Assembly (NCBI GenBank): GCA_038064835.1
Contig: JBBTSD010000001.1
Location: 100,406 to 164,405 of the forward strand
Direction: 5' to 3'
Source: Patescibacteria group bacterium
GTDB taxonomy: Bacteria; Patescibacteriota; Minisyncoccia; Phycocordibacterales; UBA2100
Length of the DNA stretch: 64,000 nt
In this document: in pieces, positions 1 to 64,000 of the stretch
How positions within the stretch are numbered: the first letter of the stretch is position 1
Layout of the letters: each line of letters opens with the position of its first letter
Notes under the pieces: model-generated
Databases searched by the model: none
Told to the model about the DNA's origin: nothing
Seen by the model: only the letters and a program-made list of their open reading frames with translations
Program-made: the position numbers and the translations under genes

Positions 1-1440
1 CCCGTTTGTCGCTGTGTGAAACAGCTCCTCGTGTGTATCGAGATCGATTGCGTAGAGTCGTTTATCTAGTGATGCTATAAATACGGTGTCATCTTTTACA
101 AATGGCGAGGAATAGAGTGCCTCTGTTGCTTGAAATGCAAACATGGGCTTTCCGGTATCCACATCAAGCGCATATAGTTTTGAATCCATGGAAGCAGCGA
201 AAACCAGGTTACGCTTTTCGTCGTACGCAGGAGCCATCTTTATATCGCCTCCCGTTTGAAACTTCCAAAGAAGTGTTCCGGATGTTGCTTGGTACGCGGA
301 AAGAGTTCCATTGTTTCCGCCTATAAATACGATTTCTTTTTTTTCCACATACAGTGGGGAAGCGTGTGTCAGATGTGTGCTTCGGGCGGTCCATATGGTT
401 TTCCCGGAATGTATATCAATTGCCGAGATACCTCCACGCCTTCTGAGAAGGCCGAATTCCAGACCGATAAAAATGAAACCAAGGGACTTTGCCAGCGCGG
501 GTGATGAGCCAATCCAATCCGCATCACGATTTATCCAACGGCGGTTACCGTTTGTGGTGTCCAATGCATAGACATTACCGTCATAAGCACCAAAAAAAAC
601 AGTATGGCCGCTGATAAGGGGACTTGATAGTATTCCTTTTCCGGGTGCGTGTGCACCAATGGTATATTCCCAAGCCACAGTGCCTGTTGCTTGGTTGAGT
701 GCACGAAAGACACCGGCATCGTTTCCGTAAAAAAGCCGGTGAGTATCAAGTGCGGGTGTCGACTTATGCACAACTAAGTCAAAGCTAGGAGATTCTGGTG
801 GAGTATAGTGCCACAAAAAATCGAATTGATTGGGTGTCGGACCAGAAGTTTTGCTCAGCGACACACCAAAATCTTTAAGTGAAAAAAATGATTCGAGAGT
901 GATTCCTTGGGCCGCAAAAGGATACGCATTCAAATCTCGAAACGCAAGTATTACTTGAATGGCCGCAATGCGTTTGTGTGCCCTTTGCAATACTATAATC
1001 TCGCGAGCAAGCGTACTACCACTATTTATAAGATCATCGATGAGAATAATAGGGTACTCGTTCAGGGTTCCTTCAATGGTCTTCATGAGGTCATAGCGTT
1101 TGCGAGATTTCCTCAAGTAGAATCCGTTCACTGGTGTGCCGCGTGCAACACTCTTCATAACAATCGCTGTGATAAGTGGAATGCTGGCAGTTTCGAGGCC
1201 ACCGACTTGGAAAGGGAGGTGTCCTTGATATCGTTCCCAAAAGAGTTCGGCGAAACAGTCAAGCCATTCGGGCTGAAGCATGAGTGCTCGGAAATCAAAC
1301 ATCCAGCTTGCACTGCTCCCTACAACACCGTTTTTTGCGATGCGGGCACCGTCTTGTCTCGTGACAAAGGCGTGTTTTAAAATCGCTTGCCTGAAGGCAA
1401 CGAGACGAGTCTCGTTGCCTGGTACAGATTTATTATTCAT
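1..1440 (-). CDS. ComF-like phosphoribosyltransferase domain (N-terminal) fused to a PQQ-like beta-propeller repeat domain; C-terminus runs off the window start (partial)
   Basis: Manual minus-strand translation gives one continuous frame from ATG at 1440: MNNKSVPGNETRLVAF...EYPIILIDDLINSGSTLAREI (PRT-type nucleotide-binding motif, ComF-like), continuing without a stop into repeated ...YGNDAGVFRALNQATGTVAW / FGAYDGNVYALDTTNGNRRW / SKLYALDVDTGKPMF... blades. It is absent from the ORF track because there is no in-window stop. The ATG overlaps the upstream gene's stop (ATGAATAATAA). Confidence 0.55.
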   Translation of the reverse strand, partial: MNNKSVPGNETRLVAFRQAILKHAFVTRQDGARIAKNGVVGSSASWMFDFRALMLQPEWLDCFAELFWERYQGHLPFQVGGLETASIPLITAIVMKSVARGTPVNGFYLRKSRKRYDLMKTIEGTLNEYPIILIDDLINSGSTLAREIIVLQRAHKRIAAIQVILAFRDLNAYPFAAQGITLESFFSLKDFGVSLSKTSGPTPNQFDFLWHYTPPESPSFDLVVHKSTPALDTHRLFYGNDAGVFRALNQATGTVAWEYTIGAHAPGKGILSSPLISGHTVFFGAYDGNVYALDTTNGNRRWINRDADWIGSSPALAKSLGFIFIGLEFGLLRRRGGISAIDIHSGKTIWTARSTHLTHASPLYVEKKEIVFIGGNNGTLSAYQATSGTLLWKFQTGGDIKMAPAYDEKRNLVFAASMDSKLYALDVDTGKPMFAFQATEALYSSPFVKDDTVFIASLDKRLYAIDLDTHEELFHTATNG

Positions 1441-2182
1441 AAAGAGGTGGTGTGTCTTCTGATTTAGGTGATGTGCAGAGGAGGACTCCATAGACAGGTT
1501 GCTCGATACGCGGATCGAGTCCTAAAAGACGGATAACATAGGTGTCATCAAAACCACCCACTGGGCGTGTCATAATCCCCAGTGCGGTTCCTACAAGGGT
1601 AATATTTTGTGCCATGTGCCCCGTCTCAAGAAGGCCTAGAAGATAGGCAAAGTCTCCGTACCGTGCACTCGAACGGTCCCACACCGCTGTGAAAATAAGG
1701 ATGGTAGATGAAAGTGGCGTCATTCCGGTTCGGATTATGCGACGCATTTCAAAATCGTCTGGGAGATCCCAGAGATGTTCCAATGCGTGGTCGCGTGGGT
1801 GGTAGTGAAACACACCAGGTACTTTACCTTCGCGTACGAGACCGAGTATATATGTCTCGATAGGGTAGAGGGCGCCACCAGAGGGATAGGTGCGCGTTGG
1901 TTTTCTGTTTGTTTTTACACCAACCGCATGACCGAAAAGTGTACCGAGTTCTGTGTCAGTGAACGCGCGCGGAATAAGACATTCTCCGGCAGACATACGC
2001 GCGGCCAACACTTCGTCGAGGCGGGTAGTAAGTGGTACGGGATGAGGTAGTGCGATACGAGGCATGCGTGGATATTCCTTATGTTCCCCAGGTAATGCAC
2101 TATCAGAAGATTTGGTCAGTCCAGTGCGTAGAATCCGTGCTTTCCGGATTGATTGATGCACCTGTTGGATAAAACGAGTCAT
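1433..2182 (-). CDS. SagB-type (McbC-like) nitroreductase-fold dehydrogenase
   Basis: The 249-aa ORF carries a PSGGALYPIETY motif characteristic of SagB/ThcOx dehydrogenases. It overlaps the YcaO gene by 4 nt and the downstream gene by 8 nt, consistent with translational coupling. Confidence 0.65.
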   Translation of the reverse strand: MTRFIQQVHQSIRKARILRTGLTKSSDSALPGEHKEYPRMPRIALPHPVPLTTRLDEVLAARMSAGECLIPRAFTDTELGTLFGHAVGVKTNRKPTRTYPSGGALYPIETYILGLVREGKVPGVFHYHPRDHALEHLWDLPDDFEMRRIIRTGMTPLSSTILIFTAVWDRSSARYGDFAYLLGLLETGHMAQNITLVGTALGIMTRPVGGFDDTYVIRLLGLDPRIEQPVYGVLLCTSPKSEDTPPLYE

Positions 2183-3645
2183 GCAAAGGGATGGGGTTCG
2201 TTTGTATAGGGCTCACTTCGCACTCTAAAGCCGAGTCGTTTCGGAACATCGTGTATGCGAGCTCCTCCGATAGGAGGTGTTGCTTCAGTGTAGTGAATAG
2301 GGATTAGCTCAGGAATCACCACCATTTCAATGTGCCAGGGTGTATGGTTTGCTCGGGCTTGAGTAAATGAAACTGACGCGCACTCGTACCCTTGCTCGCT
2401 GCACCAGTGGATAATACGGTCGAGATGCTGTTGCGGTGAATCGCTATCCCATATTTCTGGGCGAAGTGGTTGCTCTTTTCCTGACAAAAGAAATTGCAGG
2501 TGTTTGTGGCGGTCTGCCTGTGCCCAATAGACGAGACGATTACGCTGTCCTGTGTGTCGCACTGTGGCTATGGGGCGACCTTTCCTCTCGTATTTTCTTA
2601 TCTGAGCACGAGCCCCCCTCCTCGCTCGAAGAGCCTCGATAAGTGCCCGCTCAGCGGCGAGTGCGGGGTCACAATCCGACTTGAGGCCAAGGCCAAGTTT
2701 AGGGGCATGGGGCGTAAGGTCTTCCAAAAATGCACCAATGGAATATGTTGGCGCATCACTAACAAGGCGGATGAAATGAGGTTGTAGGCGGTATTGCTCG
2801 CAGAGTGCAACCAATGTAGCTAACGAAGGTCGGCGCTGAACAAGTTCGTGTGTAGGTATGCGCGGAGGTGTAATTTGGTTAAGCCAGGTAAGCATGTATG
2901 CGTCGCGTTCGATGACTTCCAGTGCACCCGAAAGAAGAGCGCATGACTTTTCAGGGTGTGTTGCAAGACCGGTGGTGATAGATGGCCGAATAATAGGCTC
3001 GCGCTGTTCGCCTATCCCACGGACAGCCAGGTTCATGCCGTATCGACTAATTGTTTGCGCAGGCAACCACACCATTTTTTTTGTAATAAGAGATGTTGCG
3101 CGTGTCCATAGAAATAGTGAATCGGATTGGATATGAAATCGTGGATCTTTTTTTCGCTGCTGAGGATTGAAGCTGGCAAAGCGGTCTGGTGTGAGTGCCG
3201 TGCCCTTCCTCTGGATTTCCGATACTGTTGCTCGGGTGGGGGAAACAAGCATGTCGCTCTGTGTAAACCAAATATAGCGTTCAGTTGCCTCCGCTAGTGC
3301 GCGACTAAATGCTGACCGTTCATCAGTTATGTCTCCACCTGCGGCGCGTACTGTGGCACCACCCTGGATATATTCCATGTACCAAAGAGCAAAAGGAGGT
3401 TCGTCCGGAGAATAGGGTGCCGGATAGTACAGTTTGGCAACTCCTGATGCAAACATTTTTTCGGCAATGGAAAAAAGGTCGAGCATGTCGGGACGACCAA
3501 AGGGTACCTCGCTGTCATCTTGGACAAGGTGCGCTCCGAACTGGCGTTCAAGAAATCGTAAGAAATTGATTCGTGCATGTTCAGTACGGTCGCCTCTATA
3601 AAGGCCACGCCAGACAGTCTCAAGGGAGTGGGCACTATGTATCAT
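2179..3645 (-). CDS. ycaO: YcaO-domain protein (ATP-dependent cyclodehydratase / amide-activating family)
   Basis: 488-aa protein with TGLATHPEKSCALLSGALEVIERDA (YcaO ATP-binding signature) and a C-terminal ...YTNEPHPFA proline-rich YcaO tail. Confidence 0.75.
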   Translation of the reverse strand: MIHSAHSLETVWRGLYRGDRTEHARINFLRFLERQFGAHLVQDDSEVPFGRPDMLDLFSIAEKMFASGVAKLYYPAPYSPDEPPFALWYMEYIQGGATVRAAGGDITDERSAFSRALAEATERYIWFTQSDMLVSPTRATVSEIQRKGTALTPDRFASFNPQQRKKDPRFHIQSDSLFLWTRATSLITKKMVWLPAQTISRYGMNLAVRGIGEQREPIIRPSITTGLATHPEKSCALLSGALEVIERDAYMLTWLNQITPPRIPTHELVQRRPSLATLVALCEQYRLQPHFIRLVSDAPTYSIGAFLEDLTPHAPKLGLGLKSDCDPALAAERALIEALRARRGARAQIRKYERKGRPIATVRHTGQRNRLVYWAQADRHKHLQFLLSGKEQPLRPEIWDSDSPQQHLDRIIHWCSEQGYECASVSFTQARANHTPWHIEMVVIPELIPIHYTEATPPIGGARIHDVPKRLGFRVRSEPYTNEPHPFA

Positions 3646-3728
3646 GGTGTCATGATACCGTGATGGGTCTACAGTGAGAAGATTGTCCTAAGGATGAATA
3701 TGTTTCGCTACATATCCACAGTTCTCGT

Positions 3729-4187
3729 GTGGTTTTGCACATAGGAAAGATATCTAAGGGAGCATCATGCTATCATGAACATGTGGCTTTCAGTGATATA
3801 CAAAAAAGAGCAGTCGGATTTTTAAGTGCCTGCGGAGCGATTCTCCTCTTGGTCGTCGGTTTCCTTGTTATTTTCATGACGCCAGCAGGAGGTTCGCGTG
3901 GCGGGAAAACATGGAAAGCACTTTCTCCACTCGACGCACTTGGACCGAGTACCGCCCTTGCAGACGCTCCTGCAGACTCAGATTCTGCCGCAGACTCCGC
4001 TGCGGATTCCGCTGCGGATTCGGGCACAGACTCCGGTACAGACTCCGGTACAGACTCTGGCACAGACTCCGGTACAGATGCTGACTCAGGTGCCGACGCT
4101 GGTGCCGACGCTGGTGCCGATGCGGGTGCCGATTGTGCATGTGACGCTGGTGCCGATGCGGGTGCCGATGCGGGTGGTTGCGAGTAG
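3729..4187 (+). CDS. Low-complexity D/S/T/G/A/C-rich repetitive protein; either a secreted acidic repeat protein or a candidate azol(in)e RiPP precursor
   Basis: ORF (GTG 3729; alternative ATG 3876) encodes a hydrophobic N-terminal segment (KRAVGFLSACGAILLLVVGFLVIF) followed by ADSAADSAADSGTDSGTDSGTDSGTDSGTDADSGADAGADAGADAGADCACDAGADAGADAGGCE. The DNA beneath is 12/15-nt tandem repeats. The gene is divergent from the YcaO operon. Confidence 0.4.
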   Translation: MVLHIGKISKGASCYHEHVAFSDIQKRAVGFLSACGAILLLVVGFLVIFMTPAGGSRGGKTWKALSPLDALGPSTALADAPADSDSAADSAADSAADSGTDSGTDSGTDSGTDSGTDADSGADAGADAGADAGADCACDAGADAGADAGGCE

Positions 4188-5326
4188 GTCCCACTTTAGC
4201 TAGCCAAACTTATCGTATGCAAAAAGACACAATTATTGGCGCAGGGGCAGGAGTTGCAATACTCGTTGGAATTGTTGCGTACGGATGGTATGTCTATGGC
4301 CGAGATGTCCCCGCTGAGAAAAAGCCTTTAAGATACACACATGAAAGGCCGCCAAATGTTGTCCTTGCGAAGGACAACAAGGCTTTTGCTGTTGCTGATA
4401 ATTATTTCAAAAATGGTCGTTTTACTGCCGCGCTCGAGAAATACAACGAAGCTATTCTCAAGGCGCGTAATCCAATTGAAGAGAATCAGATTTTGTACAG
4501 AATTGCATTAACAACAGAGAGACGGGGAAACGCGAAAGAGGCGATCCCCCTCTACAAAGAACTTATCGCAAACCCAGAAGCAATATCTTTCATCAAAGCA
4601 TACTCCGCTCAAGAGCTCGCGCTGATGCTTGTGAGTCCTGAAACTATCCATTTAGCTCCGGATATTTTTTCAGGAGACCCTTATGCCAGTTTTAATACAG
4701 AGGGTAACCGCGCGCTCTCTAATCGAAAGATGTTCGAGTACGCCTCCTCCTTTTACCCACTGGCACTTTCCGAGCTCCGTGTAGCCGATTGGTATGCCGA
4801 ACAGCTTTTAAAACCCGCGGTGCGCAAACCAGTCAGTGCTTCGCATGAATATGTTGGTATTATCGAAGATCGCATGAAAAACGCGGACGCAGACATTACC
4901 CGTACATTTGATAGTCCAAGCGAGAGCGGGTTCCTTGATGAAATATTGACACGCAAAGCTGTAGTGATTGGGAAACTCGCAATAGTCAAAATTGTTTCCC
5001 ACGAGGAGGCCGAGCGGGCTTTTGCAGATGCCTTTAATCTTATCGCAGTTCGTTCCCCAGGGACATCTGCCGACCGATGGATGAGATACTATCATGCAAG
5101 ATACTTGCTGAATGTTCCAAGTAGCGAAACCAGGGTTCGAGACATCATTGCGCCTTTTTACGAGACAAATATATACAAGGATGGAGAGATGAAGACTTTC
5201 TTCAAAAACGAAAGGACCAACAAGCAGGGGCAGAAAGTGTACTTACAAAAAATGGCAACGATAGACTCGGATTTCAAGAAATACTTGCTGGGGTTGGGGT
5301 GGCAACCATCAGACTTCCCAAAGTGA
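4178..5326 (+). CDS. Hypothetical membrane-anchored protein (TTG 4178 or ATG 4217)
   Basis: 382-aa ORF with an N-terminal TM helix (IIGAGAGVAILVGIVAYGWYVY) and helical-repeat-like sequence. No recognisable catalytic motif. Confidence 0.4.
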   Translation: MRVGPTLASQTYRMQKDTIIGAGAGVAILVGIVAYGWYVYGRDVPAEKKPLRYTHERPPNVVLAKDNKAFAVADNYFKNGRFTAALEKYNEAILKARNPIEENQILYRIALTTERRGNAKEAIPLYKELIANPEAISFIKAYSAQELALMLVSPETIHLAPDIFSGDPYASFNTEGNRALSNRKMFEYASSFYPLALSELRVADWYAEQLLKPAVRKPVSASHEYVGIIEDRMKNADADITRTFDSPSESGFLDEILTRKAVVIGKLAIVKIVSHEEAERAFADAFNLIAVRSPGTSADRWMRYYHARYLLNVPSSETRVRDIIAPFYETNIYKDGEMKTFFKNERTNKQGQKVYLQKMATIDSDFKKYLLGLGWQPSDFPK

Positions 5327-5330
5327 GCGT

Positions 5331-6038
5331 ATGGTAGATGAATCCAATATTGTTCAGCGTACAGCGCTCGGCCTGATTCTCATTGCGGGAGTGGTAATTC
5401 TTGTTGGAGCATCCACATCTTCCCGTTATGCTGGGCAGGCCCGAGAAAAAAGTCAAGAAGATTTACAGCTGGCTACACGCGTTATTACCGAGCAGGATCA
5501 TGTGCAAGGATCGCGCGATGCGCCTCTCGAAATAGTCGAGTATTCCGATTTCGAATGTCCCTATTGTCGGGCGCTTCATCTGGGCATAATTCCTAGACTC
5601 AAAGAGAGGTATGGAGAGACCATGGTTCTGGCGTACCGGCATTTTCCTCTTCCGCGTTATCCGCATAGTGTGCGCGAGGCAGAAGCAGCCGAATGTGCCG
5701 CGAGTGTCGGGGGTGAGGACGCATTTTGGAAGTATACCGAAGCACTTTTTATGGAGAAACCACGCGAGGCAACATTGACTGACGAAAACCTCATTGTGTT
5801 GGCGACCTCGATGGGGATTCCAGGTGAAGCATTTGAAATATGCATGGCATCGGGCGAAGCTTTCGCTCGAGTGCAGAGCGACAAAGCGGGTGGGGTGGTT
5901 GCTGGCATTGCCATGACACCCACACTTCTCATCACCTATGGTGGTGCAAAAGTAAAAGTGCAGGGAAGTTATCAAGACCGAATCTTAGAAGCTATAGATG
6001 AACTTCTAACGGTGTCCGAGAAGCCTCCAGAGCAATAA
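5331..6038 (+). CDS. DsbA-family thiol:disulfide oxidoreductase (thioredoxin fold), membrane-anchored
   Basis: N-terminal TM helix, then a CPYC active-site motif (SDFECPYCRALH) in a DsbA-like context. Confidence 0.65.
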   Translation: MVDESNIVQRTALGLILIAGVVILVGASTSSRYAGQAREKSQEDLQLATRVITEQDHVQGSRDAPLEIVEYSDFECPYCRALHLGIIPRLKERYGETMVLAYRHFPLPRYPHSVREAEAAECAASVGGEDAFWKYTEALFMEKPREATLTDENLIVLATSMGIPGEAFEICMASGEAFARVQSDKAGGVVAGIAMTPTLLITYGGAKVKVQGSYQDRILEAIDELLTVSEKPPEQ

Positions 6039-6041
6039 AGT

Positions 6042-6482
6042 ATGAAAGATATACAAACATATACAGTTATATCCTTGGCGACTGCGGTGGTATTGATTGC
6101 ACTCATATACCTTACCCCCCTAAAACACATCAACCTTATCGAACCTACGATTGACGATATCAATCCCCAAGAGTTCCATGCTATGTTTGTGGCAAATCCA
6201 GACAACTACATTTTCATCGATGTTCGTCCTGAAAATGCCTACACTGCCGCACATGCGCTTGGCTCGGAAAGCATGCCACTGCATACACTCTTTGATACGA
6301 GGCATCTCCTCCCAAAGACCGGAAAGACCATAGTCCTGATTTGTAGTGGGGGGCGTGCCTCGGGGGTTGGCTATAGCTATCTTGAACATTATGGCTTCTT
6401 TAATATCAAGCGAATCGATGGTGGTATTGAACGATGGATAAGTATGGGATTACCCGTTGACGGAAAGCAAGTCATTAAGTGA
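6042..6482 (+). CDS. Rhodanese-domain sulfurtransferase, membrane-anchored
   Basis: 146 aa with an N-terminal TM helix and a rhodanese active-site loop LICSGGRASG with the catalytic Cys. Confidence 0.65.
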   Translation: MKDIQTYTVISLATAVVLIALIYLTPLKHINLIEPTIDDINPQEFHAMFVANPDNYIFIDVRPENAYTAAHALGSESMPLHTLFDTRHLLPKTGKTIVLICSGGRASGVGYSYLEHYGFFNIKRIDGGIERWISMGLPVDGKQVIK

Positions 6483-6503
6483 CACATGAAGAGATATTAA
6501 AAT

Positions 6504-7289
6504 ATGTGGGCAAAACGCACCCTAGTTGTTGGAATTCTTTTACTGCTCGGTCTGGTAGTGGGTAGGGTCCACGGCGCTCGTATTGCGTGGGATTGTTGCG
6601 GCATAACATCGTTCGCTCAGGTGCTTGCGCCACATGATGCAGAGTTACACTTCAATATCGGGGATTATTTTTTCGGGAATGGTGCATATGATCCAGAGTG
6701 GGCCTACAAACACTTTATTTTTGCCCGGAATGCTAATCCTGCACTTGCCCGTGTGAACTACCAACTCGCGCGTCTCTCCTTTCTAAATGGAAATTTCTCA
6801 GATGCATATGCGTCCGTACTCAGAGAAAAGACAATTGACCCGTCTTTTGGAAAATCTCACTACATGGAAGGATTGATTCTTGGATACCGGGCATATCCAG
6901 GAGATTTTGAAAAATCAGTCAAAGCATTTAAGAATTTTATCGCTTACGATCCACTTAATTGGGCAGGGTATAATGATCTTTCGTGGATATACTTTCAAAA
7001 AGGTGATTATAAGAATGCATGGGATGTGGCAAATCAAGGTCTTACACAAGCATACGGAAATCCATGGCTTTTAAACTCGCGAGGGATTGCCTCACTCGCA
7101 ATGAATAAATCACATGATGCCGAGCAAGATTTTAACGATGCGCTTGACACTATCGCTACCATGACTGCAGACCAGTGGGGAGTTGCGTATCCCGGGAATA
7201 ACCCTTCTCTGTATGCGGCGGGCTTCGCCTCTATGAAAGACTCAATCGAAAGGAATTTGGGTCGAGCGATGGTTAGGACTCGTCCCTAA
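6504..7289 (+). CDS. Secreted TPR-like repeat protein
   Basis: Signal peptide (MWAKRTLVVGILLLLGLVVGRVHGA) followed by W/Y-rich helical repeats (AYDPLNWAGYNDLSWIYFQKGDYKNAWDVANQG). Confidence 0.4.
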   Translation: MWAKRTLVVGILLLLGLVVGRVHGARIAWDCCGITSFAQVLAPHDAELHFNIGDYFFGNGAYDPEWAYKHFIFARNANPALARVNYQLARLSFLNGNFSDAYASVLREKTIDPSFGKSHYMEGLILGYRAYPGDFEKSVKAFKNFIAYDPLNWAGYNDLSWIYFQKGDYKNAWDVANQGLTQAYGNPWLLNSRGIASLAMNKSHDAEQDFNDALDTIATMTADQWGVAYPGNNPSLYAAGFASMKDSIERNLGRAMVRTRP

Positions 7290-7338
7290 GTCAGTTGTGG
7301 ATAAATAGTGCAGACCACAAAAACTCTTCTATACTGAA

Positions 7339-8148
7339 GTGATGTCTGCAATGAGCTTGGAAGTCTCCTCAAAAAAAGTAGTGTTTGCTGTAGGAATTGC
7401 CCTCGGTCTTATTGTTTTTTTCGGGGCTTTCCCCGGAATGCAGCAGAAAGTAGTTTCAGCATCTCCGTCGAGTGAGATGTACTTCTACAGCCTTTCGCCT
7501 TTGGGTGATGAGGGGGGTAGGAGTGTTCCTGCATCGTGCCCTTCCAATCTTCATGACGACGCGCTCTACGGTCGCCCATGCCAAGCAACAAACGCGTGTG
7601 GCTCTTCAGCTAACGGCGTCTATCAATGCGGAGGAATTTGCAGCGTTCCTCCACCGGGGCTTCCTGCAGGGTATGGCACGACTTGCCAGTCATCACCGAA
7701 TATTTGTGGCATGTTTGCCTACGGAGCAATTAGTTGCACCGGCTCTTGTTCGGCACCGACAGTACCAAATAGTCTCTGCGCCACATGTCCAAATGGTGTC
7801 TGTGATGCGGGCGAGTCAGGAACACTGTGCCCTCAAGACTGCGGCGGCGGGAATGGTGCGCCAATCGTCTGTACCATTTCAACAAACCCACATCGAGTGT
7901 TGCAGGGGCTTCGTACGCTTGTCACCTGGAGTGCTCCGGGTGCCACCACCTGTACTATTACAGGAACCAAACTGCTAGGAGGTGCTCAGGTAGAGCAATT
8001 CACCGCTGGTGCGTCAGGAAACCAGTCAAGCGCTGTGATTACCGAGGACACCGTCTACAAGCTCGTGTGCAGCAACGAGACGAGCAGTTGCGTCTCCCCG
8101 AACTCTCTTGTCGATAGTATCTACAACCCAGACTGGGAAGAGCTCTAA
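7339..8148 (+). CDS. Cys-rich secreted or membrane-anchored protein
   Basis: 269 aa with an N-terminal TM/signal segment and about 24 Cys in CxxC/CG-rich modules. It sits 1.3 kb downstream of the DsbA gene. Confidence 0.4.
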   Translation: MMSAMSLEVSSKKVVFAVGIALGLIVFFGAFPGMQQKVVSASPSSEMYFYSLSPLGDEGGRSVPASCPSNLHDDALYGRPCQATNACGSSANGVYQCGGICSVPPPGLPAGYGTTCQSSPNICGMFAYGAISCTGSCSAPTVPNSLCATCPNGVCDAGESGTLCPQDCGGGNGAPIVCTISTNPHRVLQGLRTLVTWSAPGATTCTITGTKLLGGAQVEQFTAGASGNQSSAVITEDTVYKLVCSNETSSCVSPNSLVDSIYNPDWEEL

Positions 8149-8207
8149 GGTGCCAATCTCTAGGGTTTGCTGGTTGCGTACTAACGAAAATCGTTCACCA
8201 TAGCGCG

Positions 8208-9221
8208 ATGGACAAGCAGCTCATCCATGGGGTTACCGTAAACCGACTGAGGCGGGTTTTTAACGGGTTTCCGTTCTCGATACCCGCATACTATGTATCC
8301 GTGGCGGCAAGGAATTTAGGTGCACGAAAGGAGCGGTGGGCGAGAGAACGAGTGGAGGGAAAGAAGTATCCAGAAATTTTAATATGGGACTCGCCAAATT
8401 TTGACGACCCTAGAGCAGGGCTTATTGCAAAAGTAGGTAGCTCGGGTGAACTCACAGAGCTCATTCAGAGCGAGCCGGCGAACGGCATGTTGCTGTGCGA
8501 TGGTAGGGTGCTCAGCGCTCAACATGATGCAATGCAATCCTATTCTTCCGATTTGCAGCAGTCACAAATATTTGCATCGTTTCCGGTGTGGAATGACTTG
8601 CACACTCTTCGGGAATCTCCCAAAGGTATTCTGGTCACATCTTCGGGCACCGACTCTATCACTGAAATCTCTCGAGACGGAAAACAGATTCTGTGGTTGT
8701 GGTGGGCAGGCGAACATGGGTACACAACCGATTCGTTCGGAAAGAAAAGGACTCTGGACAGACAATTAGATCATCGTCATTTCCTGTACAACACATGGCT
8801 TCGAACAACTCATGTGAATTCTGCCCAGCCACTTTCAGATGGGTCAGTACTCGCCTCCTTCTTTCATCAGGGAATCCTTGGATGTATCAACCGCGAGACT
8901 GGGACGGTGACCACAATCGTAGCTGATTTGAAACGGCCTCATGCTGCACGCATAAGCGATGGGAAGGTTTCTTTCGCTGATACAGGTAGGGGCATTGCTT
9001 ATCTCGGTACACTCAAGGGTGATAGGTTTGTGACCGAAAACTCTGTTCAGATTGAAACAAACTGGCTCCAAGACGCACAATTTGTAAACGGAATGTGGTT
9101 TTTAGCCGATGCGCAACATGCGCGGATATACTTTGCGAACAAGGGGGGAGAAGTACTCGCCTATGATCAGTTTGATCCGGAGTGGGACTTTTTTGAGGTC
9201 CTTCCATACAGAGAAGATTAA
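8208..9221 (+). CDS. Hypothetical protein
   Basis: 337-aa ORF with no motif recognised. Confidence 0.35.
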   Translation: MDKQLIHGVTVNRLRRVFNGFPFSIPAYYVSVAARNLGARKERWARERVEGKKYPEILIWDSPNFDDPRAGLIAKVGSSGELTELIQSEPANGMLLCDGRVLSAQHDAMQSYSSDLQQSQIFASFPVWNDLHTLRESPKGILVTSSGTDSITEISRDGKQILWLWWAGEHGYTTDSFGKKRTLDRQLDHRHFLYNTWLRTTHVNSAQPLSDGSVLASFFHQGILGCINRETGTVTTIVADLKRPHAARISDGKVSFADTGRGIAYLGTLKGDRFVTENSVQIETNWLQDAQFVNGMWFLADAQHARIYFANKGGEVLAYDQFDPEWDFFEVLPYRED

Positions 9222-9276
9222 ATTGGCGAAGCCCTTACCCCGCCGCCTCTGGGGCGGGGTAAGGGCTTCGCCAATT
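9222..9276. terminator. Long perfect inverted repeat (about 24 bp stem) immediately after the stop codon; likely an intrinsic terminator or stable hairpin
   Basis: attggcgaagcccttaccccgcc-gcctctg-gggcggggtaagggcttcgccaat, followed by tttactt. Confidence 0.5.
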
Positions 9277-9309
9277 TACTTAAAATAGGTATGCGGGTAA
9301 AATTGCAAC

Positions 9310-10770
9310 ATGAGCATGCGGTTTTTCCAAAGAATCCTTCTAAAAAAAGGTTGGCGTACTGATTGGATCTGGACGATGCGAATACTGTACCGACAGCCTT
9401 TTAGGCGGATACCATTTTATTTCGATACAAAAGCCCTTCTAAAAAGTCAGTATTGGCCTCGCGATGTATTGGAAACAATGACCTGGGCGCGTCTACAGAG
9501 TATGGTCTTGGCTACAGAACGGATTCCATTTTGGCGTACTGTGTTCACGCGAGTCGGCCTTGACCCACAGGATTTTTCCAAAAATGACTTTATAAAACTT
9601 CCGACGATGTCTCGGACAGATTTTAACGAGCAACCAATTGAACAAATCGCGAACATGACGCATATTAAAAAAAGTTCTGCAGACCGGACATCGGGTTCAA
9701 CAGGAAGACCGTTTCGTTTCTACTTTGACCGGGGTGCTTCCCTACGCTCCTTTGCAGTAACTGAGCGCATGTTGCAGACAGTTCTTGCAGGCACTCGGGT
9801 GCCGGTCATATCATTGCGCAGTAGGCCCAAGCTCGGGTTTTCTTTTTGGCGTCATTTTCTTTTTTTTGTAAGGAGTGGTACCGGTATTAAATATCGCATG
9901 AAAGAGTTTGAAAGATTTACAAAAAGACTTGGCGAGTCCTTCCTGCTCTATAGTTTCCCTTCATTTCTCATAGAATTTGCTGAGCAGGTTGAAAAGCTTT
10001 CCTTAAAATTCCCCATCAAAGTAGTGGTGGCAAGTGGCGAAAGTATACGCCCACAAGACAAGGAACGAGTTGAGTCAATTCTAGGTGCGCGCGTATGGAA
10101 TTGCTACTCTACTAGAGAGCTTGGTTTGGTTGCGTATGAATGCGAAGGAGGGAATATGCACAGTAACGAAGAATGGCTGTATTGTGAAATTCTCGACGAT
10201 CAAGGGAAAGAAGTACCGTTTGGGGAGATTGGGCGCATAATCGCGACAACACTAGACAATCGAGTCATGCCTCTGATTCGATACGATACGGGTGATCGCG
10301 GAACAATTTCGGATAAAGCTTGTCCCTGTGGACGCACGCTTCGCACCATCTCCTTCACAGGAAGAAGTGTAGAGTACATAAAATTGGATGGCGAGCGAGC
10401 GGTGCCTCTGCTCGAGGTTGCACCTTTGTTCGATGTGTTTTGGCGAGAGGTGAAACAGTATCAAATCATCCAGAAAACCAGGTCTTCATTTGTGGTGAAG
10501 GTTGTTCCGGGGTCGTCATTCGAATCAGTACAGGGTACTATTCAGGACAATTTCGTGCGAGCGTTGCATCCAAAAGTCACGATTGAATGGGAAGTTGTTG
10601 CGGAAATCCCTCCTGCACCAAGTGGCAAGGCACTGTATTTTATTGTGGCTAGTGAGGAGCAAAATGATAGGAAGCGAAGCGGACTTTCATTTTCTCCGAG
10701 CGACGACACAACGAAGGTCCATATCTCGCAGCCTCTGCAACAAGGACCTTCGTTTCCGATGTCTTCATAG
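9310..10770 (+). CDS. Adenylate-forming enzyme, phenylacetate-CoA ligase / CapK / F390-synthetase-like (paralog 1)
   Basis: SADRTSGSTGRPF (AMP-binding P-loop-like motif), YDTGDRG and a PaaK-like C-terminal region. Confidence 0.6.
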   Translation: MSMRFFQRILLKKGWRTDWIWTMRILYRQPFRRIPFYFDTKALLKSQYWPRDVLETMTWARLQSMVLATERIPFWRTVFTRVGLDPQDFSKNDFIKLPTMSRTDFNEQPIEQIANMTHIKKSSADRTSGSTGRPFRFYFDRGASLRSFAVTERMLQTVLAGTRVPVISLRSRPKLGFSFWRHFLFFVRSGTGIKYRMKEFERFTKRLGESFLLYSFPSFLIEFAEQVEKLSLKFPIKVVVASGESIRPQDKERVESILGARVWNCYSTRELGLVAYECEGGNMHSNEEWLYCEILDDQGKEVPFGEIGRIIATTLDNRVMPLIRYDTGDRGTISDKACPCGRTLRTISFTGRSVEYIKLDGERAVPLLEVAPLFDVFWREVKQYQIIQKTRSSFVVKVVPGSSFESVQGTIQDNFVRALHPKVTIEWEVVAEIPPAPSGKALYFIVASEEQNDRKRSGLSFSPSDDTTKVHISQPLQQGPSFPMSS

Positions 10771-10772
10771 AT

Positions 10773-12083
10773 ATGGGATTTCCTGTGATGCGATATGTGA
10801 GCGAGTGTGTTGCCTTCATGCGATTTCATATCCTACATCGTCGTTCACGCAAGGTGATTGAGAAATGGCAGACAGACAGGCTACGACGGTTACTCGTTCA
10901 TGCAGAAAAAAATGTACCACTATATAAAGAATTGATGGCGACACAAAACATCCGGGCTACGGACATCAGCACGCTTGAAAACCTCTCCTTTTTGCCAGTT
11001 ATCAACAAGAAAACATTTATTGGAAGGCAGGTTGTTGAATACACTGATGGCAGTCGACACCTTTCTGGTCAATGGGTAACAACATCAGGATCGAGCGGTG
11101 TTCCTTTTACAGCACTTCGACGAACCGAAGTACAAACACTGTGGTATGGGTACTCCCTCAACTCTCGGTTCCTGACATGGGAAATGCCGTGGCGTCTGAA
11201 TGCTGACTGGGCACGAGTGGCGCATATTCGTGTGCGCCCACGGGAACGAAAGAATCATTTATGGATTCCACTAGGCGCATTTTTGAACAATCCAAGGTCT
11301 TTATTACAGCAGATTGTCGATTTCAAACCCGATGTGGTTGAAAGTTTCGCATCAGTACTATATGTGTTAGCTCGCGAGGTTGATCGTTATGGAATTGTCT
11401 GGAAGCCGCGCTATGTGGTTTCAGGCGGAGAGCAATTGTCGCCGGCAGGGCGTCTTTTTATTGAAAACACACTGGGGTGCGAAGTGTACAACCGTTATGG
11501 TCTTGAAGAATTAGGCACAGTGGGCGTTGAATGCATGCAACATGACGGACTCCACATAAACTCCGAGTCGTTGATTGTTGAGATTGTTGACGAGAGTGGC
11601 GCAAGTGTGCCCGAAACAAATCACGGAAGAGTTATCATAACCGACTTGTTCAATACCAGCATGCCTTTTGTGCGCTACGACACAGGTGATCGAGGGCATA
11701 TGTCCTGGGCGCGTTGCGCGTGCGGATTGCGTGCACCCCGGTTGTGGATTGAAGGTCGTTACTCGACTTTTCTACAATTAGGAGATCAAACTTTTCATCA
11801 TTTCTATTTCTCATACACCCTGAAGCCATTCAAGAATCAAATTCTTCAATACCAAGTAGTAAAGCGTGCTGAAAATGACCTGCTTATCCGCATTATCCCG
11901 GGGTCTGCTTTTGGGGACGAAACAACAGTGGCTATTCAAAAAGAAATTGCCAATCTGGTTAAAGAGACAGCTTCGGTTCGTGTCGAGTGTGTTGCAGAAA
12001 TAAAACGAATGCCCCGGGGGAAATCTCAGGTTATCGTTGACGAAACGGCTGGCACTCAAAAACCAGATATTCTCAAACAATAA
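10773..12083 (+). CDS. Adenylate-forming enzyme, PaaK/CapK-like (paralog 2)
   Basis: TTSGSSGVPF and YDTGDRG motifs. It starts 3 nt after paralog 1. Confidence 0.6.
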   Translation: MGFPVMRYVSECVAFMRFHILHRRSRKVIEKWQTDRLRRLLVHAEKNVPLYKELMATQNIRATDISTLENLSFLPVINKKTFIGRQVVEYTDGSRHLSGQWVTTSGSSGVPFTALRRTEVQTLWYGYSLNSRFLTWEMPWRLNADWARVAHIRVRPRERKNHLWIPLGAFLNNPRSLLQQIVDFKPDVVESFASVLYVLAREVDRYGIVWKPRYVVSGGEQLSPAGRLFIENTLGCEVYNRYGLEELGTVGVECMQHDGLHINSESLIVEIVDESGASVPETNHGRVIITDLFNTSMPFVRYDTGDRGHMSWARCACGLRAPRLWIEGRYSTFLQLGDQTFHHFYFSYTLKPFKNQILQYQVVKRAENDLLIRIIPGSAFGDETTVAIQKEIANLVKETASVRVECVAEIKRMPRGKSQVIVDETAGTQKPDILKQ

Positions 12084-12411
12084 GTGAGCTTCACCATTGA
12101 GAAGGTCTGACCTTCTCAATGCGGCTAGCGAGGAGCGAAGTGATAGGAAGCGAAGCGGACTTTCACTTCGTCCGAGCGAAGACGCACTACAGGGTAGAAT
12201 ACCCTTTATTTTGACAGAAAGAGTCTCGCCATACAAAAACTTGCAAAGTCGTCTTCTTTCTGTATACTGCCCCACACATCCCTTCCCAGAAGGAATGTCC
12301 AAGTCCCTCATATGCATGGAGTAGCGAGAGGGACCAATGGTCGACATGGGTAACCATGCGCGCCATTGGCGCGCTGTTTTTCTAAACAAACAAAACCAAA
12401 AGACAAACACT

Positions 12412-13020
12412 ATGAAATTCCTTATGGGTACAAAAGGGCGAATGACCCAAGTTTTTGACGAAACCGGCAAGGTCCATGCGGGTACTGCTGTCGTATGCGA
12501 GAGTATGACTGCCGTACAGCTCAAGACAAAAGAGAAAGATGGGTATGATGCAGTGCAATATGGTTTCGGTTCGGCGCGGGTAGACCTGCAAAACAAGGCG
12601 GCAGCTGGTCACCTCAAGGACCTGCCTGCTTTGCGTTTCTTGCGAGAAGCCCATGGTGCAACTGGTGTCGCCCGAGGTGATGTTGCCGGTGTTACACTCT
12701 TTACTCCCGGTGACATTATCGAGGTAAGCGCCCTTTCAAAGGCAAAAGGATTTCAGGGGGTGGTCAAGCGCTATCGCTTTGCCGGAGATCTTGCGACACA
12801 TGGTCGTAAGCACACCGAACGAGCACCAGGTTCAATCGGTGGTGGCGGACGAGCTGGTGGTCGCGTGATCAAAGGCAAACGAATGGCGGGGCGCATGGGA
12901 GGAGACCGTGTGACAGTGAAAAACCTGCGCATTCTTGCTGTCGATTCAAAAACCAACACCATCATCATCTCAGGAGCTGTTCCAGGTCATCCTGGAGCGC
13001 TTGTCGAGATCCGTGGCTAA
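12412..13020 (+). CDS. rplC: 50S ribosomal protein L3
   Basis: MKFLMGTKGRMTQVFDETG...GFQGVVKRYRFAG...GSIGGGG is a classic L3 sequence. Start taken at ATG 12412 within the longer listed ORF. Confidence 0.9.
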   Translation: MKFLMGTKGRMTQVFDETGKVHAGTAVVCESMTAVQLKTKEKDGYDAVQYGFGSARVDLQNKAAAGHLKDLPALRFLREAHGATGVARGDVAGVTLFTPGDIIEVSALSKAKGFQGVVKRYRFAGDLATHGRKHTERAPGSIGGGGRAGGRVIKGKRMAGRMGGDRVTVKNLRILAVDSKTNTIIISGAVPGHPGALVEIRG

Positions 13021-13023
13021 TCA

Positions 13024-13770
13024 ATGAGTATGGAAAAAACAGCTACAAAAAAGAAGAAAGCAACTCGTGTTCGCAAGACCGCTCCCGCACCACAAGGAGA
13101 CTTTGCGCGTGACATTTATTCTGCAACAGGGAAGAAGCAGGGTTCGTACACATTGCCTACCGAAGTATTTGGACTCCCTTGGAATGAATCGCTGGTGTAC
13201 CAGGTGACACAAGCAGCACAAGCAAATGCGCGTACTCCCGTTGCTCATACCAAGACACGCGGCGAAGTGCGCGGTGGTGGCAAGAAGCCGTGGAAGCAAA
13301 AAGGTACAGGGCGTGCTCGTCACGGCTCGACTCGATCACCTATTTGGGTGGGTGGTGGAGTTGCTCATGGGCCGCGCAACGATAAGGACTATTCGCAGAA
13401 GGTCAATAAAAAGATGCGTGCAAAAGCCCTCAATGTCGTGCTTTCACGCAAGGCAAAAGACGGTGCCATTCTCTTGGTGGACGATCTGGGTATCACACAG
13501 CCAAAGACCAAGGATGCGCACAAGGTCATGGCTGCTCTTTCAAAGATCGAAGGGTTCACCACGATGCTTTCCAAAAAGAAGAACAGCTCCTTGGTGGTAC
13601 TTCCCGAGAAAAATTCGCCGATCTCAAAGAGTTTTGCGAACTTTGGAAACATATTCACGCTCGAAGCTCGTGAGCTCAATGCCACACTCGCGCTTACCTA
13701 TGCACACATTGTGTTCATCAATCCCGAGCAATCAATCCCGGTTATTACCCAACGAACTGCGCGCACATAA
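13024..13770 (+). CDS. rplD: 50S ribosomal protein L4
   Basis: Gene order and L4-like sequence (KPWKQKGTGRARHGS). Confidence 0.9.
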   Translation: MSMEKTATKKKKATRVRKTAPAPQGDFARDIYSATGKKQGSYTLPTEVFGLPWNESLVYQVTQAAQANARTPVAHTKTRGEVRGGGKKPWKQKGTGRARHGSTRSPIWVGGGVAHGPRNDKDYSQKVNKKMRAKALNVVLSRKAKDGAILLVDDLGITQPKTKDAHKVMAALSKIEGFTTMLSKKKNSSLVVLPEKNSPISKSFANFGNIFTLEARELNATLALTYAHIVFINPEQSIPVITQRTART

Positions 13771-13775
13771 CTTAT

Positions 13776-14135
13776 ATGGCTCTCTTTAAGACAAAGAAAA
13801 CTGCAGTGGGGAAGACTGAAGCTAAGCCCGTGTCTGCAGGTGCATCTGGCCCGGTTGATCTGTCGTGGGTATTGAAAGCGCCGCGCATCACAGAACGAGC
13901 AACTGATGTGATGCGTGTGCGTGCGTATGTGTTCAATGTTTCTCGTAAGGCAAACAAGCGACAGATTGCACAAGCAGTGCAACTTGTCTACAAAGTAACT
14001 CCTGTCAAAGTACGCACCGTACCGCTTCGTTCCAAAGTCCGTAAGAATGCGCGTACAGGCATTGTGGGACACACTGCCGTGGGCAAGAAAGCTTATGTCT
14101 ACCTGAAAGAAGGAGATACTATCACGCTCGCCTAG
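13776..14135 (+). CDS. rplW: 50S ribosomal protein L23
   Basis: Position between L4 and L2. L23-like 119 aa. Confidence 0.85.
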   Translation: MALFKTKKTAVGKTEAKPVSAGASGPVDLSWVLKAPRITERATDVMRVRAYVFNVSRKANKRQIAQAVQLVYKVTPVKVRTVPLRSKVRKNARTGIVGHTAVGKKAYVYLKEGDTITLA

Positions 14136-14150
14136 TTCTCATTTACGAAT

Positions 14151-14999
14151 ATGAAACATTTCAAACCATATACACAGAGTCGTCGAAACATGACACGCGT
14201 ATCATACGAGAAAGTTGTGACTACCGACACACCAACAAAAGCGCTTACTCACGGTTTTCGTCGCGGAAGCGGACGCAATAACCAAGGGCGTATCACCACG
14301 CGTCACAAGGGAGGTGGTGTGAAGCGTCGTCTGCGCGATGTGGATTTTCATTTCAACAAGCGCGGTATTCCCGCAAAGATTGTGTCGGTGGAATATGATC
14401 CAAATCGTTCTGCATACATTGGACTCATTGCGTATCTTGATGGCGAGCGTCGTTATATTGTGTTGCCACAAGGAGTGACTGCAGGTACGCACATTTTAAT
14501 TGCCGAAGATGCTCCTGCATCACCAGGTAATCGCCTCATGCTTAAAAATGTTCCTATCGGCACACTGATTTACAATGTTGAACTCAAACCCAACGGTGGT
14601 GCCAAGATTGCTCGCTCTGCAGGAAATTTTGTAGAACTCATTGCCCAAGATGCAGGGTGGTCACATCTCAAAATGCCGTCAAGCGAAGTGCGCAAAGTGC
14701 TCGACACCTGCTGGGCTTCGATTGGCGCCGCATCAAACGATGAACACAATTTGGTTAATCTTGGAAAGGCAGGGCGTTCGCGAAAAATGGGTATCCGCCC
14801 AACCGTGCGTGGCACCGCAATGAACCCGGTTGATCACCCTCATGGTGGTGGAGAAGGCCGTTCAGGTCGTGGTCATCGTCGCGCGCGTTCACTGTGGGGT
14901 CGCCCAACAGGCAAGGGACAAAAGAGCCGTCGTCCAAAGAAATACTCAAATACCTTCGTACTCTCTCGCCGCCGTGTGGGCAAGAAGCGAACTCCGTAA
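14151..14999 (+). CDS. rplB: 50S ribosomal protein L2
   Basis: L2 hallmark motifs (GRNNQGRITTRHKGGG, PNGGAKIARSAGN, HPHGGGEG). Confidence 0.95.
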   Translation: MKHFKPYTQSRRNMTRVSYEKVVTTDTPTKALTHGFRRGSGRNNQGRITTRHKGGGVKRRLRDVDFHFNKRGIPAKIVSVEYDPNRSAYIGLIAYLDGERRYIVLPQGVTAGTHILIAEDAPASPGNRLMLKNVPIGTLIYNVELKPNGGAKIARSAGNFVELIAQDAGWSHLKMPSSEVRKVLDTCWASIGAASNDEHNLVNLGKAGRSRKMGIRPTVRGTAMNPVDHPHGGGEGRSGRGHRRARSLWGRPTGKGQKSRRPKKYSNTFVLSRRRVGKKRTP

Positions 15000-15115
15000 G
15001 CGCGGTGACCACCTCGGTCTAGGTCGACTTGACTTTTGGTCCAAATGTGATATCATGCCGTCCAGGCGTGTTTTTGCCTGCAAAACTAGACGATAGACGA
15101 AAAAAGGGATGGAGC

Positions 15116-16126
15116 ATGACGCGAATCCTCGTATTGGCAGTGCTTGCACTGCTTTTTGCCACCCCCGCCATGGCCGCTGACACGGTGACATTGACCTGTG
15201 AAAGGGTCCTGGGCTGGTTCTCGTGGATGGGCTTCCTCAAGACTCTCGGCGTCACGGCGCTCACGGTCGGCATCGGCGGCCTCTTCTGGCACTGGCTCGT
15301 TCCAATCGTTACTGCGCTCTGGAAGGTGCTCGAGAAGGTCATCGATATCGCGGCACTCCTCGCGAGCGCCGCACTGATTGCGAGTGGCCACATCACTCCC
15401 GATGCCTACAAGCTCTGGCCGGTCTTGGGCGGGTCTATCGCATTCGGCGCGAGCACCCTGCTCTTCATCGTCCTGCGTAATATCAAGGGCACCAATCCTG
15501 CAGGCCTCTACGCTTTCCTGGCACTCGTCTGGGGTGGCGTCGCGGTGTTCTACGGCATGAGCGAAGTCGGCTTTCTGACGATGGCGGCTGTCATGGGCGT
15601 CCTCGGCTATACCGTCGTCGTCTCGCCGTTCTGCTACGGCTTCGGCTTCAAAGATGACGACCAGATTGCGACTGGAAGCTCGGCTGCGCTCCTGATCCTC
15701 TCAGCTTACACGGTGCAACATATCTTCTTCCCTGGCGCTCCTGCTTGGGTAAAGGTCTTTGCACCAGGCGCGTTCTGGCTTGGGTCGCTGGTGTCGTTCA
15801 CCGGCATTCTAATCATGTCGAATGTCTGGTACGGACGGGGAGCGGAGCGCTCGAACTACGGCCTCATGCAAGCGGTTGCCCTCGTCATCTATCTGGGCGG
15901 CGTCTTCGCCGGCATGACCTTCGGCATCAATCCGCTCGCGGGCATGGCCGGCTTCTTCTTCGTCTTCTGGGTCGCGGCCAAGTTCATCGAGATCCCGACG
16001 GAGAAGTGGACCGGCTTCTACCTCAAGCTGACTCTGATGGGGGCGTTCCTCTCTGGCGTGTGGTGGATTGGCCACCAGAACGAAGCCCACATCATCAAAT
16101 ACCTCACGACGACGCTCCCGATATGA
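15116..16126 (+). CDS. GC-rich polytopic membrane protein of unknown function, inserted inside the ribosomal-protein operon
   Basis: Start at ATG 15116 after GGATGGAG (listed ORF 15029..16126). Signal peptide MTRILVLAVLALLFATPAMAA, then at least 8 hydrophobic helices. GC is visibly higher (about 60%) than the flanking roughly 50% GC ribosomal genes. Confidence 0.5.
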   Translation: MTRILVLAVLALLFATPAMAADTVTLTCERVLGWFSWMGFLKTLGVTALTVGIGGLFWHWLVPIVTALWKVLEKVIDIAALLASAALIASGHITPDAYKLWPVLGGSIAFGASTLLFIVLRNIKGTNPAGLYAFLALVWGGVAVFYGMSEVGFLTMAAVMGVLGYTVVVSPFCYGFGFKDDDQIATGSSAALLILSAYTVQHIFFPGAPAWVKVFAPGAFWLGSLVSFTGILIMSNVWYGRGAERSNYGLMQAVALVIYLGGVFAGMTFGINPLAGMAGFFFVFWVAAKFIEIPTEKWTGFYLKLTLMGAFLSGVWWIGHQNEAHIIKYLTTTLPI

Positions 16127-16149
16127 GCGTGCACTGAGGTAGAACAAGG

Positions 16150-16172
16150 GCCCCGGGATCATTCCCGGGGCC
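16150..16172. terminator. GC-rich hairpin between convergent genes
   Basis: ccccgggatcattcccgggg, perfect 8-bp stem. Confidence 0.45.
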
Positions 16173-16180
16173 TTCTCATG

Positions 16181-16558
16181 TTAGGTACTCATCTTTGTTT
16201 TCGGTTTCGTTGGGTAGATGAGCCATGCATCCTCTCCGGTCTCCAAGTAGATACACTGTTCACCGAGGATAAACGCTACCTGGGCAAGGAATTTTTCCAA
16301 AACCGGTATTTTTTCCTTCCCGTTGAATGCCACGCTGTACAGGCGGTGTTCCCCGTAGAACATCTCTTGGTCGGCACCTGTCCAATAGCCAAAAATGTTG
16401 CCGGCGGTTACCGTAAATCCGCCGAATTGAGCGATCAAAAAATGCTGGATCGCATCCTCTGCGGTTTGCCGTTTTGTTTCATCCCACCAACTTTTGAGTT
16501 TGAGGGAAGGGAGCAGGAAGACAGCCGGTCTTCCCAGACTCACGCGCTCATATTTCAT
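16181..16558 (-). CDS. Hypothetical 125-aa protein (downstream member of a two-gene antisense pair inside the r-protein cluster)
   Basis: The ORF overlaps the upstream gene by 11 nt. No recognisable motif. Confidence 0.4.
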   Translation of the reverse strand: MKYERVSLGRPAVFLLPSLKLKSWWDETKRQTAEDAIQHFLIAQFGGFTVTAGNIFGYWTGADQEMFYGEHRLYSVAFNGKEKIPVLEKFLAQVAFILGEQCIYLETGEDAWLIYPTKPKTKMST

Positions 16559-17009
16559 TGGCGGCCCTCGTTTTTGTCATGAGTTCCAGAAGGACCTTTG
16601 CTTCCACATCAAACAAGTGGAGACGCTCCTCACAGTACCGGCGCACATCCTCTATGTACAAGCCGTTCCAGGGCGAACCTATGCTAGATATGTCCACAAC
16701 GAGCGGACCACCCAGGCTTGCGACTGGGTACATATCGAGCGCAAGTGCCGGATGATCTGGTGTGTGCATGCGATAGAGCCATGAATGCTCTTGGCCAATG
16801 CGGCCGAAGTAACCGGTTGCCACGCGCCATTCTGAAAATGTCTCCGGCCACCTTTGTTTCATGTAGCGTACAATACCGTGACATGACCAGAGGCCTTCCG
16901 GTTGTATGCCTAGTGGCGCCGGTGGAAGTCTGCCCAATTGCAAGCGCACACTGGCTACCATCTCGCGGAGTCCTTTCGGTGCCCCATAGAATTCAAGGGC
17001 TGTTTTCAT
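16548..17009 (-). CDS. Hypothetical 153-aa protein (upstream member of the antisense pair)
   Basis: Start at ATG 17009, preceded by AGGAGG 8 nt upstream (listed ORF extends to 17048). No recognisable motif. Confidence 0.4.
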   Translation of the reverse strand: MKTALEFYGAPKGLREMVASVRLQLGRLPPAPLGIQPEGLWSCHGIVRYMKQRWPETFSEWRVATGYFGRIGQEHSWLYRMHTPDHPALALDMYPVASLGGPLVVDISSIGSPWNGLYIEDVRRYCEERLHLFDVEAKVLLELMTKTRAANEI

Positions 17010-17108
17010 GGTGTTCCTCCTGCTGTACTCACGCGATAGTAGGCGCATTGTTTGACAATTGCAAGGATTACGCCTATTATTCCGTTCACGCCGTCTGGCG
17101 CTGTTTTT

Positions 17109-17447
17109 ATGGCAAGATCAGTAAAAAAGGGTCCCTTTGTGGACGCAAAACTCGCAAAGAAAGTAGCGGCGCGTAAGCCCGGTGCTGGCTCTATAAAGAC
17201 CTGGGCACGACGCAGCCAGATTCCACCCGAGTTTGTCGGCTATACTTTTGGCGTACATAATGGCAAATTGCATGTCGATGTGCTCGTCACCGAAGAAATG
17301 GTAGGTCATCGTCTTGGCGAATTTTCTCCGACCACTCGGTTCGGTCGTCATGGAGGCAAGATGCAAAAGGAGATCGAAACACAAAAGAAAGAGGCTGAAA
17401 TCGCTGCAGCAAAGTCCGCTAAGGCCGCCACCACCGAGAAGAAGTAA
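17109..17447 (+). CDS. rpsS: 30S ribosomal protein S19
   Basis: [15 protein letters not shown]...[17 protein letters not shown]. Start at ATG 17109. Confidence 0.9.
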
Positions 17448-17452
17448 TTTCT

Positions 17453-17866
17453 ATGAAAGCGACACTTTCCAATTTCCAGCAATCGCCTCGCAAGGTCCGT
17501 CTTGTGGCAGATTTGGTGCGCGGAAAGGAGCTCCCTCGTGCACGCACATTGCTCGCTTTTGCCGAGAAGAAGTCTGCTGAGGCACTTCTGAAGCTCCTCG
17601 ATTCTGCAGTTTCAAACGCACGCACAGGCGGTGTTTCTGCCGAAGGCCTTTTTGTGAAAGACATCTGCGTGAACCAAGGGATTTCCATGAAGCGCTTTAT
17701 GCCGATGGCTCGTGGCCGCGCCAATCCATATCGCCACCGTCGTAGCACCGTCGTTCTGACACTGGGCACGAAGGCTGTTTCCAAAGACAAGAGTCAAGAA
17801 AAGCCAGTACAAATAGTTGCCCCAAAAAAAGCCAAAAAGACTAGTGCTAAGCGCGCCACAAAATAG
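17453..17866 (+). CDS. rplV: 50S ribosomal protein L22
   Basis: L22-like sequence and position. Confidence 0.9.
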   Translation: MKATLSNFQQSPRKVRLVADLVRGKELPRARTLLAFAEKKSAEALLKLLDSAVSNARTGGVSAEGLFVKDICVNQGISMKRFMPMARGRANPYRHRRSTVVLTLGTKAVSKDKSQEKPVQIVAPKKAKKTSAKRATK

Positions 17867-17877
17867 GTAATAATAAT

Positions 17878-18552
17878 ATGACACATACTGTACATCCATT
17901 TGCACATCGCCTCGGCATTCTGCGCGACTGGAAGTCTCGTTGGTTTGCAAAGACACCTGCCCAATACCGCGCATATCTAAAAATCGACACGCTGATTCGT
18001 GAGTACCTCAAGAAGCGCTTGCGCGGCGGATATGTCACACTCGTGCAAATCGAACGGGGCGAGAAGCAGGTACGCATCAAGATAAAAACATCTCGTCCAG
18101 GTATCATCATCGGCCGTGGTGGCGAAGGTAGCACCAAGCTCGTCAAGGATATCGAGAAGTCCTTGCGTCATTCAGGTATCAAGGCGATTCCCGCAATCAA
18201 GCTCGATATTGAAGAGGTCCGCTCGCCAGAGGCGCAGGCCCCGGTGGTGGCATACATGGTTATCGAAGGTCTTGAAAAGCGCATGCCATTCCGGCGCGTC
18301 CTCAAGCAAACTGTCGAAAAAGTCATGGCCAATCGCGATGTGCAGGGTGTGCGTATCGGTATCTCTGGCCGCTTGGGTGGTGCAGAAATGTCACGCACCG
18401 AAGAGATCAAACGAGGTCGGGTGCCACTCCAGACACTGCGTGCGGATGTTGATTTCGCACGAGACGAAGCCTATCTCCCGTACGGCGTCATCGGCATCAA
18501 GGTGTGGATTTACCGTGGCGATATTTTTGAAGACGACATTGCCAAGAAGTAA
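17878..18552 (+). CDS. rpsC: 30S ribosomal protein S3
   Basis: KH-domain GIIIGRGGEG motif. S3 position. Confidence 0.9.
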   Translation: MTHTVHPFAHRLGILRDWKSRWFAKTPAQYRAYLKIDTLIREYLKKRLRGGYVTLVQIERGEKQVRIKIKTSRPGIIIGRGGEGSTKLVKDIEKSLRHSGIKAIPAIKLDIEEVRSPEAQAPVVAYMVIEGLEKRMPFRRVLKQTVEKVMANRDVQGVRIGISGRLGGAEMSRTEEIKRGRVPLQTLRADVDFARDEAYLPYGVIGIKVWIYRGDIFEDDIAKK

Positions 18553-18560
18553 TAATTAGT

Positions 18561-18980
18561 ATGCTTTTCCCTAAACGACCAAAATATAGAAAGTGGCAGA
18601 ATGATCGCAAGCACCCGACCAAGCTTCTTGCGCTCGATACGCGTGGTATCACTGTTGCGTTCGGCTCGTTTGGCCTGAAAGCTGCTAGTGGTGGCCGTAT
18701 TACCGCAAACCAAATCGAATCTGCGCGCAAGGTAGTCAGTCGTTCGCTCGGTAAGAACGGCAAGATGTGGACACGGATTTTCCCTGATCGACCGCGTACT
18801 ATCAAAGCCGCCGAAACTCCCATGGGCTCAGGAAAGGGTGAGCTCAAGGACTATGTGTTCGAGGTGCGTCCCGGCCGTGTATTGTTCGAGATTGACGGTA
18901 TCACCGAGCCAGTTGCTCGCGAGGCTCTCGTCAAGGCAGGCAAGAAGCTACCAGTTAAGGTGCGTGTGGTTGCACGATAA
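18561..18980 (+). CDS. rplP: 50S ribosomal protein L16
   Basis: MLFPKRPKYRKWQ... L16 N-terminus. Confidence 0.9.
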   Translation: MLFPKRPKYRKWQNDRKHPTKLLALDTRGITVAFGSFGLKAASGGRITANQIESARKVVSRSLGKNGKMWTRIFPDRPRTIKAAETPMGSGKGELKDYVFEVRPGRVLFEIDGITEPVAREALVKAGKKLPVKVRVVAR

Positions 18981-18984
18981 TTGT

Positions 18985-19188
18985 ATGGACATCTCAGATA
19001 TTCGAAAGAAAGCAGATGCAGATATTCGCGTGCTTATCACTGGCTTGCGTGAAGAGTTGCGCGTATTTCGTTTTGGCGGTGCAGGAAGCAGGACACGAAA
19101 TGTAAAAGAGGGACGAGGTCTGCGTCGCCGGATTGCGCGCATGCATACGGTCCTAAAAGAGCGAGAGCTTGAAATTGTAAAGAAATAA
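18985..19188 (+). CDS. rpmC: 50S ribosomal protein L29
   Basis: MDISDIRKKADADIRVLITGLREEL... Start at ATG 18985. Confidence 0.85.
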   Translation: MDISDIRKKADADIRVLITGLREELRVFRFGGAGSRTRNVKEGRGLRRRIARMHTVLKERELEIVKK

Positions 19189-19208
19189 TTGTAGGATGCG
19201 CACTCACT

Positions 19209-19493
19209 ATGAATAAGACTACTGAAACAACAAACGGCGGAAAGACACTGCGAGGTATCGTAGTAAAAGCCGCCATGACAGACACGGCAACCGTTTCGGT
19301 GCGTCGTTTTGTAAAGCACCCAAAGTACAAAAAGTACCTCACTCGTGAGAAGTGCTATTTGGTCCATAATGCGGGCAACAAGGCCCGCGTAGGGGACGCC
19401 GTGGTAATCCGCGAGACTCGCCCTATTTCAAAACTCAAACACTTCACCATCGAATCTATCTCACCTGTCCCAACTGACGATTCGTCAAAATAA
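19209..19493 (+). CDS. rpsQ: 30S ribosomal protein S17
   Basis: GIVVKAAMTDTATVSVRRFVKHPKYKKY is S17-like. Confidence 0.9.
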   Translation: MNKTTETTNGGKTLRGIVVKAAMTDTATVSVRRFVKHPKYKKYLTREKCYLVHNAGNKARVGDAVVIRETRPISKLKHFTIESISPVPTDDSSK

Positions 19494-19494
19494 T

Positions 19495-19869
19495 ATGATT
19501 CAGCCAAACACAGTGGTGAAAATAGCAGACAACTCCGGTGGAAAGATCGGGTTTGTATTCAAGATTCTCGGTGGCTCTCGTCGTCGTTATGCACGCATCG
19601 GAGACGAAGTGGTCATATCTATTCGTGTCGCTGAACCACGCAAGCAGGTGAAAAAGAAAGAGGTTCTTCGTGCGGTCATTGTCCGTCAGCGCCAACCATT
19701 TCGTCGCAGTGATGGCTCCTACATCCGCTTCGATGAAAACGCGGTCGTGATTGTCGACAAGGCCGGCAAGAAAGAGCCTGTTGCCAACCGTGTCTTTGGT
19801 CCGATTCCGCGCGAAGTTGTCGAGCGCGGCTACCAAAAGATCGGTTCTCTGGCACCAGAAGTTCTCTAA
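19495..19869 (+). CDS. rplN: 50S ribosomal protein L14
   Basis: MIQPNTVVKIADNSGGK... L14. Confidence 0.9.
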   Translation: MIQPNTVVKIADNSGGKIGFVFKILGGSRRRYARIGDEVVISIRVAEPRKQVKKKEVLRAVIVRQRQPFRRSDGSYIRFDENAVVIVDKAGKKEPVANRVFGPIPREVVERGYQKIGSLAPEVL

Positions 19870-19874
19870 ACTAT

Positions 19875-20183
19875 ATGAAAATAAAGAAAGGAGATAAAGT
19901 GATTGTGATTGCGGGCAAGGATCGCGGCAAGACAGGCTCGATTCTGCGTGCACTTCCAAAAACCAATCAGGTCATCATCGATGGTATCAATATGGTCAAG
20001 CGCCACCAGCGAGCAAATCGCGCTGGCCGCAAAGGACAGATTATTGAGCAGGCGATGCCACTCCATGCGTCCAATGTGCAGATTGTAGATCCAAAGTCTG
20101 GCAAACCAACCCGCATAAAGATCGACCGCAAAAATGGCAAGTACGCTCGCGTTGCAAAGAAGAGTGGATCAGCCATCGCATAA
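19875..20183 (+). CDS. rplX: 50S ribosomal protein L24
   Basis: KOW motif KKGDKVIVIAGKDRGKTG. Confidence 0.9.
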   Translation: MKIKKGDKVIVIAGKDRGKTGSILRALPKTNQVIIDGINMVKRHQRANRAGRKGQIIEQAMPLHASNVQIVDPKSGKPTRIKIDRKNGKYARVAKKSGSAIA

Positions 20184-20187
20184 TTTT

Positions 20188-20730
20188 ATGACTTACCACA
20201 CTGTTCAAAAACAAAAGACTGTACTCGCTGCTCTCAAGGAGCGTTTTGGGTACAAAAACCCGATGCAGGCTCCAAAGATTACCAAAGTGGTTGTTTCAGT
20301 GGGTGTCGGGTCTGTTTCTGACAAGAAAAAGAAAGAAATGATTGGTGACCGGCTCATGCGCATCACTGGCCAAAAGCCAGCGTCGCGTGTTGCCAAGAAA
20401 TCTATCGCCTCATTCAAGCTCCGTGCGGGCGAAATGGTGGGGTATCAAATTACGATGCGTGGTGCCCGTATGTGGTCGTTCCTCGACAAGCTTATCCATG
20501 TTGCGCTTCCACGCACACGAGACTTCCGTGGGCTAAAGACATCAGCAATCGATGAAATGGGAAACATCACCATCGCTATTCGTGAACACTCAGTGTTCCC
20601 AGAGACAGCTGATGAAGATGTGCGCGACATCTTTGGTCTTGCCATCACTATTACCACAACTGCAAAAAGCAAAGCCGAAGCCGAAGCACTGTTCCGCCAT
20701 ATCGGACTGCCACTTCAAGAGACGGCATAG
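20188..20730 (+). CDS. rplE: 50S ribosomal protein L5
   Basis: L5-like (NPMQAPKITKVVVSVGVG). Start at ATG 20188. Confidence 0.9.
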   Translation: MTYHTVQKQKTVLAALKERFGYKNPMQAPKITKVVVSVGVGSVSDKKKKEMIGDRLMRITGQKPASRVAKKSIASFKLRAGEMVGYQITMRGARMWSFLDKLIHVALPRTRDFRGLKTSAIDEMGNITIAIREHSVFPETADEDVRDIFGLAITITTTAKSKAEAEALFRHIGLPLQETA

Positions 20731-20802
20731 TATTCACAAGGATGGGTTCGAGAAAGTTGCCAGAGGCAACTTTCTTTCGTAGGGTTACGAAGGATATCGA
20801 TA

Positions 20803-21198
20803 ATGGAGAATACCATGGCGCTTGCGCGCGAAGACATCAAAGTAGGTGCGAAAGTGGGATGGAGCTCGTGGGGCTCCACGCTTGATGATGACCGTTATCA
20901 CCACGATAACTACGGGATGATTGTGGCGGTATGCGAGAAGTCTGGTATTTACCAGGTTCAACATTTGGAACACATGTATATCGGTCGGCACAACATAGTC
21001 ATTGTGAACAAGGACGACACATTCAGCACTCACACCATGACCATTGTTTCTGAGAAGGATTTTCAGGAGGTAGTTCGTCACAAACGAGACGATCTCAAGA
21101 AAAAGATATCCTCACTGAGGAGTTCGCTCGCCGAATCTCTGGCAGAGAGAAAGGTGGTAAGGCTTTTTTCTCAAAAAATGAGGAAGGTTCATGCGTAG
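20803..21198 (+). CDS. Hypothetical 131-aa soluble protein inserted between rplE and rpsN
   Basis: AAGGA RBS 8 nt upstream of the ATG. No recognisable motif. Confidence 0.4.
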   Translation: MENTMALAREDIKVGAKVGWSSWGSTLDDDRYHHDNYGMIVAVCEKSGIYQVQHLEHMYIGRHNIVIVNKDDTFSTHTMTIVSEKDFQEVVRHKRDDLKKKISSLRSSLAESLAERKVVRLFSQKMRKVHA

Positions 21199-21228
21199 GT
21201 TAGTCGCTGTTGACACAGACGGCTCATA

Positions 21229-21256
21229 AAAAAACCGCCGGTTACCCGGCGGTTTT
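21229..21256. terminator. Bidirectional intrinsic terminator between convergent genes
   Basis: aaaaaccgccggttacccggcggtttt with A-run and T-run flanks. Confidence 0.55.
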
Positions 21257-22012
21257 GTTTTTGTCGTCTTCCTCACGCTTTTTCTCGGCGCGGTTTTCTC
21301 GGATAACCTCGATAGTGCTTTTACCTCGGTGTTTCCTGCCATGCCACTCTTTGAGTGACTCTGCTGACCGGGTAACCCACGAAAATAGGGGGCCAAGCCA
21401 CATCCAACGAATCCAAGGATGACGGTCGATGAAAGCTTTCACTGGCGCCCACTTCTCGACTATGATTGACGAGAGGGCATCAAGGCCGATGATTTTGAGT
21501 TTCTCGACCATCATCCAGAGGAGTATCGAGGCGACGAATCCTTCAATCTTGCCGATGTGTTCGTTGATCCAGACAAAGCCCCAAAAGAACAAACTGATGA
21601 TAACGAGTGCGATAAGCGCTCGTACCCAGCGTGGCCAGTCTGGCTTGAAGAGCACGACTCGCTTGAGTGTCTCGAGTATGCGCGATTGTTTCTCGCCAAA
21701 CCACTTCTCGATTTTATCCTGGCGAACCTGTCCTAGTAGGAAGAGGGCAATGAGAATAGTGACGAGCCGCCAGAAGGGGCGCGAGATTTTTCGAATCATC
21801 GTGCGTTCAGTTAAGCCGCGGATACTGGTTGCAAGCGATTGCGAGAAGATGCCGACCAGACGGGCAAAGAATTCAACAATTGCTCGCCATAGCCAGATGA
21901 TCATCCGGCCGGCGGCTCCGAGGATGTCTGTGTCAAAGATACGGTCGATGACATGTATGCCACCCACAAAGAGAGCAAGCATGAGTATGATGCGGACGGC
22001 AATGATTACCAC
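21242..22012 (-). CDS. Hypothetical membrane protein (GTG start, AGGAGG RBS), antisense to the r-protein operon
   Basis: 256 aa, several TM helices and a K/E-rich charged C-terminus. Confidence 0.45.
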   Translation of the reverse strand: MVIIAVRIILMLALFVGGIHVIDRIFDTDILGAAGRMIIWLWRAIVEFFARLVGIFSQSLATSIRGLTERTMIRKISRPFWRLVTILIALFLLGQVRQDKIEKWFGEKQSRILETLKRVVLFKPDWPRWVRALIALVIISLFFWGFVWINEHIGKIEGFVASILLWMMVEKLKIIGLDALSSIIVEKWAPVKAFIDRHPWIRWMWLGPLFSWVTRSAESLKEWHGRKHRGKSTIEVIRENRAEKKREEDDKNKTAG

Positions 22013-22114
22013 TGTAGACCTCCTTCCCTATAGTTCCGAGTTTGATTATGACATCTTTTACCACTGTAAGCAATACTCGTGTACGAGGCCTCGGGAAAGT
22101 TGCCCTATGAGTTT

Positions 22115-22144
22115 GTTGACAATCCGTCGTGAAGGGCATAGTAT
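22115..22144 (+). promoter_or_regulatory. Putative sigma70-type promoter restarting transcription before rpsN
   Basis: TTGACA (22115-22120), 18-nt spacer, TAGTAT (22139-22144). Confidence 0.4.
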
Positions 22145-22173
22145 GCACAAGCCTTTTTAGGCCCATTTTTCTT

Positions 22174-22359
22174 ATGGCAAAGACATCCATGATTGCAAAA
22201 GCTAACCGCCCTCCGAAATACAAGAGTCGGGTGGTTCGTCGGTGCTTCCGTTGTGGGAGGCCGCGAGGCTATATGCGCGCCTTTGGCTTTTGCCGTATCT
22301 GTTTCCGCGAACAGGCTCTCGAGGGGCACATTCCTGGGGTAAAGAAGTCTTCTTGGTAA
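22174..22359 (+). CDS. rpsN: 30S ribosomal protein S14, Zn-binding type (S14 type Z)
   Basis: 61 aa [46 protein letters not shown] with a CxxC...CxxC motif. Start at ATG 22174. Confidence 0.85.
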
Positions 22360-22360
22360 T

Positions 22361-22756
22361 ATGCTACACGATCCCATCAGCGACATGGTTGTCCGTCTCC
22401 GCAATGCAGGAGCGGTAAAGAAACAAACAACCTTAGTTCCTTTTTCACAGCTCAAGATGGCTATCGCTGGCAAGCTCGCCGAGCATGGCTACATCAAGTC
22501 TGCCGAGCTGAAAGGCAAGAAGGTGAAAAAGATGCTCGAGGTAGCTCTTGCATACAACGAGGATGGAACACCAAAGATTCGTGGCACCAAGCGGATTTCA
22601 AAGCCTGGCCGTCGCATGTATACGCTAGTGCGCAATATTGCTCCTGTAAAATTTGGTCATGGCACAGTAATTATTTCAACTCCCAAAGGGATACTCACGG
22701 GTACCGAAGCGCGCAAACAAAATGTCGGCGGAGAGATTCTGTTTGAAATCTGGTAA
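22361..22756 (+). CDS. rpsH: 30S ribosomal protein S8
   Basis: S8-like (DPISDMVVRLRNA). Confidence 0.9.
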   Translation: MLHDPISDMVVRLRNAGAVKKQTTLVPFSQLKMAIAGKLAEHGYIKSAELKGKKVKKMLEVALAYNEDGTPKIRGTKRISKPGRRMYTLVRNIAPVKFGHGTVIISTPKGILTGTEARKQNVGGEILFEIW

Positions 22757-22767
22757 TACCACTATAT

Positions 22768-23304
22768 ATGAGCCGTATCGGAAAAAAACCAATTACTATC
22801 CCAACCGGCGTCGCCGTGTCTGTTCTAAACGGCACAGTGACCGTGAAGGGAAAGGCTGGCACATTGGTGCGGAACTTTCGTCCTATCGTCTCCATAGTTG
22901 CCGAAGGTAACGAGGTAATTGTTTCCCCTCACGCAAAGACTCGTCTCGCGAAAGCGCTGTGGGGTACATACGCAGCGCATGTTAAAAACATGATTGCTGG
23001 CGTGGAAAAGCCTTTTGCAAAGCAACTCATCATCGAAGGTGTTGGTTATAAAGCAAACATTGTTGGCAAAAAAGTCGTACTCGCTGTGGGTTACTCACAT
23101 CCAGTCGAGCTCGAGATTCCTGACGGCGTTACTGTCACGGTAGAGAAGGGAGTCGTTACTATCAGTGGTATCGACCGCGATATAGTCGGACAGTTTGCCG
23201 CAAACATTCGCGCTACTCGAAAGCCAGAACCATACAAGGGTAAAGGTATCCGTTACAGTGATGAAGTTATCCGTCGCAAGCAAGGCAAGAAGACAGTTGG
23301 ATAA
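22768..23304 (+). CDS. rplF: 50S ribosomal protein L6
   Basis: MSRIGKKPITIPTGV... L6. Confidence 0.9.
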   Translation: MSRIGKKPITIPTGVAVSVLNGTVTVKGKAGTLVRNFRPIVSIVAEGNEVIVSPHAKTRLAKALWGTYAAHVKNMIAGVEKPFAKQLIIEGVGYKANIVGKKVVLAVGYSHPVELEIPDGVTVTVEKGVVTISGIDRDIVGQFAANIRATRKPEPYKGKGIRYSDEVIRRKQGKKTVG

Positions 23305-23309
23305 ATCAT

Positions 23310-23660
23310 ATGGCTAAAACATCACACAAAACAGTAAAAAGACAACGGCGCCATGCCCGTGTTCGTTCGCGGGTGTCCGGTACTGCTGATCGCCCCCGTC
23401 TCTCAGTGTACAAATCGAATACCCAAATCATCGCGCAGGTCATTGACGACGAAGGAGGGGTCACTCTTGCCGCAACAGCATCAAAAGCGCACAAGGGCGC
23501 TACACCGCGCGCTCGTGCAGAAGAGGCGGCGAAAGAGCTTGCTAAGGCCGTCAAGGCAAAAGGAGTCACCAAGATTGTCTTTGACCGGGGTGGTTCAGAA
23601 TATACTGGCACCATACAAGCATTTGCTGATGCAGCTCGTTCTGCCGGACTGGAATTCTAA
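23310..23660 (+). CDS. rplR: 50S ribosomal protein L18
   Basis: L18-like (RPRLSVYKSNTQIIAQVIDD). Confidence 0.9.
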   Translation: MAKTSHKTVKRQRRHARVRSRVSGTADRPRLSVYKSNTQIIAQVIDDEGGVTLAATASKAHKGATPRARAEEAAKELAKAVKAKGVTKIVFDRGGSEYTGTIQAFADAARSAGLEF

Positions 23661-24253
23661 TGAATTTTAATTTTACTATGACTGACACACCAGACAACTC
23701 AAAGATCGCAAAGCCAGCAGGAGATCAGGGGGCACGATCACAAGGTGATCGTGGTGCACGCCGAACACCTGATCGTTCTCGTCGCGGTGGGTCACAGGGC
23801 GGTGATCGTGGTGATCGTCGTTCTGAATTTGCAAACAAAGTTATCGGTATGCGCCGTGTTGCTCGCGTGATGGCTGGTGGCCGTCGTTTCAACTTCAGTG
23901 TGGCAATGGTTGTCGGAGACAAGAAAGGCCGTGTTGGTTTTGGACTTGGCAAAGCCGCCGACACTGCTCTCGCTATTGAAAAGGCGACCAATGATGCAAA
24001 GCGCAATATGATTACCGTGATACGCACCAAAAACAACAGTATTCCACATGATGTTTCTGCAAAATACGCCGCATCGGTAGTGATGATTCGTCCTTCTGCA
24101 GGTAGCGGATTGGTTGCGGGAAGTGCCGTGCGCGTCGTCCTGGAGCTTGGTGGTATTACAGATGTTATTGCAAAACTTCATTCGCGGAGCAAGAATCCAA
24201 TCAACAATGCGCGCGTGGCAATCAAGGCACTCGAGCAAATCGCCAAGAAATAA
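23660..24253 (+). CDS. rpsE: 30S ribosomal protein S5 (with an R/G-rich N-terminal extension)
   Basis: S5 core (VARVMAGGRRFNFSVAMVVGD...). Directly followed by rplO, with no rpmD (L30) gene. Confidence 0.9.
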   Translation: MNFNFTMTDTPDNSKIAKPAGDQGARSQGDRGARRTPDRSRRGGSQGGDRGDRRSEFANKVIGMRRVARVMAGGRRFNFSVAMVVGDKKGRVGFGLGKAADTALAIEKATNDAKRNMITVIRTKNNSIPHDVSAKYAASVVMIRPSAGSGLVAGSAVRVVLELGGITDVIAKLHSRSKNPINNARVAIKALEQIAKK

Positions 24254-24265
24254 CCAACACAGATT

Positions 24266-24712
24266 ATGAAACAAGCACTCCACACACTTTCACGAAAAAC
24301 ACCACGCAAGGATATGCGTGTAGGACGCGGTGGCAAGCGCGGCAAGACTGCTGGTCGTGGTACCAAGGGGCAGAACGCTCGTGCGGGTCACAAAAAGCGT
24401 CCTGAAATCCGCGATTTCATCAAGAAGCTTCCGAAGCGTCGTGGGTTTGGCAAGAATCGCGCAAAAGGCACCTGGAGTGATCGTCCAAAACCAAGCGAGG
24501 TTACTATCAAACAACTTGAAGATACATTCGACACTGGTGCGGTCGTCAGTGTGAAGACGCTCTTTGAAAAGAAACTCATTCCGGCACTTGGTGATGTCAA
24601 AATCATCGGCAATGAATCGTTGACCAAGAAGCTCACCATCGAAGGGTGCCGTATTTCAAAAGGTGCTCAGGCGATTGTCGAGAAAGCAGGCGGCACAGTT
24701 GCTGCTGTCTAA
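24266..24712 (+). CDS. rplO: 50S ribosomal protein L15
   Basis: L15-like (GRGGKRGKTAGRGTKGQ). Confidence 0.9.
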   Translation: MKQALHTLSRKTPRKDMRVGRGGKRGKTAGRGTKGQNARAGHKKRPEIRDFIKKLPKRRGFGKNRAKGTWSDRPKPSEVTIKQLEDTFDTGAVVSVKTLFEKKLIPALGDVKIIGNESLTKKLTIEGCRISKGAQAIVEKAGGTVAAV

Positions 24713-24713
24713 T

Positions 24714-25988
24714 ATGGTAGAAACCTTCTTGAGAAAGATGCAGATTGTCGTACAAGACGCGACACTTCGTTCACGCATTCTGTTTGTCCTCGGGGCGCTC
24801 CTCTTGTTCCGTATTCTCGCAGTGATTCCAATTCCAAGTATCGACACCGCACGCCTCGAAGCATTCCTTGGAAGCAACCAATTTCTCGGTCTTCTCAATA
24901 TTTTCTCTGGTGGCGGTCTTTCAAACCTTTCGATTGTCATGCTTGGTGTTGGTCCGTACATCACTGCCTCTATCATCATGCAGCTCGCAACCGTTCTTTC
25001 TCCAAAACTCAAAGCAATCTATCAAGAAGAGGGAGACGCCGGCCGTCAGCGCTTTATGCAGTATTCGCGCTACCTCACAATCCCCCTTGCTTTTATACAA
25101 GCATTTAGTTTTCTCGCACTGCTTCGTCAACAAGGAATTGTTGCAGATCTCGATTTCGTCAACATGCTCACCAGTGTCATGGTGATTGCCGCCGGATCAG
25201 TGCTCCTGATGTGGATCGGCGAGCTCATATCAGAATTTGGCGTGGGGAATGGCGTGTCGCTTATTATCTTTGCAGGTATCGTCGCGAGTATTCCCCCGAC
25301 ACTTTCGCAGTTTGCTTTCACTTTTGATTTCGCGCAGATTCCGACCTATATAGGTCTGTTGGTTGCAACTGTCGCGATTACTGCCGCAGTGGTGTTTATC
25401 ACCGAGGCCGAGCGGCCAATCCCTGTGACCTATTCACGGCGTGTTCGCGGTGTGAAGGTGTTGGGTGGCGGATCGACCTATCTACCACTTCGTGTAAACC
25501 AGGCTGGTGTTATTCCAATTATCTTTGCACTCTCGATTCTTCTGTTCCCACAAATGATTGCCACTTTTCTTACTACCTCAAGTATCGTTTGGCTTTCCGC
25601 TGGTGCAAAGGCGGTAGTGAGCGGACTGAGTAATCAATGGGTGTACGGCACGATGTATTTTTTCCTTGTGGTGGTGTTTACCTATTTCTACACCGCGGTT
25701 ACCTTTGAGCCTAATCAAATTGCAAAGAACCTCCAAAAGAACGGCGCGTTTATTCCCGGAGTCCGTCCAGGCAATACCACAGCAGAATATTTGGGAGACA
25801 TCATTACGCGCATTACACTTTTCGGCGCACTATTCCTTGGGCTTATTGCGGTCCTGCCGATTATCGTGCAGGGCTTGAGTGGCATCACTACGCTTACTAT
25901 CGGTGGCACCGCACTTCTTATTGCTGTTTCTGTAGTGCTTGATCTCGTCAAAAAAGTAGACGCGCAGACTTCCATTCGAGAGTACTAG
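24714..25988 (+). CDS. secY: Preprotein translocase subunit SecY
   Basis: 10-TM SecY sequence. Start at ATG 24714. Confidence 0.9.
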   Translation: MVETFLRKMQIVVQDATLRSRILFVLGALLLFRILAVIPIPSIDTARLEAFLGSNQFLGLLNIFSGGGLSNLSIVMLGVGPYITASIIMQLATVLSPKLKAIYQEEGDAGRQRFMQYSRYLTIPLAFIQAFSFLALLRQQGIVADLDFVNMLTSVMVIAAGSVLLMWIGELISEFGVGNGVSLIIFAGIVASIPPTLSQFAFTFDFAQIPTYIGLLVATVAITAAVVFITEAERPIPVTYSRRVRGVKVLGGGSTYLPLRVNQAGVIPIIFALSILLFPQMIATFLTTSSIVWLSAGAKAVVSGLSNQWVYGTMYFFLVVVFTYFYTAVTFEPNQIAKNLQKNGAFIPGVRPGNTTAEYLGDIITRITLFGALFLGLIAVLPIIVQGLSGITTLTIGGTALLIAVSVVLDLVKKVDAQTSIREY

Positions 25989-26065
25989 GTTTTTCTCGAC
26001 TACTTCAAAATGCTTTCCCGCGCTATCGGAGCGTGGTAGAAATCAATGGGCAAAGGAGATAGGTA

Positions 26066-27352
26066 ATGCGTATAACAGTGTTTGGGAGCGATGCGCGGGC
26101 GCACGCTCTGTGCACACGACTGACGATGGATACTGTAAAGCCCGTCGTTACCTGCGTGCCGGGAAATGCGGGAATGAAAGAACCGATTCGGCGCAAGCAC
26201 ATACTTCCTGCGTGTATGGACAATCTTGCACGGTCTGTAGAAGGAAGTTGTGATCTGGCCATAGTTGGGTCTGATAGACTTCTAGCACAAGGACTTTCTG
26301 ACAAACTCCGAGAGCGAGGGATTCCGACTTTTGGTCCGTCGAAATGTGCTTCAGAAATTGAATGGAGCAAATTGTTCGCAAAGAGCCTGATGGATCGCTA
26401 TCGTATTCCCACAGCCAAATGGGGTGCAACCAGTGATGAAGGAATGGCTCGCGCAATGGTAAAGGAACTCGGTGGACCTCCTATTGTACTCAAGGCTGAC
26501 GGTCTTGCCGACGGTAAAGGAGTTTTTGTCGCCGATACGGACATCGAGGTCGATGAGGCGATCACCGCTCTTTTCACTGAGAGACGATTTGGCGGTTCAA
26601 AAACTGTCATTATTGAAGAAAAACTCAGTGGATGCGAAGTCTCATACACCGCTCTGTGTGATGGTAGGCGCATCATGCCACTTCCTTGCGCTATGGACTA
26701 TAAGCAGGCGCTCGCCGGTGATAAAGGCCCAAATACGGGTGGTATGGGGGCACATAGTCCTTCGTTTGTACTCACTCCGGCACAGTGTGCGTGGATTGAT
26801 GTGCATATTATGCAAAAGGTGGTTGACGCACTTGCTTCGCAGGGGCTTGAATATCGCGGCGCGCTCTATGCGGGATTGATGGTTCTTCCTGGGGGAGATA
26901 TCCGGGTCATCGAATTCAACGCTCGCTTTGGCGATCCTGAGTGCCAAGTGCTGATGCCACGAATTGGCGAGGACTTGGCACCGCTTTTGTTGGCGGCCGC
27001 GACGGGGAATCTTTCTCCTCGTCCGGTTCGGGTTATGCCAGGCGCCGCTGTATGCGTTACGCTCGCAAGCGCTCCATACCCCGAGAAAGCGACTCCTAAA
27101 GGATTTGTCATCGATGGAATTCTCGCGGCAGAAAAAATTCCTGGGGTGCACCTATATCATGCACACACCACTCGGCAAGGGGATGCTTCTTACATCGAAG
27201 CAGGTGGGCGAGTACTGAGCGTGTGCGCCAATGCCGATTCTTTCAAAATGGCCCTAGAAAAGGCTTATGTGGCGGCCAGGACCATCACTTGGCGAGACAA
27301 GACAATGCGTCAGGACATAGGCTGGCGGGTACTTGACAAATATACCAGATAG
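26066..27352 (+). CDS. purD: Phosphoribosylamine-glycine ligase (GAR synthetase), divergent
   Basis: ATP-grasp PurD-like (MRITVFGSDARAHAL ...). Unusual location between secY and adk. Confidence 0.7.
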   Translation: MRITVFGSDARAHALCTRLTMDTVKPVVTCVPGNAGMKEPIRRKHILPACMDNLARSVEGSCDLAIVGSDRLLAQGLSDKLRERGIPTFGPSKCASEIEWSKLFAKSLMDRYRIPTAKWGATSDEGMARAMVKELGGPPIVLKADGLADGKGVFVADTDIEVDEAITALFTERRFGGSKTVIIEEKLSGCEVSYTALCDGRRIMPLPCAMDYKQALAGDKGPNTGGMGAHSPSFVLTPAQCAWIDVHIMQKVVDALASQGLEYRGALYAGLMVLPGGDIRVIEFNARFGDPECQVLMPRIGEDLAPLLLAAATGNLSPRPVRVMPGAAVCVTLASAPYPEKATPKGFVIDGILAAEKIPGVHLYHAHTTRQGDASYIEAGGRVLSVCANADSFKMALEKAYVAARTITWRDKTMRQDIGWRVLDKYTR

Positions 27353-27516
27353 GTATACAATAATAAGACGCTAGGTAGGCCCCGCAAGGCTCGGCCGAGC
27401 CTAGGTCGGCAATGGCAACCCCGTTAGTGTTGCCTCAATGATAGGATTTTTTCGGAGGACCCGGCACATGCACTGGCCGTAGGTACTCAACAACACGAGA
27501 TTGATTATGACGGGAC

Positions 27517-27547
27517 CCGCTAACCATGCGGGTCCCACTTTTTTGCC
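27517..27547 (+). terminator. Intrinsic terminator
   Basis: gggacccgctaaccatgcgggtccc followed by ttttttt. Confidence 0.55.
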
Positions 27548-27698
27548 CCAACATGGGGCCTGCTCAGATGGATGCAGTTCTAGGCGCGCAAGAAACAGAC
27601 GACGAGGCGTACTGAGGTAGTACGACAAGGAGTATGTTTTGAAGCGCAACGAAGAAATGCGCCATGTGTGCAGGCCCCGCATCTGGTATTATGCCTGC

Positions 27699-28286
27699 AT
27701 GAAGCATGAGCCAAAAAGAGTGGTGGTCATTGCTGGTCCGTCAGGGTCCGGCGAAAGCACTTTCACGGAAGAGCTTATGCTTGCATACCCGAATTTTACT
27801 CGCACAGTTTCCGCAACCACACGGGCTCCCCGCGGAAACGAGAAGGATGGCGTGGACTATTATTTTATGACCAAGGAGAAGTTTTTTGAAGAAGTGCAAA
27901 ATGGCAACATCCCCGAGCATGTGCTCGTGCGGGCACGCGACGCCTACTACGGTACTTATTTGCCCGACCTCACCAGGCGATTGGCATCAGGAAAAACAGT
28001 TGTTGCCAACACCGATTTGTCTGGAGCGGAGTATTACAAAAAAAACTACAATGCGGTGACCGTTTTCATAAAACCAAAATCAATTTTTTCTCTGTACAAT
28101 CGTTTGGTGCATCGCGACCCCACTATGCCCAAGGAAGAAGTGCTTACCCGCGTCATGAGCGCTGTCCAAGAAATACTTGAGGCTGAAAGCAACTATGATC
28201 ATGTGGTATTTACAGGGGACAATGAATTTGCAGAAACCCTCATTCACATTGTCGATAAACTGAAGCATGAAGGGTATGTCGTTTAG
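27699..28286 (+). CDS. gmk: Guanylate kinase
   Basis: P-loop VIAGPSGSGESTF with a guanylate-kinase-like fold (YYF, TTR). Confidence 0.7.
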   Translation: MKHEPKRVVVIAGPSGSGESTFTEELMLAYPNFTRTVSATTRAPRGNEKDGVDYYFMTKEKFFEEVQNGNIPEHVLVRARDAYYGTYLPDLTRRLASGKTVVANTDLSGAEYYKKNYNAVTVFIKPKSIFSLYNRLVHRDPTMPKEEVLTRVMSAVQEILEAESNYDHVVFTGDNEFAETLIHIVDKLKHEGYVV

Positions 28287-28881
28287 TCACCATGTCATCC
28301 GTCCTGGGGTGGTTATCGTTGCAGGTCCTACGGGGGTGGGTAAGGACAGTATTGTCCGAGAAATTATCGCACAATGCGAGGGGTGTGTAGAACTAATCAC
28401 TGCCACGACCAGAAAGCGTCGCGAAAATGAAGGGCAGGGCGAATATCATTTTTTTACAAACGAGGTATTTGACAAGGCACTCGCCTCTGGTGAAATACCC
28501 GAACACTGGACACATCCAAGCGGTGCCCGTTACGGCACCTACTTGCCCTATCTCACGGAACAACTTGGAAAAGGGAAGGTGATTATAGGGGATATGAATA
28601 TTGTGGGGGCACGGTACATGAAGGAGAATCACCGCGCGCTGACACTATTTATTCTCCCTCCGGACTTCTCGGTGCTACGAGAACGAATAATCAAACGAGG
28701 GCGTCATGATCTTTCGGAAAAAGAGATAGATGCGCGACTTCGGCTTGCGCAGCAAGAGATTGCCGAGCACTCGCCTTGGTACGATTATCGTGTAATAAAC
28801 AGAGAAAACCAGCTCGATACTGCAGTGCAAGAAGTCCTTGAGATTCTGACAAAAGAAGGCTATTGTGTCAGTGATGTCTGA
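28267..28881 (+). CDS. Guanylate-kinase-like paralog with divergent P-loop
   Basis: VIVAGPTGVGKDSIVREI...TTRKRRENEGQGEYHFF. It overlaps the gmk stop and is a tandem duplicate. Confidence 0.55.
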   Translation: MKGMSFSHHVIRPGVVIVAGPTGVGKDSIVREIIAQCEGCVELITATTRKRRENEGQGEYHFFTNEVFDKALASGEIPEHWTHPSGARYGTYLPYLTEQLGKGKVIIGDMNIVGARYMKENHRALTLFILPPDFSVLRERIIKRGRHDLSEKEIDARLRLAQQEIAEHSPWYDYRVINRENQLDTAVQEVLEILTKEGYCVSDV

Positions 28882-29497
28882 AAATAATACTGCGAAAATT
28901 GAACGGCCCATCTCGGTCGTCTTTTTTGGTGTCTCGGGTTCTGGCAAAGGGACTCAAGCCATCCTTCTTGAGGATTACCTTGTGCGAAATACAGGCGAGA
29001 AGGTCTTGCGCCTTGAAATGGGAGAGCGACTACGGGGTTTTGCTGCGGGAAACAGCGATGCAAGCAGACGAGTCAAGGGCGTCATGGAATCGGGAAAATT
29101 GCTACCCGCATTTGTCCCGTCACATATGATGACCACTTTTTTTCTTGGAGAGTTTACCGGGTTTGAACACTTGATATTCGATGGCGTTGCACGGCGCATC
29201 GAGCAATCATCAGTCTTGGATGACGCTCTGGTTTTCTACGATCGGACCGACTACCAGGTGATCTCTCTCGAACTTTCGTTCAATGATGCACATGAGCGGT
29301 TACGACTGCGCGGGCGGTCCGACGAGGCGGACGAGGTGAAAATAAAAAGTCGTTTCGCATGGTACGAAAGCGAAGTACTTCCTGCACTCCATGAGCTCGA
29401 GAAGCGGGGGAGGAAAGTGCATCGTATTGACGCACGACCCGCAATCGAAGTCATTCACAAAAATGTGCTTACTGCATTAGGGTGTGAGATTACATGA
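28865..29497 (+). CDS. adk: Adenylate kinase
   Basis: FFGVSGSGKGTQA P-loop with an Adk-like LID region. Confidence 0.85.
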   Translation: MSVMSENNTAKIERPISVVFFGVSGSGKGTQAILLEDYLVRNTGEKVLRLEMGERLRGFAAGNSDASRRVKGVMESGKLLPAFVPSHMMTTFFLGEFTGFEHLIFDGVARRIEQSSVLDDALVFYDRTDYQVISLELSFNDAHERLRLRGRSDEADEVKIKSRFAWYESEVLPALHELEKRGRKVHRIDARPAIEVIHKNVLTALGCEIT

Positions 29498-30261
29498 TTA
29501 TCCGCGCCGATTTTGAACGAGAGGCGTTGCGCAAAGGAGGTGCGCGTTTGGCGACACTTCTGCAAAAGTTGGCAACAATGGTTGCGCCGGAGGTTTCGGT
29601 CATGAGCCTTGAGGCAGAAGCACAGAAACTGATTAAAGAAACGGGCGACACTCCAGCATTTTTAGGGTACCAACCGCACGGCGCAAAGCGGCCCTACCCT
29701 GCCGCGCTTTGCGTCTCGATAAACGACGCTATTGTCCACGGTATTCCAGAAGAAGGGACTGTCATTCAGGATGGTGATGTGGTGACTCTTGACTGTGGCT
29801 TAGTGCATGAAGATTTCATAACCGATTCTGCCGTTACGGTGTATGCAGGCACTGTATCTGAAGAAAAGAAACTGCTCATTCGGGCGACCGAAGAGGCGCT
29901 GGCCGCTGGTATCAATGCCGCACGCACTGGTAATCACATGGGTGACATAGGGTATGCAATCGAACGGGTGGGGAAAAAATATAGTCTCGGCTCACCGCGC
30001 GAACTTGGCGGGCACAGCGTGGGAAACGCAGTCCACGAGGAACCATTTGTACCCAACTTTGGTACTCCGGGGAAAGGCCCCATTCTTGAAGAGGGTATGG
30101 TAATTGCAATCGAGCCAATGTTTATGCTTGGTTCCAGTGGCATACGGCTTGATGCCGATGGCTATACCTATCGAACCCGCGACGGCTCCTGTTCCGCACA
30201 TTCCGAACACACGGTGATTGTTGGTGCACAGGGTGCGGAAGTGCTCACTAAGCGACCGTAA
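29494..30261 (+). CDS. map: Methionine aminopeptidase (type I)
   Basis: Pita-bread fold motifs. Conserved position after adk. Confidence 0.9.
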   Translation: MIIRADFEREALRKGGARLATLLQKLATMVAPEVSVMSLEAEAQKLIKETGDTPAFLGYQPHGAKRPYPAALCVSINDAIVHGIPEEGTVIQDGDVVTLDCGLVHEDFITDSAVTVYAGTVSEEKKLLIRATEEALAAGINAARTGNHMGDIGYAIERVGKKYSLGSPRELGGHSVGNAVHEEPFVPNFGTPGKGPILEEGMVIAIEPMFMLGSSGIRLDADGYTYRTRDGSCSAHSEHTVIVGAQGAEVLTKRP

Positions 30262-30282
30262 GCGCAGTGTATACTGAGCGAT

Positions 30283-33117
30283 ATGGAGCCGCGTTTTACA
30301 CCTCCCGTTGAAACTTCACCGTATGTGGCGCAACCACAGAAATTTCGTACCCCCGAAGAAGAGATTGCATATCTGCGTTCACGCATTGCCGAGAAAGAAA
30401 AAGAACTTGGTGCAAAGCCCACCCCGTTTGAACATGAGCGAATTGCAAAACGCGAGATTGTACAGTACGGAGAGGAAACCCCAAGCCAGGTATTGCACGA
30501 AACAGTCATTGTTGCCGAGCATGACGCGATGCGACAAGCGCTTCAACTAGAACCTGAAGAGCATGATACTCAGGTAGACGAACTGCTCCAGTTTGTTTCC
30601 GAGCGAGGCGTACGAAATGCTCTATCTGTTGCAGCGAAATTAAACAATGCGCACATCATGGACGACTTGCATCGTGCACTGGTGCGTTACATTGCCGAAG
30701 GTCTTCCTGTGGGTGGAAGTGTGCTCACTAATCCACTCGAATCAGGACAGACATGGCGCGCATTGCATATGACACTGTATGAAGTACAGCCACAAGGAGC
30801 ATTCAAAGAGGAAGATCAACAAAAAGGACTTGAGCAGATGCTTAAGTCGATGGAGCAGTTATATGCAGGGTTGCTAGCTATTTCTAGCGGAAATACTGAG
30901 AGCAAACACAATGTCTTTTCGCTCGAAATTGCTGTGGCCCAAGGGTCAGAGGACGCGGTATTCTACATAGCCGTTCCTAGTAAGAAGAAGGATCTTTTCG
31001 AGCGCCATGTGCTTTCCATTTTCCCGAACGCTCGCCTTATCGAACGGCGTGGAGATTACAATCTCTTTGATCATGACGGCTATCACAGCGCCGCGTATGC
31101 CACACTGGCCGAGCACCCCGCGCTCCCGGTACGGACTTACGAGGAATTTCAACATGACCCGATGAATGTGCTCTTGTCTGCCTTTTCAAAACTCAAAAAA
31201 CACGGCGAAGGTGCAGCACTGCAGATTGTGGTGGGGAACGAAGGTGACCGCTACAACAAATACTACAAAAAGATTCTTGGCGAACTGCACAAAGGAAAAA
31301 AGTTTAAAAAAGCAATTAAAGTAGCGGAGTCCAAAATAGGACAATTGCTGGACGATGCGGCAAAGGGGCTATTTCAGAGCGGAGAGAAGAAACCCGAAGA
31401 AAATCATGGTGAACAAGAAATGACCGAGCGCGTTGGGAAGAAATTAAAATCACGGATCGTACCCGTCAATATACGCATCGTGGCTTCGGCGCAAAATGAA
31501 GGCAGGGCACGGGACATATTGGCAAATTTGGCCTCGACTTTCAATCAATTCGAAGATCCCCAAGGCAATCACATTCTTTTTAAAGAAGCGTCTCGATGGA
31601 CTTTGCAGGGTGTTTTGCATAACTTTGTGATGCGTATTCCCGAGCACTCCCGAGCACTCCCGCTGAATTTTTCGGAGCTGACCACTCTGTACCACCTGAC
31701 CGCTGAAGGGGTGCGCACTAGTCGCGAACTCAAGCAGTCGCGAGCAAAGCAGTCGCCCGCACCTACTGATATGCCGGAAGAAGGAATTGTGCTCGGCTTC
31801 AACGACTTTGGCGGCGAGAAAAAAGACATCTACTTCAGCAAAGAAGATCGCCTGCGCCATCTGTATGTCATCGGGCAAACAGGTACCGGTAAGACCAACA
31901 TCCTTAAGAACATGATCATCCAAGATATTAAGAATGGCGAAGGTGTGTGCTTTATTGATCCACACGGCTCTGATATCCAGGATATTATTGCGTCGGTCCC
32001 ACCCGAGCGCGAGAAAGACCTCATCTACTTTGACCCAGGGCATTACGAGCGACCCATGGGACTCAACATGCTTGAGTACGATCCAAAATATCCGGAGCAA
32101 AAAACTTTCCTTGTAGACGAGATGCTCGGAATTTTCCGGAAGCTATACAAGGATGTCCCCGAATCTGTCGGCCCCGCATTCGAACAGTACTTCCGCAACT
32201 CCGCACTCTTAGTGATGGAAGATCCATCCACAGGAAATACGATGGTGGATATTACGCGTGTTTTCGCAAACGAACAATTCAGAAATCTTAAAATATCGCG
32301 ATGCCCCAATCCGCTCGTGGTGCAATTCTGGCGTGACATCGCCACGAAAACGCAAGGTGAACAATCCCTTGAAAACTTCGCGCAGTATGTAACCAATAAA
32401 TTTGACATCTTTCTAGCGAACGAAATTATGCGACCGATTGTTGGACAGGAGAAGTCAGCCTTTGACTTCCGAGACATTATGGACAACCGCAAGATATTGC
32501 TCATCAATCTCGCGAAGGGTCGTCTCGGCGAGATGAACTCATCACTCCTCGGGCTCATCTTTGTGGGCAAGTTTCTTAACGCAGCACTCTCGCGTGTAGA
32601 TTTGGTCGGTCGGGCAGATATGCACCCGTTTTATATGTATATTGACGAGTTCCAAAACTTCACCACGCCATCAATCGCTACAATCCTTTCCGAGGCGCGC
32701 AAATACCGACTGGTGCTCAATGTGGCACACCAATTCATTGATCAGCTGACCGAAGACATTCGCGACTCTATTTTCGGCAATGTGGGCACAAAATGTGTGT
32801 TTCGTGTAGGCGAGAAAGATTCCGAGTTTTTGGAAAAGATGTTCCAGCCAGAGTTTAAGGCAACCGACATCATGCACCTTAACAACTTCAACGGATATAT
32901 GTCGCTTTTGGTGAAGGGGAAGCCGGTGAAGCCATTTAACATAGAAACCTACCCGCCTCCAAAAACTGATTTTGGCCGTGTGGACACATTGAAACATATG
33001 TCGTACGAGAAATTCGGTCGGCCGCGCGAAGAGGTCGAAGCCGAAATCAAGGCGCGATATACGACGAAGCCATTACCGATCGGCAATCTGGGGGCTGAAT
33101 CCTACGGTTCATTTTAG
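30283..33117 (+). CDS. Large (944 aa) P-loop NTPase of the TraD/VirD4/HerA-like (AAA_10/DUF87-type) class with a roughly 500-aa N-terminal helical domain
   Basis: Walker A VIGQTGTGKTN, Walker B FYMYIDEFQNF, and CFIDPHGSD. These are typical of FtsK/HerA/TraD coupling-type ATPases. The N-terminal half has no recognisable motif. Confidence 0.5.
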   Translation: MEPRFTPPVETSPYVAQPQKFRTPEEEIAYLRSRIAEKEKELGAKPTPFEHERIAKREIVQYGEETPSQVLHETVIVAEHDAMRQALQLEPEEHDTQVDELLQFVSERGVRNALSVAAKLNNAHIMDDLHRALVRYIAEGLPVGGSVLTNPLESGQTWRALHMTLYEVQPQGAFKEEDQQKGLEQMLKSMEQLYAGLLAISSGNTESKHNVFSLEIAVAQGSEDAVFYIAVPSKKKDLFERHVLSIFPNARLIERRGDYNLFDHDGYHSAAYATLAEHPALPVRTYEEFQHDPMNVLLSAFSKLKKHGEGAALQIVVGNEGDRYNKYYKKILGELHKGKKFKKAIKVAESKIGQLLDDAAKGLFQSGEKKPEENHGEQEMTERVGKKLKSRIVPVNIRIVASAQNEGRARDILANLASTFNQFEDPQGNHILFKEASRWTLQGVLHNFVMRIPEHSRALPLNFSELTTLYHLTAEGVRTSRELKQSRAKQSPAPTDMPEEGIVLGFNDFGGEKKDIYFSKEDRLRHLYVIGQTGTGKTNILKNMIIQDIKNGEGVCFIDPHGSDIQDIIASVPPEREKDLIYFDPGHYERPMGLNMLEYDPKYPEQKTFLVDEMLGIFRKLYKDVPESVGPAFEQYFRNSALLVMEDPSTGNTMVDITRVFANEQFRNLKISRCPNPLVVQFWRDIATKTQGEQSLENFAQYVTNKFDIFLANEIMRPIVGQEKSAFDFRDIMDNRKILLINLAKGRLGEMNSSLLGLIFVGKFLNAALSRVDLVGRADMHPFYMYIDEFQNFTTPSIATILSEARKYRLVLNVAHQFIDQLTEDIRDSIFGNVGTKCVFRVGEKDSEFLEKMFQPEFKATDIMHLNNFNGYMSLLVKGKPVKPFNIETYPPPKTDFGRVDTLKHMSYEKFGRPREEVEAEIKARYTTKPLPIGNLGAESYGSF

Positions 33118-33155
33118 GTTGCTCAGAGTCCTGTTTTTGTGTACAGTGCTCCTCT

Positions 33156-33746
33156 ATGGCACACCCAATAAAAGAGGAAAAGACTTTTGTATTAGTAAAG
33201 CCCGATGGCGTGCGGAAAGGACTTATCGGTGAGATTATCCGTCGTTTCGAACAACGCGACCTCAAAATTGTCGCCCTTGAAATGTTTCAGCCGACAAAAC
33301 AAATGATCGATGATCACTATCCAAAGGATCAGGCTTGGATTACTCGCGTAGGTGAGAAGACTCTCGCGACCTACGAAAAGTACCACATGGACCCTATCAA
33401 GGAACTGGGTTCGAAAGATCCGCTCAAGCTCGGGAAGATGGTGCGCGGTTGGCTCGTTGACTACATGATTTCTGCGCCGTTAGTGCGCATGGTAGTGCAG
33501 GGCGTGCATGCGGTAGACATGGTACGCAAAATCGCAGGCCCTACGATGCCGTACATCGCTGATATGGGCACTATTCGCGGCGATTTCTCGATGGACTCTC
33601 CGGCAGTGGCAAATGCCGAGAAGCGTCCAGTGATGAATATTCTCCATGCATCAGAGACCGCAGACGAAGCGGCTCACGAGATTAAGCATTGGTTTGGCAA
33701 GAAGCCTCCTGTGTATAACTACAAACGACACGGAGTGGATGAATAG
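33156..33746 (+). CDS. ndk: Nucleoside diphosphate kinase (long form)
   Basis: FVLVKPDGVRKGLIGEIIRRFE. Confidence 0.8.
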   Translation: MAHPIKEEKTFVLVKPDGVRKGLIGEIIRRFEQRDLKIVALEMFQPTKQMIDDHYPKDQAWITRVGEKTLATYEKYHMDPIKELGSKDPLKLGKMVRGWLVDYMISAPLVRMVVQGVHAVDMVRKIAGPTMPYIADMGTIRGDFSMDSPAVANAEKRPVMNILHASETADEAAHEIKHWFGKKPPVYNYKRHGVDE

Positions 33747-33776
33747 GTTCTGTTATACTGGTGCTCCAGTAATCCA

Positions 33777-34643
33777 ATGATTCTCGAGAAAAGACCACGC
33801 GATTCCGATGACCCCTCCCAAGGACACAAGGGTTCTCCTCTGACAAATGGACACGAGCATACTTCGGGCATCACCGTCGAGGTCATCACCGATTCTGAAA
33901 CAATAATCAATGAGGAGGTGTTGCGTGTGCGTTGGTATCTCGATGACTGGAAAAGGTATAAGGCGTTAGGCTACGATAGCGTTATTCGCTTGCCTGGCGG
34001 CATTGATCCGGAGCGAGATGAAGGTGTGATTAGTGATGAGGACATCAGGAATGCTGTTGCCGCTGATTTTGCAACAAACCATACCTTCTACGAGACATTT
34101 TCTCGGCGCTTTGAACAGGCCTGGCACACTATTACAGATGTGGTGTTGCCGGTGGCACATACGGTGTATGGTTTTTCCCCTTCAGGTCATTTCAAGGTTA
34201 TGGGCACAGCATATGGGACAGGTGGAGGAGCATTACAGACGGGAGGTGTTGTTTTCTTCAAGCTTCCTGAGTATCGTCTCACCCCCGTGCGGCGTACAGA
34301 TATAGAGGGTGTTGTGCACGAGGTTCTTAACCATGAAGCTACGGCGGGGTTGCGGAAAGATACAGGTATGGAGGATTCTATACACGCGAAGCACCACTGG
34401 CACAAAGAGCGGCTCATGGATCTTTTAGGCAGAACACTTTTGGTGCGCGCCGGTATTATGATGCGCAGTGATGTAGTCATGGATGACTACGCTGAAGAGC
34501 AAGCTGGCGACTTGGTCGATAGGCTTTATTACGCTCACCCAGATACTCCTTCAGAGGACGATTTGTTATACGAGGGGCGTCTCGGAGAGCTCGTTCAAGC
34601 TATAGATGATGGTTTGCGTCTCACGGTCGCTCCTCCCGCATAA
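33777..34643 (+). CDS. Hypothetical protein
   Basis: 288-aa ORF with an acidic N-terminus and no recognisable motif. Confidence 0.35.
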   Translation: MILEKRPRDSDDPSQGHKGSPLTNGHEHTSGITVEVITDSETIINEEVLRVRWYLDDWKRYKALGYDSVIRLPGGIDPERDEGVISDEDIRNAVAADFATNHTFYETFSRRFEQAWHTITDVVLPVAHTVYGFSPSGHFKVMGTAYGTGGGALQTGGVVFFKLPEYRLTPVRRTDIEGVVHEVLNHEATAGLRKDTGMEDSIHAKHHWHKERLMDLLGRTLLVRAGIMMRSDVVMDDYAEEQAGDLVDRLYYAHPDTPSEDDLLYEGRLGELVQAIDDGLRLTVAPPA

Positions 34644-34685
34644 CAGACCCCTGTTGACTAGTCCTCAAGGGAATATTCCAACAAG

Positions 34686-34709
34686 TTGTGCACAGGTGCG
34701 GACGGGCAG
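34686..34709 (+). repeat. 25-nt direct repeat, copy 1 (gttgtgcacaggtgcggacgggcag), upstream of mntA
   Basis: Identical except for 1 nt to 35771-35795. Both copies are followed by (ag)aaagtgc. Confidence 0.5.
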
Positions 34710-34766
34710 GGGGTGCGAGCAGAAAGTGCAATAGACTCAGCTCTTGTTTCGAGCTACGATACTCGA

Positions 34767-35180
34767 ATGAACGAAATGGATACTAAAACAATGGTGGATG
34801 CAGTGCGTCCGATTGCGGAGCGAGCGGGCCTTTCACTGGTCGTGCTTTTTGGCTCGTACGCAACAGGACGGGAGCATGCGCAGAGCGATACCGACATCGC
34901 TGTACTTGCTGAGAGGACTTTTTCACCCAGTGAGCTCGCGACGCTCGCGTACGAACTTTCACAGAATCTCAAGAATTCCTCCATAGACATCTCCGATCTA
35001 CGCACGGGGTCGCCACTTCTGCTGCGTACCGTCGCGCATGATGGAATCGTTTTGTTTGAAAGAGAGCCTCATGCGTTTGCCCTCTTTCAGATGTACGCAT
35101 TCAAGCGTTTTGTGGAAGCGAAACCTCTGAGAGATTTGCGTAGGGCATCGCTCGAACAATTTGTTGCACCAACACTATGA
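34767..35180 (+). CDS. mntA: Minimal nucleotidyltransferase (MNT) antitoxin
   Basis: LFGSYATGREHAQSDTDIAV (GS...DxD Pol-beta-type NTase motif). Start at ATG 34767, because the listed TTG extension would cover the upstream repeat. Confidence 0.65.
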   Translation: MNEMDTKTMVDAVRPIAERAGLSLVVLFGSYATGREHAQSDTDIAVLAERTFSPSELATLAYELSQNLKNSSIDISDLRTGSPLLLRTVAHDGIVLFEREPHAFALFQMYAFKRFVEAKPLRDLRRASLEQFVAPTL

Positions 35181-35599
35181 TGGACATCGCCATTCTCGAA
35201 AGCAAGCTTGCCGACCTTCAGGCGTTTTACAAAGAAATCGTCGTCATAGTATCGGAAGACTCTCTCGACATTATTGCCGACTCACTCAAGCTCCACAGTG
35301 TCGAGAGACTTTTCCAGCTCATTGTCGATACGGCTATTGATATAAACACACATATCATAAGCACCTCAAATGGGGCGGTACCTGATGACTACCAAAGTAC
35401 ATTTATGGTACTTGCCGAAAGAAACATTCTTCCAAAAGAGTTTGCACTACGAATCGCACCATCAGTCGGATTACGAAATCTCGTGGTGCATCGTTACGGA
35501 AAAGTGGACATAAAACGCATGATCGAAGACATCAAAAAGGAGATTGGGCAGTACCAGGAGTATGCAAGGTACATCGTTTCTCATCTTCACCGAGAGTAG
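35177..35599 (+). CDS. hepT: HepT / DUF86 HEPN-domain toxin
   Basis: RNLVVHRYGKVD (Rx4HxY HEPN motif). 4-nt overlap with mntA. Confidence 0.65.
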   Translation: MMDIAILESKLADLQAFYKEIVVIVSEDSLDIIADSLKLHSVERLFQLIVDTAIDINTHIISTSNGAVPDDYQSTFMVLAERNILPKEFALRIAPSVGLRNLVVHRYGKVDIKRMIEDIKKEIGQYQEYARYIVSHLHRE

Positions 35600-35616
35600 C
35601 TACTCACAGGGTTTAT

Positions 35617-35705
35617 CAAGAGGCCACCAGAAGTAAGGTTTCTGGAGTGCACTCCAAGGCCGTTAGGCCGGTCTTACACTCCAGAAACCTTACTTCTGGT
35701 GGCCT
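35617..35705. repeat. 89-nt near-perfect hairpin (about 30-bp stem) immediately after hepT
   Basis: aggccaccagaagtaaggtttctggagtg-cactccaaggccgttaggccggtcttaca-ctccagaaaccttacttctggtggcct. Confidence 0.5.
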
Positions 35706-35770
35706 TTACTCAGTGGTGAGAGGGGTTTCCGCCGAGAATCTTGACGCCCCAGTCTCTTGTTTTCCAGCCT

Positions 35771-35795
35771 GTTGTGCACAGGTGCAGACGGGCAG
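35771..35795 (+). repeat. 25-nt direct repeat, copy 2 (gttgtgcacaggtgcagacgggcag), downstream of hepT and the hairpin
   Basis: See copy 1. Confidence 0.5.
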
Positions 35796-36069
35796 AAAGT
35801 GCTACCATTTTTACAGGTGAGGGCATTGAACCTGCTTGGCGATTATAGGGAGCTCCAAGGAAGATGCATGCCGTGGTATGCACCCCGGGCACCCACCTGT
35901 CACAAAGATCAGGCGTCACTATGCTCCACCTCGAGAGGGCCCCACTCTGTGCGCGAGTATCGCGAGCAGGGTGGGGCCCTTTCCTTTATCTACACCCACC
36001 TTGGCTCTTCCACATGTTCCTGTTAGGGTGTGATTAGACAAAGTGCTTCTTGGCACATAGGATGGGAAG

Positions 36070-36543
36070 ATGACGAAGCGATTGTTTTTCGCCGGTACGA
36101 GTATACTTGTGCTTACGCTCGCGGTGCATCTCTATGCCCAGACAGGCAAGCTTTACTGGCAGGTATGGTGGCTCGATATACCCATGCATTATTTCGGAGG
36201 CATCGGGGCGGGATTCTTTGGGCTCTGGTTCGCGTCTCTCTTGGGTGTTCTTCCGCGCACGGGCGATGCCTCTAGTACGCTCTGGGGTGTTGAGATTCGA
36301 TTTCCACAAGGTGTGCCACGGTGGTGGTCTTTACTGTGGACACTGATTGCGGTTGCAATCATCGGCATCGGGTGGGAGATGCTCGAAGTATTTCTCCTGG
36401 CCTATTTCGATAAACCTATCCCTTTTGGCTACATTGAAGACACACTGAAAGATCTTGTTATGGATACTCTTGGTGCAACTACTGCCTGGGCGGCTTTTCA
36501 TCGTGTACAATGGCAGGCATGGTTGTTGCGGGAGGCACACTAA
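36070..36543 (+). CDS. Small integral membrane protein
   Basis: 157 aa with 4 predicted TM helices. Confidence 0.4.
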   Translation: MTKRLFFAGTSILVLTLAVHLYAQTGKLYWQVWWLDIPMHYFGGIGAGFFGLWFASLLGVLPRTGDASSTLWGVEIRFPQGVPRWWSLLWTLIAVAIIGIGWEMLEVFLLAYFDKPIPFGYIEDTLKDLVMDTLGATTAWAAFHRVQWQAWLLREAH

Positions 36544-37910
36544 CGCAGACGACACTCACTTTTTGCGGAGGCACCGGTTCAGTAACTGGTGCTAATTTTT
36601 TACTCGATACCGGAGTAGAGAAAATTCTGGTCGATTGCGGTCTCATCCAGGGTGCGAGTTTTTGTGATGAACGCAATTGGGTGCCCTTTGTCTACGATCC
36701 GCACGAAATCGGCACGCTGTTTGTAACCCATGCTCACACCGATCATATTGGACGAATTCCGCGTCTCGTGCGCCTGGGCTTTTCAGGTGTCATCTACTCC
36801 ACGCTCGCCACGAAAGATATTGCCGAACTCATGTTTGAAGATGCGCTCAAAGTGATGCGAGAAGAAGAAGTTCGTCACGGTAATATGCATGGACTGCTCT
36901 ATGAAATGAGTGATGTAAAAAAAGCACTTTCGTTGTGGCGTACCGTACCGTATCACGATTCCATAAAGCTCGAGGGAGGTATGCATGCACGGCTTTTAGA
37001 CGCAGGGCATATCCTCGGGTCGGCCATGGTTGAATTCTCGCGCGGTGGGAAGAAGTTGCTCATGACAGGAGATTTGGGTAACGAAAATGCACCATTGGCA
37101 CGCCCGACAGAACCTATTACAAATATCGACTATATGGTTATGGAGAGTGTCTACGGCGACAGAAACCATGAGAATACTACGCAACGGAAAGACATTCTTA
37201 AAGACGCAATCCAGGAAACTACTCGCCAAAGTGGGGTCCTTTTGATACCAGCGTTTTCAATTGAACGCACGCAGATCATTCTCGCTGAGATTAGTCACTT
37301 GTTGCGAGAAAAAAGCATCGCTCCCATTTCTGTATACCTCGACTCACCACTCGCAATACGGTTGATGAGGGTGTACCGTGCTCATGCGCGTGATTTGAAT
37401 GACGCAATTCGTGCACGGTTTGAGCACGGCGACGACCCATTCTCGTTCCCAGAGCTTTCAATTACCTCACGAGTCTCTGAGTCAAATACTATCTATTCGA
37501 GTGCAAATCCAAAGGTTATTGTCGCTGGTTCAGGCATGTCTCATGGTGGGCGAATCCGACAGCATGAAAAGCACTATCTCGGTGACAAGAAAACCACTAT
37601 TCTTTTTCCGGGGTACCAGGCTGTGGGGTCCTTGGGGAGGCGACTGGCCGAAGGGGCACGAAGTGTGCGCATTGATGGGGAATGGGTGCGCGTCCGTGCG
37701 CGAATTCGCCAGTTGCAGGGCTACTCGGCACATGCAGATATGGATCAACTGATTGCCTTTGTTGAGCAGGTGGCACCATCAATTCGAAAGGTCTTTGTTG
37801 CCATGGGTGAACCAAAGTCGTCCTTGTTCCTGACACAACGACTGCGCGACTTTTTAGGCGTTGATGCCTCGGCGCCAGGTGTTGGGGAATCTCACACACT
37901 CGACATCTAG
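36510..37910 (+). CDS. MBL-fold metallo-hydrolase with beta-CASP domain (RNA-metabolising, CPSF/RNase J-like)
   Basis: HAHTDHIG (HxHxDH) plus a beta-CASP-like C-terminal half (SAHAD). Confidence 0.6.
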   Translation: MAGMVVAGGTLTQTTLTFCGGTGSVTGANFLLDTGVEKILVDCGLIQGASFCDERNWVPFVYDPHEIGTLFVTHAHTDHIGRIPRLVRLGFSGVIYSTLATKDIAELMFEDALKVMREEEVRHGNMHGLLYEMSDVKKALSLWRTVPYHDSIKLEGGMHARLLDAGHILGSAMVEFSRGGKKLLMTGDLGNENAPLARPTEPITNIDYMVMESVYGDRNHENTTQRKDILKDAIQETTRQSGVLLIPAFSIERTQIILAEISHLLREKSIAPISVYLDSPLAIRLMRVYRAHARDLNDAIRARFEHGDDPFSFPELSITSRVSESNTIYSSANPKVIVAGSGMSHGGRIRQHEKHYLGDKKTTILFPGYQAVGSLGRRLAEGARSVRIDGEWVRVRARIRQLQGYSAHADMDQLIAFVEQVAPSIRKVFVAMGEPKSSLFLTQRLRDFLGVDASAPGVGESHTLDI

Positions 37911-37929
37911 CAAGTGCTACACTAGAGCT

Positions 37930-38649
37930 ATGGATTTTAATGCTGTACAGGCTGAAAATGATAAAAAGTACGAACTCGATTTAACTCGTGTTCCGCATGC
38001 CCACGGCGATCTCTCATCTGGCGCTTTGGGCAAATTTAAGAGCGACAGCAAGGTGCGTATTTGTGTATCCGGTGCGGCAGAGACAGGGCACTGCGGGCTT
38101 GATTCGTATGAGCTTGCGAAAGAGCTGGGAAGGGAAATTGTTCGACAAGGTGCTATTTTGGTGACGGGGGCTACAACAGGTATACCGCTTTATGCGGCTG
38201 TGGGCGCAAAGGAAGAGGGGGGATTTTCAATCGGCTTTTCTCCAGCCGCAAGCGAGCGCGAGCATGTCGAGATTTATCGTCTCCCAACTGACTACATGGA
38301 CATTATTATATATACCGGTTTCGGCTTCCCCGGACGCGATTTGTTGCTCACTCGTTCTGCAGACGCGGTAATTTTAGGGTGTGGACGCGTGGGAACTATT
38401 CACGAATTTGTCGTTGCGTACGAAGACAAAAAACCAATAGGTATTCTCGAGGGTTCTTGGCACACTGATGAAGTGCTCAAACATATCATGCGCGAGAGCA
38501 ATCGTCCCATGGACAATGTAGTTTCAAATAAAGACCCCAAAGAGCTGGTCGCACAAATGATTACTATGGCAAAGAGAACCAAGCTGGAGCTGAATAGTAT
38601 TTATCGTAATTATGACGGATGGGCAGGGAATGATCGGCGTGTTGTGTAG
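37930..38649 (+). CDS. Rossmann-fold LOG/SLOG-like (TIGR00725-like) nucleotide-binding protein
   Basis: VSGAAETGHCG...ILVTGATTGIPLYAAVGA...ADAVILGCGRVGTIHE. Start at ATG 37930. Confidence 0.4.
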   Translation: MDFNAVQAENDKKYELDLTRVPHAHGDLSSGALGKFKSDSKVRICVSGAAETGHCGLDSYELAKELGREIVRQGAILVTGATTGIPLYAAVGAKEEGGFSIGFSPAASEREHVEIYRLPTDYMDIIIYTGFGFPGRDLLLTRSADAVILGCGRVGTIHEFVVAYEDKKPIGILEGSWHTDEVLKHIMRESNRPMDNVVSNKDPKELVAQMITMAKRTKLELNSIYRNYDGWAGNDRRVV

Positions 38650-38669
38650 CGTTCAATCGCAAGGAAGTA

Positions 38670-38698
38670 TTGACAGATATGTTTTTAAGTGTACAATA
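38670..38698 (+). promoter_or_regulatory. Near-consensus sigma70 promoter
   Basis: TTGACA, 17 nt, TACAAT. Confidence 0.45.
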
Positions 38699-38728
38699 AT
38701 AAATGAAGTTCTTTGATAAGACTTGCGA

Positions 38729-38791
38729 GTGGTCATAGCGAAAAGTGGCTTAACAAAAAACTGAGCAGAGGCCATTTCTCGCTATGACCAC
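38729..38791 (+). promoter_or_regulatory. Long leader hairpin (about 21-bp stem) in the 5' UTR of the 38858 gene
   Basis: gtggtcatagcgaaaagtggc...gccatttctcgctatgaccac (19/21 complementary). Confidence 0.4.
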
Positions 38792-38857
38792 ACAGGCCAT
38801 GGCTCCACCTCGGATGAGAGGAACAGAGACGGGCACATTAGCCCAAGGAGATACACT

Positions 38858-39514
38858 ATGAGCACAGAATTTGCGATTGCCGATGTTTCGCCCGGCAAGC
38901 TGAACGCACTGGTGAAGAACCTCATGCGTCAGACTGGAGAATCCGATCCAAACGAGGCCGTTCGTCTTCTCAACTCGGGTGAATGGGTTGTTTCAAAACC
39001 GACCCATTCATGGCACGAGAAAGACGGCGTCATCTACTTCAATGTCACCTCGGACGGCACGACCGGCGAGGACTGGATCACCCGGCTCGAGAGCAAGGGC
39101 TTCAGCGTGGACAGCTGCGCCAAGCAGGTGCTCCGCTCAGCGGATTTCAAGCCGACCAACGGCGTGACGACCGAAGTCGCCGTCCTCAAAGGCTGTCTCT
39201 TCGAGGAACGGGGCCGGACTACTTCGGTGATCCGCGCCGAGGCCGACAAGAGGAAGCTCTCGAAGCCGAACACCGAGATCACCTGCCTCATCCGTGAGAA
39301 GTTCACCGACAAGAAGATCGAAGCGATGGGTCTGTGGTACATCGTTGCCATGCACGAACCCATCAACGACTCCGGCGGCGATCCGGTCTTGCTGTACGCG
39401 AACCGTAGCGTCGATGGTCGCCGGCTCAAGGCGTGCCACGAGCGGCCTCTCAACGGGTGGCATCGTGACAGCGGGTTCGCGTTCGCCGTGTCGCACGGCA
39501 GTGCTCAACCCTAA
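38858..39514 (+). CDS. Hypothetical protein encoded by a GC-rich gene
   Basis: 218 aa with an AAGGAGA RBS. Body roughly 60% GC versus roughly 50% for neighbours. Confidence 0.4.
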   Translation: MSTEFAIADVSPGKLNALVKNLMRQTGESDPNEAVRLLNSGEWVVSKPTHSWHEKDGVIYFNVTSDGTTGEDWITRLESKGFSVDSCAKQVLRSADFKPTNGVTTEVAVLKGCLFEERGRTTSVIRAEADKRKLSKPNTEITCLIREKFTDKKIEAMGLWYIVAMHEPINDSGGDPVLLYANRSVDGRRLKACHERPLNGWHRDSGFAFAVSHGSAQP

Positions 39515-39635
39515 GCTCCTCGGGACTTTAGTCCTTACAGGACCTGTACACCTTTTGAGCGATTTAAGAAAATCGCTCAAAAGGTCTTGAGAAGCTTCAA
39601 GTATTCGCTTCTCACCCTTTGAACTTAGTCCTTAG

Positions 39636-39665
39636 CCCCACTCCGACGGACGGGGTGGGGCTATT
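39636..39665. terminator. Hairpin between convergent genes
   Basis: agccccactccgacggacggggtggggct, followed by attttcat. Confidence 0.45.
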
Positions 39666-39697
39666 TTCATCAAAGACTCGGCTATGCTATATGGAAC

Positions 39698-40045
39698 CTA
39701 CTTAACCTCTGCAACAACGCGAGCGAATGTCTCGGGATGGTCCTTGGCGAGAGTAGCAAGAATTTTGCGATCCAAGGTAATTCCTTTCTTTTTAAGAGAA
39801 TCGATGAACGAGCTATATGAGCGCAATCCGAGTGCACGAACACCGGCGTTGATACGCACGGTCCAGAGCGCGCGGAACTCACGCTTTTTTGCGCGACGGT
39901 CTCGAAACGCATAGGTTCCTGCCTTGAAAATAGCGTCTTTCGCTGCGCGTTCCTTTTTAGAACGGGCAAAACGATAGCCCTTGACCATCTTAAGGACATT
40001 GCGACGGCGTTTTAGGGTACTGACTCCTCCTTTTACTCGGGCCAT
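39698..40045 (-). CDS. rplT: 50S ribosomal protein L20
   Basis: [19 protein letters not shown]... Confidence 0.9.
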
Positions 40046-40070
40046 ATGATTTAAAAAAATTTACAAAAAG

Positions 40071-40268
40071 CTAGTTGGTGCCGCCTGGCAAAAAGCGAGC
40101 CTTGTCTTTCTTATTAAGAACGAACGGGACAGCGACATTGCGACGGCGTTGCATCTGGCGTCGGCGACCTTCCTTGGCATTAAAATGGTTCTGTCCAGGT
40201 ACGCGCGCAACAACCTTACCTGTGCGGGTAACTCGGAGGCGCTTGGTGAAAGACTTGTTGGTTTTCAT
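40071..40268 (-). CDS. rpmI: 50S ribosomal protein L35
   Basis: MKTNKSFTKRLRVTRTGKV... Confidence 0.9.
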   Translation of the reverse strand: MKTNKSFTKRLRVTRTGKVVARVPGQNHFNAKEGRRRQMQRRRNVAVPFVLNKKDKARFLPGGTN

Positions 40269-40912
40269 GGTGTTTCAGGCTCTTTTTCGACATCGCCGAC
40301 ATCGCCTAGCGGGGACGAAAGGGAGAGTGTAGGGCTCTTCATCGGGGTGCTTGGCACCCAGCGTTTGCCCGTTTTGTCTCGCTCAATCACCACCGAGAGG
40401 CCTTTTAGGCTTTTCTTGATGTCGTCAGCGAGTTTAAAGGATTCTGGGATAATTGCAAGGAATCTCTCGAGGCGATCCTTGAGAAAGTTGAATTCCATGT
40501 ACTTGTAACGACCCCACAAAAACAGGTCGATTTTGACTCGATGACCCTCCCTCAACCACCCGGCCGCTTGGGATGCCTTGAGGTGCATGTCTCGCTCGCC
40601 GGTACCAATCTTGACCTGGGTGGTTTTGGTCTCGGTTACATGGGCCTTGGCCTTTACTTCTTTCCCCTTCTTCTTCATTTCATACTTATATTTGCCCAAA
40701 TCAGCGATTTTGGCGACGGGGGGAGTCGAGGTGCTGGAGATTTCTATCAAATCCAGCCCCAATTCGCGTGCCTTTGCGAGGGCTTCATCAGATGAAATGA
40801 TGCCAAAGTTTTCACCGTCAGGTCCGACAACGCGTAGTTCGCGAGCACGGATAGCATCGTTAATCCGCAAACGGTCCTTTTCCTTGGCAGTTGTGTATTT
40901 CGTGAATCCCAT
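40265..40912 (-). CDS. infC: Translation initiation factor IF-3 with a roughly 35-aa acidic/Pro-rich C-terminal tail
   Basis: INDAIRARELRVVGPDGENFGIIS...LDLIEIS; the IF-3 C-terminal domain ends at VIERD, followed by a KTGKRWVPSTPMKSPTLSLSSPLGDVGDVEKEPETP tail. Confidence 0.85.
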   Translation of the reverse strand: MGFTKYTTAKEKDRLRINDAIRARELRVVGPDGENFGIISSDEALAKARELGLDLIEISSTSTPPVAKIADLGKYKYEMKKKGKEVKAKAHVTETKTTQVKIGTGERDMHLKASQAAGWLREGHRVKIDLFLWGRYKYMEFNFLKDRLERFLAIIPESFKLADDIKKSLKGLSVVIERDKTGKRWVPSTPMKSPTLSLSSPLGDVGDVEKEPETP

Positions 40913-41011
40913 GAGTAAAGACTATACCACACCCTACAGCTTTGCGGAATATCATTTGAGCGCACCTTGTGGGAGAGTGGAAAAAGACAAGTAAGGTAAC
41001 AAGGGGTCGAC

Positions 41012-41662
41012 ATGGACTATGCAGTGATATTCGATATGGATGGGGTCGTTTCCGATACCCAGAAATTGCATGCGCGGGTAGAATCGGAGCTTCTTGCGCA
41101 ACTAGGTGTCGCTATTTCTCCCGAGGAAATTACGCGGCGCTTTGCAGGGATGAGCCTGACACAGCAGTTTGGTGAGCTGTTGTGGGGGAAGCGTGCTCAC
41201 TATGACATGCAACTTGTGGAAAAAGAGAAATGGCGGCGCATGGCCGACCTCGCCAAGCAGGGTGTGGATCCGGTGAAAGGATCAGTCGAGACGCTTATTG
41301 AACTTGTGTACCACTTTCGTCTTGGGCTAGGTTCGGCATCAGTTCTGCCGTATGTCGAGAGCGTACTTCATGCGCTTGATGTGCGTCCGCTTTTCGAGTC
41401 GGTTGTGACGGGTGATATGGTGGCACAGGGAAAGCCTGCGCCGGATATTTTCTTGCGAGTCGCACGCGAGTTGCATATACCGCCCAGTAGATGTGTTGTC
41501 ATCGAAGACGGAAAGAGCGGGATGATTGCCGCCGCCCGCGCAGGTATGAAATGCATCGCTCTGGTGCCACAAATCTCGGACGAGTATCCGACACAGCATC
41601 AGATTTGTTCTTTGTACGAATTGAATCAGGGTTACATTCGTTCGGTACTTGCCGTTGGTTGA
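41012..41662 (+). CDS. HAD-superfamily hydrolase (beta-phosphoglucomutase-like subfamily IA)
   Basis: DMDGVV motif I and a K...D motif pattern. Confidence 0.6.
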   Translation: MDYAVIFDMDGVVSDTQKLHARVESELLAQLGVAISPEEITRRFAGMSLTQQFGELLWGKRAHYDMQLVEKEKWRRMADLAKQGVDPVKGSVETLIELVYHFRLGLGSASVLPYVESVLHALDVRPLFESVVTGDMVAQGKPAPDIFLRVARELHIPPSRCVVIEDGKSGMIAAARAGMKCIALVPQISDEYPTQHQICSLYELNQGYIRSVLAVG

Positions 41663-41675
41663 GGAAGGATAGTGG

Positions 41676-41698
41676 ACAAAACCGCGCTTTGCGCGGTT
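41676..41698. terminator. Bidirectional terminator hairpin
   Basis: aaaaccgcgctttgcgcggtttc. Confidence 0.5.
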
Positions 41699-41703
41699 TC
41701 TTG

Positions 41704-42759
41704 CTATCCTCGTTCAGCCAACTGTACGCGGTATTCTTTCCCAAATAGTTCCCATGTGGCAAGGAAGAGTGCCGCGAGCGCAGGACCTAAAATGATGCCA
41801 GAGATACCAAAGAGCCCGAGGCCACCAAGGACAGACAAGAGCACCAATGCATCAGGCATGTTGGTGTCGCGACCTACCAAAATAGGGCGCAAGACATTGT
41901 CGATCGAACCAAGAATGACAGTCCCACCGATCAAGACAACAAGGGCCGGTACCAATGAGCCAAGCGTAAGCAGTATGAGACCCGCAGGAAGCCAGATGAT
42001 CGCAGGACCCACACCAGGAACAAGTGCGCATAGTGCCATGAGTAGACCCCACAGAGCGGGACTCGGGATGCCAGCAATGAGAAATAGGATAGTACCAATC
42101 GCACCCTGAGCAAGTGAGATGAGTAACGCGCCTTTGACTGTGGCGCGCACAGCGCTTGCAAACTGCTCGTACAAAAATATTTCTTTAGCATCACCGAGTG
42201 GTAGATAGCGCATTATGTGCGAGCCAATCGCGGCTCCGTCGCGCAAAAAGAAAAACAGGAGGTACAGCATTACTAGGGCCTTTGCAACAAACTGAATAGT
42301 TGAGGCGCCAAAGTCGAGCGCGCCGGTCGCAAGTTTGCCGCCTGCATTTTTCAAAACTTCTGCAAGACGCACATGGATCTCGTTCGGTTCGATACCGATA
42401 GATGAAAGCAATTCGGTGGCAAAGGGGATTGCCTGCACAACGCTTTCAAAGATGTATGGGTTCGAAAATCGAGCAGTAGTGTACAACTCGGTGCTCTCCT
42501 TTACTACAAGTGTGCCGATGCCTGCAATGGGAAGAAAAACCAGGAGTACTGCAACAAGAAGAGTGAGTAACGCGGCAGGTGTTTTGCGACCACCGAATTG
42601 TCGCTCCATGCGGTAAGTGATTGGAAAGAAAAGAATCGAAAGAATAACAGCCCATACAATAGGAAGAAGAAAGTCAGAGATGAGATATCCAAACGCGACG
42701 GAAACACCGATCAAAAGAGCAAAGAAAGAGAAGTGTTGTATGCGCGAGAAAGTGTCCAT
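41704..42759 (-). CDS. AI-2E family (UPF0118/PerM-like) transporter
   Basis: 351 aa, 8 TM helices, C-terminal GxxxG-rich region typical of AI-2E. Confidence 0.7.
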   Translation of the reverse strand: MDTFSRIQHFSFFALLIGVSVAFGYLISDFLLPIVWAVILSILFFPITYRMERQFGGRKTPAALLTLLVAVLLVFLPIAGIGTLVVKESTELYTTARFSNPYIFESVVQAIPFATELLSSIGIEPNEIHVRLAEVLKNAGGKLATGALDFGASTIQFVAKALVMLYLLFFFLRDGAAIGSHIMRYLPLGDAKEIFLYEQFASAVRATVKGALLISLAQGAIGTILFLIAGIPSPALWGLLMALCALVPGVGPAIIWLPAGLILLTLGSLVPALVVLIGGTVILGSIDNVLRPILVGRDTNMPDALVLLSVLGGLGLFGISGIILGPALAALFLATWELFGKEYRVQLAERG

Positions 42760-42781
42760 AAAGTTAGACTACCACGGTTTT

Positions 42782-44113
42782 CTAGAGGTCCCATTCAGGC
42801 GCATCTTGGTATTCGGGCGTAGTGTTCTGCTTTCGGCCGCGGATAACTTCGAGTAAGCGATGCAACGCGATCGAGATATTCTGGAGTGCCTGGCGGTAGG
42901 ATGCGAGCGCAGTCGAACTCAAAGTTCCGTACAGTGGTGCCCGGGCTTTTTCTGTGTACACGGCACCTTCGCCAAATGTAGTTTTTGGCGCCTGGACAGT
43001 AGACTTGTCGGCGATAGAGTTTGTGTCGGTAGTGGTCCTTCGTATCGGTGTATAGGATGCAGCTCTCTCTGCTTGAAGTCGAGCGAGTAGTTCGGGATTT
43101 GGCGAGGGATATGCGGTAGGGGAACTTGATGCAGTACTGCTTGGTCGTGGTGCGATGATTTCTTGGATTTTTGTGGCTGAATCGGGGAGTAGTGTGGTGG
43201 TGACAGGTGCTGTTCCACGGGAAGTTTCGCCAGGGTTGCCGGGAGTAACTGGTGCAACGGATATGACAGGTTGTGGCACAGGAGGTGCAAAAGCTTGCTG
43301 GATACCAAGGGATTGAGGAAGTGCGGCGCTTGGGATCGCGGGGGGAGGCACTGCCGGTGGCACAACTCCAAGCGCGGTCCCCAATGTTCTTAATAGGCTT
43401 GGTGCGGGTGCGGCTGCCGCAGGTGGTGGCGTCCCACCTACTGCCGGATTGAACCCGGCAGTAGTACATTGCGTGCTATTTGGCTCAAGATGCCACGGCT
43501 CGGTGATGCGACTTCCACGGGGCTTTCCAGGCATCAATGGAAAATCCACCCCATGGCGTAAGGCAATCGTTCCGACAAGCGGTGCACAGTTGGAACCACC
43601 GTTGCATTTTAGGTCGACAGCGATACCTCGTTGATGTGGCGAGCTTCCTACCGCAGCTGCGTAGAGCGATCCTTGCGCTGCACCACGCCGTGCGATCGAC
43701 TGTGCTCGCGCACGCGCTTGGTCTGCTGCATTACGCGCCCCGGAAAAAATTTCCATGGTAATCCCGTCGGCCTCTGCTTCTTTCATAAAATCAGCGAGAC
43801 ATTTTGCGAAGGCGGGATCAAGGTCAGACACATAATACGGTCGTTGTGTCCTGTGTGGCTCGACCAATCGATCGAGGAGATAGCGGTATAGATCTCCGTC
43901 GACAGTTGCGCGACAATTCTGTCTCAGAACAATTTCATCGGCATCGCATACCATTCCCGCGCGAGCAAGGGTAATTCCACGGTTGCGGAGACAGGTGATA
44001 TCGCTTGGGGTTGCGGCTCGACATGCGGCATTGGATATCGCTGGAGATACTAGCAAGACGGTAAACACCGCAGCGCCCACAAAGAGAAAAAACGCGCGCG
44101 AGTCACTGCTCAT
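42782..44113 (-). CDS. Secreted M15-family (VanY / D,D-carboxypeptidase-like) zinc peptidase with Pro/Ala-rich linker
   Basis: Signal peptide from ATG 44113; SSPHQRGIAVDL (SxHxxGxAxD) and ITEPWHLE motifs. The central region is APPVPQPV.../PAAAAPAPS low complexity. Confidence 0.55.
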   Translation of the reverse strand: MSSDSRAFFLFVGAAVFTVLLVSPAISNAACRAATPSDITCLRNRGITLARAGMVCDADEIVLRQNCRATVDGDLYRYLLDRLVEPHRTQRPYYVSDLDPAFAKCLADFMKEAEADGITMEIFSGARNAADQARARAQSIARRGAAQGSLYAAAVGSSPHQRGIAVDLKCNGGSNCAPLVGTIALRHGVDFPLMPGKPRGSRITEPWHLEPNSTQCTTAGFNPAVGGTPPPAAAAPAPSLLRTLGTALGVVPPAVPPPAIPSAALPQSLGIQQAFAPPVPQPVISVAPVTPGNPGETSRGTAPVTTTLLPDSATKIQEIIAPRPSSTASSSPTAYPSPNPELLARLQAERAASYTPIRRTTTDTNSIADKSTVQAPKTTFGEGAVYTEKARAPLYGTLSSTALASYRQALQNISIALHRLLEVIRGRKQNTTPEYQDAPEWDL

Positions 44114-44222
44114 ACAGATAGTATAGCCCACAGGCGTCCGTGCGCTCATAATTGCGCGGTATTCCAGCTGGGGGTATAGTCGAAATGGGTCTGAATAACT
44201 CAATGGAAACAGGGAGTTTCCG

Positions 44223-45326
44223 ATGAAGAACCGGACATTCCGCTTCGTAGTTTTTGGCGCAGGGCGTCAGGGACTCGCCACTGTGTATGATCTGATGCAA
44301 AGATGTGATGCCGATCGAGTAGTTGTCTTTGATCCGGATAGTATCCGGCTCGGGCATGCCGCGACACGCTTGCGCGCATTGCTTTCTGGTGACATGTACG
44401 ACAAGGTAATTTTCCTTGCCACCGGTCCCTCTGCAGAATATTTTGTTGCAGAAACAGATGTCGTTATTTCATGTGCGCCACACCAGGCGAATATCGATCT
44501 TACTAAACTTGCACTCAAATATCACAAGCACTTTTGTGACCTCGGTGGCAACACTGCGATTATGGAAGAACAAGAACGGCTTGCGCGAGGTGCACGGTCG
44601 GCGGTAGTGCCTGCATGTGGTGTTTCGCCAGGAATCTCAAATATACTTGCCGCGTACCTGGCTCAAGAAGAGCTTTGTAATGAGATTCGCGTGCGGTGCG
44701 GTGGTAATCCACTGATTCCTCCGAATGAAATGGTGAATCCCTACCTCTACTCGCTCTACTTCAGTCCTGATGGGGTTGCGAGCGAGTATACAGGGAATGT
44801 GGCTATTATTCGGAAGGGAGAGATAGCGCTCGCTCCGGCACTGGGGGAGGTATCTCCATTTGACGATGAATTCGAATCGGCACCAACTGCAAATAATTCA
44901 CCACTCGTTGCACAGTATCTTCGTAGCCTGGGTGTGATGGAATATGACTATCAAACGCTTCGTTATCGCGGACATTTCTCTGCAATCAAAAAGAAAGCCC
45001 CAATCGGTGACGAGAGATCTCTTGCTCAGTGGCTTCGTGATCAGCCCGAACTCCAGCTCTCCCCGATTGCCAAAGACCGCCTCACCTTGAGTGTCCGTGG
45101 TATCTACCACAATCGTGCATTACGCGAGACTAGAGAATATCGGTTTGATGTGGAAGCAGACCCAACAACAGGGTTTACCGCCATGGAACGCATGACTTCG
45201 TGGGGGATTACCCTGGTTGCACGGTATCTTGCGGAATACGGCGGCCGTGAAGTGCATGGGTTTTTCCCACCCGAACAGTTTATGAACGCACAAGATATTA
45301 TTCATGGTATCTGCGCGCGATTGTGA
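44223..45326 (+). CDS. Saccharopine-dehydrogenase-like NAD(P)-binding oxidoreductase
   Basis: VVFGAGRQG Rossmann motif with a Sacchrp_dh-like layout. Confidence 0.5.
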   Translation: MKNRTFRFVVFGAGRQGLATVYDLMQRCDADRVVVFDPDSIRLGHAATRLRALLSGDMYDKVIFLATGPSAEYFVAETDVVISCAPHQANIDLTKLALKYHKHFCDLGGNTAIMEEQERLARGARSAVVPACGVSPGISNILAAYLAQEELCNEIRVRCGGNPLIPPNEMVNPYLYSLYFSPDGVASEYTGNVAIIRKGEIALAPALGEVSPFDDEFESAPTANNSPLVAQYLRSLGVMEYDYQTLRYRGHFSAIKKKAPIGDERSLAQWLRDQPELQLSPIAKDRLTLSVRGIYHNRALRETREYRFDVEADPTTGFTAMERMTSWGITLVARYLAEYGGREVHGFFPPEQFMNAQDIIHGICARL

Positions 45327-45339
45327 TTACAAAGATAAC

Positions 45340-45362
45340 CCCCGCCATAAGCGGGGGTTTCT
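45340..45362 (+). terminator. Intrinsic terminator
   Basis: acccccgccataagcgggggttt followed by ctgtaat. Confidence 0.5.
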
Positions 45363-45676
45363 GTAATCATGGCGTTGAACGACGCAGGTACAAGATGCCA
45401 ATCATGCCGACTTGGCACACGAGGAATGTTGCCGGTTGCATCAGTGATACTAGGTTCCACTCCGCAGTGCCCAAGATTGCCGATGTGCTTGCTGTGGCAA
45501 TGATTACCCATGCCAGCAGGTCTTCATGTGCCGGGTTCTCATAGGCTGAGATAAGACTCGGTATCATGCCGATGGTCATTGCAGCAAGGCTCGCAAGCAT
45601 GGCAACAAGCGGGTCACCTGATATGGCCCACAGGATAGTTCCTGCAATTGAAAAACCCCCGCTTGGACGGAGGTTG

Positions 45677-46390
45677 CTACTGATCTATCCAGGGTAGGAT
45701 TACCGTTTCAGTGGCCAGGATTAGTTGCTCTGATGACAGAGTGTGGCGTGCATCCTGAATCGTATGACGGGTGATGTTTGCTGGATGCAAACCCTCAATT
45801 GTCAGTAGAGGAATGACGGAATCAAATTCCGAAGAAAGGATTAGGGTGTCTCCACTAAAAGCACACAAGGCTACCGCCAACCTGTGCGAATTGCATGTGT
45901 GCGATAGGTGGCGCCAAGCGAGTATCGATGTGTAACGCGTCGGAGTTTCAAACATTTCATGCATTGCTTCTGTCGAGAATCCTTCATCAGGATAACTTGC
46001 AGGGGCAAAAAGTATGAGGCGATGAACCGTGCGTTCTTGCGAAAGAATGCCCGCAAGGTAAGAGCCGAAACTAAAACCCACGACAGTGATGCGCTTTGCG
46101 TTTATACTCGACGCTCGAGCAAGTGTGTCGTATGCATCACGAGTTACTTTCAGATATTCTGCGCGAGTTTTCGATCCGTCAGACTGGTCGTGCAGTCGTA
46201 CAAAAGAGACTTGATATCCACGACTCTCGAACAAAGCCGCTGCTCCTGCAAAGTATGCAGGTGTGCCACGCCAACCGTGTATAAAAAGAACTCCAGGCGC
46301 ATCCCCCGCGCACGCGGGTGACATACAGGCAGAGAAGATCACGCATGCGATTAGAGAGATATCTCGCAACCAGGCCATCGTGCCCTCCAT
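45677..46390 (-). CDS. Alpha/beta-hydrolase (esterase/lipase-like), secreted
   Basis: GFSFGS nucleophile elbow (GxSxG) and an N-terminal signal-like segment. Confidence 0.55.
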   Translation of the reverse strand: MEGTMAWLRDISLIACVIFSACMSPACAGDAPGVLFIHGWRGTPAYFAGAAALFESRGYQVSFVRLHDQSDGSKTRAEYLKVTRDAYDTLARASSINAKRITVVGFSFGSYLAGILSQERTVHRLILFAPASYPDEGFSTEAMHEMFETPTRYTSILAWRHLSHTCNSHRLAVALCAFSGDTLILSSEFDSVIPLLTIEGLHPANITRHTIQDARHTLSSEQLILATETVILPWIDQ

Positions 46391-46425
46391 ATGCTACATG
46401 TATCATGCGCTATGGCAGGGTGTCG

Positions 46426-47406
46426 TCAATGATTCTTGCTAGGGCGGAGTAGTGTATACCTACCGATCAGCCCGAATAAAGGGAGATCGGAAAGGATGCG
46501 TTTGAGAGATGTTTTCTCCGGAATAAATGGAGAATTTAGAAATAGGAAAATAATGAGCATCATTAGCGGGTTGAACTCGATGCCCATGGTGAGATAGGTG
46601 CCGATGTGGAACGCAAAAATAAATACTGCCCAGACGCGTTGCAGTGATGTGCGAATCATTACCCACCAAGAAAATGTTTGAACAAAAACGAGTGTCATGA
46701 AAGGAAACCATGCCCATTCAGGATTGTTGATAACCCACGGGGCGAGAAGTCCTTCGTGTTGGAGTTTTGGAATCCAATCGGCGACGATATAGCTGAAGTT
46801 GCCGATCGAGAGCGCATTGATTTCTCCGGCAAGGTTTTGTATGTAGGCGGCAATCATTTTATTGAGCCCGGCCATGGTGTAACTAAGAGTGACAATCGCT
46901 TGTGCACACCAGATAACCAAAAGAAACAGGCGCCGATTTTCGAAAGTATCTTTTTCGGTGCGCCAGATATTCGGTAGGAAAACAAAAATGAGCGTGGTGT
47001 ATACCCACATGTACCATTGGTGATTTATATATCCGAACGAGCTTTCAAGGGCGTGTGCTTGAACAAGTGCGAGGAAAACAAGTATTCGTGCGGCGCGGGT
47101 GTGGAAGAAAAAAACGCTGACAAATGCCGCCACAAAGAAAAGCGTTCGCACCAGCGCGAGAGTGGTTGCGTAATCAAAAGAAAACCATGTCGCCCATGCA
47201 ACGGGCCAGAGTGGCTCGAATCCAGGTCTGACACTGGTCGAGCTCATCAGATACTGAAAGGACAGATAGAGCAGGAAAGAGTAGTAGTAGAGCATCATGA
47301 CGCGCGCCGTTTCCATGATGCGATTGTCATGTGCCAAGGTGGTGAGTGAAGGTGGATAAAGATGTGCACGCACCCACAGCCAGTGTTTTTGGATGATGTG
47401 TGTCAT
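46426..47406 (-). CDS. W-rich polytopic membrane protein (HTTM-like?)
   Basis: 326 aa, many TM helices, no motif assigned. Confidence 0.4.
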   Translation of the reverse strand: MTHIIQKHWLWVRAHLYPPSLTTLAHDNRIMETARVMMLYYYSFLLYLSFQYLMSSTSVRPGFEPLWPVAWATWFSFDYATTLALVRTLFFVAAFVSVFFFHTRAARILVFLALVQAHALESSFGYINHQWYMWVYTTLIFVFLPNIWRTEKDTFENRRLFLLVIWCAQAIVTLSYTMAGLNKMIAAYIQNLAGEINALSIGNFSYIVADWIPKLQHEGLLAPWVINNPEWAWFPFMTLVFVQTFSWWVMIRTSLQRVWAVFIFAFHIGTYLTMGIEFNPLMMLIIFLFLNSPFIPEKTSLKRILSDLPLFGLIGRYTLLRPSKNH

Positions 47407-47870
47407 GGTGCCTCGCCTGAAAAGGTGCCGAGCACCTCGTGGGTGGTGTATGTCTTACTTCGCCAGTACTCGACGGGATCATATTCGATGCGGAGTATGT
47501 CGTATGAAAAGCGCCCGGAGGGAAACAATAGCGAGAGCTTTTTTGACAGAAGGTCTATTGCACTTGTTTTGTTGTGTGCCAGAGCAATCCCCAAGTCGCG
47601 GATAATCGGCGTGTACTGGGTGGGGGATTGGCTGATCTTTTCAAAAAGAGGGCGGGTCTCGTTAAACGCGATTGGCGGGTTCTGCACCTTGCCTCCAACC
47701 GCAGTAATTTCCATAGTAAATGCTTCGCCCTTGTTTGGTGTGTAAGAAAAAAGAGACCATGAAAAGAAAGGATACACTTCTCCTTTTTGTGCAAACGATG
47801 TCATAAAGCCCAGTACGAAGTACATGGCAAGGAAACTAAAAATGACACCCTTGGCAATCGAGTATGGCAT
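47403..47870 (-). CDS. Hypothetical protein with N-terminal TM anchor, translationally coupled to 46426..47406
   Basis: 4-nt overlap (ATGA). Confidence 0.35.
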   Translation of the reverse strand: MPYSIAKGVIFSFLAMYFVLGFMTSFAQKGEVYPFFSWSLFSYTPNKGEAFTMEITAVGGKVQNPPIAFNETRPLFEKISQSPTQYTPIIRDLGIALAHNKTSAIDLLSKKLSLLFPSGRFSYDILRIEYDPVEYWRSKTYTTHEVLGTFSGEAP

Positions 47871-48037
47871 GGGGCGAATATAGCATATGATGCGTGGAAT
47901 TTAGAAAAGAAGCAAAAAGCTGTGTTCACGAAAGAGTTCCAATCAAGTTATATCCCCCTTGTCCTACATCTTGCAAAAATGCCAGGATTTGAGTGCTACA
48001 ATTTGTCTTATGAGGCTCCAGAAGCTCTCTTTTTCTC

Positions 48038-51000
48038 GTGCCTAAGATTTTAAAATTACTTTGCTTATTACTGCTAGTAATCACCACACTCGGGCCCGTG
48101 GGTGTTTTGTATGCTGCTCCAGGTGTGCCAACCATCTTGAGTTTCCAAGGGAGACTTACTGATTCATCAGGTAATCTTTTGGGGGGCTCTGGGACAGGCT
48201 ATTATTTCAAGTTTTCAATATGGGATTCACCGACGGTTGGTTCAGGAAATCGTCTCTGGCCGACAAGTGCGCCAGGAAGTGTTACAACGACAGTCCGGCA
48301 AGGAGTGTTTACTGTTAATGTTGGCGACACGGCAAATGGATTCCCCGACGCACTTACTTATGCGTTTGATTCTGAAACTATCTACCTACAAGTCGAGGTA
48401 TCATCAAACGGATCATCGTACGAAACCCTTTCCCCTCGTCAGCAAATTGCCGCATCAGCATTTGCGCGCGTCGCGGGAGCGGTAAGTGGGACGGGGCAAT
48501 CAGCAATTGGAACAACAACGCCACTAGCGAATACGGTCCTCACTGTTGAGGCGACATCATCTATCGCGACACCGCTCAGTATTCGCGGGGCTCCGAACCA
48601 GTCTGGCAGTCTTTTAACTATTTTGAGTTCTGTAGGATCGTCGCTTTTCTCGATCGGTAGTTCAGGTAGTCTGACAGCGCTCGCGGGCGCACTCTTCGGG
48701 AATGCTTCATCGACTCTTTTTTCAACACTTGACGGTTTGTATGTTGGACGGACGGCAACAACTACTATCCTTGGTTCGGCAACTTCTACTTTCGGCGCAG
48801 GTGTCTCCACTACCCGCCTCGAAACCACTTCCGCCTCGTCAACTATCAACGGCCTTCGTGTCACTGGGAACGGCTTGCAGATCGCCAGTCTCGTAAACTG
48901 TGCTGAAGCACTGGAAACAGATGCAAGCGGCAACATCGTCTGTGGCACTGATGCCACTGCCGCAGGTGCTGCGGATCCGTTCACTTTCGCAACGAACTAC
49001 GGCATAACCAACGCCGCCACTTCGTCACCGCTGTGGGCATTAGCAGGCATCAATGCATCCTCAACATCACATTTCGCCACTTTTGACGCTGTTGCAGGAA
49101 CCACTACCAACTTCGCCATCTCAAACATCGCCAGCTCTCTTCTTAAAACAAATGCAACAGGAGGAATCGTCCCTGCTATCGCTGGTACTGATTACCTCAC
49201 CAGCTCAAGCATATTCAGCTACCTCTTCCCATCAAATGCCACCAGTACTGCACTCTCATTCACCGGAGGCATCACTACCACCAACGCCTCCACCACCAAC
49301 CTCTCCGGCAACACTCTCGCCATCGGCGGCACCGCCACCACCACCATTGCAAACACCGGAGCCATCACTACACCAACCTTGACGATAGGTACGCTTACGG
49401 GTTTTCTGAAAGCAACAGCAGGAGTTGTTGCGGCTGCAGCCGTCAATGTGGCGGCAGATATTACTGGCATTCTCCCCACCGCAAACGGCGGCACCGGCTG
49501 GGGTAATGTACAAGCAAACACAGTTCTTCTTGGTAATGGTACTGGTGCGCTTGCCACCACTACAGCGGGTGCGAACGGGCAGGTCCTCGCCCTCGTCGGT
49601 GGTGTCCCAACATGGACTGCAACAACTACCTTATCCACTATCTCAGGAACCCTTGGTGTCGGTACTGGCGGTACCGGACAGACTACTTTTGCATATGGTC
49701 TGCTATCTTCACCTGGCGGTACCGACGCTCTTACTACTATCAGCACCTCGTCGCTTGGTCTGCTTACTACTGATATTACCGAAGGATCGAATCTCTACTA
49801 CACAACCACTCGTTTTGATAATCGCTTGTCAGCAACTACCTCACTTCCAAATATCACTACACTTACAAATCTTTCGATATCTGCGACACAACTCAGTAAT
49901 TTCGGTACCCCGTTCTACCAATTCTTTTCTGCAACTACGACAGACGCCCTTACACAAGGGAGTACCAACAAGTACTACAGCGACCCGCTCGTCCAAGCCT
50001 TTGTGCACGCGTCTTCTACTATTCCGAAAACATATACCGCAAACACTTTTACGGGGGCAAATACTTTCTCTTCGGCGTTAACTCTCAGTGGTCTGAACGG
50101 CCCTCTTGATGCAAGGAACGGTGTCGTTGGTGCTACCACTTCAGTTGGCGTTCTTTATGGAGGTACCGGACTCACCTCTGCGCCGTCAAACGGAAGCATC
50201 CTGCTAGGGAACTCTTCGGGTGGCTACTCAATTTCAGCCACCTCCTCGCTCGGTATCGCACTTGCTGACACCACCGGCACACTTGCGGTTGCACGAGGTG
50301 GCACAGGAGCAACCACACTCTCCGACCTCATCACCCTTGGCACACACACCTCTGGCAACTACCTCGCCACGCTCACCAATGCCGGCGGTCTCACCATCGC
50401 GAACTCAGGAGCAGAGACTGCAGCAGTCACCGCAGCACTCGATCTCACCAATGCAAACACCTGGACAGGGAAGCAGAACTTCTACGGCACTGCCTCATCA
50501 ACACTGTTCTCGGCGAACCGCGCTTATTTCGGAGGGACAGCGACAACATCAATCTCTGATGCGGGTGTACTCACTTTGGCCGGCCTTACCTCGACCCTAC
50601 TTAAAGCAGACAACAGTAATAATCTTGTCGCCGCTGTGGCAGGTGTTGATTATTCAAACTTCGCATATCTGTTTCCCGGCAACGCCACGACGACGGCACT
50701 CACTTTTTCGAACGGGATTTTATCATCTGCCTCCACCACAATCGGAGCAGGAACACAGGCGACAGGGCTCACCGTATCGGGAGGAGCAACGACGACGGGA
50801 AACTTGATTGTGCAGGGAACAGGAACATCGACATTTTCAGGTGGTCTGCAGGCAACGAATGTATACGCAACTGCCACATCAACGATGGCTGGAATCATAT
50901 CGCAGTCGATTGTTCCTAATGGGGATGCAACCTACGATTTAGGGTCTGCTACGAATCGTTTTAGAGACCTCTACCTATCTACCGCATCACTTCACCTTGA

Positions 51001-52885
51001 ATCGACAGCGGGCGAAACTGGTTCAGCAAAACAATGGAAGTTTGGTATCGATACCGATAATGGACAACAGACGGGAACCTCAACAGGATTTTTCCGTATT
51101 CAAGAAGGGAGCTCAGACATGTTTTATATAAATCATGGCGGCCAAATTGGTGTGGGAGTCAAAGATCCTCGTGCACGGTTGCACACAAAAGGAAACCCGT
51201 TCCTTTCAGGGTTTAGCGCAGGGACTATCTCTAGCTCGGGCACGGCTGTAACAGGAAGCGGTACAGGTTTCTTGTTCGGTTCGAACAAAATTAATGTGGG
51301 GGATCAGATTCTTTCGGATGGACAGATTCGTACTGTGACATCCGTGGTGAACAATACGAGTCTTGTTGTTGACTCGGCATTTTCCCCTGCACTAAGTGCG
51401 CACACTTACCAATTTCAGCAACCAATAGCACGATTTGACACCAGTGCAGGTGACACGCGTTTTATTATCGGCCCTGGTGGAAATGTGGGCATTGGTGATT
51501 TAAATCCACAAGGTCTTTTCTCTGTCGGTGCAGGTGATGCGTTCTTTATAAATTCACTTGGAACGGTTGCGAGTGGCACATGGAATGGACAGCGAATTGG
51601 TGCGCTCTACGGCGGTACGGGCTCCACAACACTTTCAGGAATCCTGATCGGCAACGGTGTTAATCCAGTTGGGACGCTTACTGTTGGGTCAGGCCTTTCG
51701 CTTACGGGCACAACGCTCTCGACGAGCGGTGCGGGAATCACCTCAATCGGCTCGTCTGGTCAGCAACAGACAGGTGGAACGCAAGCATTTGCGACATCAA
51801 CAAGTGTAACAAATGGGCTTGTCTCAGGGATAACAATCGTTGGAAATAGCAATACTCACACATTCACTCCATCACTGTCAGGAGTACTGACTGTTGCAGG
51901 AGGCGGCACCGGAGGCACCTCGTTCTCCTACGGTCTCGTCTCCTCACCAGGAGGCACCAGTGCACTCACCAACATCGCGACCTCCTCGCTCGGTCTCCTC
52001 ACTACCGATGTCGCTGAAGGCACCAACCAGTACTACACAGACACCCGTGTGAACACCTATATCAACGCCTCCACCACCATTCCCAAGACATACACTGCCA
52101 ACACATTCACCAACACCAACTCGTTCACCAGTGCACTGATGGCAACAGGAGGATTCCTCTCAAGCGCATCATCCACCATCAATGGCTCACTCGTCGTCAC
52201 CGGTACTGCCACCTCCACCACGCTCGCCGTCACCGGAGTCACCTCATCACTCTTGAAAACAAACTCACTCGGACAAGTCGTCGCCGCAGTCGCTGGCACT
52301 GACTACACAAACTTCGGCTACCTCTTCCCCGCAAATGCCACCACCACCGCACTCTCATTCACCGGAGGCATCACTACCACCAACGCCTCCACCACCAACC
52401 TCTCCGGAAACACCCTCGCCATCGGCGGCACCGCCACCACTTCTATATCAAACACCGGCGTCCTCACACTCCCCGTTGCACTCAGTGCGTCATCAGGTGG
52501 TACGGGCATCTCGTCCGTCTCTGCCGCCCAAATCTTGCTGGGGAACTATGCGGGCACTGGCTGGCAACAACTCGCCACTTCCTCCCTCGGTCTCCTCACC
52601 ACGAATGTCGCAGAGGGAAGCAATCAATATTTCACCAACGCACGCGTACAAACATATCTCGACTCCGTCACCAAAGGATTCTTCTTTGCCACCACTTCCG
52701 CTGACTACTGGGAGACACAGCAGACAGCGCGCTCTGCAGACGACCTCACCAACAACAGTATTGAAGATCTCTCTAGTGAACGAGTAAAGTCGGCTGTCGA
52801 GACTTATCCCGAGTTTTATCTTGTCAAAAGCGACTGGTCTCTCGAAAACATTGTTGCGAAAATTAAAGAAATGCTTGTCGTCTAG
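48038..52885 (+). CDS. Giant (1615 aa) secreted Gly/Thr/Ser/Ala-rich repetitive surface protein (fibre/adhesin-like)
   Basis: Signal peptide MPKILKLLCLLLLVITTLGPVGVLYAAPG. Three copies of a module ...TTISTSSLGLLTTD(I/V)(T/A)EG(S/T)N(L/Q)YYT.TR... and two near-identical copies of ...DYLTSSSIFSYLFPSNATSTALSFTGGITTTNASTTNLSGNTLAIGGTATT.... Recurrent GGTG motifs. Confidence 0.6.
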   Translation: MPKILKLLCLLLLVITTLGPVGVLYAAPGVPTILSFQGRLTDSSGNLLGGSGTGYYFKFSIWDSPTVGSGNRLWPTSAPGSVTTTVRQGVFTVNVGDTANGFPDALTYAFDSETIYLQVEVSSNGSSYETLSPRQQIAASAFARVAGAVSGTGQSAIGTTTPLANTVLTVEATSSIATPLSIRGAPNQSGSLLTILSSVGSSLFSIGSSGSLTALAGALFGNASSTLFSTLDGLYVGRTATTTILGSATSTFGAGVSTTRLETTSASSTINGLRVTGNGLQIASLVNCAEALETDASGNIVCGTDATAAGAADPFTFATNYGITNAATSSPLWALAGINASSTSHFATFDAVAGTTTNFAISNIASSLLKTNATGGIVPAIAGTDYLTSSSIFSYLFPSNATSTALSFTGGITTTNASTTNLSGNTLAIGGTATTTIANTGAITTPTLTIGTLTGFLKATAGVVAAAAVNVAADITGILPTANGGTGWGNVQANTVLLGNGTGALATTTAGANGQVLALVGGVPTWTATTTLSTISGTLGVGTGGTGQTTFAYGLLSSPGGTDALTTISTSSLGLLTTDITEGSNLYYTTTRFDNRLSATTSLPNITTLTNLSISATQLSNFGTPFYQFFSATTTDALTQGSTNKYYSDPLVQAFVHASSTIPKTYTANTFTGANTFSSALTLSGLNGPLDARNGVVGATTSVGVLYGGTGLTSAPSNGSILLGNSSGGYSISATSSLGIALADTTGTLAVARGGTGATTLSDLITLGTHTSGNYLATLTNAGGLTIANSGAETAAVTAALDLTNANTWTGKQNFYGTASSTLFSANRAYFGGTATTSISDAGVLTLAGLTSTLLKADNSNNLVAAVAGVDYSNFAYLFPGNATTTALTFSNGILSSASTTIGAGTQATGLTVSGGATTTGNLIVQGTGTSTFSGGLQATNVYATATSTMAGIISQSIVPNGDATYDLGSATNRFRDLYLSTASLHLESTAGETGSAKQWKFGIDTDNGQQTGTSTGFFRIQEGSSDMFYINHGGQIGVGVKDPRARLHTKGNPFLSGFSAGTISSSGTAVTGSGTGFLFGSNKINVGDQILSDGQIRTVTSVVNNTSLVVDSAFSPALSAHTYQFQQPIARFDTSAGDTRFIIGPGGNVGIGDLNPQGLFSVGAGDAFFINSLGTVASGTWNGQRIGALYGGTGSTTLSGILIGNGVNPVGTLTVGSGLSLTGTTLSTSGAGITSIGSSGQQQTGGTQAFATSTSVTNGLVSGITIVGNSNTHTFTPSLSGVLTVAGGGTGGTSFSYGLVSSPGGTSALTNIATSSLGLLTTDVAEGTNQYYTDTRVNTYINASTTIPKTYTANTFTNTNSFTSALMATGGFLSSASSTINGSLVVTGTATSTTLAVTGVTSSLLKTNSLGQVVAAVAGTDYTNFGYLFPANATTTALSFTGGITTTNASTTNLSGNTLAIGGTATTSISNTGVLTLPVALSASSGGTGISSVSAAQILLGNYAGTGWQQLATSSLGLLTTNVAEGSNQYFTNARVQTYLDSVTKGFFFATTSADYWETQQTARSADDLTNNSIEDLSSERVKSAVETYPEFYLVKSDWSLENIVAKIKEMLVV

Positions 52886-52911
52886 CGTGAGGAACTTTAT
52901 TTTTTGAGAGT

Positions 52912-53400
52912 ATGACTGTCGAGATTCTCAACGACTATCGATGCTCGTGTGGGAAGCTTCTTTTTCGCGGGATGGTACTCACGGGGAGTATTGAAATCAA
53001 ATGTCGCTATTGCAAACGAGTGGAAACAGTCGATGGTTTGATGGAAAAAGGATCTGACCCTGACCGCTACACCCTCATAATCGGAAGAGAAGGGGAAATT
53101 TACAATTCGACACAAGAAGCCTCGCGGGCTCTCGGATATCTGCATTCAGAGCTATCTGCAAGGCGTGTTCAAGATATTGTCTTATTGCCTCATGACGAGG
53201 CATACCAATCTATTCTTCAAAAGCTTGATGGTGGTCAGGTATCAGTCCTTTTCCATTCGTTTGTGAAGCATAAAAATCGTGCCATGATTCCTGTGCAAAT
53301 AACAGCGTGTTTATTTTCAACTCCAGATGGTCAGTGTATCCTTTTTAATATAGAGCATAAAACGGTACGGAACAGAGCACATCGGCTTCAAGAAGCATAG
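52912..53400 (+). CDS. Com-like zinc-ribbon plus PAS-like domain protein
   Basis: N-terminal CSCGKLLF...CRYCKRV (Mu Com-type 4-Cys ribbon), then a PAS-like fold segment. Confidence 0.4.
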   Translation: MTVEILNDYRCSCGKLLFRGMVLTGSIEIKCRYCKRVETVDGLMEKGSDPDRYTLIIGREGEIYNSTQEASRALGYLHSELSARRVQDIVLLPHDEAYQSILQKLDGGQVSVLFHSFVKHKNRAMIPVQITACLFSTPDGQCILFNIEHKTVRNRAHRLQEA

Positions 53401-53451
53401 TTTTTTTGTCCGACAAAGTAAAAACACCCGCTTGCGCGGATGTTTTTACTT

Positions 53452-53617
53452 TGTGGAGATGGCGGGAATTGGTCACCAGTATTTTTCCTGACGGAAAAAT
53501 CTCGCGACCCCGGCTCGCGGTTTTTGCCTTTCCTACGCGTTGCTCCGGAAAACAAAAACAACGCTGCGCCTTTCAATTCCCGTCGAAAGGTGCGCAGGCA
53601 CCTTTCTCCATCTCCCC
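53452..53617 (-). ncRNA. Truncated tandem ssrA-like copy (tmRNA-like 5' domain plus duplicated 3' acceptor end and terminator)
   Basis: Minus strand 5'-GGGGAGATGGAGAAAGGTGCCTGCGCACCTTTCGACGGGAATTGAAAGG... (tmRNA 5' motif UUCGACGGGA) ... CCAATTCCCGCCATCTCCACA-3'. The last 50 nt, including terminator aaaaacatccgcgcaagcgggtgttttt, are near-identical to the main ssrA 3' end. The T-stem is not complementary. Confidence 0.4.
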
Positions 53618-53655
53618 ATACGCAAAAACACCCGCTGGCGCGGATGTTTTTACTT

Positions 53656-54045
53656 TGTGGAGATGGCGGGAATTGAACCCGCGTCCAAAGGAGGAGTAGC
53701 TGATCGGTGTACACAAGGTAGTTCATTTGATTTTGTTTAAACGCAGGATGTGTGAAATGAGCAAAATCATCACGCGTCGAGCTTTCTTTCTTTAGTCAGT
53801 ATCTTGAAGCATCAGACACTGACGAATCCGGCATATATGACATGTACGGCATCTTGTCGGATGAAGATGAGTACACGGCCGCTTAGGCTAATGCGTAAGC
53901 GAAGCTGAGATCTTTCACCTGAATCGGTGAAAGGAACCCCCGTGCGGTTTTATTTGCACTTAGATTTTGAACAGTTTAAAGAAGATGTTCACTTCTCTTG
54001 TGCCTTTCAAGCTCTCGAATCTCCCTGTCGAAGCCAATCATCCCC
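53656..54045 (-). ncRNA. ssrA: tmRNA (SsrA), standard one-piece form
   Basis: Minus strand 5'-GGGGAUGAUUGGCUUCGACAGGGAGAUUCG... and 3'-...GGACGCGGGUUCAAUUCCCGCCAUCUCC-A. The acceptor stem GGGGAUG/CAUCUCC has G3-U70. The T-arm is GCGGG-UUCAAUU-CCCGC. Both ends closely resemble the E. coli tmRNA ends as recalled. An internal frame ...DLSFAYALA-UAA (stop revcomp at 53883-53885) is a plausible tag. smpB lies 0.6 kb upstream on the same strand, and a terminator follows at 53625-53652. Confidence 0.7.
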
Positions 54046-54176
54046 CGTGAGATACCAAATCTGTTGTGCGTTGAGTCTCGAGCATAACGGTAATGTGTGT
54101 TCTCTTTTACTCTGCATTATGTCGGGCTTACGAAGTCCGACAGGTTGTTTAATATCTCATGGGGAAGGACTCGCTA

Positions 54177-54205
54177 CCATGTTGGACTTCGTAAGTCCAA
54201 CATGG
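54177..54205. repeat. Perfect 13-bp-stem hairpin ccatgttggactt-cgt-aagtccaacatgg (GGACTT...AAGTCC family)
   Basis: Related hairpins at 54121-54141 (gtcgggcttacgaagtccgac), 54599-54619 (gttcgactt-cgt-aagtcgaac) and 39521-39533 (gggactttagtcc). Confidence 0.5.
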
Positions 54206-54300
54206 TACGGGTGGCGAGTTGTAGCGAGTTGTAGAAAACGAATGCTTGAGTGTGGAGAGGAGCTGTGGCGGCTCCTCCCTGTAGTGCTGCGTGGGCTGGG

Positions 54301-54534
54301 TTAGCGGAACAAGTGTCCCGCGAGGCCGAGGGGGCTGCCCGCGTAGGCGGCATCCTCGTCATCGCGCGTGGGCTCGATGAAGGCGCGAGCCTTCGCGCTC
54401 CCGCCGCCGAGCGTGTCGTAGCGGGCGTCACGAGTGGCGTAGGTGGCCTTGCGGGCCTCCTCGCGCAGGTCGCGTTCGACAGCGCGTTTCCAATCGCGGT
54501 CCATGCAGTAACCAACATTCCCATTCATAGTCAT
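54301..54534 (-). CDS. Small (77 aa) GC-rich hypothetical protein in a hairpin-flanked mini-cassette between smpB and ssrA
   Basis: AAGGAG RBS 8 nt upstream of ATG 54534. Body about 65% GC. Sequence MTMNGNVGYCMDRDWKRAVERDLREEARKATYATRDARYD... has no recognisable motif. Confidence 0.35.
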   Translation of the reverse strand: MTMNGNVGYCMDRDWKRAVERDLREEARKATYATRDARYDTLGGGSAKARAFIEPTRDDEDAAYAGSPLGLAGHLFR

Positions 54535-54598
54535 TGCAAACACTCCTTGGTTCACTTGGTTGCCACACTTAAGCATTCGTTTATTGTCAAAAATCTAT

Positions 54599-54619
54599 GT
54601 TCGACTTCGTAAGTCGAAC
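54599..54619. terminator. Hairpin of the GGACTT..AAGTCC family immediately after the smpB stop; likely the smpB terminator
   Basis: gttcgacttcgtaagtcgaac. On the minus strand it is followed by atagattttt. Confidence 0.45.
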
Positions 54620-54621
54620 GG

Positions 54622-55062
54622 CTATTGTTTTGAAGCTCGGCGCATCGCACGATCTTCGTCGCGCTTCTTGATATCCTGCCGCTTATCATACTTCTTTTTT
54701 CCGCGGGCGATACCCAGAGAGAGCTTCAAATTTCTCCCCTTATTATACACCGAAAGTGGCACTATTGTCAATCCCCCTGTTCGTTCAGCTTCAGAAACCT
54801 GTTCAATTTGGCTTTTCGATAAGAGAAGCTTTCGAGGGCGCTCAGAATCGTAGGTCTTTGGGGCATTGGCTACCTGCCAAGCAGGGATGGTAACCCCTAC
54901 CAAAAAAGCCTCGCTACCGCGTGCGATTATACGCCCACCGTCCAAGGAGCCCTGTCCTTTGCGGATGGATTTGACTTCATATCCGAAAAGTACCAAACCC
55001 GCCTCGATTGTTTCGAGGATTTCGTAATTCAGTCGCACTTTTTTGTTTTCCAAGAGGGCCAT
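54622..55062 (-). CDS. smpB: SsrA-binding protein SmpB
   Basis: MALLENKKVRLNYEILETIEAGLVLFGYEVKSIRKGQGSL... Start at ATG 55062 (the listed ORF is longer). The K/R-rich C-terminal tail is typical of SmpB. Confidence 0.85.
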   Translation of the reverse strand: MALLENKKVRLNYEILETIEAGLVLFGYEVKSIRKGQGSLDGGRIIARGSEAFLVGVTIPAWQVANAPKTYDSERPRKLLLSKSQIEQVSEAERTGGLTIVPLSVYNKGRNLKLSLGIARGKKKYDKRQDIKKRDEDRAMRRASKQ

Positions 55063-55304
55063 GCTGAAACTATACCATCGACAAGTAAGGTCTGAACAAA
55101 AGTCGTAGAAAATTGTGGCTGGAGCGACGAAGAAAAAAGTGAAATATATCCGTAGATACATTGAGCTTTTTTCTTCGAGCTATAGCATATTTTCAAGACT
55201 TGGTGTTCAGAGATTAGTTGGAGATGGTATTACCACAAACGAGGAGAAAGCGAACGCATTTCCCAATCTTCTTGGTACTATGGAATCAGACAAGAGAGGT
55301 CTTC

Positions 55305-56297
55305 ATGCAATATGTTGGAAATACGGAGGTACTCGCTAATTTTCTACGCAAACAACTGGCGATAGAAAGAGGAGAAAAATCACGCATTCGTCCGGCGATT
55401 GTTGTGCTTGGCGGAGGCATGTCGGGTGTGGTGAGTGCAGGAATGCTCAAGGCACTTCACGAAGTAGCACCACAAGCACCACATGTATGTGCCGGCGTGT
55501 CGGCTGGATCGGGCAATCTGTACGGGTTTCTCGCGGGTGTTCCCGACCTCACTTTGAAAGTGTATGAACATCTTGCAACAAGCGGTTTTGTGACCGGTCC
55601 CTGGTGGAGGATGCGCATGGAGATTGATTTGGTGTGCAGGATTTTGCGTACAGGATTTGAAGACATCATTCCTGATCAGAATGACATCATAATGCATCGT
55701 TCCGAATTCGTGGTGTTCGCTACCGAATATAGTACTGGTCTTGGTCTTGCGATTGATGCAAAGAAAGCTGAGCCAGACATTGTTGAGGCAGTGCGCGCAT
55801 CCATGATGGCTCCGGGAATTTGTTCAGGCACAGTGCACATCGGCGGGAAAGAGTATGTCGATGGTGCGTGCGGCATGCCGTTTCCGGTACGCACTATCGC
55901 GCGTACCTATCGACCTACCGATGTTCTCATTCTGTTCAATCAACCACTGCCAGAAAAGATGGGTTGGGTCGAATGGCTCCTGTTCCCGATTTTTGCGCGA
56001 GTCATTTTGTTGCTTCATGGTGTGTCGCGTCCGGTACGAGATCGCACTGCCGCGATGGATAAAGTGATGGCGTATGAAATCCGTATGCTCAAACGCGAAC
56101 GCGGCAGTGCGTGGTGGCCGTGGCGCGCACAACCAAAGCCACGACAGCACATTCGCTGGATTATGATCGCACCGGACGCATCCGAGACAGTCTCCCAGCG
56201 TTCGGCTGACAAGGTTGCAATTAAGCGGGCAGGTGAGCTTGCGTATGCCAACACCGTACGCTTGATTAGTGTGGTGCGAGAGAGATTCAAGATATAA
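55305..56297 (+). CDS. Patatin-like phospholipase
   Basis: VVLGGGMSGV (GGxR/K-like oxyanion loop), GVSAGS (GxSxG), DGA catalytic Asp motif. Start at ATG 55305 with a GAGAGG RBS. Confidence 0.6.
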   Translation: MQYVGNTEVLANFLRKQLAIERGEKSRIRPAIVVLGGGMSGVVSAGMLKALHEVAPQAPHVCAGVSAGSGNLYGFLAGVPDLTLKVYEHLATSGFVTGPWWRMRMEIDLVCRILRTGFEDIIPDQNDIIMHRSEFVVFATEYSTGLGLAIDAKKAEPDIVEAVRASMMAPGICSGTVHIGGKEYVDGACGMPFPVRTIARTYRPTDVLILFNQPLPEKMGWVEWLLFPIFARVILLLHGVSRPVRDRTAAMDKVMAYEIRMLKRERGSAWWPWRAQPKPRQHIRWIMIAPDASETVSQRSADKVAIKRAGELAYANTVRLISVVRERFKI

Positions 56298-56339
56298 GGC
56301 GCACAAGAAATTTGTGCGCCTTTGTGGTACAATATTTGC

Positions 56340-58286
56340 ATGAAATTTTCACTTCGTGGCGGACAAGAGCAGGCTCCCGAAGGGGACGCAGGAGCACCAA
56401 AGGTAAAGAAAGAGCCACCTAGTTTCTGGATGCAGGCGGGGCTCACGCTTCTTCTGTTCCTCGGGCTTTCAGTCGTATATGGCGTTATTAGTGAACAAGT
56501 GATGAAGAATGATGATGTCCCGCTTTCTCAGATTGCCGCCGACCTTGTTGCATCGAGCACCATCACCTCTATTGTCGTCGAAGGCGACCACATCACCGCT
56601 ACCTATGCCGATAAGACCACCAAGACTTCAAAGAAAGAATCTGAAAGTTCACTGACCGATACTTTCGTGAATTATGGCGTTTCTCCTGCAGTGCTCACCA
56701 CTATATCTATCGAAATAAAAGATCCCGGAGGTGCACGATTCTGGTTCCTTACGCTCGCACCGATGATTATTCCATTTCTTCTCTTGCTCGGTTTGGTGTG
56801 GTACTTCTCGCGCCAGGTGCGCGGCGCAGGTATGCAAGCGTTTACCTTTGGACAATCACGCGCCCGCCTCATGACACCAGATGATGGGGGACAGAAGATT
56901 ACCTTTGCTGATATCGCAGGTGCCAAGGAAGCCAAAGTTGAACTCACTGAGATTGTCGATTTTTTGAAAAATCCTGAAAAATTCCTTGCGATTGGCGCGC
57001 GTATTCCGAAGGGTGTGATGCTTATGGGTGCGCCTGGCACGGGCAAAACTTTGCTTGCACGAGCAGTGGCGGGCGAAGCAGGTGTGCCATTCTTTTCGAT
57101 TTCCGGATCCGAATTTGTCGAAATGTTTGTGGGTGTGGGCGCTTCGCGTGTGCGCGATCTTTTCTCGGTCGCAAAGAAGCACGCACCGGCGATAGTGTTT
57201 GTTGATGAAATTGATGCGGTGGGCCGTGTGCGCGGCACTGGCGTGGGTGGCGGAAACGACGAGCGCGAACAGACGCTCAATCAGATTCTCGTCGAACTTG
57301 ATGGGTTCGAGCCAAGCGAGAAGGTGATAGTGATGGCGGCGACAAATCGTCCCGATGTGCTTGACCCGGCGCTCCTTCGCCCGGGACGGTTTGATCGGCG
57401 TGTGACTATCGATTTGCCCGACAGAGAGGATCGTGAGGGTATTCTAAAAATTCACTCACGAAAGAAGCCGCTTCATGCCGATGTAAATGTCACGGTCATT
57501 GCCGAGAGGACACCGGGATTTTCAGGAGCCGATCTGGCCAACCTCATGAACGAGGCCGCGATTCTTGCGGCGCGTGAAGATCGAAAGGAGATTACCCAGT
57601 ACGACCTACTGCGTTCGATTGAAAAAGTCATGCTCGGTCCCGAACGGCGCAGTCACATCCTCAACAAAAAAGAAAAAGAGATTACGGCATATCACGAGGC
57701 CGGACACGCAATCGTCTCTTCGGTCCTCGAGTACGCTGATCCTGTGCACAAGGTATCGATTATTTCTCGCGGTCGCGCCGCAGGGTACACACTCAAGCTT
57801 CCTCTCGAAGACCGCCGCATGCAATCGCGCAATGAGTTTCTCGATGACATAGCGGTGTCGCTTGGTGGATACATTGCCGAGAAGCTGATATTTGGCGACC
57901 TTACTACTGGCGCTTCGAATGATTTGCAGGTACTCACTTCGCTTGCGCGCGATATGGTAGTGCGTTTTGGTATGTCGGACAAAGTTGGTCCGATGGCACT
58001 CGAATCCGCTGGGGGCAAGCCATTGTTTGGGGGAACCGGTGTTGAAGGCCACGAACATTCAGAAGAGGTTGCTGCCATGATCGACTCGGAAGTAAAGAAA
58101 ATAATCGAAGGCGCTCACAAGAAAGCCGAAGCGGTAATTAAAAAGCATAGGGATGCACTCGATACAATTGCGCGCGTTTTGATGGAGCAGGAAACCATCG
58201 AACGCGATGACTTCGAGGACCTCCTTGTCGCGCACGGCATCGCTCCTAAAAAGAAGCAGGATATTGAGCACCAGCCGATTGTGTAG
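56340..58286 (+). CDS. ftsH: ATP-dependent zinc metalloprotease FtsH
   Basis: [18 protein letters not shown], a second AAA region, HEAGHAI zinc site. The TACAAT -10 lies just upstream. Confidence 0.9.
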
Positions 58287-58288
58287 AT

Positions 58289-59338
58289 ATGAGCGAGCTA
58301 GAAAGGGGATTTTCAGGCTTCTCAATTCAGAAATACGACGGCCCACCAGGATTTACATCGATGGGCGAAAATGTGGCAGTTGCAAAAACTGCTGTGGCAT
58401 TGGAGGAGTATCTAGAATCGCTCGGACTGGAGAATCCGGTGCCAGAAAAAATTCTCGAGATTCTTGGTGGGGCACCTCGCGCATTCACTCCATACTTTAC
58501 GCAGGCACTCGATAATTACATCAGGGCACAGAAATTTGCACGGCAGTGGCATGACGGTTTTCTTGCGGGTGTGCAGAGGCGTCAGCAGGAAGGGGTTACT
58601 GAAGACGAGGCTAGGGCCGAAGTTGGTGCACAAATCTTTAGTCAGATTGCTGATGGGAAGACAGCGAGAGGACTTATTCATCCGAAGATGCAAGGTCCTG
58701 TACTTGTTCTAATGTGTACTGACGAACAAGACTATCTCGAACTTTATGATCGGGGGAAGCACGAAGAATCTCCTGGCGTTGCAGCAAAAGGATCGGCAGG
58801 GTTTTATCGTCCTGAGGAAGATCTATCTATTTTTGGCGGGCTTCCCATCCATACTATTGCGTTTAGGATTCCAAAAGAAGGCAAATTTCCACCAGGAGAA
58901 CTGGATGCTTTGTTGCGGCATGAACTTCAGCACTTTATACAGAGGGTCGCACTAGGTATGTTTACGGTTACGGAGGGGAAGGTTGACACAGTTGGACTTG
59001 GTGCGGTCAAAGATGAACTACTCGCACATCTCCGCGACCAAAGACTCTATCAGTCACTTGCATCATTTCCACGAAACGAAATATACACAAAACTTTTCTC
59101 TGTGCTTTTAGATACCGACAATGCGGTTGCTCGGGAAGCCATTGGTGCGCTTGCCAAGTATCTCGATAGTTATGCGGAGGTACTTTCTTCGGAACGAGAA
59201 CGCGCAGTGCTTGTCTATCAGCTGTCCAGTATAAATATGGGTGATTTTCCGCGCTGGCTTACTATACTTGCGCGGTACAACCAAATGCACAACCCTGAAC
59301 GGTACCCACCACCATACACATATGTCACGATGCCCTAA
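58289..59338 (+). CDS. Hypothetical protein with HExxH motif (possible zinc-dependent hydrolase)
   Basis: LRHELQHFIQRV. No other landmarks. Confidence 0.35.
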   Translation: MSELERGFSGFSIQKYDGPPGFTSMGENVAVAKTAVALEEYLESLGLENPVPEKILEILGGAPRAFTPYFTQALDNYIRAQKFARQWHDGFLAGVQRRQQEGVTEDEARAEVGAQIFSQIADGKTARGLIHPKMQGPVLVLMCTDEQDYLELYDRGKHEESPGVAAKGSAGFYRPEEDLSIFGGLPIHTIAFRIPKEGKFPPGELDALLRHELQHFIQRVALGMFTVTEGKVDTVGLGAVKDELLAHLRDQRLYQSLASFPRNEIYTKLFSVLLDTDNAVAREAIGALAKYLDSYAEVLSSERERAVLVYQLSSINMGDFPRWLTILARYNQMHNPERYPPPYTYVTMP

Positions 59339-59384
59339 TTACTTGTTTGTCAGTATATAGTTGATGGCGTAGAGTGTACGCACT

Positions 59385-59607
59385 GCGCCCGTAGCTCAAT
59401 GGTAGAGCGCTAAGCTTACTGTGGCTAACGAGCGTCGATTGAAAATCTGTGTGGGCGCATAGCTCAATGGTAGAGCGCCAAGCTTATACCTTGGTGGTTC
59501 TAGGTTCGAATCCTAGTGCGCCCACACAGATTTTCAATTCGCGCGAGTAACGACACAGGATTGAAAATATACCTTAGTGGTTCCAGGTTCGAGTCCTGGC
59601 GGGCGCA
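59385..59607 (+). tRNA. tRNA-Val(UAC)-like gene split by a 151-nt insertion in the anticodon loop (5' part 59385-59419; 3' part 59571-59607)
   Basis: 5' GCGCCCG-TA-GCTC-AATGGTA-GAGC-G-CTAAG-CTTAC | ... | AC-CTTAG-TGGTT-CCAGG-TTCGAGT-CCTGG-CGGGCGC-A. Acceptor, D, anticodon and T stems are all fully complementary across the insertion. Confidence 0.45.
59453..59524 (+). tRNA. Complete tRNA with anticodon UAU (tRNA-Ile(UAU)-like), nested inside the split tRNA
   Basis: GGGCGCA-TA-GCTC-AATGGTA-GAGC-G-CCAAG-CTTATAC-CTTGG-TGGTT-CTAGG-TTCGAAT-CCTAG-TGCGCCC-A, a canonical cloverleaf. Flanked by a 17-18-bp inverted repeat (59436-59452 / 59525-59541). Confidence 0.6.
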
Positions 59608-59671
59608 CAAAAACAATGAGCTCGACACGAAGTGTGGATTTGGTGTTGCACACCCTAATTTGCATGGGACA

Positions 59672-61549
59672 ATGGACACATCATTAATGACTAATGCGTT
59701 TCTTATGGCTATTCGTTTACCTGTGCGTGGGATAGTGCTTGGACTGGTTCTTTCAATGATTGTCCTGCCGTTGTTCACACACGCTCAAACATCCGCCGAA
59801 CTCGAAGACCAGATCAAGGCTCTATTGGAGCGCATCAATGCGCTCCAAGGAGATTTGGGAGGGCCAACAACAAACACTACTACCACAGGCACGGCTGGTA
59901 CTGGAACAGGCTCGGGTACCAACCCTCCTGGTACAGGAGGCGTCGCCCCTCTTTCAAATCTGAATCCAGGTAACGGCAGTGTGCTTCGCGGCGGGTTGTT
60001 CCTCACGCGTGATATTGCGCGCGGTGCAACAGGTGAAGATGTGGCGCGTCTTCAATCGTTCTTGTCACAAGACATTTCAATCTACCCTGAGGGTGTTGTC
60101 TCGGGTCGTTATATCAATCTCACTGAGGCAGCTGTCAAGAGATTTCAAGTTGCATGCGGGATTGTCTCGTCGGGTACCTATGCCGGTACGGGATATGGTC
60201 GTGTTGGCCCCAGAACACGTGCCGCACTTGCCGATGGATGTCCAAACGCCACGCCTGCAGAGGTCGGTGCGTTTATTCGTGTGACTCCAATCTCAGGTGG
60301 AGCACCGCTCACGGTGACTGTCGCTGCCACAGTGAATACTTCACGATCCTGCGAACGCTCTACCTATCTCCTTGATTTCGGTGATGGTACTGCCCCGTTT
60401 GAACTGACAGTTCCCGCCACGCGTTGCGTCGAACTTTCCCAGTCTATCGCACACACGTATGCAACGGCGGGCACCTATGTGGTTACTCTCTCAATCGGTG
60501 AGCATCAAACAACGGTGAATGTACAAGTGACCAACGGACCTTCGACTGGTACCACACCACCCCCCACCACCGTAAGTACCATCACGCGTCTTGTGCTGTC
60601 GGCACACAACTACTACCAAGATTGTTGGGTGTCTTACGAAGGCAATGTCTACGACATTACACGCTGGCTGCCTGTGTACCCGGGCGGATCATCCGAGATT
60701 GCCGGTACCTGCGGAAGTGATACGCAATTCACGAATTTTTTCCGTTCGCGACATAGTGGACAGACGGCACTCCTGTCACAACAGGGGACATTCATGGGGC
60801 GCCTGGGCACTATCGCCACCACACCGGCTCTCTTGGCAGATTCTCTGAGTGCATCACCACTCAATGGCAACGCGCCGATTACCGTGACATTTAATGCACG
60901 CATCAATGGAGCCGCATCATGTGCAGGTGGTGAGTACACGCTTGATTTTGGCGACGGAGAAAAAGCACCGTTGCAATTTGCAGTAAATGCCTGCCGTGCG
61001 CACGAATTTAATATCACACATCGATATGACACTGGTGGAGCGAAGGTCGCCAAGTTGTACAAAGAGCGTGCCGCACAAATAAACAACCTCACTCCGCCGG
61101 TGAGTAGTGTCACGCTCAATGTAGTCGGCACTGCCGCCACCTTTGATCCACAGCTTTCCATCACGCCAAGTTTTGAAGGGTTGGCAACCAAGATACAAGC
61201 TCGATTTACTCTGGAAAATGCATGCACTGGGTTTACAGTCGAGTGGGGTGATGGCCGGCCATCGGCAACGCGCGCGCATACAACGGTCGGTTGCAATAGT
61301 AACCGTGACACAACAACTCATGTGCACACATATCCTTCAATAACCGGAAGCACTAACTACACGCTCCGACTCTCGTTTGGACCACCAACCACGCTGGTAC
61401 AGCGCACGGCAAGTATCGTGATTGTCGGTACGACTACAACGACCACAAATCCGCCATCTAGGGATGGCTGTGATAGCGGTGCGTCTAATTACTTCATAAC
61501 CGGATGTGCCGAAAGAGCCAATGGTGACACCGGCGGTGGTGGCAACTAG
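59672..61549 (+). CDS. Secreted multidomain protein: peptidoglycan-binding (PG_binding_1-like) domain, PKD/Ig-like repeats and a cytochrome b5-like heme-binding domain
   Basis: Signal/TM segment (LPVRGIVLGLVLSMIVLPLFTHA). GEDVARLQSFLSQD...LTEAAVKRFQ (PG-binding-like). HNYYQDCWVSYEGNVYDITRWLPVYPGGSSEIAGTCGSDTQF (cyt-b5 HPGG-type motif). Start at ATG 59672, because the listed longer ORF would run through the tRNAs. Confidence 0.5.
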   Translation: MDTSLMTNAFLMAIRLPVRGIVLGLVLSMIVLPLFTHAQTSAELEDQIKALLERINALQGDLGGPTTNTTTTGTAGTGTGSGTNPPGTGGVAPLSNLNPGNGSVLRGGLFLTRDIARGATGEDVARLQSFLSQDISIYPEGVVSGRYINLTEAAVKRFQVACGIVSSGTYAGTGYGRVGPRTRAALADGCPNATPAEVGAFIRVTPISGGAPLTVTVAATVNTSRSCERSTYLLDFGDGTAPFELTVPATRCVELSQSIAHTYATAGTYVVTLSIGEHQTTVNVQVTNGPSTGTTPPPTTVSTITRLVLSAHNYYQDCWVSYEGNVYDITRWLPVYPGGSSEIAGTCGSDTQFTNFFRSRHSGQTALLSQQGTFMGRLGTIATTPALLADSLSASPLNGNAPITVTFNARINGAASCAGGEYTLDFGDGEKAPLQFAVNACRAHEFNITHRYDTGGAKVAKLYKERAAQINNLTPPVSSVTLNVVGTAATFDPQLSITPSFEGLATKIQARFTLENACTGFTVEWGDGRPSATRAHTTVGCNSNRDTTTHVHTYPSITGSTNYTLRLSFGPPTTLVQRTASIVIVGTTTTTTNPPSRDGCDSGASNYFITGCAERANGDTGGGGN

Positions 61550-61565
61550 AAAAAGATTGGGCTCG

Positions 61566-63707
61566 CTATTCTTCGTGGAGAAGAGCGCCAGTGCGTTCGG
61601 CGCGCTCGATGAGGTTTGGAAGTACGGCGTCCTTCTCGACAAGATACCGCGCTGCCTCACGAGCCGCTTCGATGAGTTTTGGATTCTTAAGTGCCTCCAT
61701 ACCTAAATCAGAAATACCCCATTGTGATCGTCCATATAAATCACCCGCACCGCGGAGTAGTAGGTCTTGTTCTGCCAATGCAAATCCATCGCGAGTCTTG
61801 GCAATTGCTTTCAAGCGATTGCGAGATGTTTCCGAAAGGGATTCTGGTGCAAGGAAGCAGTAGGCTGTATGCGCGCTACGCAAGACACGACCCCGTAGCT
61901 GGTGAAGTTGAGCCAGGCCGAATCGCTCGGCCCCCTCGATCATAATTATTGTTGCATTTGGGACATTAACACCCACTTCAACCACGGATGTAGCAACAAG
62001 AATATGGATGGTCCCGTTAGAAAATAATTTCATTATGCTGTCTTTGTCTGCAGGAGTCATCTTGCCGTGCAGTACGCCGATGGTGTACTCAGGAAACACC
62101 TCTTTCTTGAGTCGCTTCGCCTCAGCAACTACTGATCGGGCACGAAGAGCCATCTCTTTCTCGGGATCTGGTTCGTCGATCCGCGGGCAAATCACATATA
62201 CCTGACGGCCAAGGGAAAGCTCGCGTCGCATAATCGAGTATGCTTCGCTGCGTTTTTCTTTGGGAACAAGTCGGGTTTCAATGCCGGCACGATCTTTGGG
62301 TAATTCATCCAACACGGAAATATCCAAGTCGCCGTACATGGTGAGTGCAAGTGTACGGGGCATTGGTGTCGCGCTCATCGAAAGAAAATGCGGCGGCGCG
62401 TCTCCTTTGTGAGCAAGTTTCTGTCTTTGTGCTGTACCAAAGCGGTGTTGCTCATCAACAATTGCGTATGCCAAGTGCGCGAATTTTATAGATTTCTGAA
62501 TGAGTGCATGTGTGCCAATAAGCATCGCAATTTCTCCGTTCGCTACCCACTTCAAGAGTTGCGCACGCGATATCGCCGTGGGCTTCTCGCGGTTTATTTT
62601 TGAAGGGAATTTAAAACAGCCACTGCCTGTAAGGAGCGCTATATTTATCGGCAAGTGCCGATAAAATTCAATAAAGGATAGAAAGTGTTGGCCAGCGAGT
62701 ATTTCGGTAGGGGCCATGTATGCCACCTGCAAGGTCCCACTGATGCGTCCTTTTGGGCGCGAAGTAACTACAGCATATGCCGTTGCCGCCGCTACCACAG
62801 TCTTTCCTGAGCCCACATCACCCTCAAGGAGACGCGCCATGGGGTGTGGTTTTTCAAAGTCAGTGAGAATGTCACCAATAACTCGCTGTTGAGCGCCAGT
62901 GAGTGGAAAAGGGAGGGAGGCGGTAAACTGCTCGACTCGTCCGGGGTCTGCTTGGACGCGAAAGGCGGGCAATTCTGTGTTTCTTTTGCGCTCAATTTGT
63001 TTGCCAATTTGGAGCACAAACATTTCTTCAAATGAAAATCGCTTGCGTGAGGCTTCCGCATCGCGAACTGTTTTGGGAAGGTGGACTCGGATGAGTGCTG
63101 AAGGAAGGTCAGGTAAATGGTAAGTATCGCGCACTTCAGAAGGAATCGGATCTTCTAATTCTTGTACAAATCGTTCGGCAAGTATTTTCTTGAGCGCATG
63201 ATACATCCATCGACTGGTGATCCCCTGGCTTTCAGGGTAGACAGGAAATAACACGGCTTCGCTATTTTCCTCAGTACGGAAAAGTCCGTCAGCAATTGCG
63301 TTCCCCGCAACAACTTCTATTTCTGGGTTGGTAATGTACGGTTTTTCTTTGCCGGCCACTGTGCCCGAGAGTTTGACTACCACATTCTCGGGGACCATCT
63401 TTGAAATGTAGGGTTGGTTGAACCAAATGACTTTGATACGACCACTGCCGTCTTCAAACCATCCCTCGGTTGCAGTGCGGCGACTTTTCCAAAGTTTTTT
63501 GGCAGTGAGTCGTGAAAGCTTTCCATACAATGTCACCGTAGTGCCATGCGCGAGCGAAGCGACGGTGCCAGATTCTTGGATGTTGTCATAACGCACAGGG
63601 AAGTGATAGAGAAGATCGTGTATAGTCGCAACTTTCAGACGGTGGAGAGCTTTCTTCTGGTCAGGAACTAGGCGGAAGTGTTCGGTGAGAAGGTCGCCAG
63701 GATTCAT
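61566..63707 (-). CDS. recG: ATP-dependent DNA helicase RecG
   Basis: GDVGSGKT, DEQHRFG and TATPIPRTL-like (SATPMPRTLAL) helicase motifs with a RecG wedge-domain layout. Start at ATG 63707 (or TTG 63740). Confidence 0.85.
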   Translation of the reverse strand: MNPGDLLTEHFRLVPDQKKALHRLKVATIHDLLYHFPVRYDNIQESGTVASLAHGTTVTLYGKLSRLTAKKLWKSRRTATEGWFEDGSGRIKVIWFNQPYISKMVPENVVVKLSGTVAGKEKPYITNPEIEVVAGNAIADGLFRTEENSEAVLFPVYPESQGITSRWMYHALKKILAERFVQELEDPIPSEVRDTYHLPDLPSALIRVHLPKTVRDAEASRKRFSFEEMFVLQIGKQIERKRNTELPAFRVQADPGRVEQFTASLPFPLTGAQQRVIGDILTDFEKPHPMARLLEGDVGSGKTVVAAATAYAVVTSRPKGRISGTLQVAYMAPTEILAGQHFLSFIEFYRHLPINIALLTGSGCFKFPSKINREKPTAISRAQLLKWVANGEIAMLIGTHALIQKSIKFAHLAYAIVDEQHRFGTAQRQKLAHKGDAPPHFLSMSATPMPRTLALTMYGDLDISVLDELPKDRAGIETRLVPKEKRSEAYSIMRRELSLGRQVYVICPRIDEPDPEKEMALRARSVVAEAKRLKKEVFPEYTIGVLHGKMTPADKDSIMKLFSNGTIHILVATSVVEVGVNVPNATIIMIEGAERFGLAQLHQLRGRVLRSAHTAYCFLAPESLSETSRNRLKAIAKTRDGFALAEQDLLLRGAGDLYGRSQWGISDLGMEALKNPKLIEAAREAARYLVEKDAVLPNLIERAERTGALLHEE

Positions 63708-63762
63708 GGCATGAGTATACGCGCAGAACAGGTATACCAAAAGAAAACCGCACCAAGGGGTG

Positions 63763-63788
63763 CGGTTTTGGCACTAGCGGACGCTGGC
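63763..63788. terminator. Bidirectional terminator
   Basis: aaaaccgcaccaaggggtgcggtttt. Confidence 0.5.
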
Positions 63789-64000
63789 CCTGATAATATA
63801 GGTGGCAAGCATGTCGCGGTGGGATCGGTACATGTTCCGCGGCAGTTTTGAGAGAGGGAACCATCGCGGGGTCTCGGTGCCAAAGATTTTTTTGCGAAGT
63901 GGCTCGCCCGAGGCGACCTTCACCAAGAAGAAAACTTTGTTGAAACGAGCTCCGGTCTCGGGGTTTTGTTGCCCCTCTGAGCGGAGGAACTGCTCGACTA
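63777..64000 (-). CDS. C-terminal fragment of a minus-strand gene running off the window end (unknown; weakly NUDIX-like)
   Basis: Manual translation ...EQFLRSEGQQNPETGARFNKVFFLVKVASGEPLRKKIFGTETPRWFPLSKLPRNMYRSHRDMLATYIIRASVR* ending at 63777. Confidence 0.3.

Follow-up and report, generated by a model that had tools for sequence, protein, structure and literature searches.

A two-gene islet between rplE and rpsN in a groundwater Patescibacteria genome, at a probable site of recurrent gene gain in the ribosomal protein gene cluster of Paceibacteria

Organization of the locus

The rplE and rpsN genes of this groundwater Patescibacteria genome are separated by an islet of 1,443 bp that carries two non-ribosomal ORFs (Table 1; the window, below, is the whole 64-kb stretch of DNA that was analysed). 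From rplE onwards, the order is ORF131, a two-way terminator, the convergent ORF256, a promoter-like site (TTGACA-17-TAGTAT) and rpsN. The first-pass annotation had described an rplE-rpsN adjacency broken by non-ribosomal genes, and all of the features it listed are present in the sequence; the terminator and the strong promoter-like site that it reported along with the inserted genes are likewise both predicted from the sequence. The rplE stop codon (TAG, 20728-20730) has the same position as in the closest relatives, L140, L005, L004 and L093, where the protein also ends in ...GLPL.E.A*. The public gene calls do not include rpsN.

As the source is a metagenome-assembled genome, an assembly or binning artefact might be suspected, but the probability of this is negligible: the contig is 331 kb long, and six contigs from different runs and assemblers are identical over both junctions (100% wherever they overlap positions 20101-22400, a region that three of them cover fully). 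The companion insertion between rplB and rpsS, at 15000-17108, is also real.

Table 1. Features of the rplE-rpsN region, in window coordinates
Feature	Position	Strand	Description
rplE (uL5)	20188..20730	+	Pfam Ribosomal_L5 and L5_C; final gene of the upstream rpsS-rplE block
17-nt direct repeat, left copy, GGCATAGTATTCACAAG	20724..20740	+	last rplE codon, stop codon and 10 nt downstream
14-nt repeat, left copy, TCGAGAAAGTTGCC	20748-20761	+	inside the palindromic hairpin
Perfect 12-bp palindromic hairpin, GAGAAAGTTGCC-AGA-GGCAACTTTCTT	20750..20776	+	directly 3' of rplE
ORF131	20803..21198	+	131 aa, pI 9.0, orphan; starts 72 nt past rplE
Bidirectional intrinsic terminator (predicted)	21228..21259		common to ORF131 and ORF256; hairpin scan, fold energies
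ORF256	21242..22012	-	all-helical membrane protein, about 5 TM segments, pI 10.6
Candidate weak ORF256 promoter, TTGCTT-17-CATAAT	22045..22073	-	8/12, read by eye; AGGAGG next
14-nt repeat, right copy, TCGGGAAAGTTGCC	22091..22104	+	between the divergent promoters
rpsN promoter-like site, TTGACA-17-TAGTAT	22116..22144	+	10/12 sigma-70-type matches
17-nt direct repeat, right copy, GGCATAGTATGCACAAG	22135..22151	+	equals -6 to +10 relative to the rplE end
Short rpsN leader	22151..22173	+	small hairpin GCCTTTTTAGGC, then a U-rich tract; no Shine-Dalgarno
rpsN (uS14, 61-aa Zn-ribbon form)	22174..22359	+	Pfam Ribosomal_S14; opens the rpsN-secY block

The two proteins

ORF131 has no predicted TM segments, consistent with its original description as a soluble protein of 131 aa. 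An exhaustive HMMER search of 1.84 × 10^9 representatives returned no relatives except one low-complexity match, and there was no match in Pfam, NCBIfam, PHROGs, PADLOC, the PDB sequences or a word-index search of 5.8 × 10^9 proteins. Its codon-based coding score is positive and modest, and the antisense ORF scores equally. In the single-sequence AF2 model, whose pLDDT of 57 does not justify a fold search, four beta strands, weakly predicted, come before a long C-terminal helix of basic character (residues 84-130).

ORF256 is, as first described, a 256-aa membrane protein encoded convergently on the minus strand, with five hydrophobic segments in its hydropathy profile. The GTG start at 22012 is preceded by AGGAGG (22024-22019, 6 nt ahead) and is backed by a full-length N-terminal alignment to six homologues; the public gene call, at 246 aa, is too short. 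The family is very rare, with seven clusters among the 5.8 × 10^9 proteins of the word-index search (single sequence and profile). It has the conserved motifs FKPDWPR, EKWAPVK and RWxWLGPxFxW, and its members include one cluster from Hyphomicrobiaceae and a protein from a 6-Mb genome of 62% GC; identity to the proteins from Proteobacteria is 45-55%. In none of the seven clusters does the neighbourhood of the homologues contain ribosomal genes or any conserved neighbour. Pfam, NCBIfam, PHROGs, PADLOC and the PDB sequences gave nothing informative, no relatives occur in the IMG/VR viral contigs, and the AF2 model from a six-sequence alignment (pLDDT 54) is too poor for a fold search.

Remote-homology searches thus place neither protein in an informative family. 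With no match to either in Pfam, NCBIfam or PHROGs, a transposase is absent by family search, and PADLOC, Pfam and PHROGs contain nothing significant that would suggest a toxin-antitoxin system or anti-phage defence. Since ORF131 has no relatives and the ORF256 family is never found beside ribosomal genes, the cargo is specific to this genome, and unique to the species.

Predicted transcription signals

There is no promoter ahead of ORF131. Its expression therefore probably depends on the ribosomal operon, through extension of the rpsS-rplE transcript into the gene. ORF256 may be transcribed from a weak promoter of its own, a candidate that falls below the 9/12 threshold of the promoter scan. 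The two genes face a common hairpin, AAAACCGCCGG-TTAC-CCGGCGGTTTT (21231-21256), with an 11-bp stem that includes 7 GC pairs and with U-runs in both directions (tails UUUUGUUUUU and UUUUUUUAU), in agreement with the bidirectional terminator that had been proposed between the ORFs. It folds at -22.9 kcal/mol on the plus strand and -20.1 on the minus strand (z -5.0 and -4.1), no shuffle being as stable, and the stop codon of ORF256 lies within the hairpin loop. No Rfam family was found in the region, the sole terminator match, sroD (E 0.48), being noise. The predicted terminator would halt both read-through from rpsS-rplE-ORF131 and the convergent ORF256 transcripts, and by stopping both it is proposed to spare the downstream ribosomal genes from polarity.

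The promoter-like site upstream of rpsN is among the four best promoter matches in 18 kb. Its hexamers are those given by the first-pass annotation, while the spacer is 17 nt and not 18.

Repeats flanking the islet

The islet is bounded by a direct repeat of 17 nt, longer than typical transposase duplications, with copies that are identical at 16 of the 17 positions. The left copy sits on the ancestral Ala-stop of rplE (GCA-TAG is shared with L140) and presumably represents the target as it originally stood. Only these two copies occur in the 64 kb, and a match of such length was reached in 0 of 1000 shuffles and in 0 of 990 real region pairs. The right copy, which has the same 3' limit (about +10) as the rplE-end copies of L015, L106 and L101, has nearly all of its length upstream of where rpsN transcription is expected to begin. 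Within it the copied TAG (22139-22141) supplies the first three bases of the -10, TAGTAT, so that the predicted promoter does look as if built by a rearrangement. The -10 (TAG-TAT) would come from the duplicated stop-codon region and the -35 (TTGACA) from the right-end DNA of the insert, and the resulting hybrid promoter would drive rpsN through secY.

Between the two copies of this repeat lies a second pair, of 14 nt; a second-best repeat of at least this length was never seen in the controls (1000 shuffles, 990 real region pairs). The two repeats are nested, with the order 17-then-14 on the left and 14-then-17 on the right, and the 14-nt repeat does not follow from a simple target duplication. 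Neither one tandem duplication nor an inversion nor a long duplication of the target accounts for this order.

The 51 nt from 20740 to 20790, which comprise the palindrome and a second small hairpin, fold at -19.2 kcal/mol (z -3.7). The terminator scan did not call the palindrome, which lacks a proper U-tract and so probably serves to stabilise the 3' end or to terminate weakly; L005, L004 and L093 likewise have hairpins immediately past rplE. The sole inverted pair that spans the insert (I7) consists of an arm of the left palindrome and the right 14-nt repeat, and does not represent the ends of an element. No further copies of the flanking repeats or the palindrome were found elsewhere in the 64-kb window, and the IMG/VR viral contigs contain no copy of the palindrome.

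Occupancy of the two junctions across Paceibacteria

The synteny of the cluster was surveyed in 142 non-redundant related Paceibacteria loci, a junction being counted as occupied where the gap exceeds 300 bp. By this measure rplB/rpsS is occupied in 47 of 73 cases (64%) and rplE/rpsN in 54 of 94 (57%), while the other 15 junctions of the cluster have one gap above 300 bp in total. Both hotspots emerge independently from the genome set and from the metagenome set. Where the rplE/rpsN junction of a relative is empty, a short spacer is all that separates the two genes. The islets range from 0.3 to 6 kb, and 149 of the 185 ORFs in the gaps are singletons. Cargo in relatives includes methyltransferases, MazF, Phd/Gp49, GNAT, PaaX_M/Cas2-like, IS200, AbiEii, Fic and pur genes, and that of the nearest relatives is wholly different from the cargo here. 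The same flanking core genes thus enclose differing content at rplE/rpsN, as in a hotspot of horizontal transfer. Neither ORF131 nor ORF256 gave a single tblastn match in 160 related ribosomal-cluster loci, showing that relatives do not share this cargo. The first-pass annotation had concluded that a normally rigid operon is repeatedly targeted in this genome; both insertions are real, but the phenomenon is not peculiar to the genome, given the frequency with which other loci are occupied at the same junctions.

A sigma-70-type promoter pattern is found upstream of rpsS in 79 of 99 loci and of rpsN in 73 of 94, the latter including 35 of the 40 empty rplE/rpsN junctions. The corresponding figure is 0-2% before 14 other genes of the cluster, the exceptions being rplB (14%) and rpsH (11%, which is spill-over from the rpsN promoter). 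Since the patterns occur in about 80% of loci, empty junctions among them, the two sites resemble ancestral boundaries between operons at which insertions are tolerated. It follows that the promoter-like site reported to restart the rpsN block is present, as claimed, but cannot be put down to this insertion alone: a promoter before rpsN is the norm in the lineage, and the junction is best read, from these predicted signals, as an ancestral transcription-unit boundary.

Lineage-specific ribosome or translation factors, kept in the cluster by selection for co-expression, are one conceivable identity for ORF131 or ORF256 or both. The close spacing of ORF131 to rplE without a promoter of its own would suit such a role, as would its basic charge and long helical tail, which are typical of small RNA- or ribosome-binding proteins. 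Even so, this is highly improbable: neither protein shows conservation among the relatives, ORF256 is membrane-bound, is encoded on the other strand and has homologues that never adjoin translation genes, and the cargo of other genomes at the same site is functionally miscellaneous.

Copies of the rplE 3' end in relatives

By gapped blastn, direct copies of the rplE 3' end (26-120 nt, 85-97% identical) lie in the gap at 8 of the 54 occupied rplE/rpsN junctions. The controls gave none, either for nine control genes (0/433) or for the 5' region of rpsN (0/54). A first repeat test, ungapped and with at most one mismatch, had given a mean for the relatives equal to that of the control; the gapped search exposed the duplicates which that test missed. 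In four genomes the rplE-end copies share a 3' limit at about +10 nt, and some relatives have copies in the middle of the gap. A flanking direct repeat of the target gene end, as in islands at gene 3' ends, is thus present in the window and at 8 of the 54 occupied junctions of relatives. No integrase or recombinase was found in the insert of the window, nor among the matches listed for the 103 gap ORFs of relatives (25 of 38 families).

Origin of the islet

Taken together, these observations make it probable that the islet is a genome-specific acquisition of two unrelated genes, and that rplE/rpsN and rplB/rpsS are transcription-unit boundaries which have served as recurrent sites of gene gain across the class Paceibacteria. 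The insertion event is one that we infer, as neither an empty-site allele nor a circular form turned up in the contigs searched; every contig with an identical L5, S8 or ORF131 has the same arrangement, and neither the GTDB species set nor the JGI metagenomes contain relatives above about 79% L5 identity.

A reading with no insertion at all would make the two genes old, vertically inherited residents of an ancient inter-operon spacer that have diverged past recognition, the repeats then being regulatory, for example operator sites. The junction is indeed an operon boundary in most relatives and mostly holds something, insert and genome agree in GC content (0.49 and 0.50), and the palindrome and its half-site could bind a protein. 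It is nonetheless a very unlikely account, as ORF256 is so similar to proteins from Proteobacteria while absent from the 160 related loci, and as the closest relatives carry entirely different cargo. Moreover, what the 17-nt repeat duplicates is the end of a coding sequence with its stop codon, for which there is no regulatory rationale, and almost all of its right copy is upstream of the expected start.

If the genes were gained, recombination at the 3' end of rplE would have brought the cargo in and duplicated the target. A circular DNA with an rplE 3' fragment could have joined by a Campbell-type single crossover, or a recombinase could have acted in trans. The rplE duplicates in eight relatives, set against none for the nine control genes, point to recurrent integration at the rplE 3' end without an integrase. 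A bolder form of this idea is speculative and, on balance, doubtful: the 3' end of rplE, and to a lesser degree the rplB 3' end, would be a recurrent integrase-free docking site for small circular cargo that carries a copy of the gene end, and cargo entering by single crossover could be stacked, excised and exchanged. Each event would then leave behind a displaced copy of the rplE end, and the most conserved gene cluster of bacteria would contain a platform for cassette exchange, kept safe by conserved internal promoters and, in many members, by a structured, previously undescribed leader RNA of rpsN. Were the islet mobile, the empty-site junction would read rplE...GGCATAGTATKCACAAG-CCTTTTTAGGCCC...rpsN, and the junction of the circle ...CGTCGTGAAG-GGCATAGTATKCACAAG-GATGGGTTCGAG...

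The same repeats could also mark what is left of an integrative element that used the rplE 3' end for site-specific attachment. Its att core would be the 17-nt repeat, the palindrome and 14-nt repeats would be bound by the recombinase, and the integrase would have been lost or be supplied in trans. Direct repeats that span the 3' end of a target gene are reminiscent of tRNA-gene islands, the common limit of the rplE-end copies in four genomes would suit a fixed core, the 14-nt repeats are sub-terminal with the left one in a perfect palindrome, and the mid-gap copies of relatives resemble serial integrations. Such an element is unlikely, however, because neither the insert nor, among the matches listed, the cargo of relatives encodes an integrase or transposase, the repeats and palindrome lack any further copy in the window, the palindrome is absent from viral contigs, and the length and divergence of the copies in relatives fit homology-driven recombination at least equally well.

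Comparison with known systems

The S10-spc cluster is the textbook case of unchanging gene order, and in the canonical map of E. coli both junctions, rplB/rpsS and rplE/rpsN, are internal to the S10 and spc operons. In Paceibacteria, a large class of ultra-small bacteria, the cluster has two precise soft spots, at which more than half of the genomes carry unrelated genes. These coincide with predicted internal promoters that divide the cluster into at least three units, unlike the E. coli map, and insertions bearing terminators would be tolerated because such promoters split the cluster. The synteny of the ribosomal cluster is widely used for binning and checking CPR genomes, so variation is to be expected at both junctions. 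A literature search found no description of either junction in CPR.

Genomic islands integrate at the 3' ends of tRNA, tmRNA and housekeeping genes, duplicating the gene end. The present islet is alike in that its cargo lies between the intact gene and a displaced partial copy of it, and the serial copies in relatives suggest tandem integrations; it differs in encoding no recombinase of the tyrosine or serine type, in a cargo of just one or two genes, and in a repeat of only 17 nt. It is not an integron: no integrase was seen, and the repeats are gene-end copies rather than attC-like imperfect palindromes at cassette ends. IS elements create hybrid promoters by joining an outward -35 to a resident -10. 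The predicted rpsN promoter is similar, with its -35 in inserted DNA and its -10 in the (duplicated) target, but here there is no transposase, there are no terminal inverted repeats, and the -10 derives from the copied stop codon, TAG-TAT. Oliveira, Touchon and Rocha reportedly described, in 2017, hotspots of horizontal transfer between core genes. Here too, a single core pair flanks differing accessory genes, with an enrichment of toxin-antitoxin, methyltransferase and orphan genes, although the islets are tiny (0.3-6 kb), show no integrase among the matches listed and occur in the reduced genomes of CPR, within the most conserved cluster. The copies of the rplE end point to a simple, possibly RecA-driven, means of gaining and swapping genes in reduced genomes with few mobile-element enzymes.

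Genes lodged between contiguous transcription and translation operons, mostly at operon boundaries, have been described as lineage-specific in content, with duplication or mobile elements suspected as their source (2019, PMC6735719). The islet resembles these Brandis-type insertions (PMC6735719) in placing a few unrelated, non-cluster genes (<10 kb) between ancestrally adjacent ones. In the present case, however, the boundaries are rplB/rpsS and rplE/rpsN, occupancy is 57-64% across the class and not sporadic, and the rplE junction has duplicates of the gene 3' end.

The rpsN leader

The closest relatives L140, L005 and L004 have a long, structured rpsN leader, which is missing here; copies of it were sought within the window, and none was found. 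The junction has therefore been remodelled more than once. The short leader in its place has a weak hairpin (-7.2 kcal/mol, z -1.2). The same design, a hairpin and a U-rich tract with no Shine-Dalgarno, precedes rpsS at 17086-17108, and it recurs among relatives with short leaders.

Two permissive junctions in the ribosomal protein cluster

Synteny was compared in two sets of 80 loci each, one drawn from GTDB species representatives and the other from metagenomes, both retrieved with the L5 protein of the window; record titles are mostly Kaiserbacteria, Paceibacteria or Parcubacteria, and the closest relative shares 79% L5 identity. Eighteen cluster genes were located per locus and all 17 junctions measured, with counts taken from 142 non-redundant loci. 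Large gaps concentrate at rplB/rpsS (>300 bp in 47/73, >1 kb in 30) and rplE/rpsN (>300 bp in 54/94, >1 kb in 33), and the two collections independently give the same pattern. The 15 other junctions combined have a single gap >300 bp and none >1 kb. Most ORFs in the gaps of relatives (149 of 185) are singletons. Recognisable cargo comprises SAM methyltransferases, a membrane-anchored PaaX_M/Cas2-like protein, MazF, Phd/Gp49, GNAT, EamA, ROK, NADAR, ParB-like, an IS200 transposase, AbiEii, Fic, radical SAM and pur genes. The PaaX_M/Cas2-like protein (193-196 aa, N-terminal hydrophobic segment) recurs at rplE/rpsN on the - strand (L015:8626-9213, L011/L101, L095/L096, L008, L010), and a class I methyltransferase family of roughly 250 aa recurs there in six other relatives.

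In the window, rplE and rpsN are separated by two non-ribosomal genes, ORF131 and ORF256 (see table). The gene pair, the two-way hairpin and the GTG start with AGGAGG described in the first-pass annotation are all found, and its promoter hexamers are confirmed, but with a spacer of 17 nt rather than 18. The perfect, GC-rich hairpin has U-runs on both strands and folds at -22.9 kcal/mol (+ strand) and -20.1 kcal/mol (- strand), with no shuffle folding equally well. The window is placed on contig CAYHZP010000001.1 (330,809 bp) of a groundwater Patescibacteria MAG, GCA_964361175.1. Six contigs that stem from different runs agree at 100% identity wherever they overlap the region, so the arrangement is not a chimera. 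The public gene calls omit rpsN on every contig of the species covering the site, the tables jumping from ORF256 to rpsH. No relative of ORF131 or ORF256 is encoded in the 160 related loci: the cargo is private, while rplE/rpsN is a class-wide hotspot.

Features of the three interruptions of the cluster (window coordinates)
Feature	Position	Strand	Basis or remark
rplB/rpsS insertion	15000-17108		
Promoter TTGACT-16-TATCAT	15029		with TG; then hairpin
336-aa protein	15116-16126		8 hydrophobic segments; GC 0.60 (genome 0.50)
Terminator-like hairpin	16149-16172		
ORF125, 125 aa	16181-16558	-	
ORF, 166 aa	16548-17048	-	
rplE	last nt 20730	+	sequence
Repeat GGCATAGTATKCACAAG	20724 and 22135		direct, 16/17 identical
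Repeat TCGRGAAAGTTGCC	20748 and 22091		direct, 13/14 identical
ORF131	20803-21198	+	ORF call
Two-way hairpin	21231-21256	both	terminator scan, folding
ORF256	22012-21242	-	GTG start, AGGAGG 6 nt before
ORF256 candidate weak promoter TTGCTT-17-CATAAT	22073-22045	-	
rpsN promoter-like site TTGACA-17-TAGTAT	22116-22144	+	promoter pattern scan
rpsN, 61-aa Zn-ribbon form	22174-22359	+	domain search, translation
secY-adk interruption	26066-28881		
purD	26066-27352		
Consensus promoter	27333-27361		
Terminator-like hairpin	27512-27536		
Guanylate-kinase-like paralogues, tandem	27639-28286 and 28267-28881		

Promoters and transcription units

A promoter pattern (TTGACN-16..18-TANNNT, ≤280 nt upstream of the gene start) precedes rpsS in 79/99 loci and rpsN in 73/94. 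Before most other cluster genes its frequency is 0-2%, the exceptions being rplB (14%) and rpsH (11%), the latter figure reflecting spill-over from the rpsN promoter. The pattern is also present in 35 of the 40 empty rplE/rpsN junctions, so a promoter upstream of rpsN probably represents the ancestral state rather than a repair made after the window insertion. In these organisms the cluster would thus comprise at least three units (...rplB, rpsS-rplE and rpsN-secY), and these boundaries would explain why terminator-carrying insertions are tolerated exactly at the two junctions. Small insertions in Gammaproteobacteria and Bacilli go between the operons of the conserved cluster (PMC8046335), and the two-site pattern of Paceibacteria agrees with this rule. 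Across 18 kb of the window, the four best promoter matches (15029, 17052, 22116 and 27333) all lie at boundaries. Transcription of rpsN would begin from the 22116 site, giving a leader of roughly 23 nt with a small hairpin and a U-rich tract; this leader lacks a Shine-Dalgarno sequence, and that of rpsS has the same design.

Flanking repeats and route of entry

The two direct repeats flanking the insert occur at these positions only within the 64 kb, and their lengths of 17 and 14 nt were reached by 0/1000 shuffles and 0/990 real region pairs. The left 17-mer spans the last codon and stop codon of rplE. Because this stop has the same position in the closest relatives (L140 shares the GCA-TAG), the left copy is read as the original and the right copy as the duplicate. 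In the latter, the copied TAG and the TAT next to it make up the -10 hexamer of the predicted rpsN promoter, whose -35 is found 17 nt farther upstream, within insert DNA. The window promoter therefore looks like a hybrid produced by rearrangement, and to that extent the idea of a restart retains some force. The 14-nt repeat is nested relative to the 17-nt repeat; its left copy forms a perfect palindrome after rplE, and the 51-nt stretch around this palindrome folds at -19.2 kcal/mol.

At 8/54 occupied junctions, the gap contains partial copies of the rplE 3' end in direct orientation (gapped search, E<1e-4). They are 26-120 nt long and 85-97% identical, and usually reach from about -75 to +12 counted from the stop. 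Run on the 3' ends of nine other ribosomal genes, this search gave 0/433, and on the rpsN 5' region 0/54. Copies lie to the right of a PaaX_M-like gene (L015, L011/L101, L095/L096), a Phd/Gp49 toxin-antitoxin pair (L005) or unknown genes (L106); the copy of L016 stands to the left of an unknown 299-aa gene, 145 nt past rplE. Several are found mid-gap with more cargo beyond, as expected for serial integrations. On the simplest reading, circular DNA carrying an rplE 3' fragment would integrate by recurrent single crossover; alternatively, a recombinase could act in trans, and no integrase is among the Pfam matches listed for the gap cargo of relatives. Neither an empty-site allele nor a circular form is on record among contigs encoding identical L5, S8 or ORF131. 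In L028 and L053 the rplB/rpsS gap holds direct copies, only 20-30 nt long, of the region around the rplB stop codon, hinting that the mechanism proposed for rplE may also operate there, though less often; in the window, the rplB/rpsS insert lacks a repeat of this kind. The class-wide two-site pattern, conserved internal promoters and rplE-end duplicates relate the window element to three known phenomena: insertion between operons, hotspots of gene transfer, and integration at the 3' end of a gene.

Cargo genes

Taken alone, the window insert is a small and ordinary orphan-gene islet. Neither ORF131 nor ORF256 matches anything in Pfam, NCBIfam, PHROGs, PADLOC or PDB, and no viral contig matched the window cargo proteins. 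For ORF131, the remote-homology searches proposed earlier returned only itself by word index; exhaustive HMMER against 1.84 billion representatives added only a low-complexity match on the C-terminal helix. By these searches it is a true orphan. With a pI of 9.0 the protein is basic, and hydropathy shows no hydrophobic segment; a low-confidence structure model has four strands and a long helix (84-130). Codon usage gives it a positive coding score, but one that is modest and equalled by an antisense ORF, so its status as a gene relies on three features: length, a ribosome-binding site and the predicted terminator 30 nt past its stop. No promoter was found upstream and there is no U-tract behind the hairpin that follows rplE, so ORF131 is probably read through from the rpsS-rplE unit, its transcript ending at the two-way terminator.

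Structure model and hydropathy make ORF256 a helical membrane protein with about 5 TM segments, and its GTG start is backed by end-to-end alignment with homologues. Its family comprises only seven clusters among 5.8 billion proteins, with 45-55% identity between members, found in a Hyphomicrobiaceae MAG, a 6-Mb genome of 62% GC and a few short contigs. A CPR genome is thereby joined to Proteobacteria-like genomes (L001, on a 6.05-Mb contig of GC 0.62; L090, L091, P0008) without intermediates. The neighbourhoods of the homologues have no adjoining ribosomal genes and no conserved neighbour; the gene adjoining one member is presumably a Bug-type solute-binding protein. The distribution of ORF256, at least, is judged from sequence to be horizontally scattered, and suggests between-phyla transfer of a protein without known function. 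These results make the two genes independent passengers.

Leaders and other interruptions

The closest relatives have a long structured rpsN leader that is missing from the window, which argues that the junction was remodelled more than once. Between rpsN promoter and start codon, relatives carry a conserved, structured RNA some 110 nt long (for example L052:8554-8706, L043:8550-8692, L140:1170-1318, and upstream of rpsN in L005 and L004). Its 5' part is a hairpin, GCCUCGYAGGGGGC, with a U-run. Next come the outer helix, the AUAAY/RUGCA internal loop, the inner helix and finally a GNRA hairpin. Folded singly, each of 26 sequences adopts this shape, and compensatory changes are numerous. Upstream of rpsN, a strict pattern detects it at 31/110 loci, against only 5 occurrences in the rest of 3.2 Mb. 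It has no match in Rfam and is a candidate new ribosomal-protein leader; S8 as ligand would be a guess.

The rplB/rpsS cargo proteins (336, 125 and 166 aa) have no family match. At the rplB/rpsS junction of L004 there is a 60%-identical homologue of ORF125, which makes part of this cargo older than that at rplE/rpsN. A third interruption, between secY and adk, carries purD and two guanylate-kinase-like paralogues. The starts of rpsS (17086-17111) and rpsN (22151-22176) share a hairpin, then UUUUU(N2-4), then AUGGCAA, and lack a Shine-Dalgarno sequence, whereas that of ORF256 is perfect. This hairpin-plus-U-run design, also seen in relatives with short leaders, resembles a terminator placed directly after a promoter.

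Follow-up and report, generated by a model that had tools for sequence, protein, structure and literature searches.

What is a 944-residue ATPase doing directly downstream of map (29494-30261) in a Patescibacteria ribosomal-protein neighbourhood, and is its expression switched by a short repeat inside its own gene? The 64-kb stretch of DNA analysed here, referred to as the window, is part of a Patescibacteria chromosome of the Kaiserbacteria-like type. As an earlier note on this DNA had pointed out, infA and the genes from rpsM to rplQ do not follow map. The three ORFs found there instead (the ATPase, ndk and a 288-aa protein) are all real, with the coordinates it had described, and ndk is indeed a long form: its Pfam match is split in two, and the median length in the ndk cluster from related loci is 198 aa. 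The ATPase gene is intact and belongs to a very large family of the Patescibacteria that combines a DUF8128 domain with a VirD4/TraD-like ATPase, and we are highly confident of this identity and architecture. The best overall explanation, which we consider reasonably probable, is a soluble DUF8128 ATPase that stems from a coupling motor of monoderm conjugation and may work with a type IV secretion system (T4SS). The features of the locus are listed in Table 1.

Table 1. Features of the ATPase locus in window coordinates; aa ranges count along the ATPase.
Feature	Position	Strand	Basis or remark
Syntenic genes upstream: gmk, gmk, adk, map	27639..30261	+	Pfam/NCBIfam
944-aa DUF8128/T4CP-like ATPase gene, whole ORF	30283..33117	+	ORF
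Helical extension at the N terminus, aa 21-141, without transmembrane segment	30343..30705	+	Helices 24-138, AF2 model
DUF8128 domain, aa 156-470, fold of the VirB4 N-terminal domain	30748..31692	+	
Perfect 10-nt tandem, TCCCGAGCAC x2, then TCCCG	31638..31657	+	Apparently coincidental
FtsK/HerA-superfamily nucleotide-binding domain (NBD), aa 501-890	31783..32952	+	
Walker A GQTGTGKT, aa 531-538	31873..31896	+	Invariant in 50 homologues
All-alpha insertion, aa 601-735, between Walker A and B	32083..32487	+	Helices 605-720, model
Walker B YMYIDEF, aa 784-790	32632..32652	+	Invariant in 50 homologues
ndk, 196 aa, lineage-typical long form	33156..33746	+	PF00334 1e-34, two stretches
288-aa orphan protein	33777..34643	+	No Pfam or NCBIfam match
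MntA/HepT type VII toxin-antitoxin pair	34686..35599	+	NF047752 2.8e-24, NF047751 3.4e-26
Syntenic genes downstream: DUF2238, beta-CASP RNase, SLOG	36070..38649	+	

The Walker boxes that had been seen in the C-terminal half are genuine, and across the 50 homologues compared the invariant positions comprise G531, Q532, T533, G534, G536 and K537 at Walker A as well as D788, E789, F790, Q791 and N792 around Walker B. The N-terminal half, by contrast, can no longer be called unassigned, as it was in the earlier note: public precomputed matches place PF26449 (DUF8128) on it, both in the identical protein P0001, which NCBI names 'TraM recognition domain-containing protein [Patescibacteria group bacterium]', and in the gene called in four other contigs that carry the window protein (L081-L084). 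Our local Pfam search did not report this model on the ATPase, and the Pfam match to DUF87 covers just 39 residues at the P-loop. The all-alpha insertion sits in the position of the all-alpha domain of type IV coupling proteins (T4CPs); 33% of its columns are invariant over both clades of the family, the same share as in the NBD core. A hydropathy scan over the full length of the protein found no transmembrane segment (maximum Kyte-Doolittle value over 19 residues, 1.41), whereas the members of a sister clade, 39-42% identical to the ATPase, are anchored by one N-terminal transmembrane helix.

The origin of the helical N-terminal module can be traced through this sister clade. Just upstream of the membrane-anchored homologues lies a gene for a stand-alone protein of ~140 aa, to which aa 21-141 of the ATPase are homologous (hhalign 97.3%, E 1.7e-11), and a tblastn search with one of these small proteins matched the window at 30568-30723. 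This homology to a stand-alone neighbour indicates a gene fusion. Of the gene context termed B, neither the large membrane protein nor the small acidic one has a homologue in the window.

More than 1,144 homologues of the ATPase were found, the full-length ones at 57-79% identity; over 100 of the listed proteins show this identity over 95-100% of the length. A further search for the DUF8128 family, with clustering at 90%, brought the number of homologues to more than 5,594, and the N-terminal half alone accounted for 906 clusters at 50% identity, forming the protein N terminus in the full-length matches. Matches occurred in at least 597 species genomes, for which all listed records are Patescibacteria or unclassified metagenome-assembled genomes. 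A literature search for PF26449 or DUF8128 by name returned no publication.

Among proteins of known structure, the best sequence matches of the ATPase in the PDB were TrwB and DotL. Compared with the R388 proteins (NC_028464) by hhalign profiles, the NBD with its Walker A and B motifs is closer to the coupling protein than to VirB4 (TrwB 93.9% vs TrwK 6.4%). Yet this is no canonical member of the VirD4/TraD/TrwB/DotL group. It reaches only 34-45 bits against curated T4CP models with cut-offs of 366-800 bits, and falls short likewise when four models are taken singly (TIGR03743, 44.8 vs 366; TIGR03754, 33.8 vs 648; TIGR02759, 15.4 vs 521; NF045973, 32.5 vs 250). It also lacks the typical N-terminal transmembrane domain, and carries a VirB4-like domain of ~315 aa and a helical module of ~140 aa ahead of the NBD. 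An all-alpha domain is inserted in the NBD of both, but in plasmid T4CPs it is the variable, substrate-specific part, whereas in the family of the window protein it is highly conserved. Neither a relaxase nor a T4SS is linked to the gene, since no T4SS component, relaxase or pilin was found within the 64-kb window or in up to 8 kb of sequence flanking 80 related loci on either side.

The closest characterisable relative is a Bacillus subtilis plasmid protein, WP_121549396, annotated as a 'DUF87 domain-containing protein' (hhalign 99.9%, E 7.6e-35, 652 columns, query 187-895). Its gene belongs to a Tcp-like conjugation module on plasmid NZ_CP032854 that also encodes TcpE and TcpF/VirB4, and it directly precedes a relaxase-type gene of the replication-relaxation family. 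This is the usual position of a T4CP, and the protein is distinct from the plasmid's own VirB4 (TcpF). The two ATPases are homologous across the DUF8128 domain and the NBD, and both are soluble, without an N-terminal transmembrane segment. They differ in that the Bacillus protein is plasmid-borne, shares only ~22% identity with the window protein, and carries a long acidic tail at its C terminus but no helical N-module.

We infer that the window ATPase most likely forms a ring and acts as an ATP-driven motor for coupling or translocation, whether in the service of a T4SS encoded elsewhere or exapted; of the two roles offered earlier, translocation or defence, the latter is unsupported. The family would descend from a VirD4/TraD-like coupling-type motor of monoderm conjugation systems. 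Its three modules (the helical N-module, an alpha/beta domain resembling the N-terminal domain of VirB4, and an FtsK/HerA-type NBD with the all-alpha insertion) may assemble, by analogy with the structural relatives, into a ring-shaped oligomer. The VirB4-like domain and the helical module, standing in for a transmembrane helix, would hold this ring at the membrane, where it could use ATP to pass on or pump a macromolecule, be it DNA or protein. In T4SS structures of R388, the N-terminal domain of VirB4 reportedly docks on membrane components. The working partner would most probably be a Patescibacteria T4SS encoded elsewhere, although to the T4SS-coupled mechanism as such we give slightly less than even weight. 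Against it count the missing transmembrane segment, the lack of linked T4SS, relaxase or pilin genes in the window and the 80 related loci, and scores far short of the cut-off for all curated T4CP and VirB4 models.

Gene order bears on the question whether the ATPase serves a T4SS at all. The order secY-(gmk)-adk-map-ATPase-ndk-DUF2238-betaCASP-SLOG is shared by the closest relatives and ~35-40% of the evaluable loci of the clade, and its upstream part, gmk-adk-map-ATPase, recurs in loci L088 and L089. Both gmk genes, adk, map and the ATPase gene probably form one transcription unit: a promoter-like site (27333-27361) and a terminator-like hairpin (27512-27536) both precede gmk, and from map to ndk there is just one terminator-like match, which is weak and coincides with the 3' end of the ATPase gene (33092-33110). 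For a wider view, the best 80 related loci, from 80 different genomes, were compared. Clustering of their 1,112 ORFs revealed no neighbour common to all contexts. The neighbours are housekeeping genes, namely uvrB, tgt, pyrH, rplT/infC and genes for an FKBP-type isomerase, a penicillin-binding protein, PMT-type glycosyltransferases and GtrA-like proteins. We considered ndk as a functional partner, but found synteny alone (at most three genes downstream of the ATPase in 17 of the 49 soluble-clade loci that could be evaluated) and keep it as a neighbour. The 288-aa protein was ruled out as a partner: its 42 homologues occur in three unrelated contexts, after an MgsA/RarA-like AAA ATPase, a pilM cluster or gltX, and it is missing from the 80 related loci as well as from L088 and L089. 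As the MntA/HepT pair is absent from the same position in L088 and L089, too, the 288-aa gene and this pair are regarded as the same local insertion.

This context would suit a T4SS-independent housekeeping translocase. Early in the history of the Patescibacteria, a conjugative coupling ATPase would have been exapted for some core function, for instance to handle DNA when cells divide, to take up DNA or protein from the host, or to export an envelope component. The probable co-transcription with nucleotide kinases in the ribosomal-protein/secY/adk/map neighbourhood and the alternative positions beside tgt/uvrB/FKBP or PMT-type glycosyltransferase/GtrA genes speak for it, as does the conservation of the all-alpha insert, with 33% of its columns invariant in the two clades, a hint at a single conserved partner. 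That T4CP homologues are encoded far from virB4 is already known from a 2025 survey (PMC12102498), which counted 5,713 VirD4-type homologues, spread over 2,918 of the 3,035 Patescibacteria genomes (96%), more than the 2,417 genomes with VirB4 (80%); only 148 of the homologues lay near virB4, and its authors raised exaptation themselves. The same survey found the t4cp homologue of S. epibionticum to be dispensable while the T4SS was essential, which weighs against a core task and against coupling to the T4SS alike, and the housekeeping gene order may be mere inherited synteny. We rate early exaptation as unlikely. A phylum-wide version is similarly doubtful in our judgement: DUF8128 ATPases would be a motor without any remaining role in conjugation or a T4SS, domesticated at the root of the Patescibacteria for a core function in epibiotic life. 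In that version, the ancestor would be a coupling protein of monoderm conjugation equipped with a VirB4-like docking domain, its descendants might, for example, move DNA, nucleotides or proteins into or out of the cell where it meets the host, and the Kaiserbacteria/Nomurabacteria-type clade would have become soluble by fusion with a small partner protein.

Alternatively, the protein could be a second, divergent VirB4-type ATPase, acting as an assembly or pilus-biogenesis motor instead of a coupling protein. The VirB4-type N-terminal domain fits this, but the profile similarity to TrwK is limited to the P-loop, the score against TIGR00929 is 22.6 bits vs a cut-off of 643 bits, and the gene does not stand beside genes for VirB3, VirB6 or VirB8. 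We consider this alternative quite improbable.

The earlier note had also envisaged a defence ATPase with an on/off switch in its reading frame. PADLOC matched the ATPase to mad8 (7.6e-16) and weakly to HerA and DndH, and the MntA/HepT pair lies 1.5 kb downstream of the gene. These matches, however, reflect generic ATPase-domain homology: the partner genes NurA, Sir2, Dnd or MADS of HerA, DptH (DndH) and mad8 are lacking, the context is one of housekeeping genes, and the N-terminal domain is alpha/beta and VirB4-like, with no HAS-barrel-type domain as in HerA. No PADLOC match was obtained for the ORFs at 33777-34643, 36070-36543, 38858-39514 and 48038-52885, and an anti-phage defence system was rejected because its other components are missing beside the ATPase. 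A phage or mobile origin was likewise rejected, as a pattern scan of IMG/VR viral contigs gave just eight matches, all confined to the C-terminal half.

The perfect 10-nt tandem does exist inside the gene, although not at 31636-31655, where it had been placed, but 3 nt away, as cccgagcact x2 at 31639-31658; this reading is equivalent to the one at 31638-31657 in Table 1. Such tandems are rare by chance (0.06 perfect period-10 tandems expected per mononucleotide-shuffled window vs two observed). Its eight codons, P-E-H-S-R-A-L-P, align without gaps to PE[A/S/V]SRA[L/I]P in the homologues, and the corresponding codons read CCCGAGGCTTCCCGCGCGCTCCCG in a relative of 76% identity and CCGGAGGTATCGCGCGCGCTCCCA in one of 73% identity, where the repeat is imperfect. 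From the sequences, the tandem thus appears to be a codon coincidence within a conserved PE-x-SRALP motif and not a duplication event. With only two units, no indel in relatives and an identical sequence in the four other contigs (L081-L084), a switch is unsupported. For a chromosomal gene that is syntenic and found throughout the phylum, next to a toxin-antitoxin pair that relatives lack, we regard a phase-varied defence or mobile-element ATPase as exceedingly improbable.

The window locus itself is hence ordinary for its lineage and holds no switch; its significance lies in the family. Patescibacteria account for a large part of bacterial diversity and rely on hosts, yet for most of their conserved genes no function has been tested. 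The DUF8128 family is apparently among their most widespread large proteins, and if the T4CP homologues of the 2025 survey (PMC12102498) are this family, it would be present in ~96% of genomes, above the VirB4 marker. Three handles now exist: the DUF8128 domain as a VirB4-type docking domain, a Rosetta-stone link to the partner protein of ~140 aa, and a relative, homologous over its full length, that occupies the slot of the coupling protein in a conjugation module of Bacillus. With these, the role of this orphan coupling ATPase of the CPR becomes testable in cultivable Saccharibacteria systems.

Three plus-strand ORFs directly follow map, largely as the earlier note had described: the ATPase gene, ndk and the gene of a 288-aa protein (table below). 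Upstream lie the genes for S8, L6, L18, S5 and L15, secY, purD, two guanylate kinases, adk and map; the 3′ side carries MntA/HepT (a type VII toxin-antitoxin pair), a DUF2238 membrane protein, a beta-CASP RNase and a SLOG protein. The genes rplT, rpmI and infC are on the opposite strand. An identical 944-aa protein is recorded as [quoted passage not shown], and the same sequence is encoded on GCA_964361175.1 (330,809-bp contig) and three Logan assemblies (separate sequencing runs). This identifies the window as Patescibacteria (CPR) chromosome; the closest named relatives are Candidatus Kaiserbacteria. A promoter-like site precedes gmk, as does a strong terminator-like hairpin. From map to ndk a single terminator-like match occurs, weak and located at the 3′ end of the ATPase gene; on these grounds this gene is probably cotranscribed with gmk-gmk-adk-map and ndk. 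No T4SS, relaxase or defence partner genes were found within the 64 kb, and the defence role suggested earlier does not hold.

The purD gene sits between secY and the two tandem guanylate kinase paralogues; the gmk pair recurs in the closest relatives, L088 and L089, and purD was not called in the fetched flanks of either. In ndk, ~45 aa are inserted between the halves of the NDK fold; the active-site motif reads H-A-S-E, where canonical NDKs have H-G-S-D. Such a long-form ndk is typical of the related loci (median 198 aa).

Features of the window and regions of the 944-aa protein
Feature	Position	Strand	Source
YcaO region	2179-3645	-	
YcaO region	3729-4187	+	
YcaO region	9310-12083	+	
Four 12-nt tandem duplications	3996-4160		
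purD and guanylate kinase paralogues	26066-28881	+	
map, directly 5′ of ATPase ORF	29494-30261	+	
ATPase ORF, 944 aa	30283-33117	+	ORF call
Match to ~140-aa protein	30568-30723		tblastn
10-nt tandem, TCCCGAGCAC x2	31638-31657		
10-nt tandem, equivalent reading cccgagcact x2	31639-31658		
ndk, 196 aa	33156-33746	+	ORF call
288-aa protein	33777-34643	+	ORF call
288-aa gene plus MntA/HepT	33777-35599	+	
1,615-aa ORF	48038-52885	+	
tRNA-Ile	59453-59525	+	
N-terminal helices	aa 24-138		AlphaFold2 model
Alpha/beta domain (a flexible linker follows)	aa 156-470		AlphaFold2 model
P-loop domain	aa 500-890		AlphaFold2 model
Walker A	aa 531-538		
All-helical insertion between Walker A and B	aa 605-720		AlphaFold2 model
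Walker B	aa 784-790		

The conserved ATPase gene is intact, and its catalytic motifs are invariant. Public precomputed annotation assigns PF26449 (DUF8128) to the N-terminal half, and an AlphaFold2 model built on 50 homologues (mean pLDDT 79.8) resolved the regions listed in the table. The all-alpha insert has 33% invariant columns, as many as the NBD core, which suggests that a single partner or substrate may be conserved throughout the phylum.

The family falls into two clades in a neighbour-joining tree of 79 full-length sequences: proteins of ~800 aa with one N-terminal transmembrane helix (TM clade) and proteins of ~910-960 aa with no hydrophobic segment, among them the window protein (maximum 19-residue hydropathy 1.41). 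The N-terminal extension of this soluble clade (residues 21-141) is homologous to a stand-alone ~140-aa protein encoded immediately 5′ of the TM-type genes (hhalign 97.3%, E 1.7e-11, 116 columns); both carry the motif G(I/V)xxAL...HxxD(D/A)FHxxLV, a tblastn search with one ~140-aa protein matched inside the ATPase gene, and the small protein has no Pfam match. It is separate where the ATPase is membrane-anchored and fused where the anchor is lost, a Rosetta-stone pattern which argues that ATPase and small protein would act together. In context C (12 loci of the TM clade), the small gene lies before the ATPase, often together with PMT-type glycosyltransferases, and a GtrA-like protein follows the ATPase.

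Soluble-clade genes occur in two settings. Context A reads secY-adk-map-(0-3 genes)-ATPase-ndk-DUF2238-betaCASP-SLOG. Of the evaluable loci, 17 of 44 have map at most five genes before the ATPase, and 17 of 49 have ndk at most three genes after it. In context B (11/49 evaluable loci, including L010, L015, L027, L030, L040, L041, L054, L055 and L080), the gene directly after the ATPase is an ORF of 580 aa or more; several of these loci continue with an acidic protein of ~100 aa, an FKBP-type isomerase, tgt and uvrB. The four large ORFs examined (L010, L027, L055, L080) encode variable membrane proteins of ~800-1,200 aa. Two of them have the motif PGHGYEYM.KR..EQLHSQ in common, and one acidic protein matched DUF5663 weakly. 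The large and acidic proteins may represent a partner or substrate specific to the lineage; none has a homologue in the window.

Searching plasmids by tblastn, we found a "DUF87 domain-containing protein" on Bacillus plasmids spanning query residues 208-892. For the protein from NZ_CP032854 (24.7 kb), the hhalign alignment takes in the DUF8128 domain as well as the NBD (99.9%, E 7.6e-35, 652 columns); like the window protein it is soluble, and it has an acidic tail. The next gene downstream belongs to the replication-relaxation family; a coupling protein usually occupies this position, and the same module includes TcpE and TcpF. In Tcp-type systems TcpF is the VirB4 (E 1.5e-253), and the DUF8128 family has no similarity to it beyond the P-loop. 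A relative in the coupling-protein slot, separate from TcpF, makes a putative ATPase of the coupling type, with a docking domain like that of VirB4, a better reading of the window protein than a second VirB4. The ATPase class proposed earlier holds in part. The Bacillus relative also agrees with the published derivation of the Patescibacteria T4SS from monoderm conjugation machinery.

The family is large. The full-length window protein has more than 1,144 homologues in a 90%-clustered database, the best 120 of which are all ~910-960 aa long and 55-79% identical, and the more distant member L066 retrieved more than 5,594. The N-terminal 500 aa alone gave 906 clusters at 50% identity, matching at the N terminus of full-length homologues, with many of the remaining matches being fragments. 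A pattern scan in which each species was represented by a single genome yielded at least 597 confirmed matches, and every record among the 80 matches listed was from Patescibacteria or an unclassified MAG. Quinonero-Coronel et al. 2025 (PMC12102498) reported 5,713 VirD4-type T4CP homologues, spread over 2,918 of 3,035 Patescibacteria genomes and with just 148 located near virB4, and VirB4 in 2,417 genomes; these T4CP counts, which may be of DUF8128 proteins, fit our family numbers. The ATPase is an ordinary syntenic member of an already catalogued, functionally uncharacterised family. Exaptation, which the same authors state "cannot be ruled out", stays alive, because T4CP homologues are spread wider than VirB4 and the S. 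epibionticum homologue is reported as non-essential (PMC12102498).

The earlier note had also joined the ATPase, ndk and the 288-aa gene into one locus, which does not hold. The closest relatives, L088 (76% identity) and L089 (73%), read gmk-gmk-adk-map-ATPase-ndk-(DUF2238)-betaCASP-SLOG and have neither the 288-aa gene nor MntA/HepT. These three genes are therefore an insertion of ~2.3 kb that is specific to this genome and separates ndk from DUF2238. The 288-aa protein has 42 homologues without any Pfam domain, and the three looked up sit in three unrelated contexts; it was rejected as an ATPase partner on these grounds.

The perfect 10-nt tandem in the ATPase gene exists, 3 nt from where it had been placed. 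Such period-10 tandems number 2 in the window vs 0.06 expected from shuffled sequence; there are also four of period 9 and four of period 12. Its eight codons (PEHSRALP) align without gaps to PE(A/S/V)SRA(L/I)P in 23 homologues, the relatives at 76% and 73% protein identity have CCCGAGGCTTCCCGCGCGCTCCCG and CCGGAGGTATCGCGCGCGCTCCCA at the equivalent codons, and the 30-nt stretch is unchanged in all four other contigs fetched for the 944-aa protein, which rules out a duplication event. Point substitutions inside a conserved motif produced the perfect periodicity. With just two units and no length variation among the sequences compared, the suggested slipped-strand on/off switch finds no support.

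Elsewhere in the window, a YcaO cyclodehydratase gene adjoins an ORF with four perfect 12-nt tandem duplications, and two weak AMP-binding-like ORFs (below the Pfam cut-off) lie further on; the region may be a RiPP-type biosynthetic cluster. The tRNA-Ile has the anticodon TAT (UAU), which would be unusual, as AUA is decoded by a modified CAU tRNA in most bacteria. The N terminus of the 1,615-aa ORF is 57% identical to an ORF of the related locus L077 (9455-11266), and the ORF has no Pfam or PADLOC match.

We infer that the ATPase would be a ring-shaped, ATP-driven motor working at the membrane, where the helical module and the VirB4-like domain may dock it; it could feed a T4SS encoded elsewhere, or exaptation could have given it a different translocation task. 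The family is of moderate interest, and the picture of it is sharpened by the resemblance of DUF8128 to the VirB4 fold, by the fusion with the partner and by the relative in a conjugation module.

Follow-up and report, generated by a model that had tools for sequence, protein, structure and literature searches.

The mntA-hepT locus

The DNA analysed here is a stretch of 64 kb (hereafter the window) from the genome of an uncultured groundwater bacterium of the CPR (Patescibacteria). It contains two short genes, mntA and hepT, in which the stop codon of the first overlaps the start codon of the second in the tetranucleotide ATGA (35177–35180). The product of mntA matches the Polbeta NTase family of Pfam (PF18765, E 1.8e-16; PF01909 was also matched), and that of hepT matches PF01934 (E 2.6e-22). 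Sequence matches to proteins of solved structure were also obtained, these being 5YEP_A, 6M6U_A and 7AE2_B for MntA, and 7AE9_A (4e-14), 7AE6_A and 5YEP_B for HepT. Judged by family motifs and gene order, the pair is a genuine MntA/HepT type VII toxin-antitoxin (TA) module; an earlier sequence-only reading of this DNA had identified it as such, and Pfam, the motifs and the matches to solved structures all agree with it.

In this family, MntA neutralises HepT, a growth-arresting RNase, by poly-AMPylating a tyrosine (PMC8138530, PMC7641770). The order of the genes in the window, with the antitoxin first and both genes overlapping, is likewise found in Shewanella SO_3165/SO_3166 (PMC4621449, PMC7641770) and in the Aphanizomenon pair (7AE8/7AE9). 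The window proteins also have in common with the known systems the combination of a GSx10DxD Polbeta nucleotidyltransferase with an Rx4HxY HEPN protein, besides the direct sequence similarity to the solved proteins. They differ from them in being only 137 and 140 aa long, in an apparently leaderless promoter and in belonging to a lineage known from sequence.

The distance from the TACGAT hexamer to the ATG of mntA is 6 nt, a leaderless-like layout, and the promoter spacer carries the palindrome AGCTC-N7-GAGCT (34739–34755). When the window is aligned with two related loci, L022 and L026, the pattern ATAGAC...TAnnAT...ATG is invariant and upstream of it there is no conservation. We take this segment (34732–34760) as the putative promoter of the TA module and as the probable left end of a conserved cassette. 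The features of the locus are collected in Table 1.

Table 1. Features of the mntA-hepT locus and of the DNA around it, with positions in the window.
Feature	Position	Strand	Description
Direct repeat copy A	34676–34729	+	54 nt: TTCCAACAA + core 34685–34709 + 13-nt unit 34710–34722 + AAAGTGC 34723–34729
Putative core promoter of the TA module	34732–34760	+	TAGACT 34732–34737, 17-nt spacer, TACGAT 34755–34760
mntA	34767–35180	+	137 aa, minimal nucleotidyltransferase antitoxin; GSx10DxD motif (GSYATGREHAQSDTD)
hepT	35177–35599	+	140 aa, HEPN RNase toxin; Rx4HxY motif (RNLVVHRY)
Hairpin	35621–35705		Perfect 29-bp stem, 27-nt loop; 22 nt past hepT stop; terminator-like
Tail between hairpin and copy B	35706–35761	+	56 nt; right end of the repeat-enclosed segment
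Direct repeat copy B	35762–35802	+	41 nt: TTCCAGCCT + core 35771–35795 + AAAGTGC 35796–35802
Target-side context, outside the cassette	35806–35990	+	Strongly structured non-coding DNA; fold z = -5.2; no Rfam family
DUF2238 gene promoter	36035–36063		TAGACA-17-TAGGAT; ATG at 36070 (promoter scan)

Flanking direct repeats

The TA genes lie between two copies of a 25-mer, GTTGTGCACAGGTGC(G/A)GACGGGCAG, that are identical at 24 of 25 positions. The sequence-only reading had described such a near-identical pair on either side of the operon and had placed the second copy correctly at 35771, whereas the first starts at 34685 and not at 34686. With up to three mismatches allowed, the 64 kb window has exactly two matches, whereas 100 shuffles gave 0.00. 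The repeat is longer than the 25-mer, since the stretch TTCCA.C.. followed by the 25-mer (34676–34709 against 35762–35795) is identical at 30 of 34 positions. Both copies end in AAAGTGC; this had been said to follow each 25-mer, which holds for both copies, but in copy A the heptamer is reached only past an additional 13-nt tandem unit (GGGCAGGGGGTGC then GAGCAGAAAGTGC). Conservation is higher in the core (24/25) than in the 9 nt on its left (6/9), and outside the repeat edges no significant similarity was found on either side. Copy A starts 32 nt 3' of the stop codon of the upstream gene, which encodes 288 aa. Both copies, together with the hairpin discussed below, show zero mismatches in independent public assemblies.

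By itself, the 41-mer is not a strong hairpin, and scanning and inspection for sigma-70, ECF-type and sigma-54 patterns gave no convincing match of the repeat to a promoter. The core was also searched in the GTDB species genomes and in the JGI metagenomes, both of which lack this genome, with one match in each. These are the same actinobacterial leader, which lies upstream of a LuxR-type response regulator, is identical over 24 nt and belongs to no Rfam family; we regard it as a chance match, because a query with 21 specified bases should find about 0.3–0.6 matches in GC-rich genomes by chance. Neither the repeat nor the hairpin arm had matches in IMG/VR, from which this genome is also absent. 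As for other copies of the 25-mer, which had been thought worth looking for, there are thus only these two in the 64 kb, and the collections scanned were ones without this genome.

Hairpin and surrounding DNA

A hairpin had been reported between hepT and the second repeat, and it is indeed there, with 85 nt as DNA and about 89 nt as RNA. Its arms (35621–35649 and 35677–35705), of 29 nt each, are 100% complementary; in the RNA, the stem grows to 31 pairs, with a dG of -75.9 kcal/mol and z = -9.3. The further idea that the hairpin is a defining part of the cassette is not supported, because it is absent from related cassettes (0 of 6 related contexts). Its role is most likely that of an operon terminator or 3'-end stabiliser, and not that of insertion machinery.

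Long hairpins also stand behind other genes of this genome, some of them belonging to small repeated families. The one behind hepT is probably a member of a small repeated family of terminator-like hairpins with at least two related copies. Contig breaks suggest that a second copy adjoins groES elsewhere in the genome, this copy being known solely from those breaks and from one probably chimeric contig; groES is not within the 64 kb window, and a search with a 48-aa GroES fragment returned no matches. As in REP-like and terminator hairpin families, a long stable hairpin stands directly 3' of a gene; unlike in those families, the stem is a perfect one of 29 bp, a clear T-tract is missing and only two copies are inferred. 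The 20 nt beside the hairpin junction, compared ungapped and in register, are identical at 12 of 20 positions by our own count, all 8 mismatches being transitions. When the 80 nt on the left side of the junction were aligned with gaps, the score was not significant relative to shuffles, nor was the similarity of the upstream part of L020 to the repeats. Inversion of the loop (flip-flop) was rejected as the origin of the contig breaks, because it would put them where the arms meet the loop, not at 35663.

Beyond copy B, the structured region 35806–35990 ends in a 24-bp hairpin (35933–35983) followed by a T-rich run, as detected by a terminator scan. It might have served originally as the 3' region or terminator of the 288-aa gene, or it might be a small RNA. 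Against Rfam, whether gathering scores or E values up to 10 were applied, the hairpin, the repeats and this region matched nothing beyond miRNA models that fit a generic hairpin, which we regard as noise. No sign of foreign composition was seen, the GC content being flat across the locus. Elsewhere in the window, an att-like duplication occurs at the 3' end of the tmRNA gene. A 67-nt repeat around the gene at 10773–12083 was considered as another long target duplication and discarded, as it is really a repeated hairpin after two tandem paralogues.

Related MntA/HepT loci

The window was compared with other members of this MntA/HepT lineage in a set of seven independent contexts, which is small and was picked by HepT similarity and contig span and not by systematic sampling. 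In each of them, the 450 nt upstream of mntA were aligned with the 450 nt downstream of hepT by the Smith-Waterman method. The window scored 48, L024 114, L026 85 and L027 67, with shuffle maxima of 25–28. Hence, in four of the seven contexts of this small set the module is flanked by highly significant direct repeats of 36–111 nt, about 1.0–1.2 kb apart, each made of local sequence. The score of L038 was borderline (28), with its two copies at the two stop codons, and no repeat was detected by this alignment in the flanks of L022 and L029. None of 232 non-TA positions of identical geometry reached a score of 40, and the repeat of L024 is identical in an independent assembly (L025). A HepT profile search of IMG/VR gave no further cassette contexts.

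The contexts are all different and of housekeeping type, namely NDK/288-aa gene, S10 next to AbiE, secE-nusG, SecA-like and GtrA. The closest relative of the window is L022, with a HepT that is 73–74% identical. It shares the pattern ATAGAC-N-TAnnAT-ATG from window position 34730, one base past copy A, and upstream of this point the two loci have nothing in common; the 25-mer, a flanking repeat and the hairpin are all missing from L022.

In two of the relatives the repeat is derived from a gene. That of L026 is made up of the final 91 nt of nusG and a further 18 nt; 17 of its 20 mismatches affect third codon positions, and 28 of the 29 residues encoded by copy 2 are still identical, with a stop codon behind them. 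The gene order secE-nusG-rplK is near-universal, which implies that an insertion took place at L026. The repeat of L027 is the 3' end of a SecA-like gene, copy 2 of which retains the reading frame of the C-terminus and the stop codon. In both loci the copies diverge in the manner of orthologous genes, unlike a decayed duplicate, and they are of different evolutionary origin.

Interpretation of the repeats

We think it likely, with some reserve, that the two 25-mers are the cores of a duplicated piece of local intergenic DNA of about 41 nt, which brackets an insert of about 1.03 kb behind the 288-aa gene. The cassette reading is drawn from the repeat with its two copies in 64 kb, its sharp edges, the end of copy A meeting the start of the promoter and the recurrence of the arrangement in relatives. 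The insert would comprise the mntA-hepT pair with its own promoter, the terminator-like hairpin and a short tail, and mntA and hepT are the only genes in the repeat-enclosed segment (34730–35761, 1,032 nt). The proposal of the sequence-only reading that the module was acquired as a unit is therefore supported, the TA pair being apparently inserted between housekeeping genes with locus-specific repeats that mark the insertion. Of the natures it had offered for the repeats, that of a cassette gains from the relatives (4, possibly 5, of the 7 contexts, against 0 of 232 controls), whereas that of operators is not supported and that of att-like sites is only a loose fit.

Some observations count against an insertion. 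The GC content is flat, two of the seven contexts have no repeat, and the conservation of the core above that of the left edge could mean selection on a functional site. With regard to empty sites, none was found: all of the 9 and 10 contigs with the exact flanking proteins carry the TA pair, bar one that is probably chimeric. The 288-aa gene was also tried as a guide to empty sites and was of no use, as its homologues are at most 56% identical and the genes downstream in P0001, P0002 and P0011 are unrelated, with no conserved synteny.

Restriction-modification (RM) genes are known to insert with target duplications of more than 30 bp, whose repeats are found nowhere else in the genome and in many cases extend over the 3' end of the adjacent gene, mobility genes being absent (PMC2853133). 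This insertion with long target duplication is the closest known parallel to our locus, for which we infer the mechanism. The repeat exceeds the 30 bp used by Furuta et al. 2010, with 41 nt for copy B and 54 nt for copy A, and, as in their definition, the whole system lies inside an insert of less than 20 kb without mobility genes, the recombinase screen covering 14 other ORFs. These ORFs, a part of those in the window, comprise the immediate neighbours and a further ten at 38.9–63.7 kb, and no recombinase or transposase family was found among them with Pfam. No inverted repeat joining the cassette ends was found either. A DNA transposon or MITE was rejected, because there are no terminal inverted repeats at the insert ends and the duplication has 41 nt, against the 2–15 bp expected. 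Insertion with long target duplication of RM gene complexes was reportedly described by Nobusato et al. in 2000 (Gene 259:99).

The likeness to the RM insertions lies in a small selfish 'addiction' pair without transposase or integrase and in a local direct repeat of more than 30 bp and of variable length, often over the 3' end of the upstream gene. The RM repeats are unique, and here the repeat is unique within the 64 kb window. On the other hand, the cargo is an RNase/nucleotidyltransferase TA pair that does not cut DNA, so that the restriction-break model is inapplicable, and the host belongs to the CPR; moreover, RM repeat copies are near-identical, whereas in L026 and L027 they differ like orthologues. 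These two loci also recall the genomic islands at the 3' ends of tRNA, tmRNA or protein genes and the cis-mobilizable elements (CIMEs), which have no integrase of their own; there, likewise, a conserved gene's 3' end makes up the repeat, with a displaced copy of different origin at the far end of the insert. Unlike such islands, the insert has no integrase and measures only about 1 kb, and the site is a different one in every lineage.

As to how the duplication was made, widely staggered breaks might have been filled in, or a circular cassette bearing one copy of the repeat might have integrated by a single crossover (Campbell-type). Recombination between the repeats could in turn excise or amplify the cassette.

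Alternative explanations

The repeats might instead be att-like sites (attL and attR, with a shared 25-nt core) of a recombinase encoded elsewhere, the TA pair then being a non-autonomous cis-mobilizable cassette. A near-perfect core between less similar arms (24/25 against 6/9) resembles att sites, elements that integrate at gene or tRNA 3' ends with a replacement end give the pattern of L026 and L027, where the repeat is a conserved gene 3' end with a displaced copy of other origin, and the tmRNA gene of the same window has its own att-like duplication. We nevertheless think this unlikely: there is no recombinase between the repeats or in the ORFs screened, the repeat lengths range from about 25 to more than 110 nt, and the seven contexts share no common core but differ in both repeat and target, so that a new specificity would be needed each time. 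Selection on a functional DNA or RNA site, such as an operator or activator of MntA/HepT placed before the TA promoter and before the downstream structured RNA/DUF2238 gene, could account for a core that is conserved above its left edge and that holds the palindromes TGTGCACA and GCAC-NN-GTGC, and the MntA of Shewanella binds its own promoter region, which contains palindromes (PMC4621449). But those palindromes, bound at the promoter, are at -10 and -35, whereas the window repeat is upstream of -35, the 25-mer ending 22 nt before that hexamer. It is missing from L022, L024, L026 and L027, although the core promoter is kept in the window, L022 and L026, and the related cassettes bear unrelated repeats that are partly coding sequence. 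Neither the 64 kb window nor the collections scanned, which lack this genome, yielded a further copy, and in our own reading of the sequences the copies share no common RNA fold. In our opinion such a site is unlikely, and the notion of duplicated MntA/HepT operators in the sequence-only reading is not supported, given a repeat that lies upstream of -35, is absent in the closest relative and is lineage-specific in sequence.

Chance would be another possible cause, if the TA pair had landed between copies of a pre-existing dispersed (REP-like) repeat or next to an unrelated local duplication. Repeated intergenic hairpins do occur in this genome, in several small families, and 'chance insertion between repeated sequences' is one of the classes listed by Furuta et al. 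(PMC2853133). Against it, the 41-mer forms no strong hairpin and occurs just twice in the 64 kb, copy A stops exactly at the cassette boundary, and the geometry recurs in relatives with gene-derived repeats and at 0 of 232 control positions; we consider coincidence very unlikely. The locus might also be an integron-type gene cassette with the hairpin as its attC site, since TA pairs are common as integron cassettes and a structured inverted repeat does follow the ORFs here. However, its stem is perfect, without extrahelical bases and without RYYYAAC/GTTRRRY boxes at the base, the repeat begins with GTTGTGC, which mismatches GTTRRRY, there is neither a cassette array nor an integrase among the ORFs screened, and the related cassettes have no hairpin. 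The integron reading is thus essentially refuted.

Significance and outlook

Little is understood of how chromosomal TA pairs move when they stand alone amid housekeeping genes. For RM systems, long target duplication is a documented phenomenon, and their DNA cutting has been proposed as the driver. Under the preferred reading of an insertion with long target duplication, the same footprint around an RNase-type TA pair in minimal-genome CPR bacteria suggests, by this analogy, that host processes and not the cargo would make the duplication. Candidate processes are DNA uptake, homologous or illegitimate recombination and gap repair. The differing origins of the repeat copies at two related loci, L026 and L027, offer a concrete and testable handle on the transfer of cassettes across species. 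A gene pair bracketed by long direct repeats of local sequence, spaced about 1 kb apart, is a simple signature that might also be used for finding recently acquired defence or addiction modules in MAGs.

A more speculative possibility, which we put forward tentatively and regard as somewhat unlikely, is that the repeat belongs to the mobile unit. The cassettes would then be recombinase-free and homology-guided, with the end of a conserved host gene or an intergenic piece acting as a portable 'address'. They might leave as circles through recombination between the two repeats and, after DNA uptake, use a single crossover to enter the orthologous site in another CPR species, where the insertion would then be protected by toxin addiction. 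Moves of this kind between species would have left their footprint in the orthologue-like divergence of the copies in L026 and L027.

A 34-nt repeat was also observed in L022, around a lysE gene, a hint that other accessory genes may travel by this route as well.

The locus and the gene pair

Contig CAYHZP010000001.1 (330,809 bp; assembly GCA_964361175.1) includes the window sequence without any difference. The host is a CPR (Patescibacteria) bacterium from groundwater-type samples, since two homologues of the 288-aa protein encoded beside the TA pair are labelled Candidatus Kaiserbacteria by their sources. The TA locus is set within a run of housekeeping genes, with guanylate kinase, adenylate kinase, methionine aminopeptidase, a 944-aa DUF8128 ATPase, nucleoside diphosphate kinase and the lineage-specific 288-aa protein on one side, and a DUF2238 gene, a beta-CASP RNase and others on the other side. 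Besides their family matches (see table), both proteins show sequence matches to the solved MntA/HepT proteins of Shewanella and Aphanizomenon, and the translations show the catalytic motifs GSx10DxD and Rx4HxY. In this family, the HepT RNase is poly-AMPylated on a tyrosine by MntA (PMC8138530).

Direct repeats around the TA cassettes

The sequence-only reading had described a 25-mer on both sides of the TA pair, and this is borne out. With up to three mismatches, the 25-mer (34685-34709 and 35771-35795, one mismatch between the copies) is found exactly twice in the 64-kb window, both times flanking the TA pair, versus no match in 100 shuffles. The repeat is longer than first noted and continues in both copies with AAAGTGC, which in the left copy is preceded by an additional 13-nt tandem unit. 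Beyond 34676-34729 and 35762-35802 the similarity is not above shuffled controls, and the repeat edges are therefore sharp. Repeat copies and the hairpin that follows hepT are reproduced without mismatch in independent assemblies. The better conservation of the 25-nt core between copies, compared with the adjoining 9 nt on the left, leaves room for a function as a crossover core, att-like core or binding site. The core also has a 24-nt identity to a conserved actinobacterial leader lying directly upstream of a LuxR-type response regulator (contigs L015:4193-4214 and L016:1010-1031), for which no Rfam match was obtained; we judge this to be a coincidence.

Six further independent contexts of the same TA lineage were retrieved, with HepT proteins 56-73% identical to that of the window and to each other, and at each locus the 450 nt upstream of mntA were aligned with the 450 nt downstream of hepT. 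The seven contexts in all are few and were picked by HepT similarity and contig size. Scores are to be read against shuffle maxima of 25-28 (window, L024, L026, L027, L022) and 28-30 (L038, L029).

Coordinates of the TA genes, the predicted promoter and the flanking repeats of the window and of six related contigs
Feature	Locus	Coordinates	Score	Identity	Remark
mntA	window	34767-35180			Polbeta nucleotidyltransferase family match
hepT	window	35177-35599			HepT-like family match
Predicted TA promoter	window	TAGACT 34732-34737; TACGAT 34755-34760; ATG 34767			leaderless-like layout; sequence only
Flanking repeat	window	34676-34709 / 35762-35795	48	30/34	intergenic
Flanking repeat	L024	1921-1993 / 3112-3186	114	68/75	plus second block, 20/21
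Flanking repeat	L026	1703-1813 / 2684-2790	85	84/111	3' end of nusG
Flanking repeat	L027	770-805 / 1775-1810	67	35/36	3' end of SecA-like ORF
No repeat	L022		24		noise level
Flanking repeat	L038	2054-2078 / 2915-2940	28	23/27	borderline; one copy at each of two stop codons
No repeat	L029		19		noise level

The alternative offered with the first description was a coincidental duplication, with relatives carrying the TA pair without repeats. Two relatives are of this kind (L022 and L029) and L038 is borderline; L024, L026 and L027 do carry repeats. The distance between copies is 981-1,224 nt, their sequence is different at each locus, and the repeat of L024 is identical in an independent assembly from a different sample. 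When the same geometry was slid over the window and five unrelated loci as a control, a score of at least 40 was reached at 1 of 233 positions, the TA locus itself. Because locus-specific repeats recur and control positions lack them, long flanking direct repeats are a recurrent and specific property of the window's TA lineage, built from local sequence. This is the look of an insertion footprint; a conserved regulatory site would behave otherwise. These results support the proposal of a TA module that arrived as a cassette between insertion repeats, a reading that extends to the lineage as a whole.

The housekeeping context is different for each cassette (S10 and an AbiE pair, secE-nusG, a SecA-like gene, GtrA, an amino-acid kinase), and the related cassettes lie directly behind the upstream gene or within its last codons. 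In L024, an AbiEii gene and a small adjacent ORF, a possible antitoxin partner, adjoin the cassette (860-1826), which places two addiction/defence modules side by side behind ribosomal protein S10.

Predicted promoter, left boundary and candidate operator

The closest HepT relative is that of L022, a contig from another Kaiserbacteria MAG (74% by BLASTP, 73% in global alignment). When the upstream regions of the window, L022 and L026 are aligned, ATAGAC is invariant and is followed, after a spacer of 17 nt, by a TAnnAT hexamer, with the ATG another 6-7 nt downstream; the three have nothing conserved upstream of ATAGAC. Since conservation begins there, the left end of the conserved TA module can be placed at 34730, one base past the end of the left repeat copy. 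The downstream DUF2238 gene has the same promoter geometry as mntA (36035-36072 vs 34732-34769). Both genes, as well as mntA of L022, L024, L026 and L027, lack a Shine-Dalgarno sequence and have their ATG 6-7 nt after a -10-like hexamer, which suggests leaderless transcripts in these Kaiserbacteria-like genomes.

The repeats had also been put forward as MntA/HepT operator sites. In L022, which keeps the predicted promoter, the 25-mer, the flanking repeat and the hairpin are all missing. This argues against that role, and the repeat sequence differs from locus to locus; an operator function of the repeats is not supported. The Shewanella MntA binds its own promoter, where palindromes are found at -10 and -35 (PMC4621449). 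By analogy, we think that the spacer palindrome AGCTC-N7-GAGCT (34739-34755) is a candidate operator, rather than the 25-mer.

Origin of the repeat copies and proposed mode of insertion

In L026, the first copy comprises the final 91 nt of nusG and a further 18 nt; the second begins at the stop codon of hepT. Within the coding portion, 17 of the 20 mismatches are at third codon positions, whereas a neutral duplicate within one genome would change over all codon positions, with about 46% at the third (P roughly 4e-4, binomial estimate). The second copy retains 28 of 29 residues, with the stop codon in the corresponding position; in the non-coding 18 nt the copies differ by indels. In the second copy of L027, too, the frame and the stop codon of the SecA-like gene upstream are intact, and the replacements are conservative. 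This third-position bias, together with the preserved frame and stop, indicates for both loci that each copy evolved as a functional gene end in a lineage of its own before the two were joined. The cassette may carry a repeat copy from its previous host, so that the repeat itself possibly travels with it, or a diverged allele may later have taken the place of the resident gene as far as the insertion boundary. The data fit either course, and both imply between-lineage recombination at the cassette edge.

The closest known parallel is the 'insertion with long target duplication' described by Furuta, Abe and Kobayashi, following Nobusato et al. 2000, in which restriction-modification (RM) gene complexes without other mobility genes are flanked by direct repeats of more than 30 bp (46 to ~420 bp) that occur nowhere else in the genome and in many cases overlap a neighbouring gene at its 3' end (PMC2853133). 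The cases are mostly from naturally competent species; according to the authors' proposal, breaks made in the DNA by the restriction enzyme may take part, and the repeats permit amplification (PMC2853133). A later review reserves this mode for RM systems (PMC3874152). Within the 64 kb covered, the window cassette has the structural features of these insertions and would be a member of the class, in the form of a TA pair in a CPR bacterium. The cargo there is RM genes, whereas here it is an RNase toxin and a nucleotidyltransferase; therefore, the model of breakage by the cargo does not transfer. A host-driven duplication would be more likely, whether by fill-in of staggered breaks, by homology-facilitated illegitimate recombination following DNA uptake or by Campbell-type integration of a circle. 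Among public contigs whose flanking proteins are identical to the window's, none with an empty site was found.

In L022, a lone lysE-family gene (1314-1925, minus strand) lies between 34-nt direct repeats (1153-1186 / 2039-2072, 31/34), a possible second case of such insertion in the clade, which hints that the route is perhaps wider than TA pairs.

The hairpin after hepT

The hairpin reported between hepT and the second repeat is confirmed, with perfectly complementary arms of 29 nt (35621-35649 and 35677-35705), a 27-nt loop and a folding energy of -75.9 kcal/mol (z = -9.3). It is absent from all related cassettes compared and hence does not define the cassette, of which it had been considered a part. 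As several other genes in the window are followed by long hairpins (19-29 bp) with no clear T-tracts, some in small repeated families, the simplest reading is a terminator-like or REP-like role.

Several sequencing runs gave contigs with an end inside this hairpin: the left-hand contigs L001, L004 and L005 end at 35663, the right-hand contigs L018 and L021 start at 35663, and one starts at 35633. The assemblies that break there presumably use k = 31. With 29-nt arms and no 30-mer of the region recurring on either strand, the hairpin alone cannot break such a graph. The terminal 31-mers (35633-35663 and 35663-35693) mirror each other around the centre of the hairpin. This is consistent with the presence, in the same samples, of another sequence identical over exactly 35634-35692 (the loop with the inner 16 bp of the stem) and different at 35633 and 35693. 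In the low-coverage contig L020 (1-345), groES on the other strand and a spacer of ~170 nt take the place of hepT and join the window sequence at 35634, inside the left arm. By our own count, 12 of the 20 nt before this junction match the window's left arm in register, and all eight mismatches are transitions. Because its right arm is of the window type, L020 is probably chimeric, joined through the shared 59 nt. The hairpin family inferred from this would have two or more copies, in the host genome or in a co-occurring strain.

Other structured and repeated sequences in the window

Downstream of the second repeat, the non-coding sequence 35806-35990 is strongly structured (z = -5.2) and has no Rfam match; at its end, a 24-bp hairpin precedes a T-rich run. 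Under the insertion model, it could be the original 3' region of the 288-aa gene, so that the cassette would have separated this gene from its terminator, or a small RNA gene; it could also be a long 3' UTR upstream of the DUF2238 gene.

A 67-nt hairpin-containing repeat (10644-10710 / 12120-12186, 87% identical) lies after each of two tandem paralogues, whose proteins are only 28% identical; it was rejected as a target duplication and is a REP-like intergenic element. The tRNA-Ile gene with anticodon TAT (59453-59525) lies inside a perfect 22-nt inverted repeat (59438-59459 / 59517-59538) that would lengthen the acceptor stem, and its 5' half is copied 68 nt upstream (59384-59418; 35 nt, 89% identical). 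A 52-nt direct repeat (53420-53471 / 53624-53675, 98% identical), each copy holding a hairpin (53413-53454, 53617-53658), overlaps with its second copy the 3' end of the tmRNA gene (53655-54045, minus strand); it looks like the attL/attR scar of a formerly integrated element, of which only ~150 nt remain between the copies. A 23-nt palindromic motif (ATGTYGGACTTCGTAAGTCCRAC-like) occurs three times in the interval from the tmRNA gene to smpB (54119-54141, 54179-54201 and 54597-54619).
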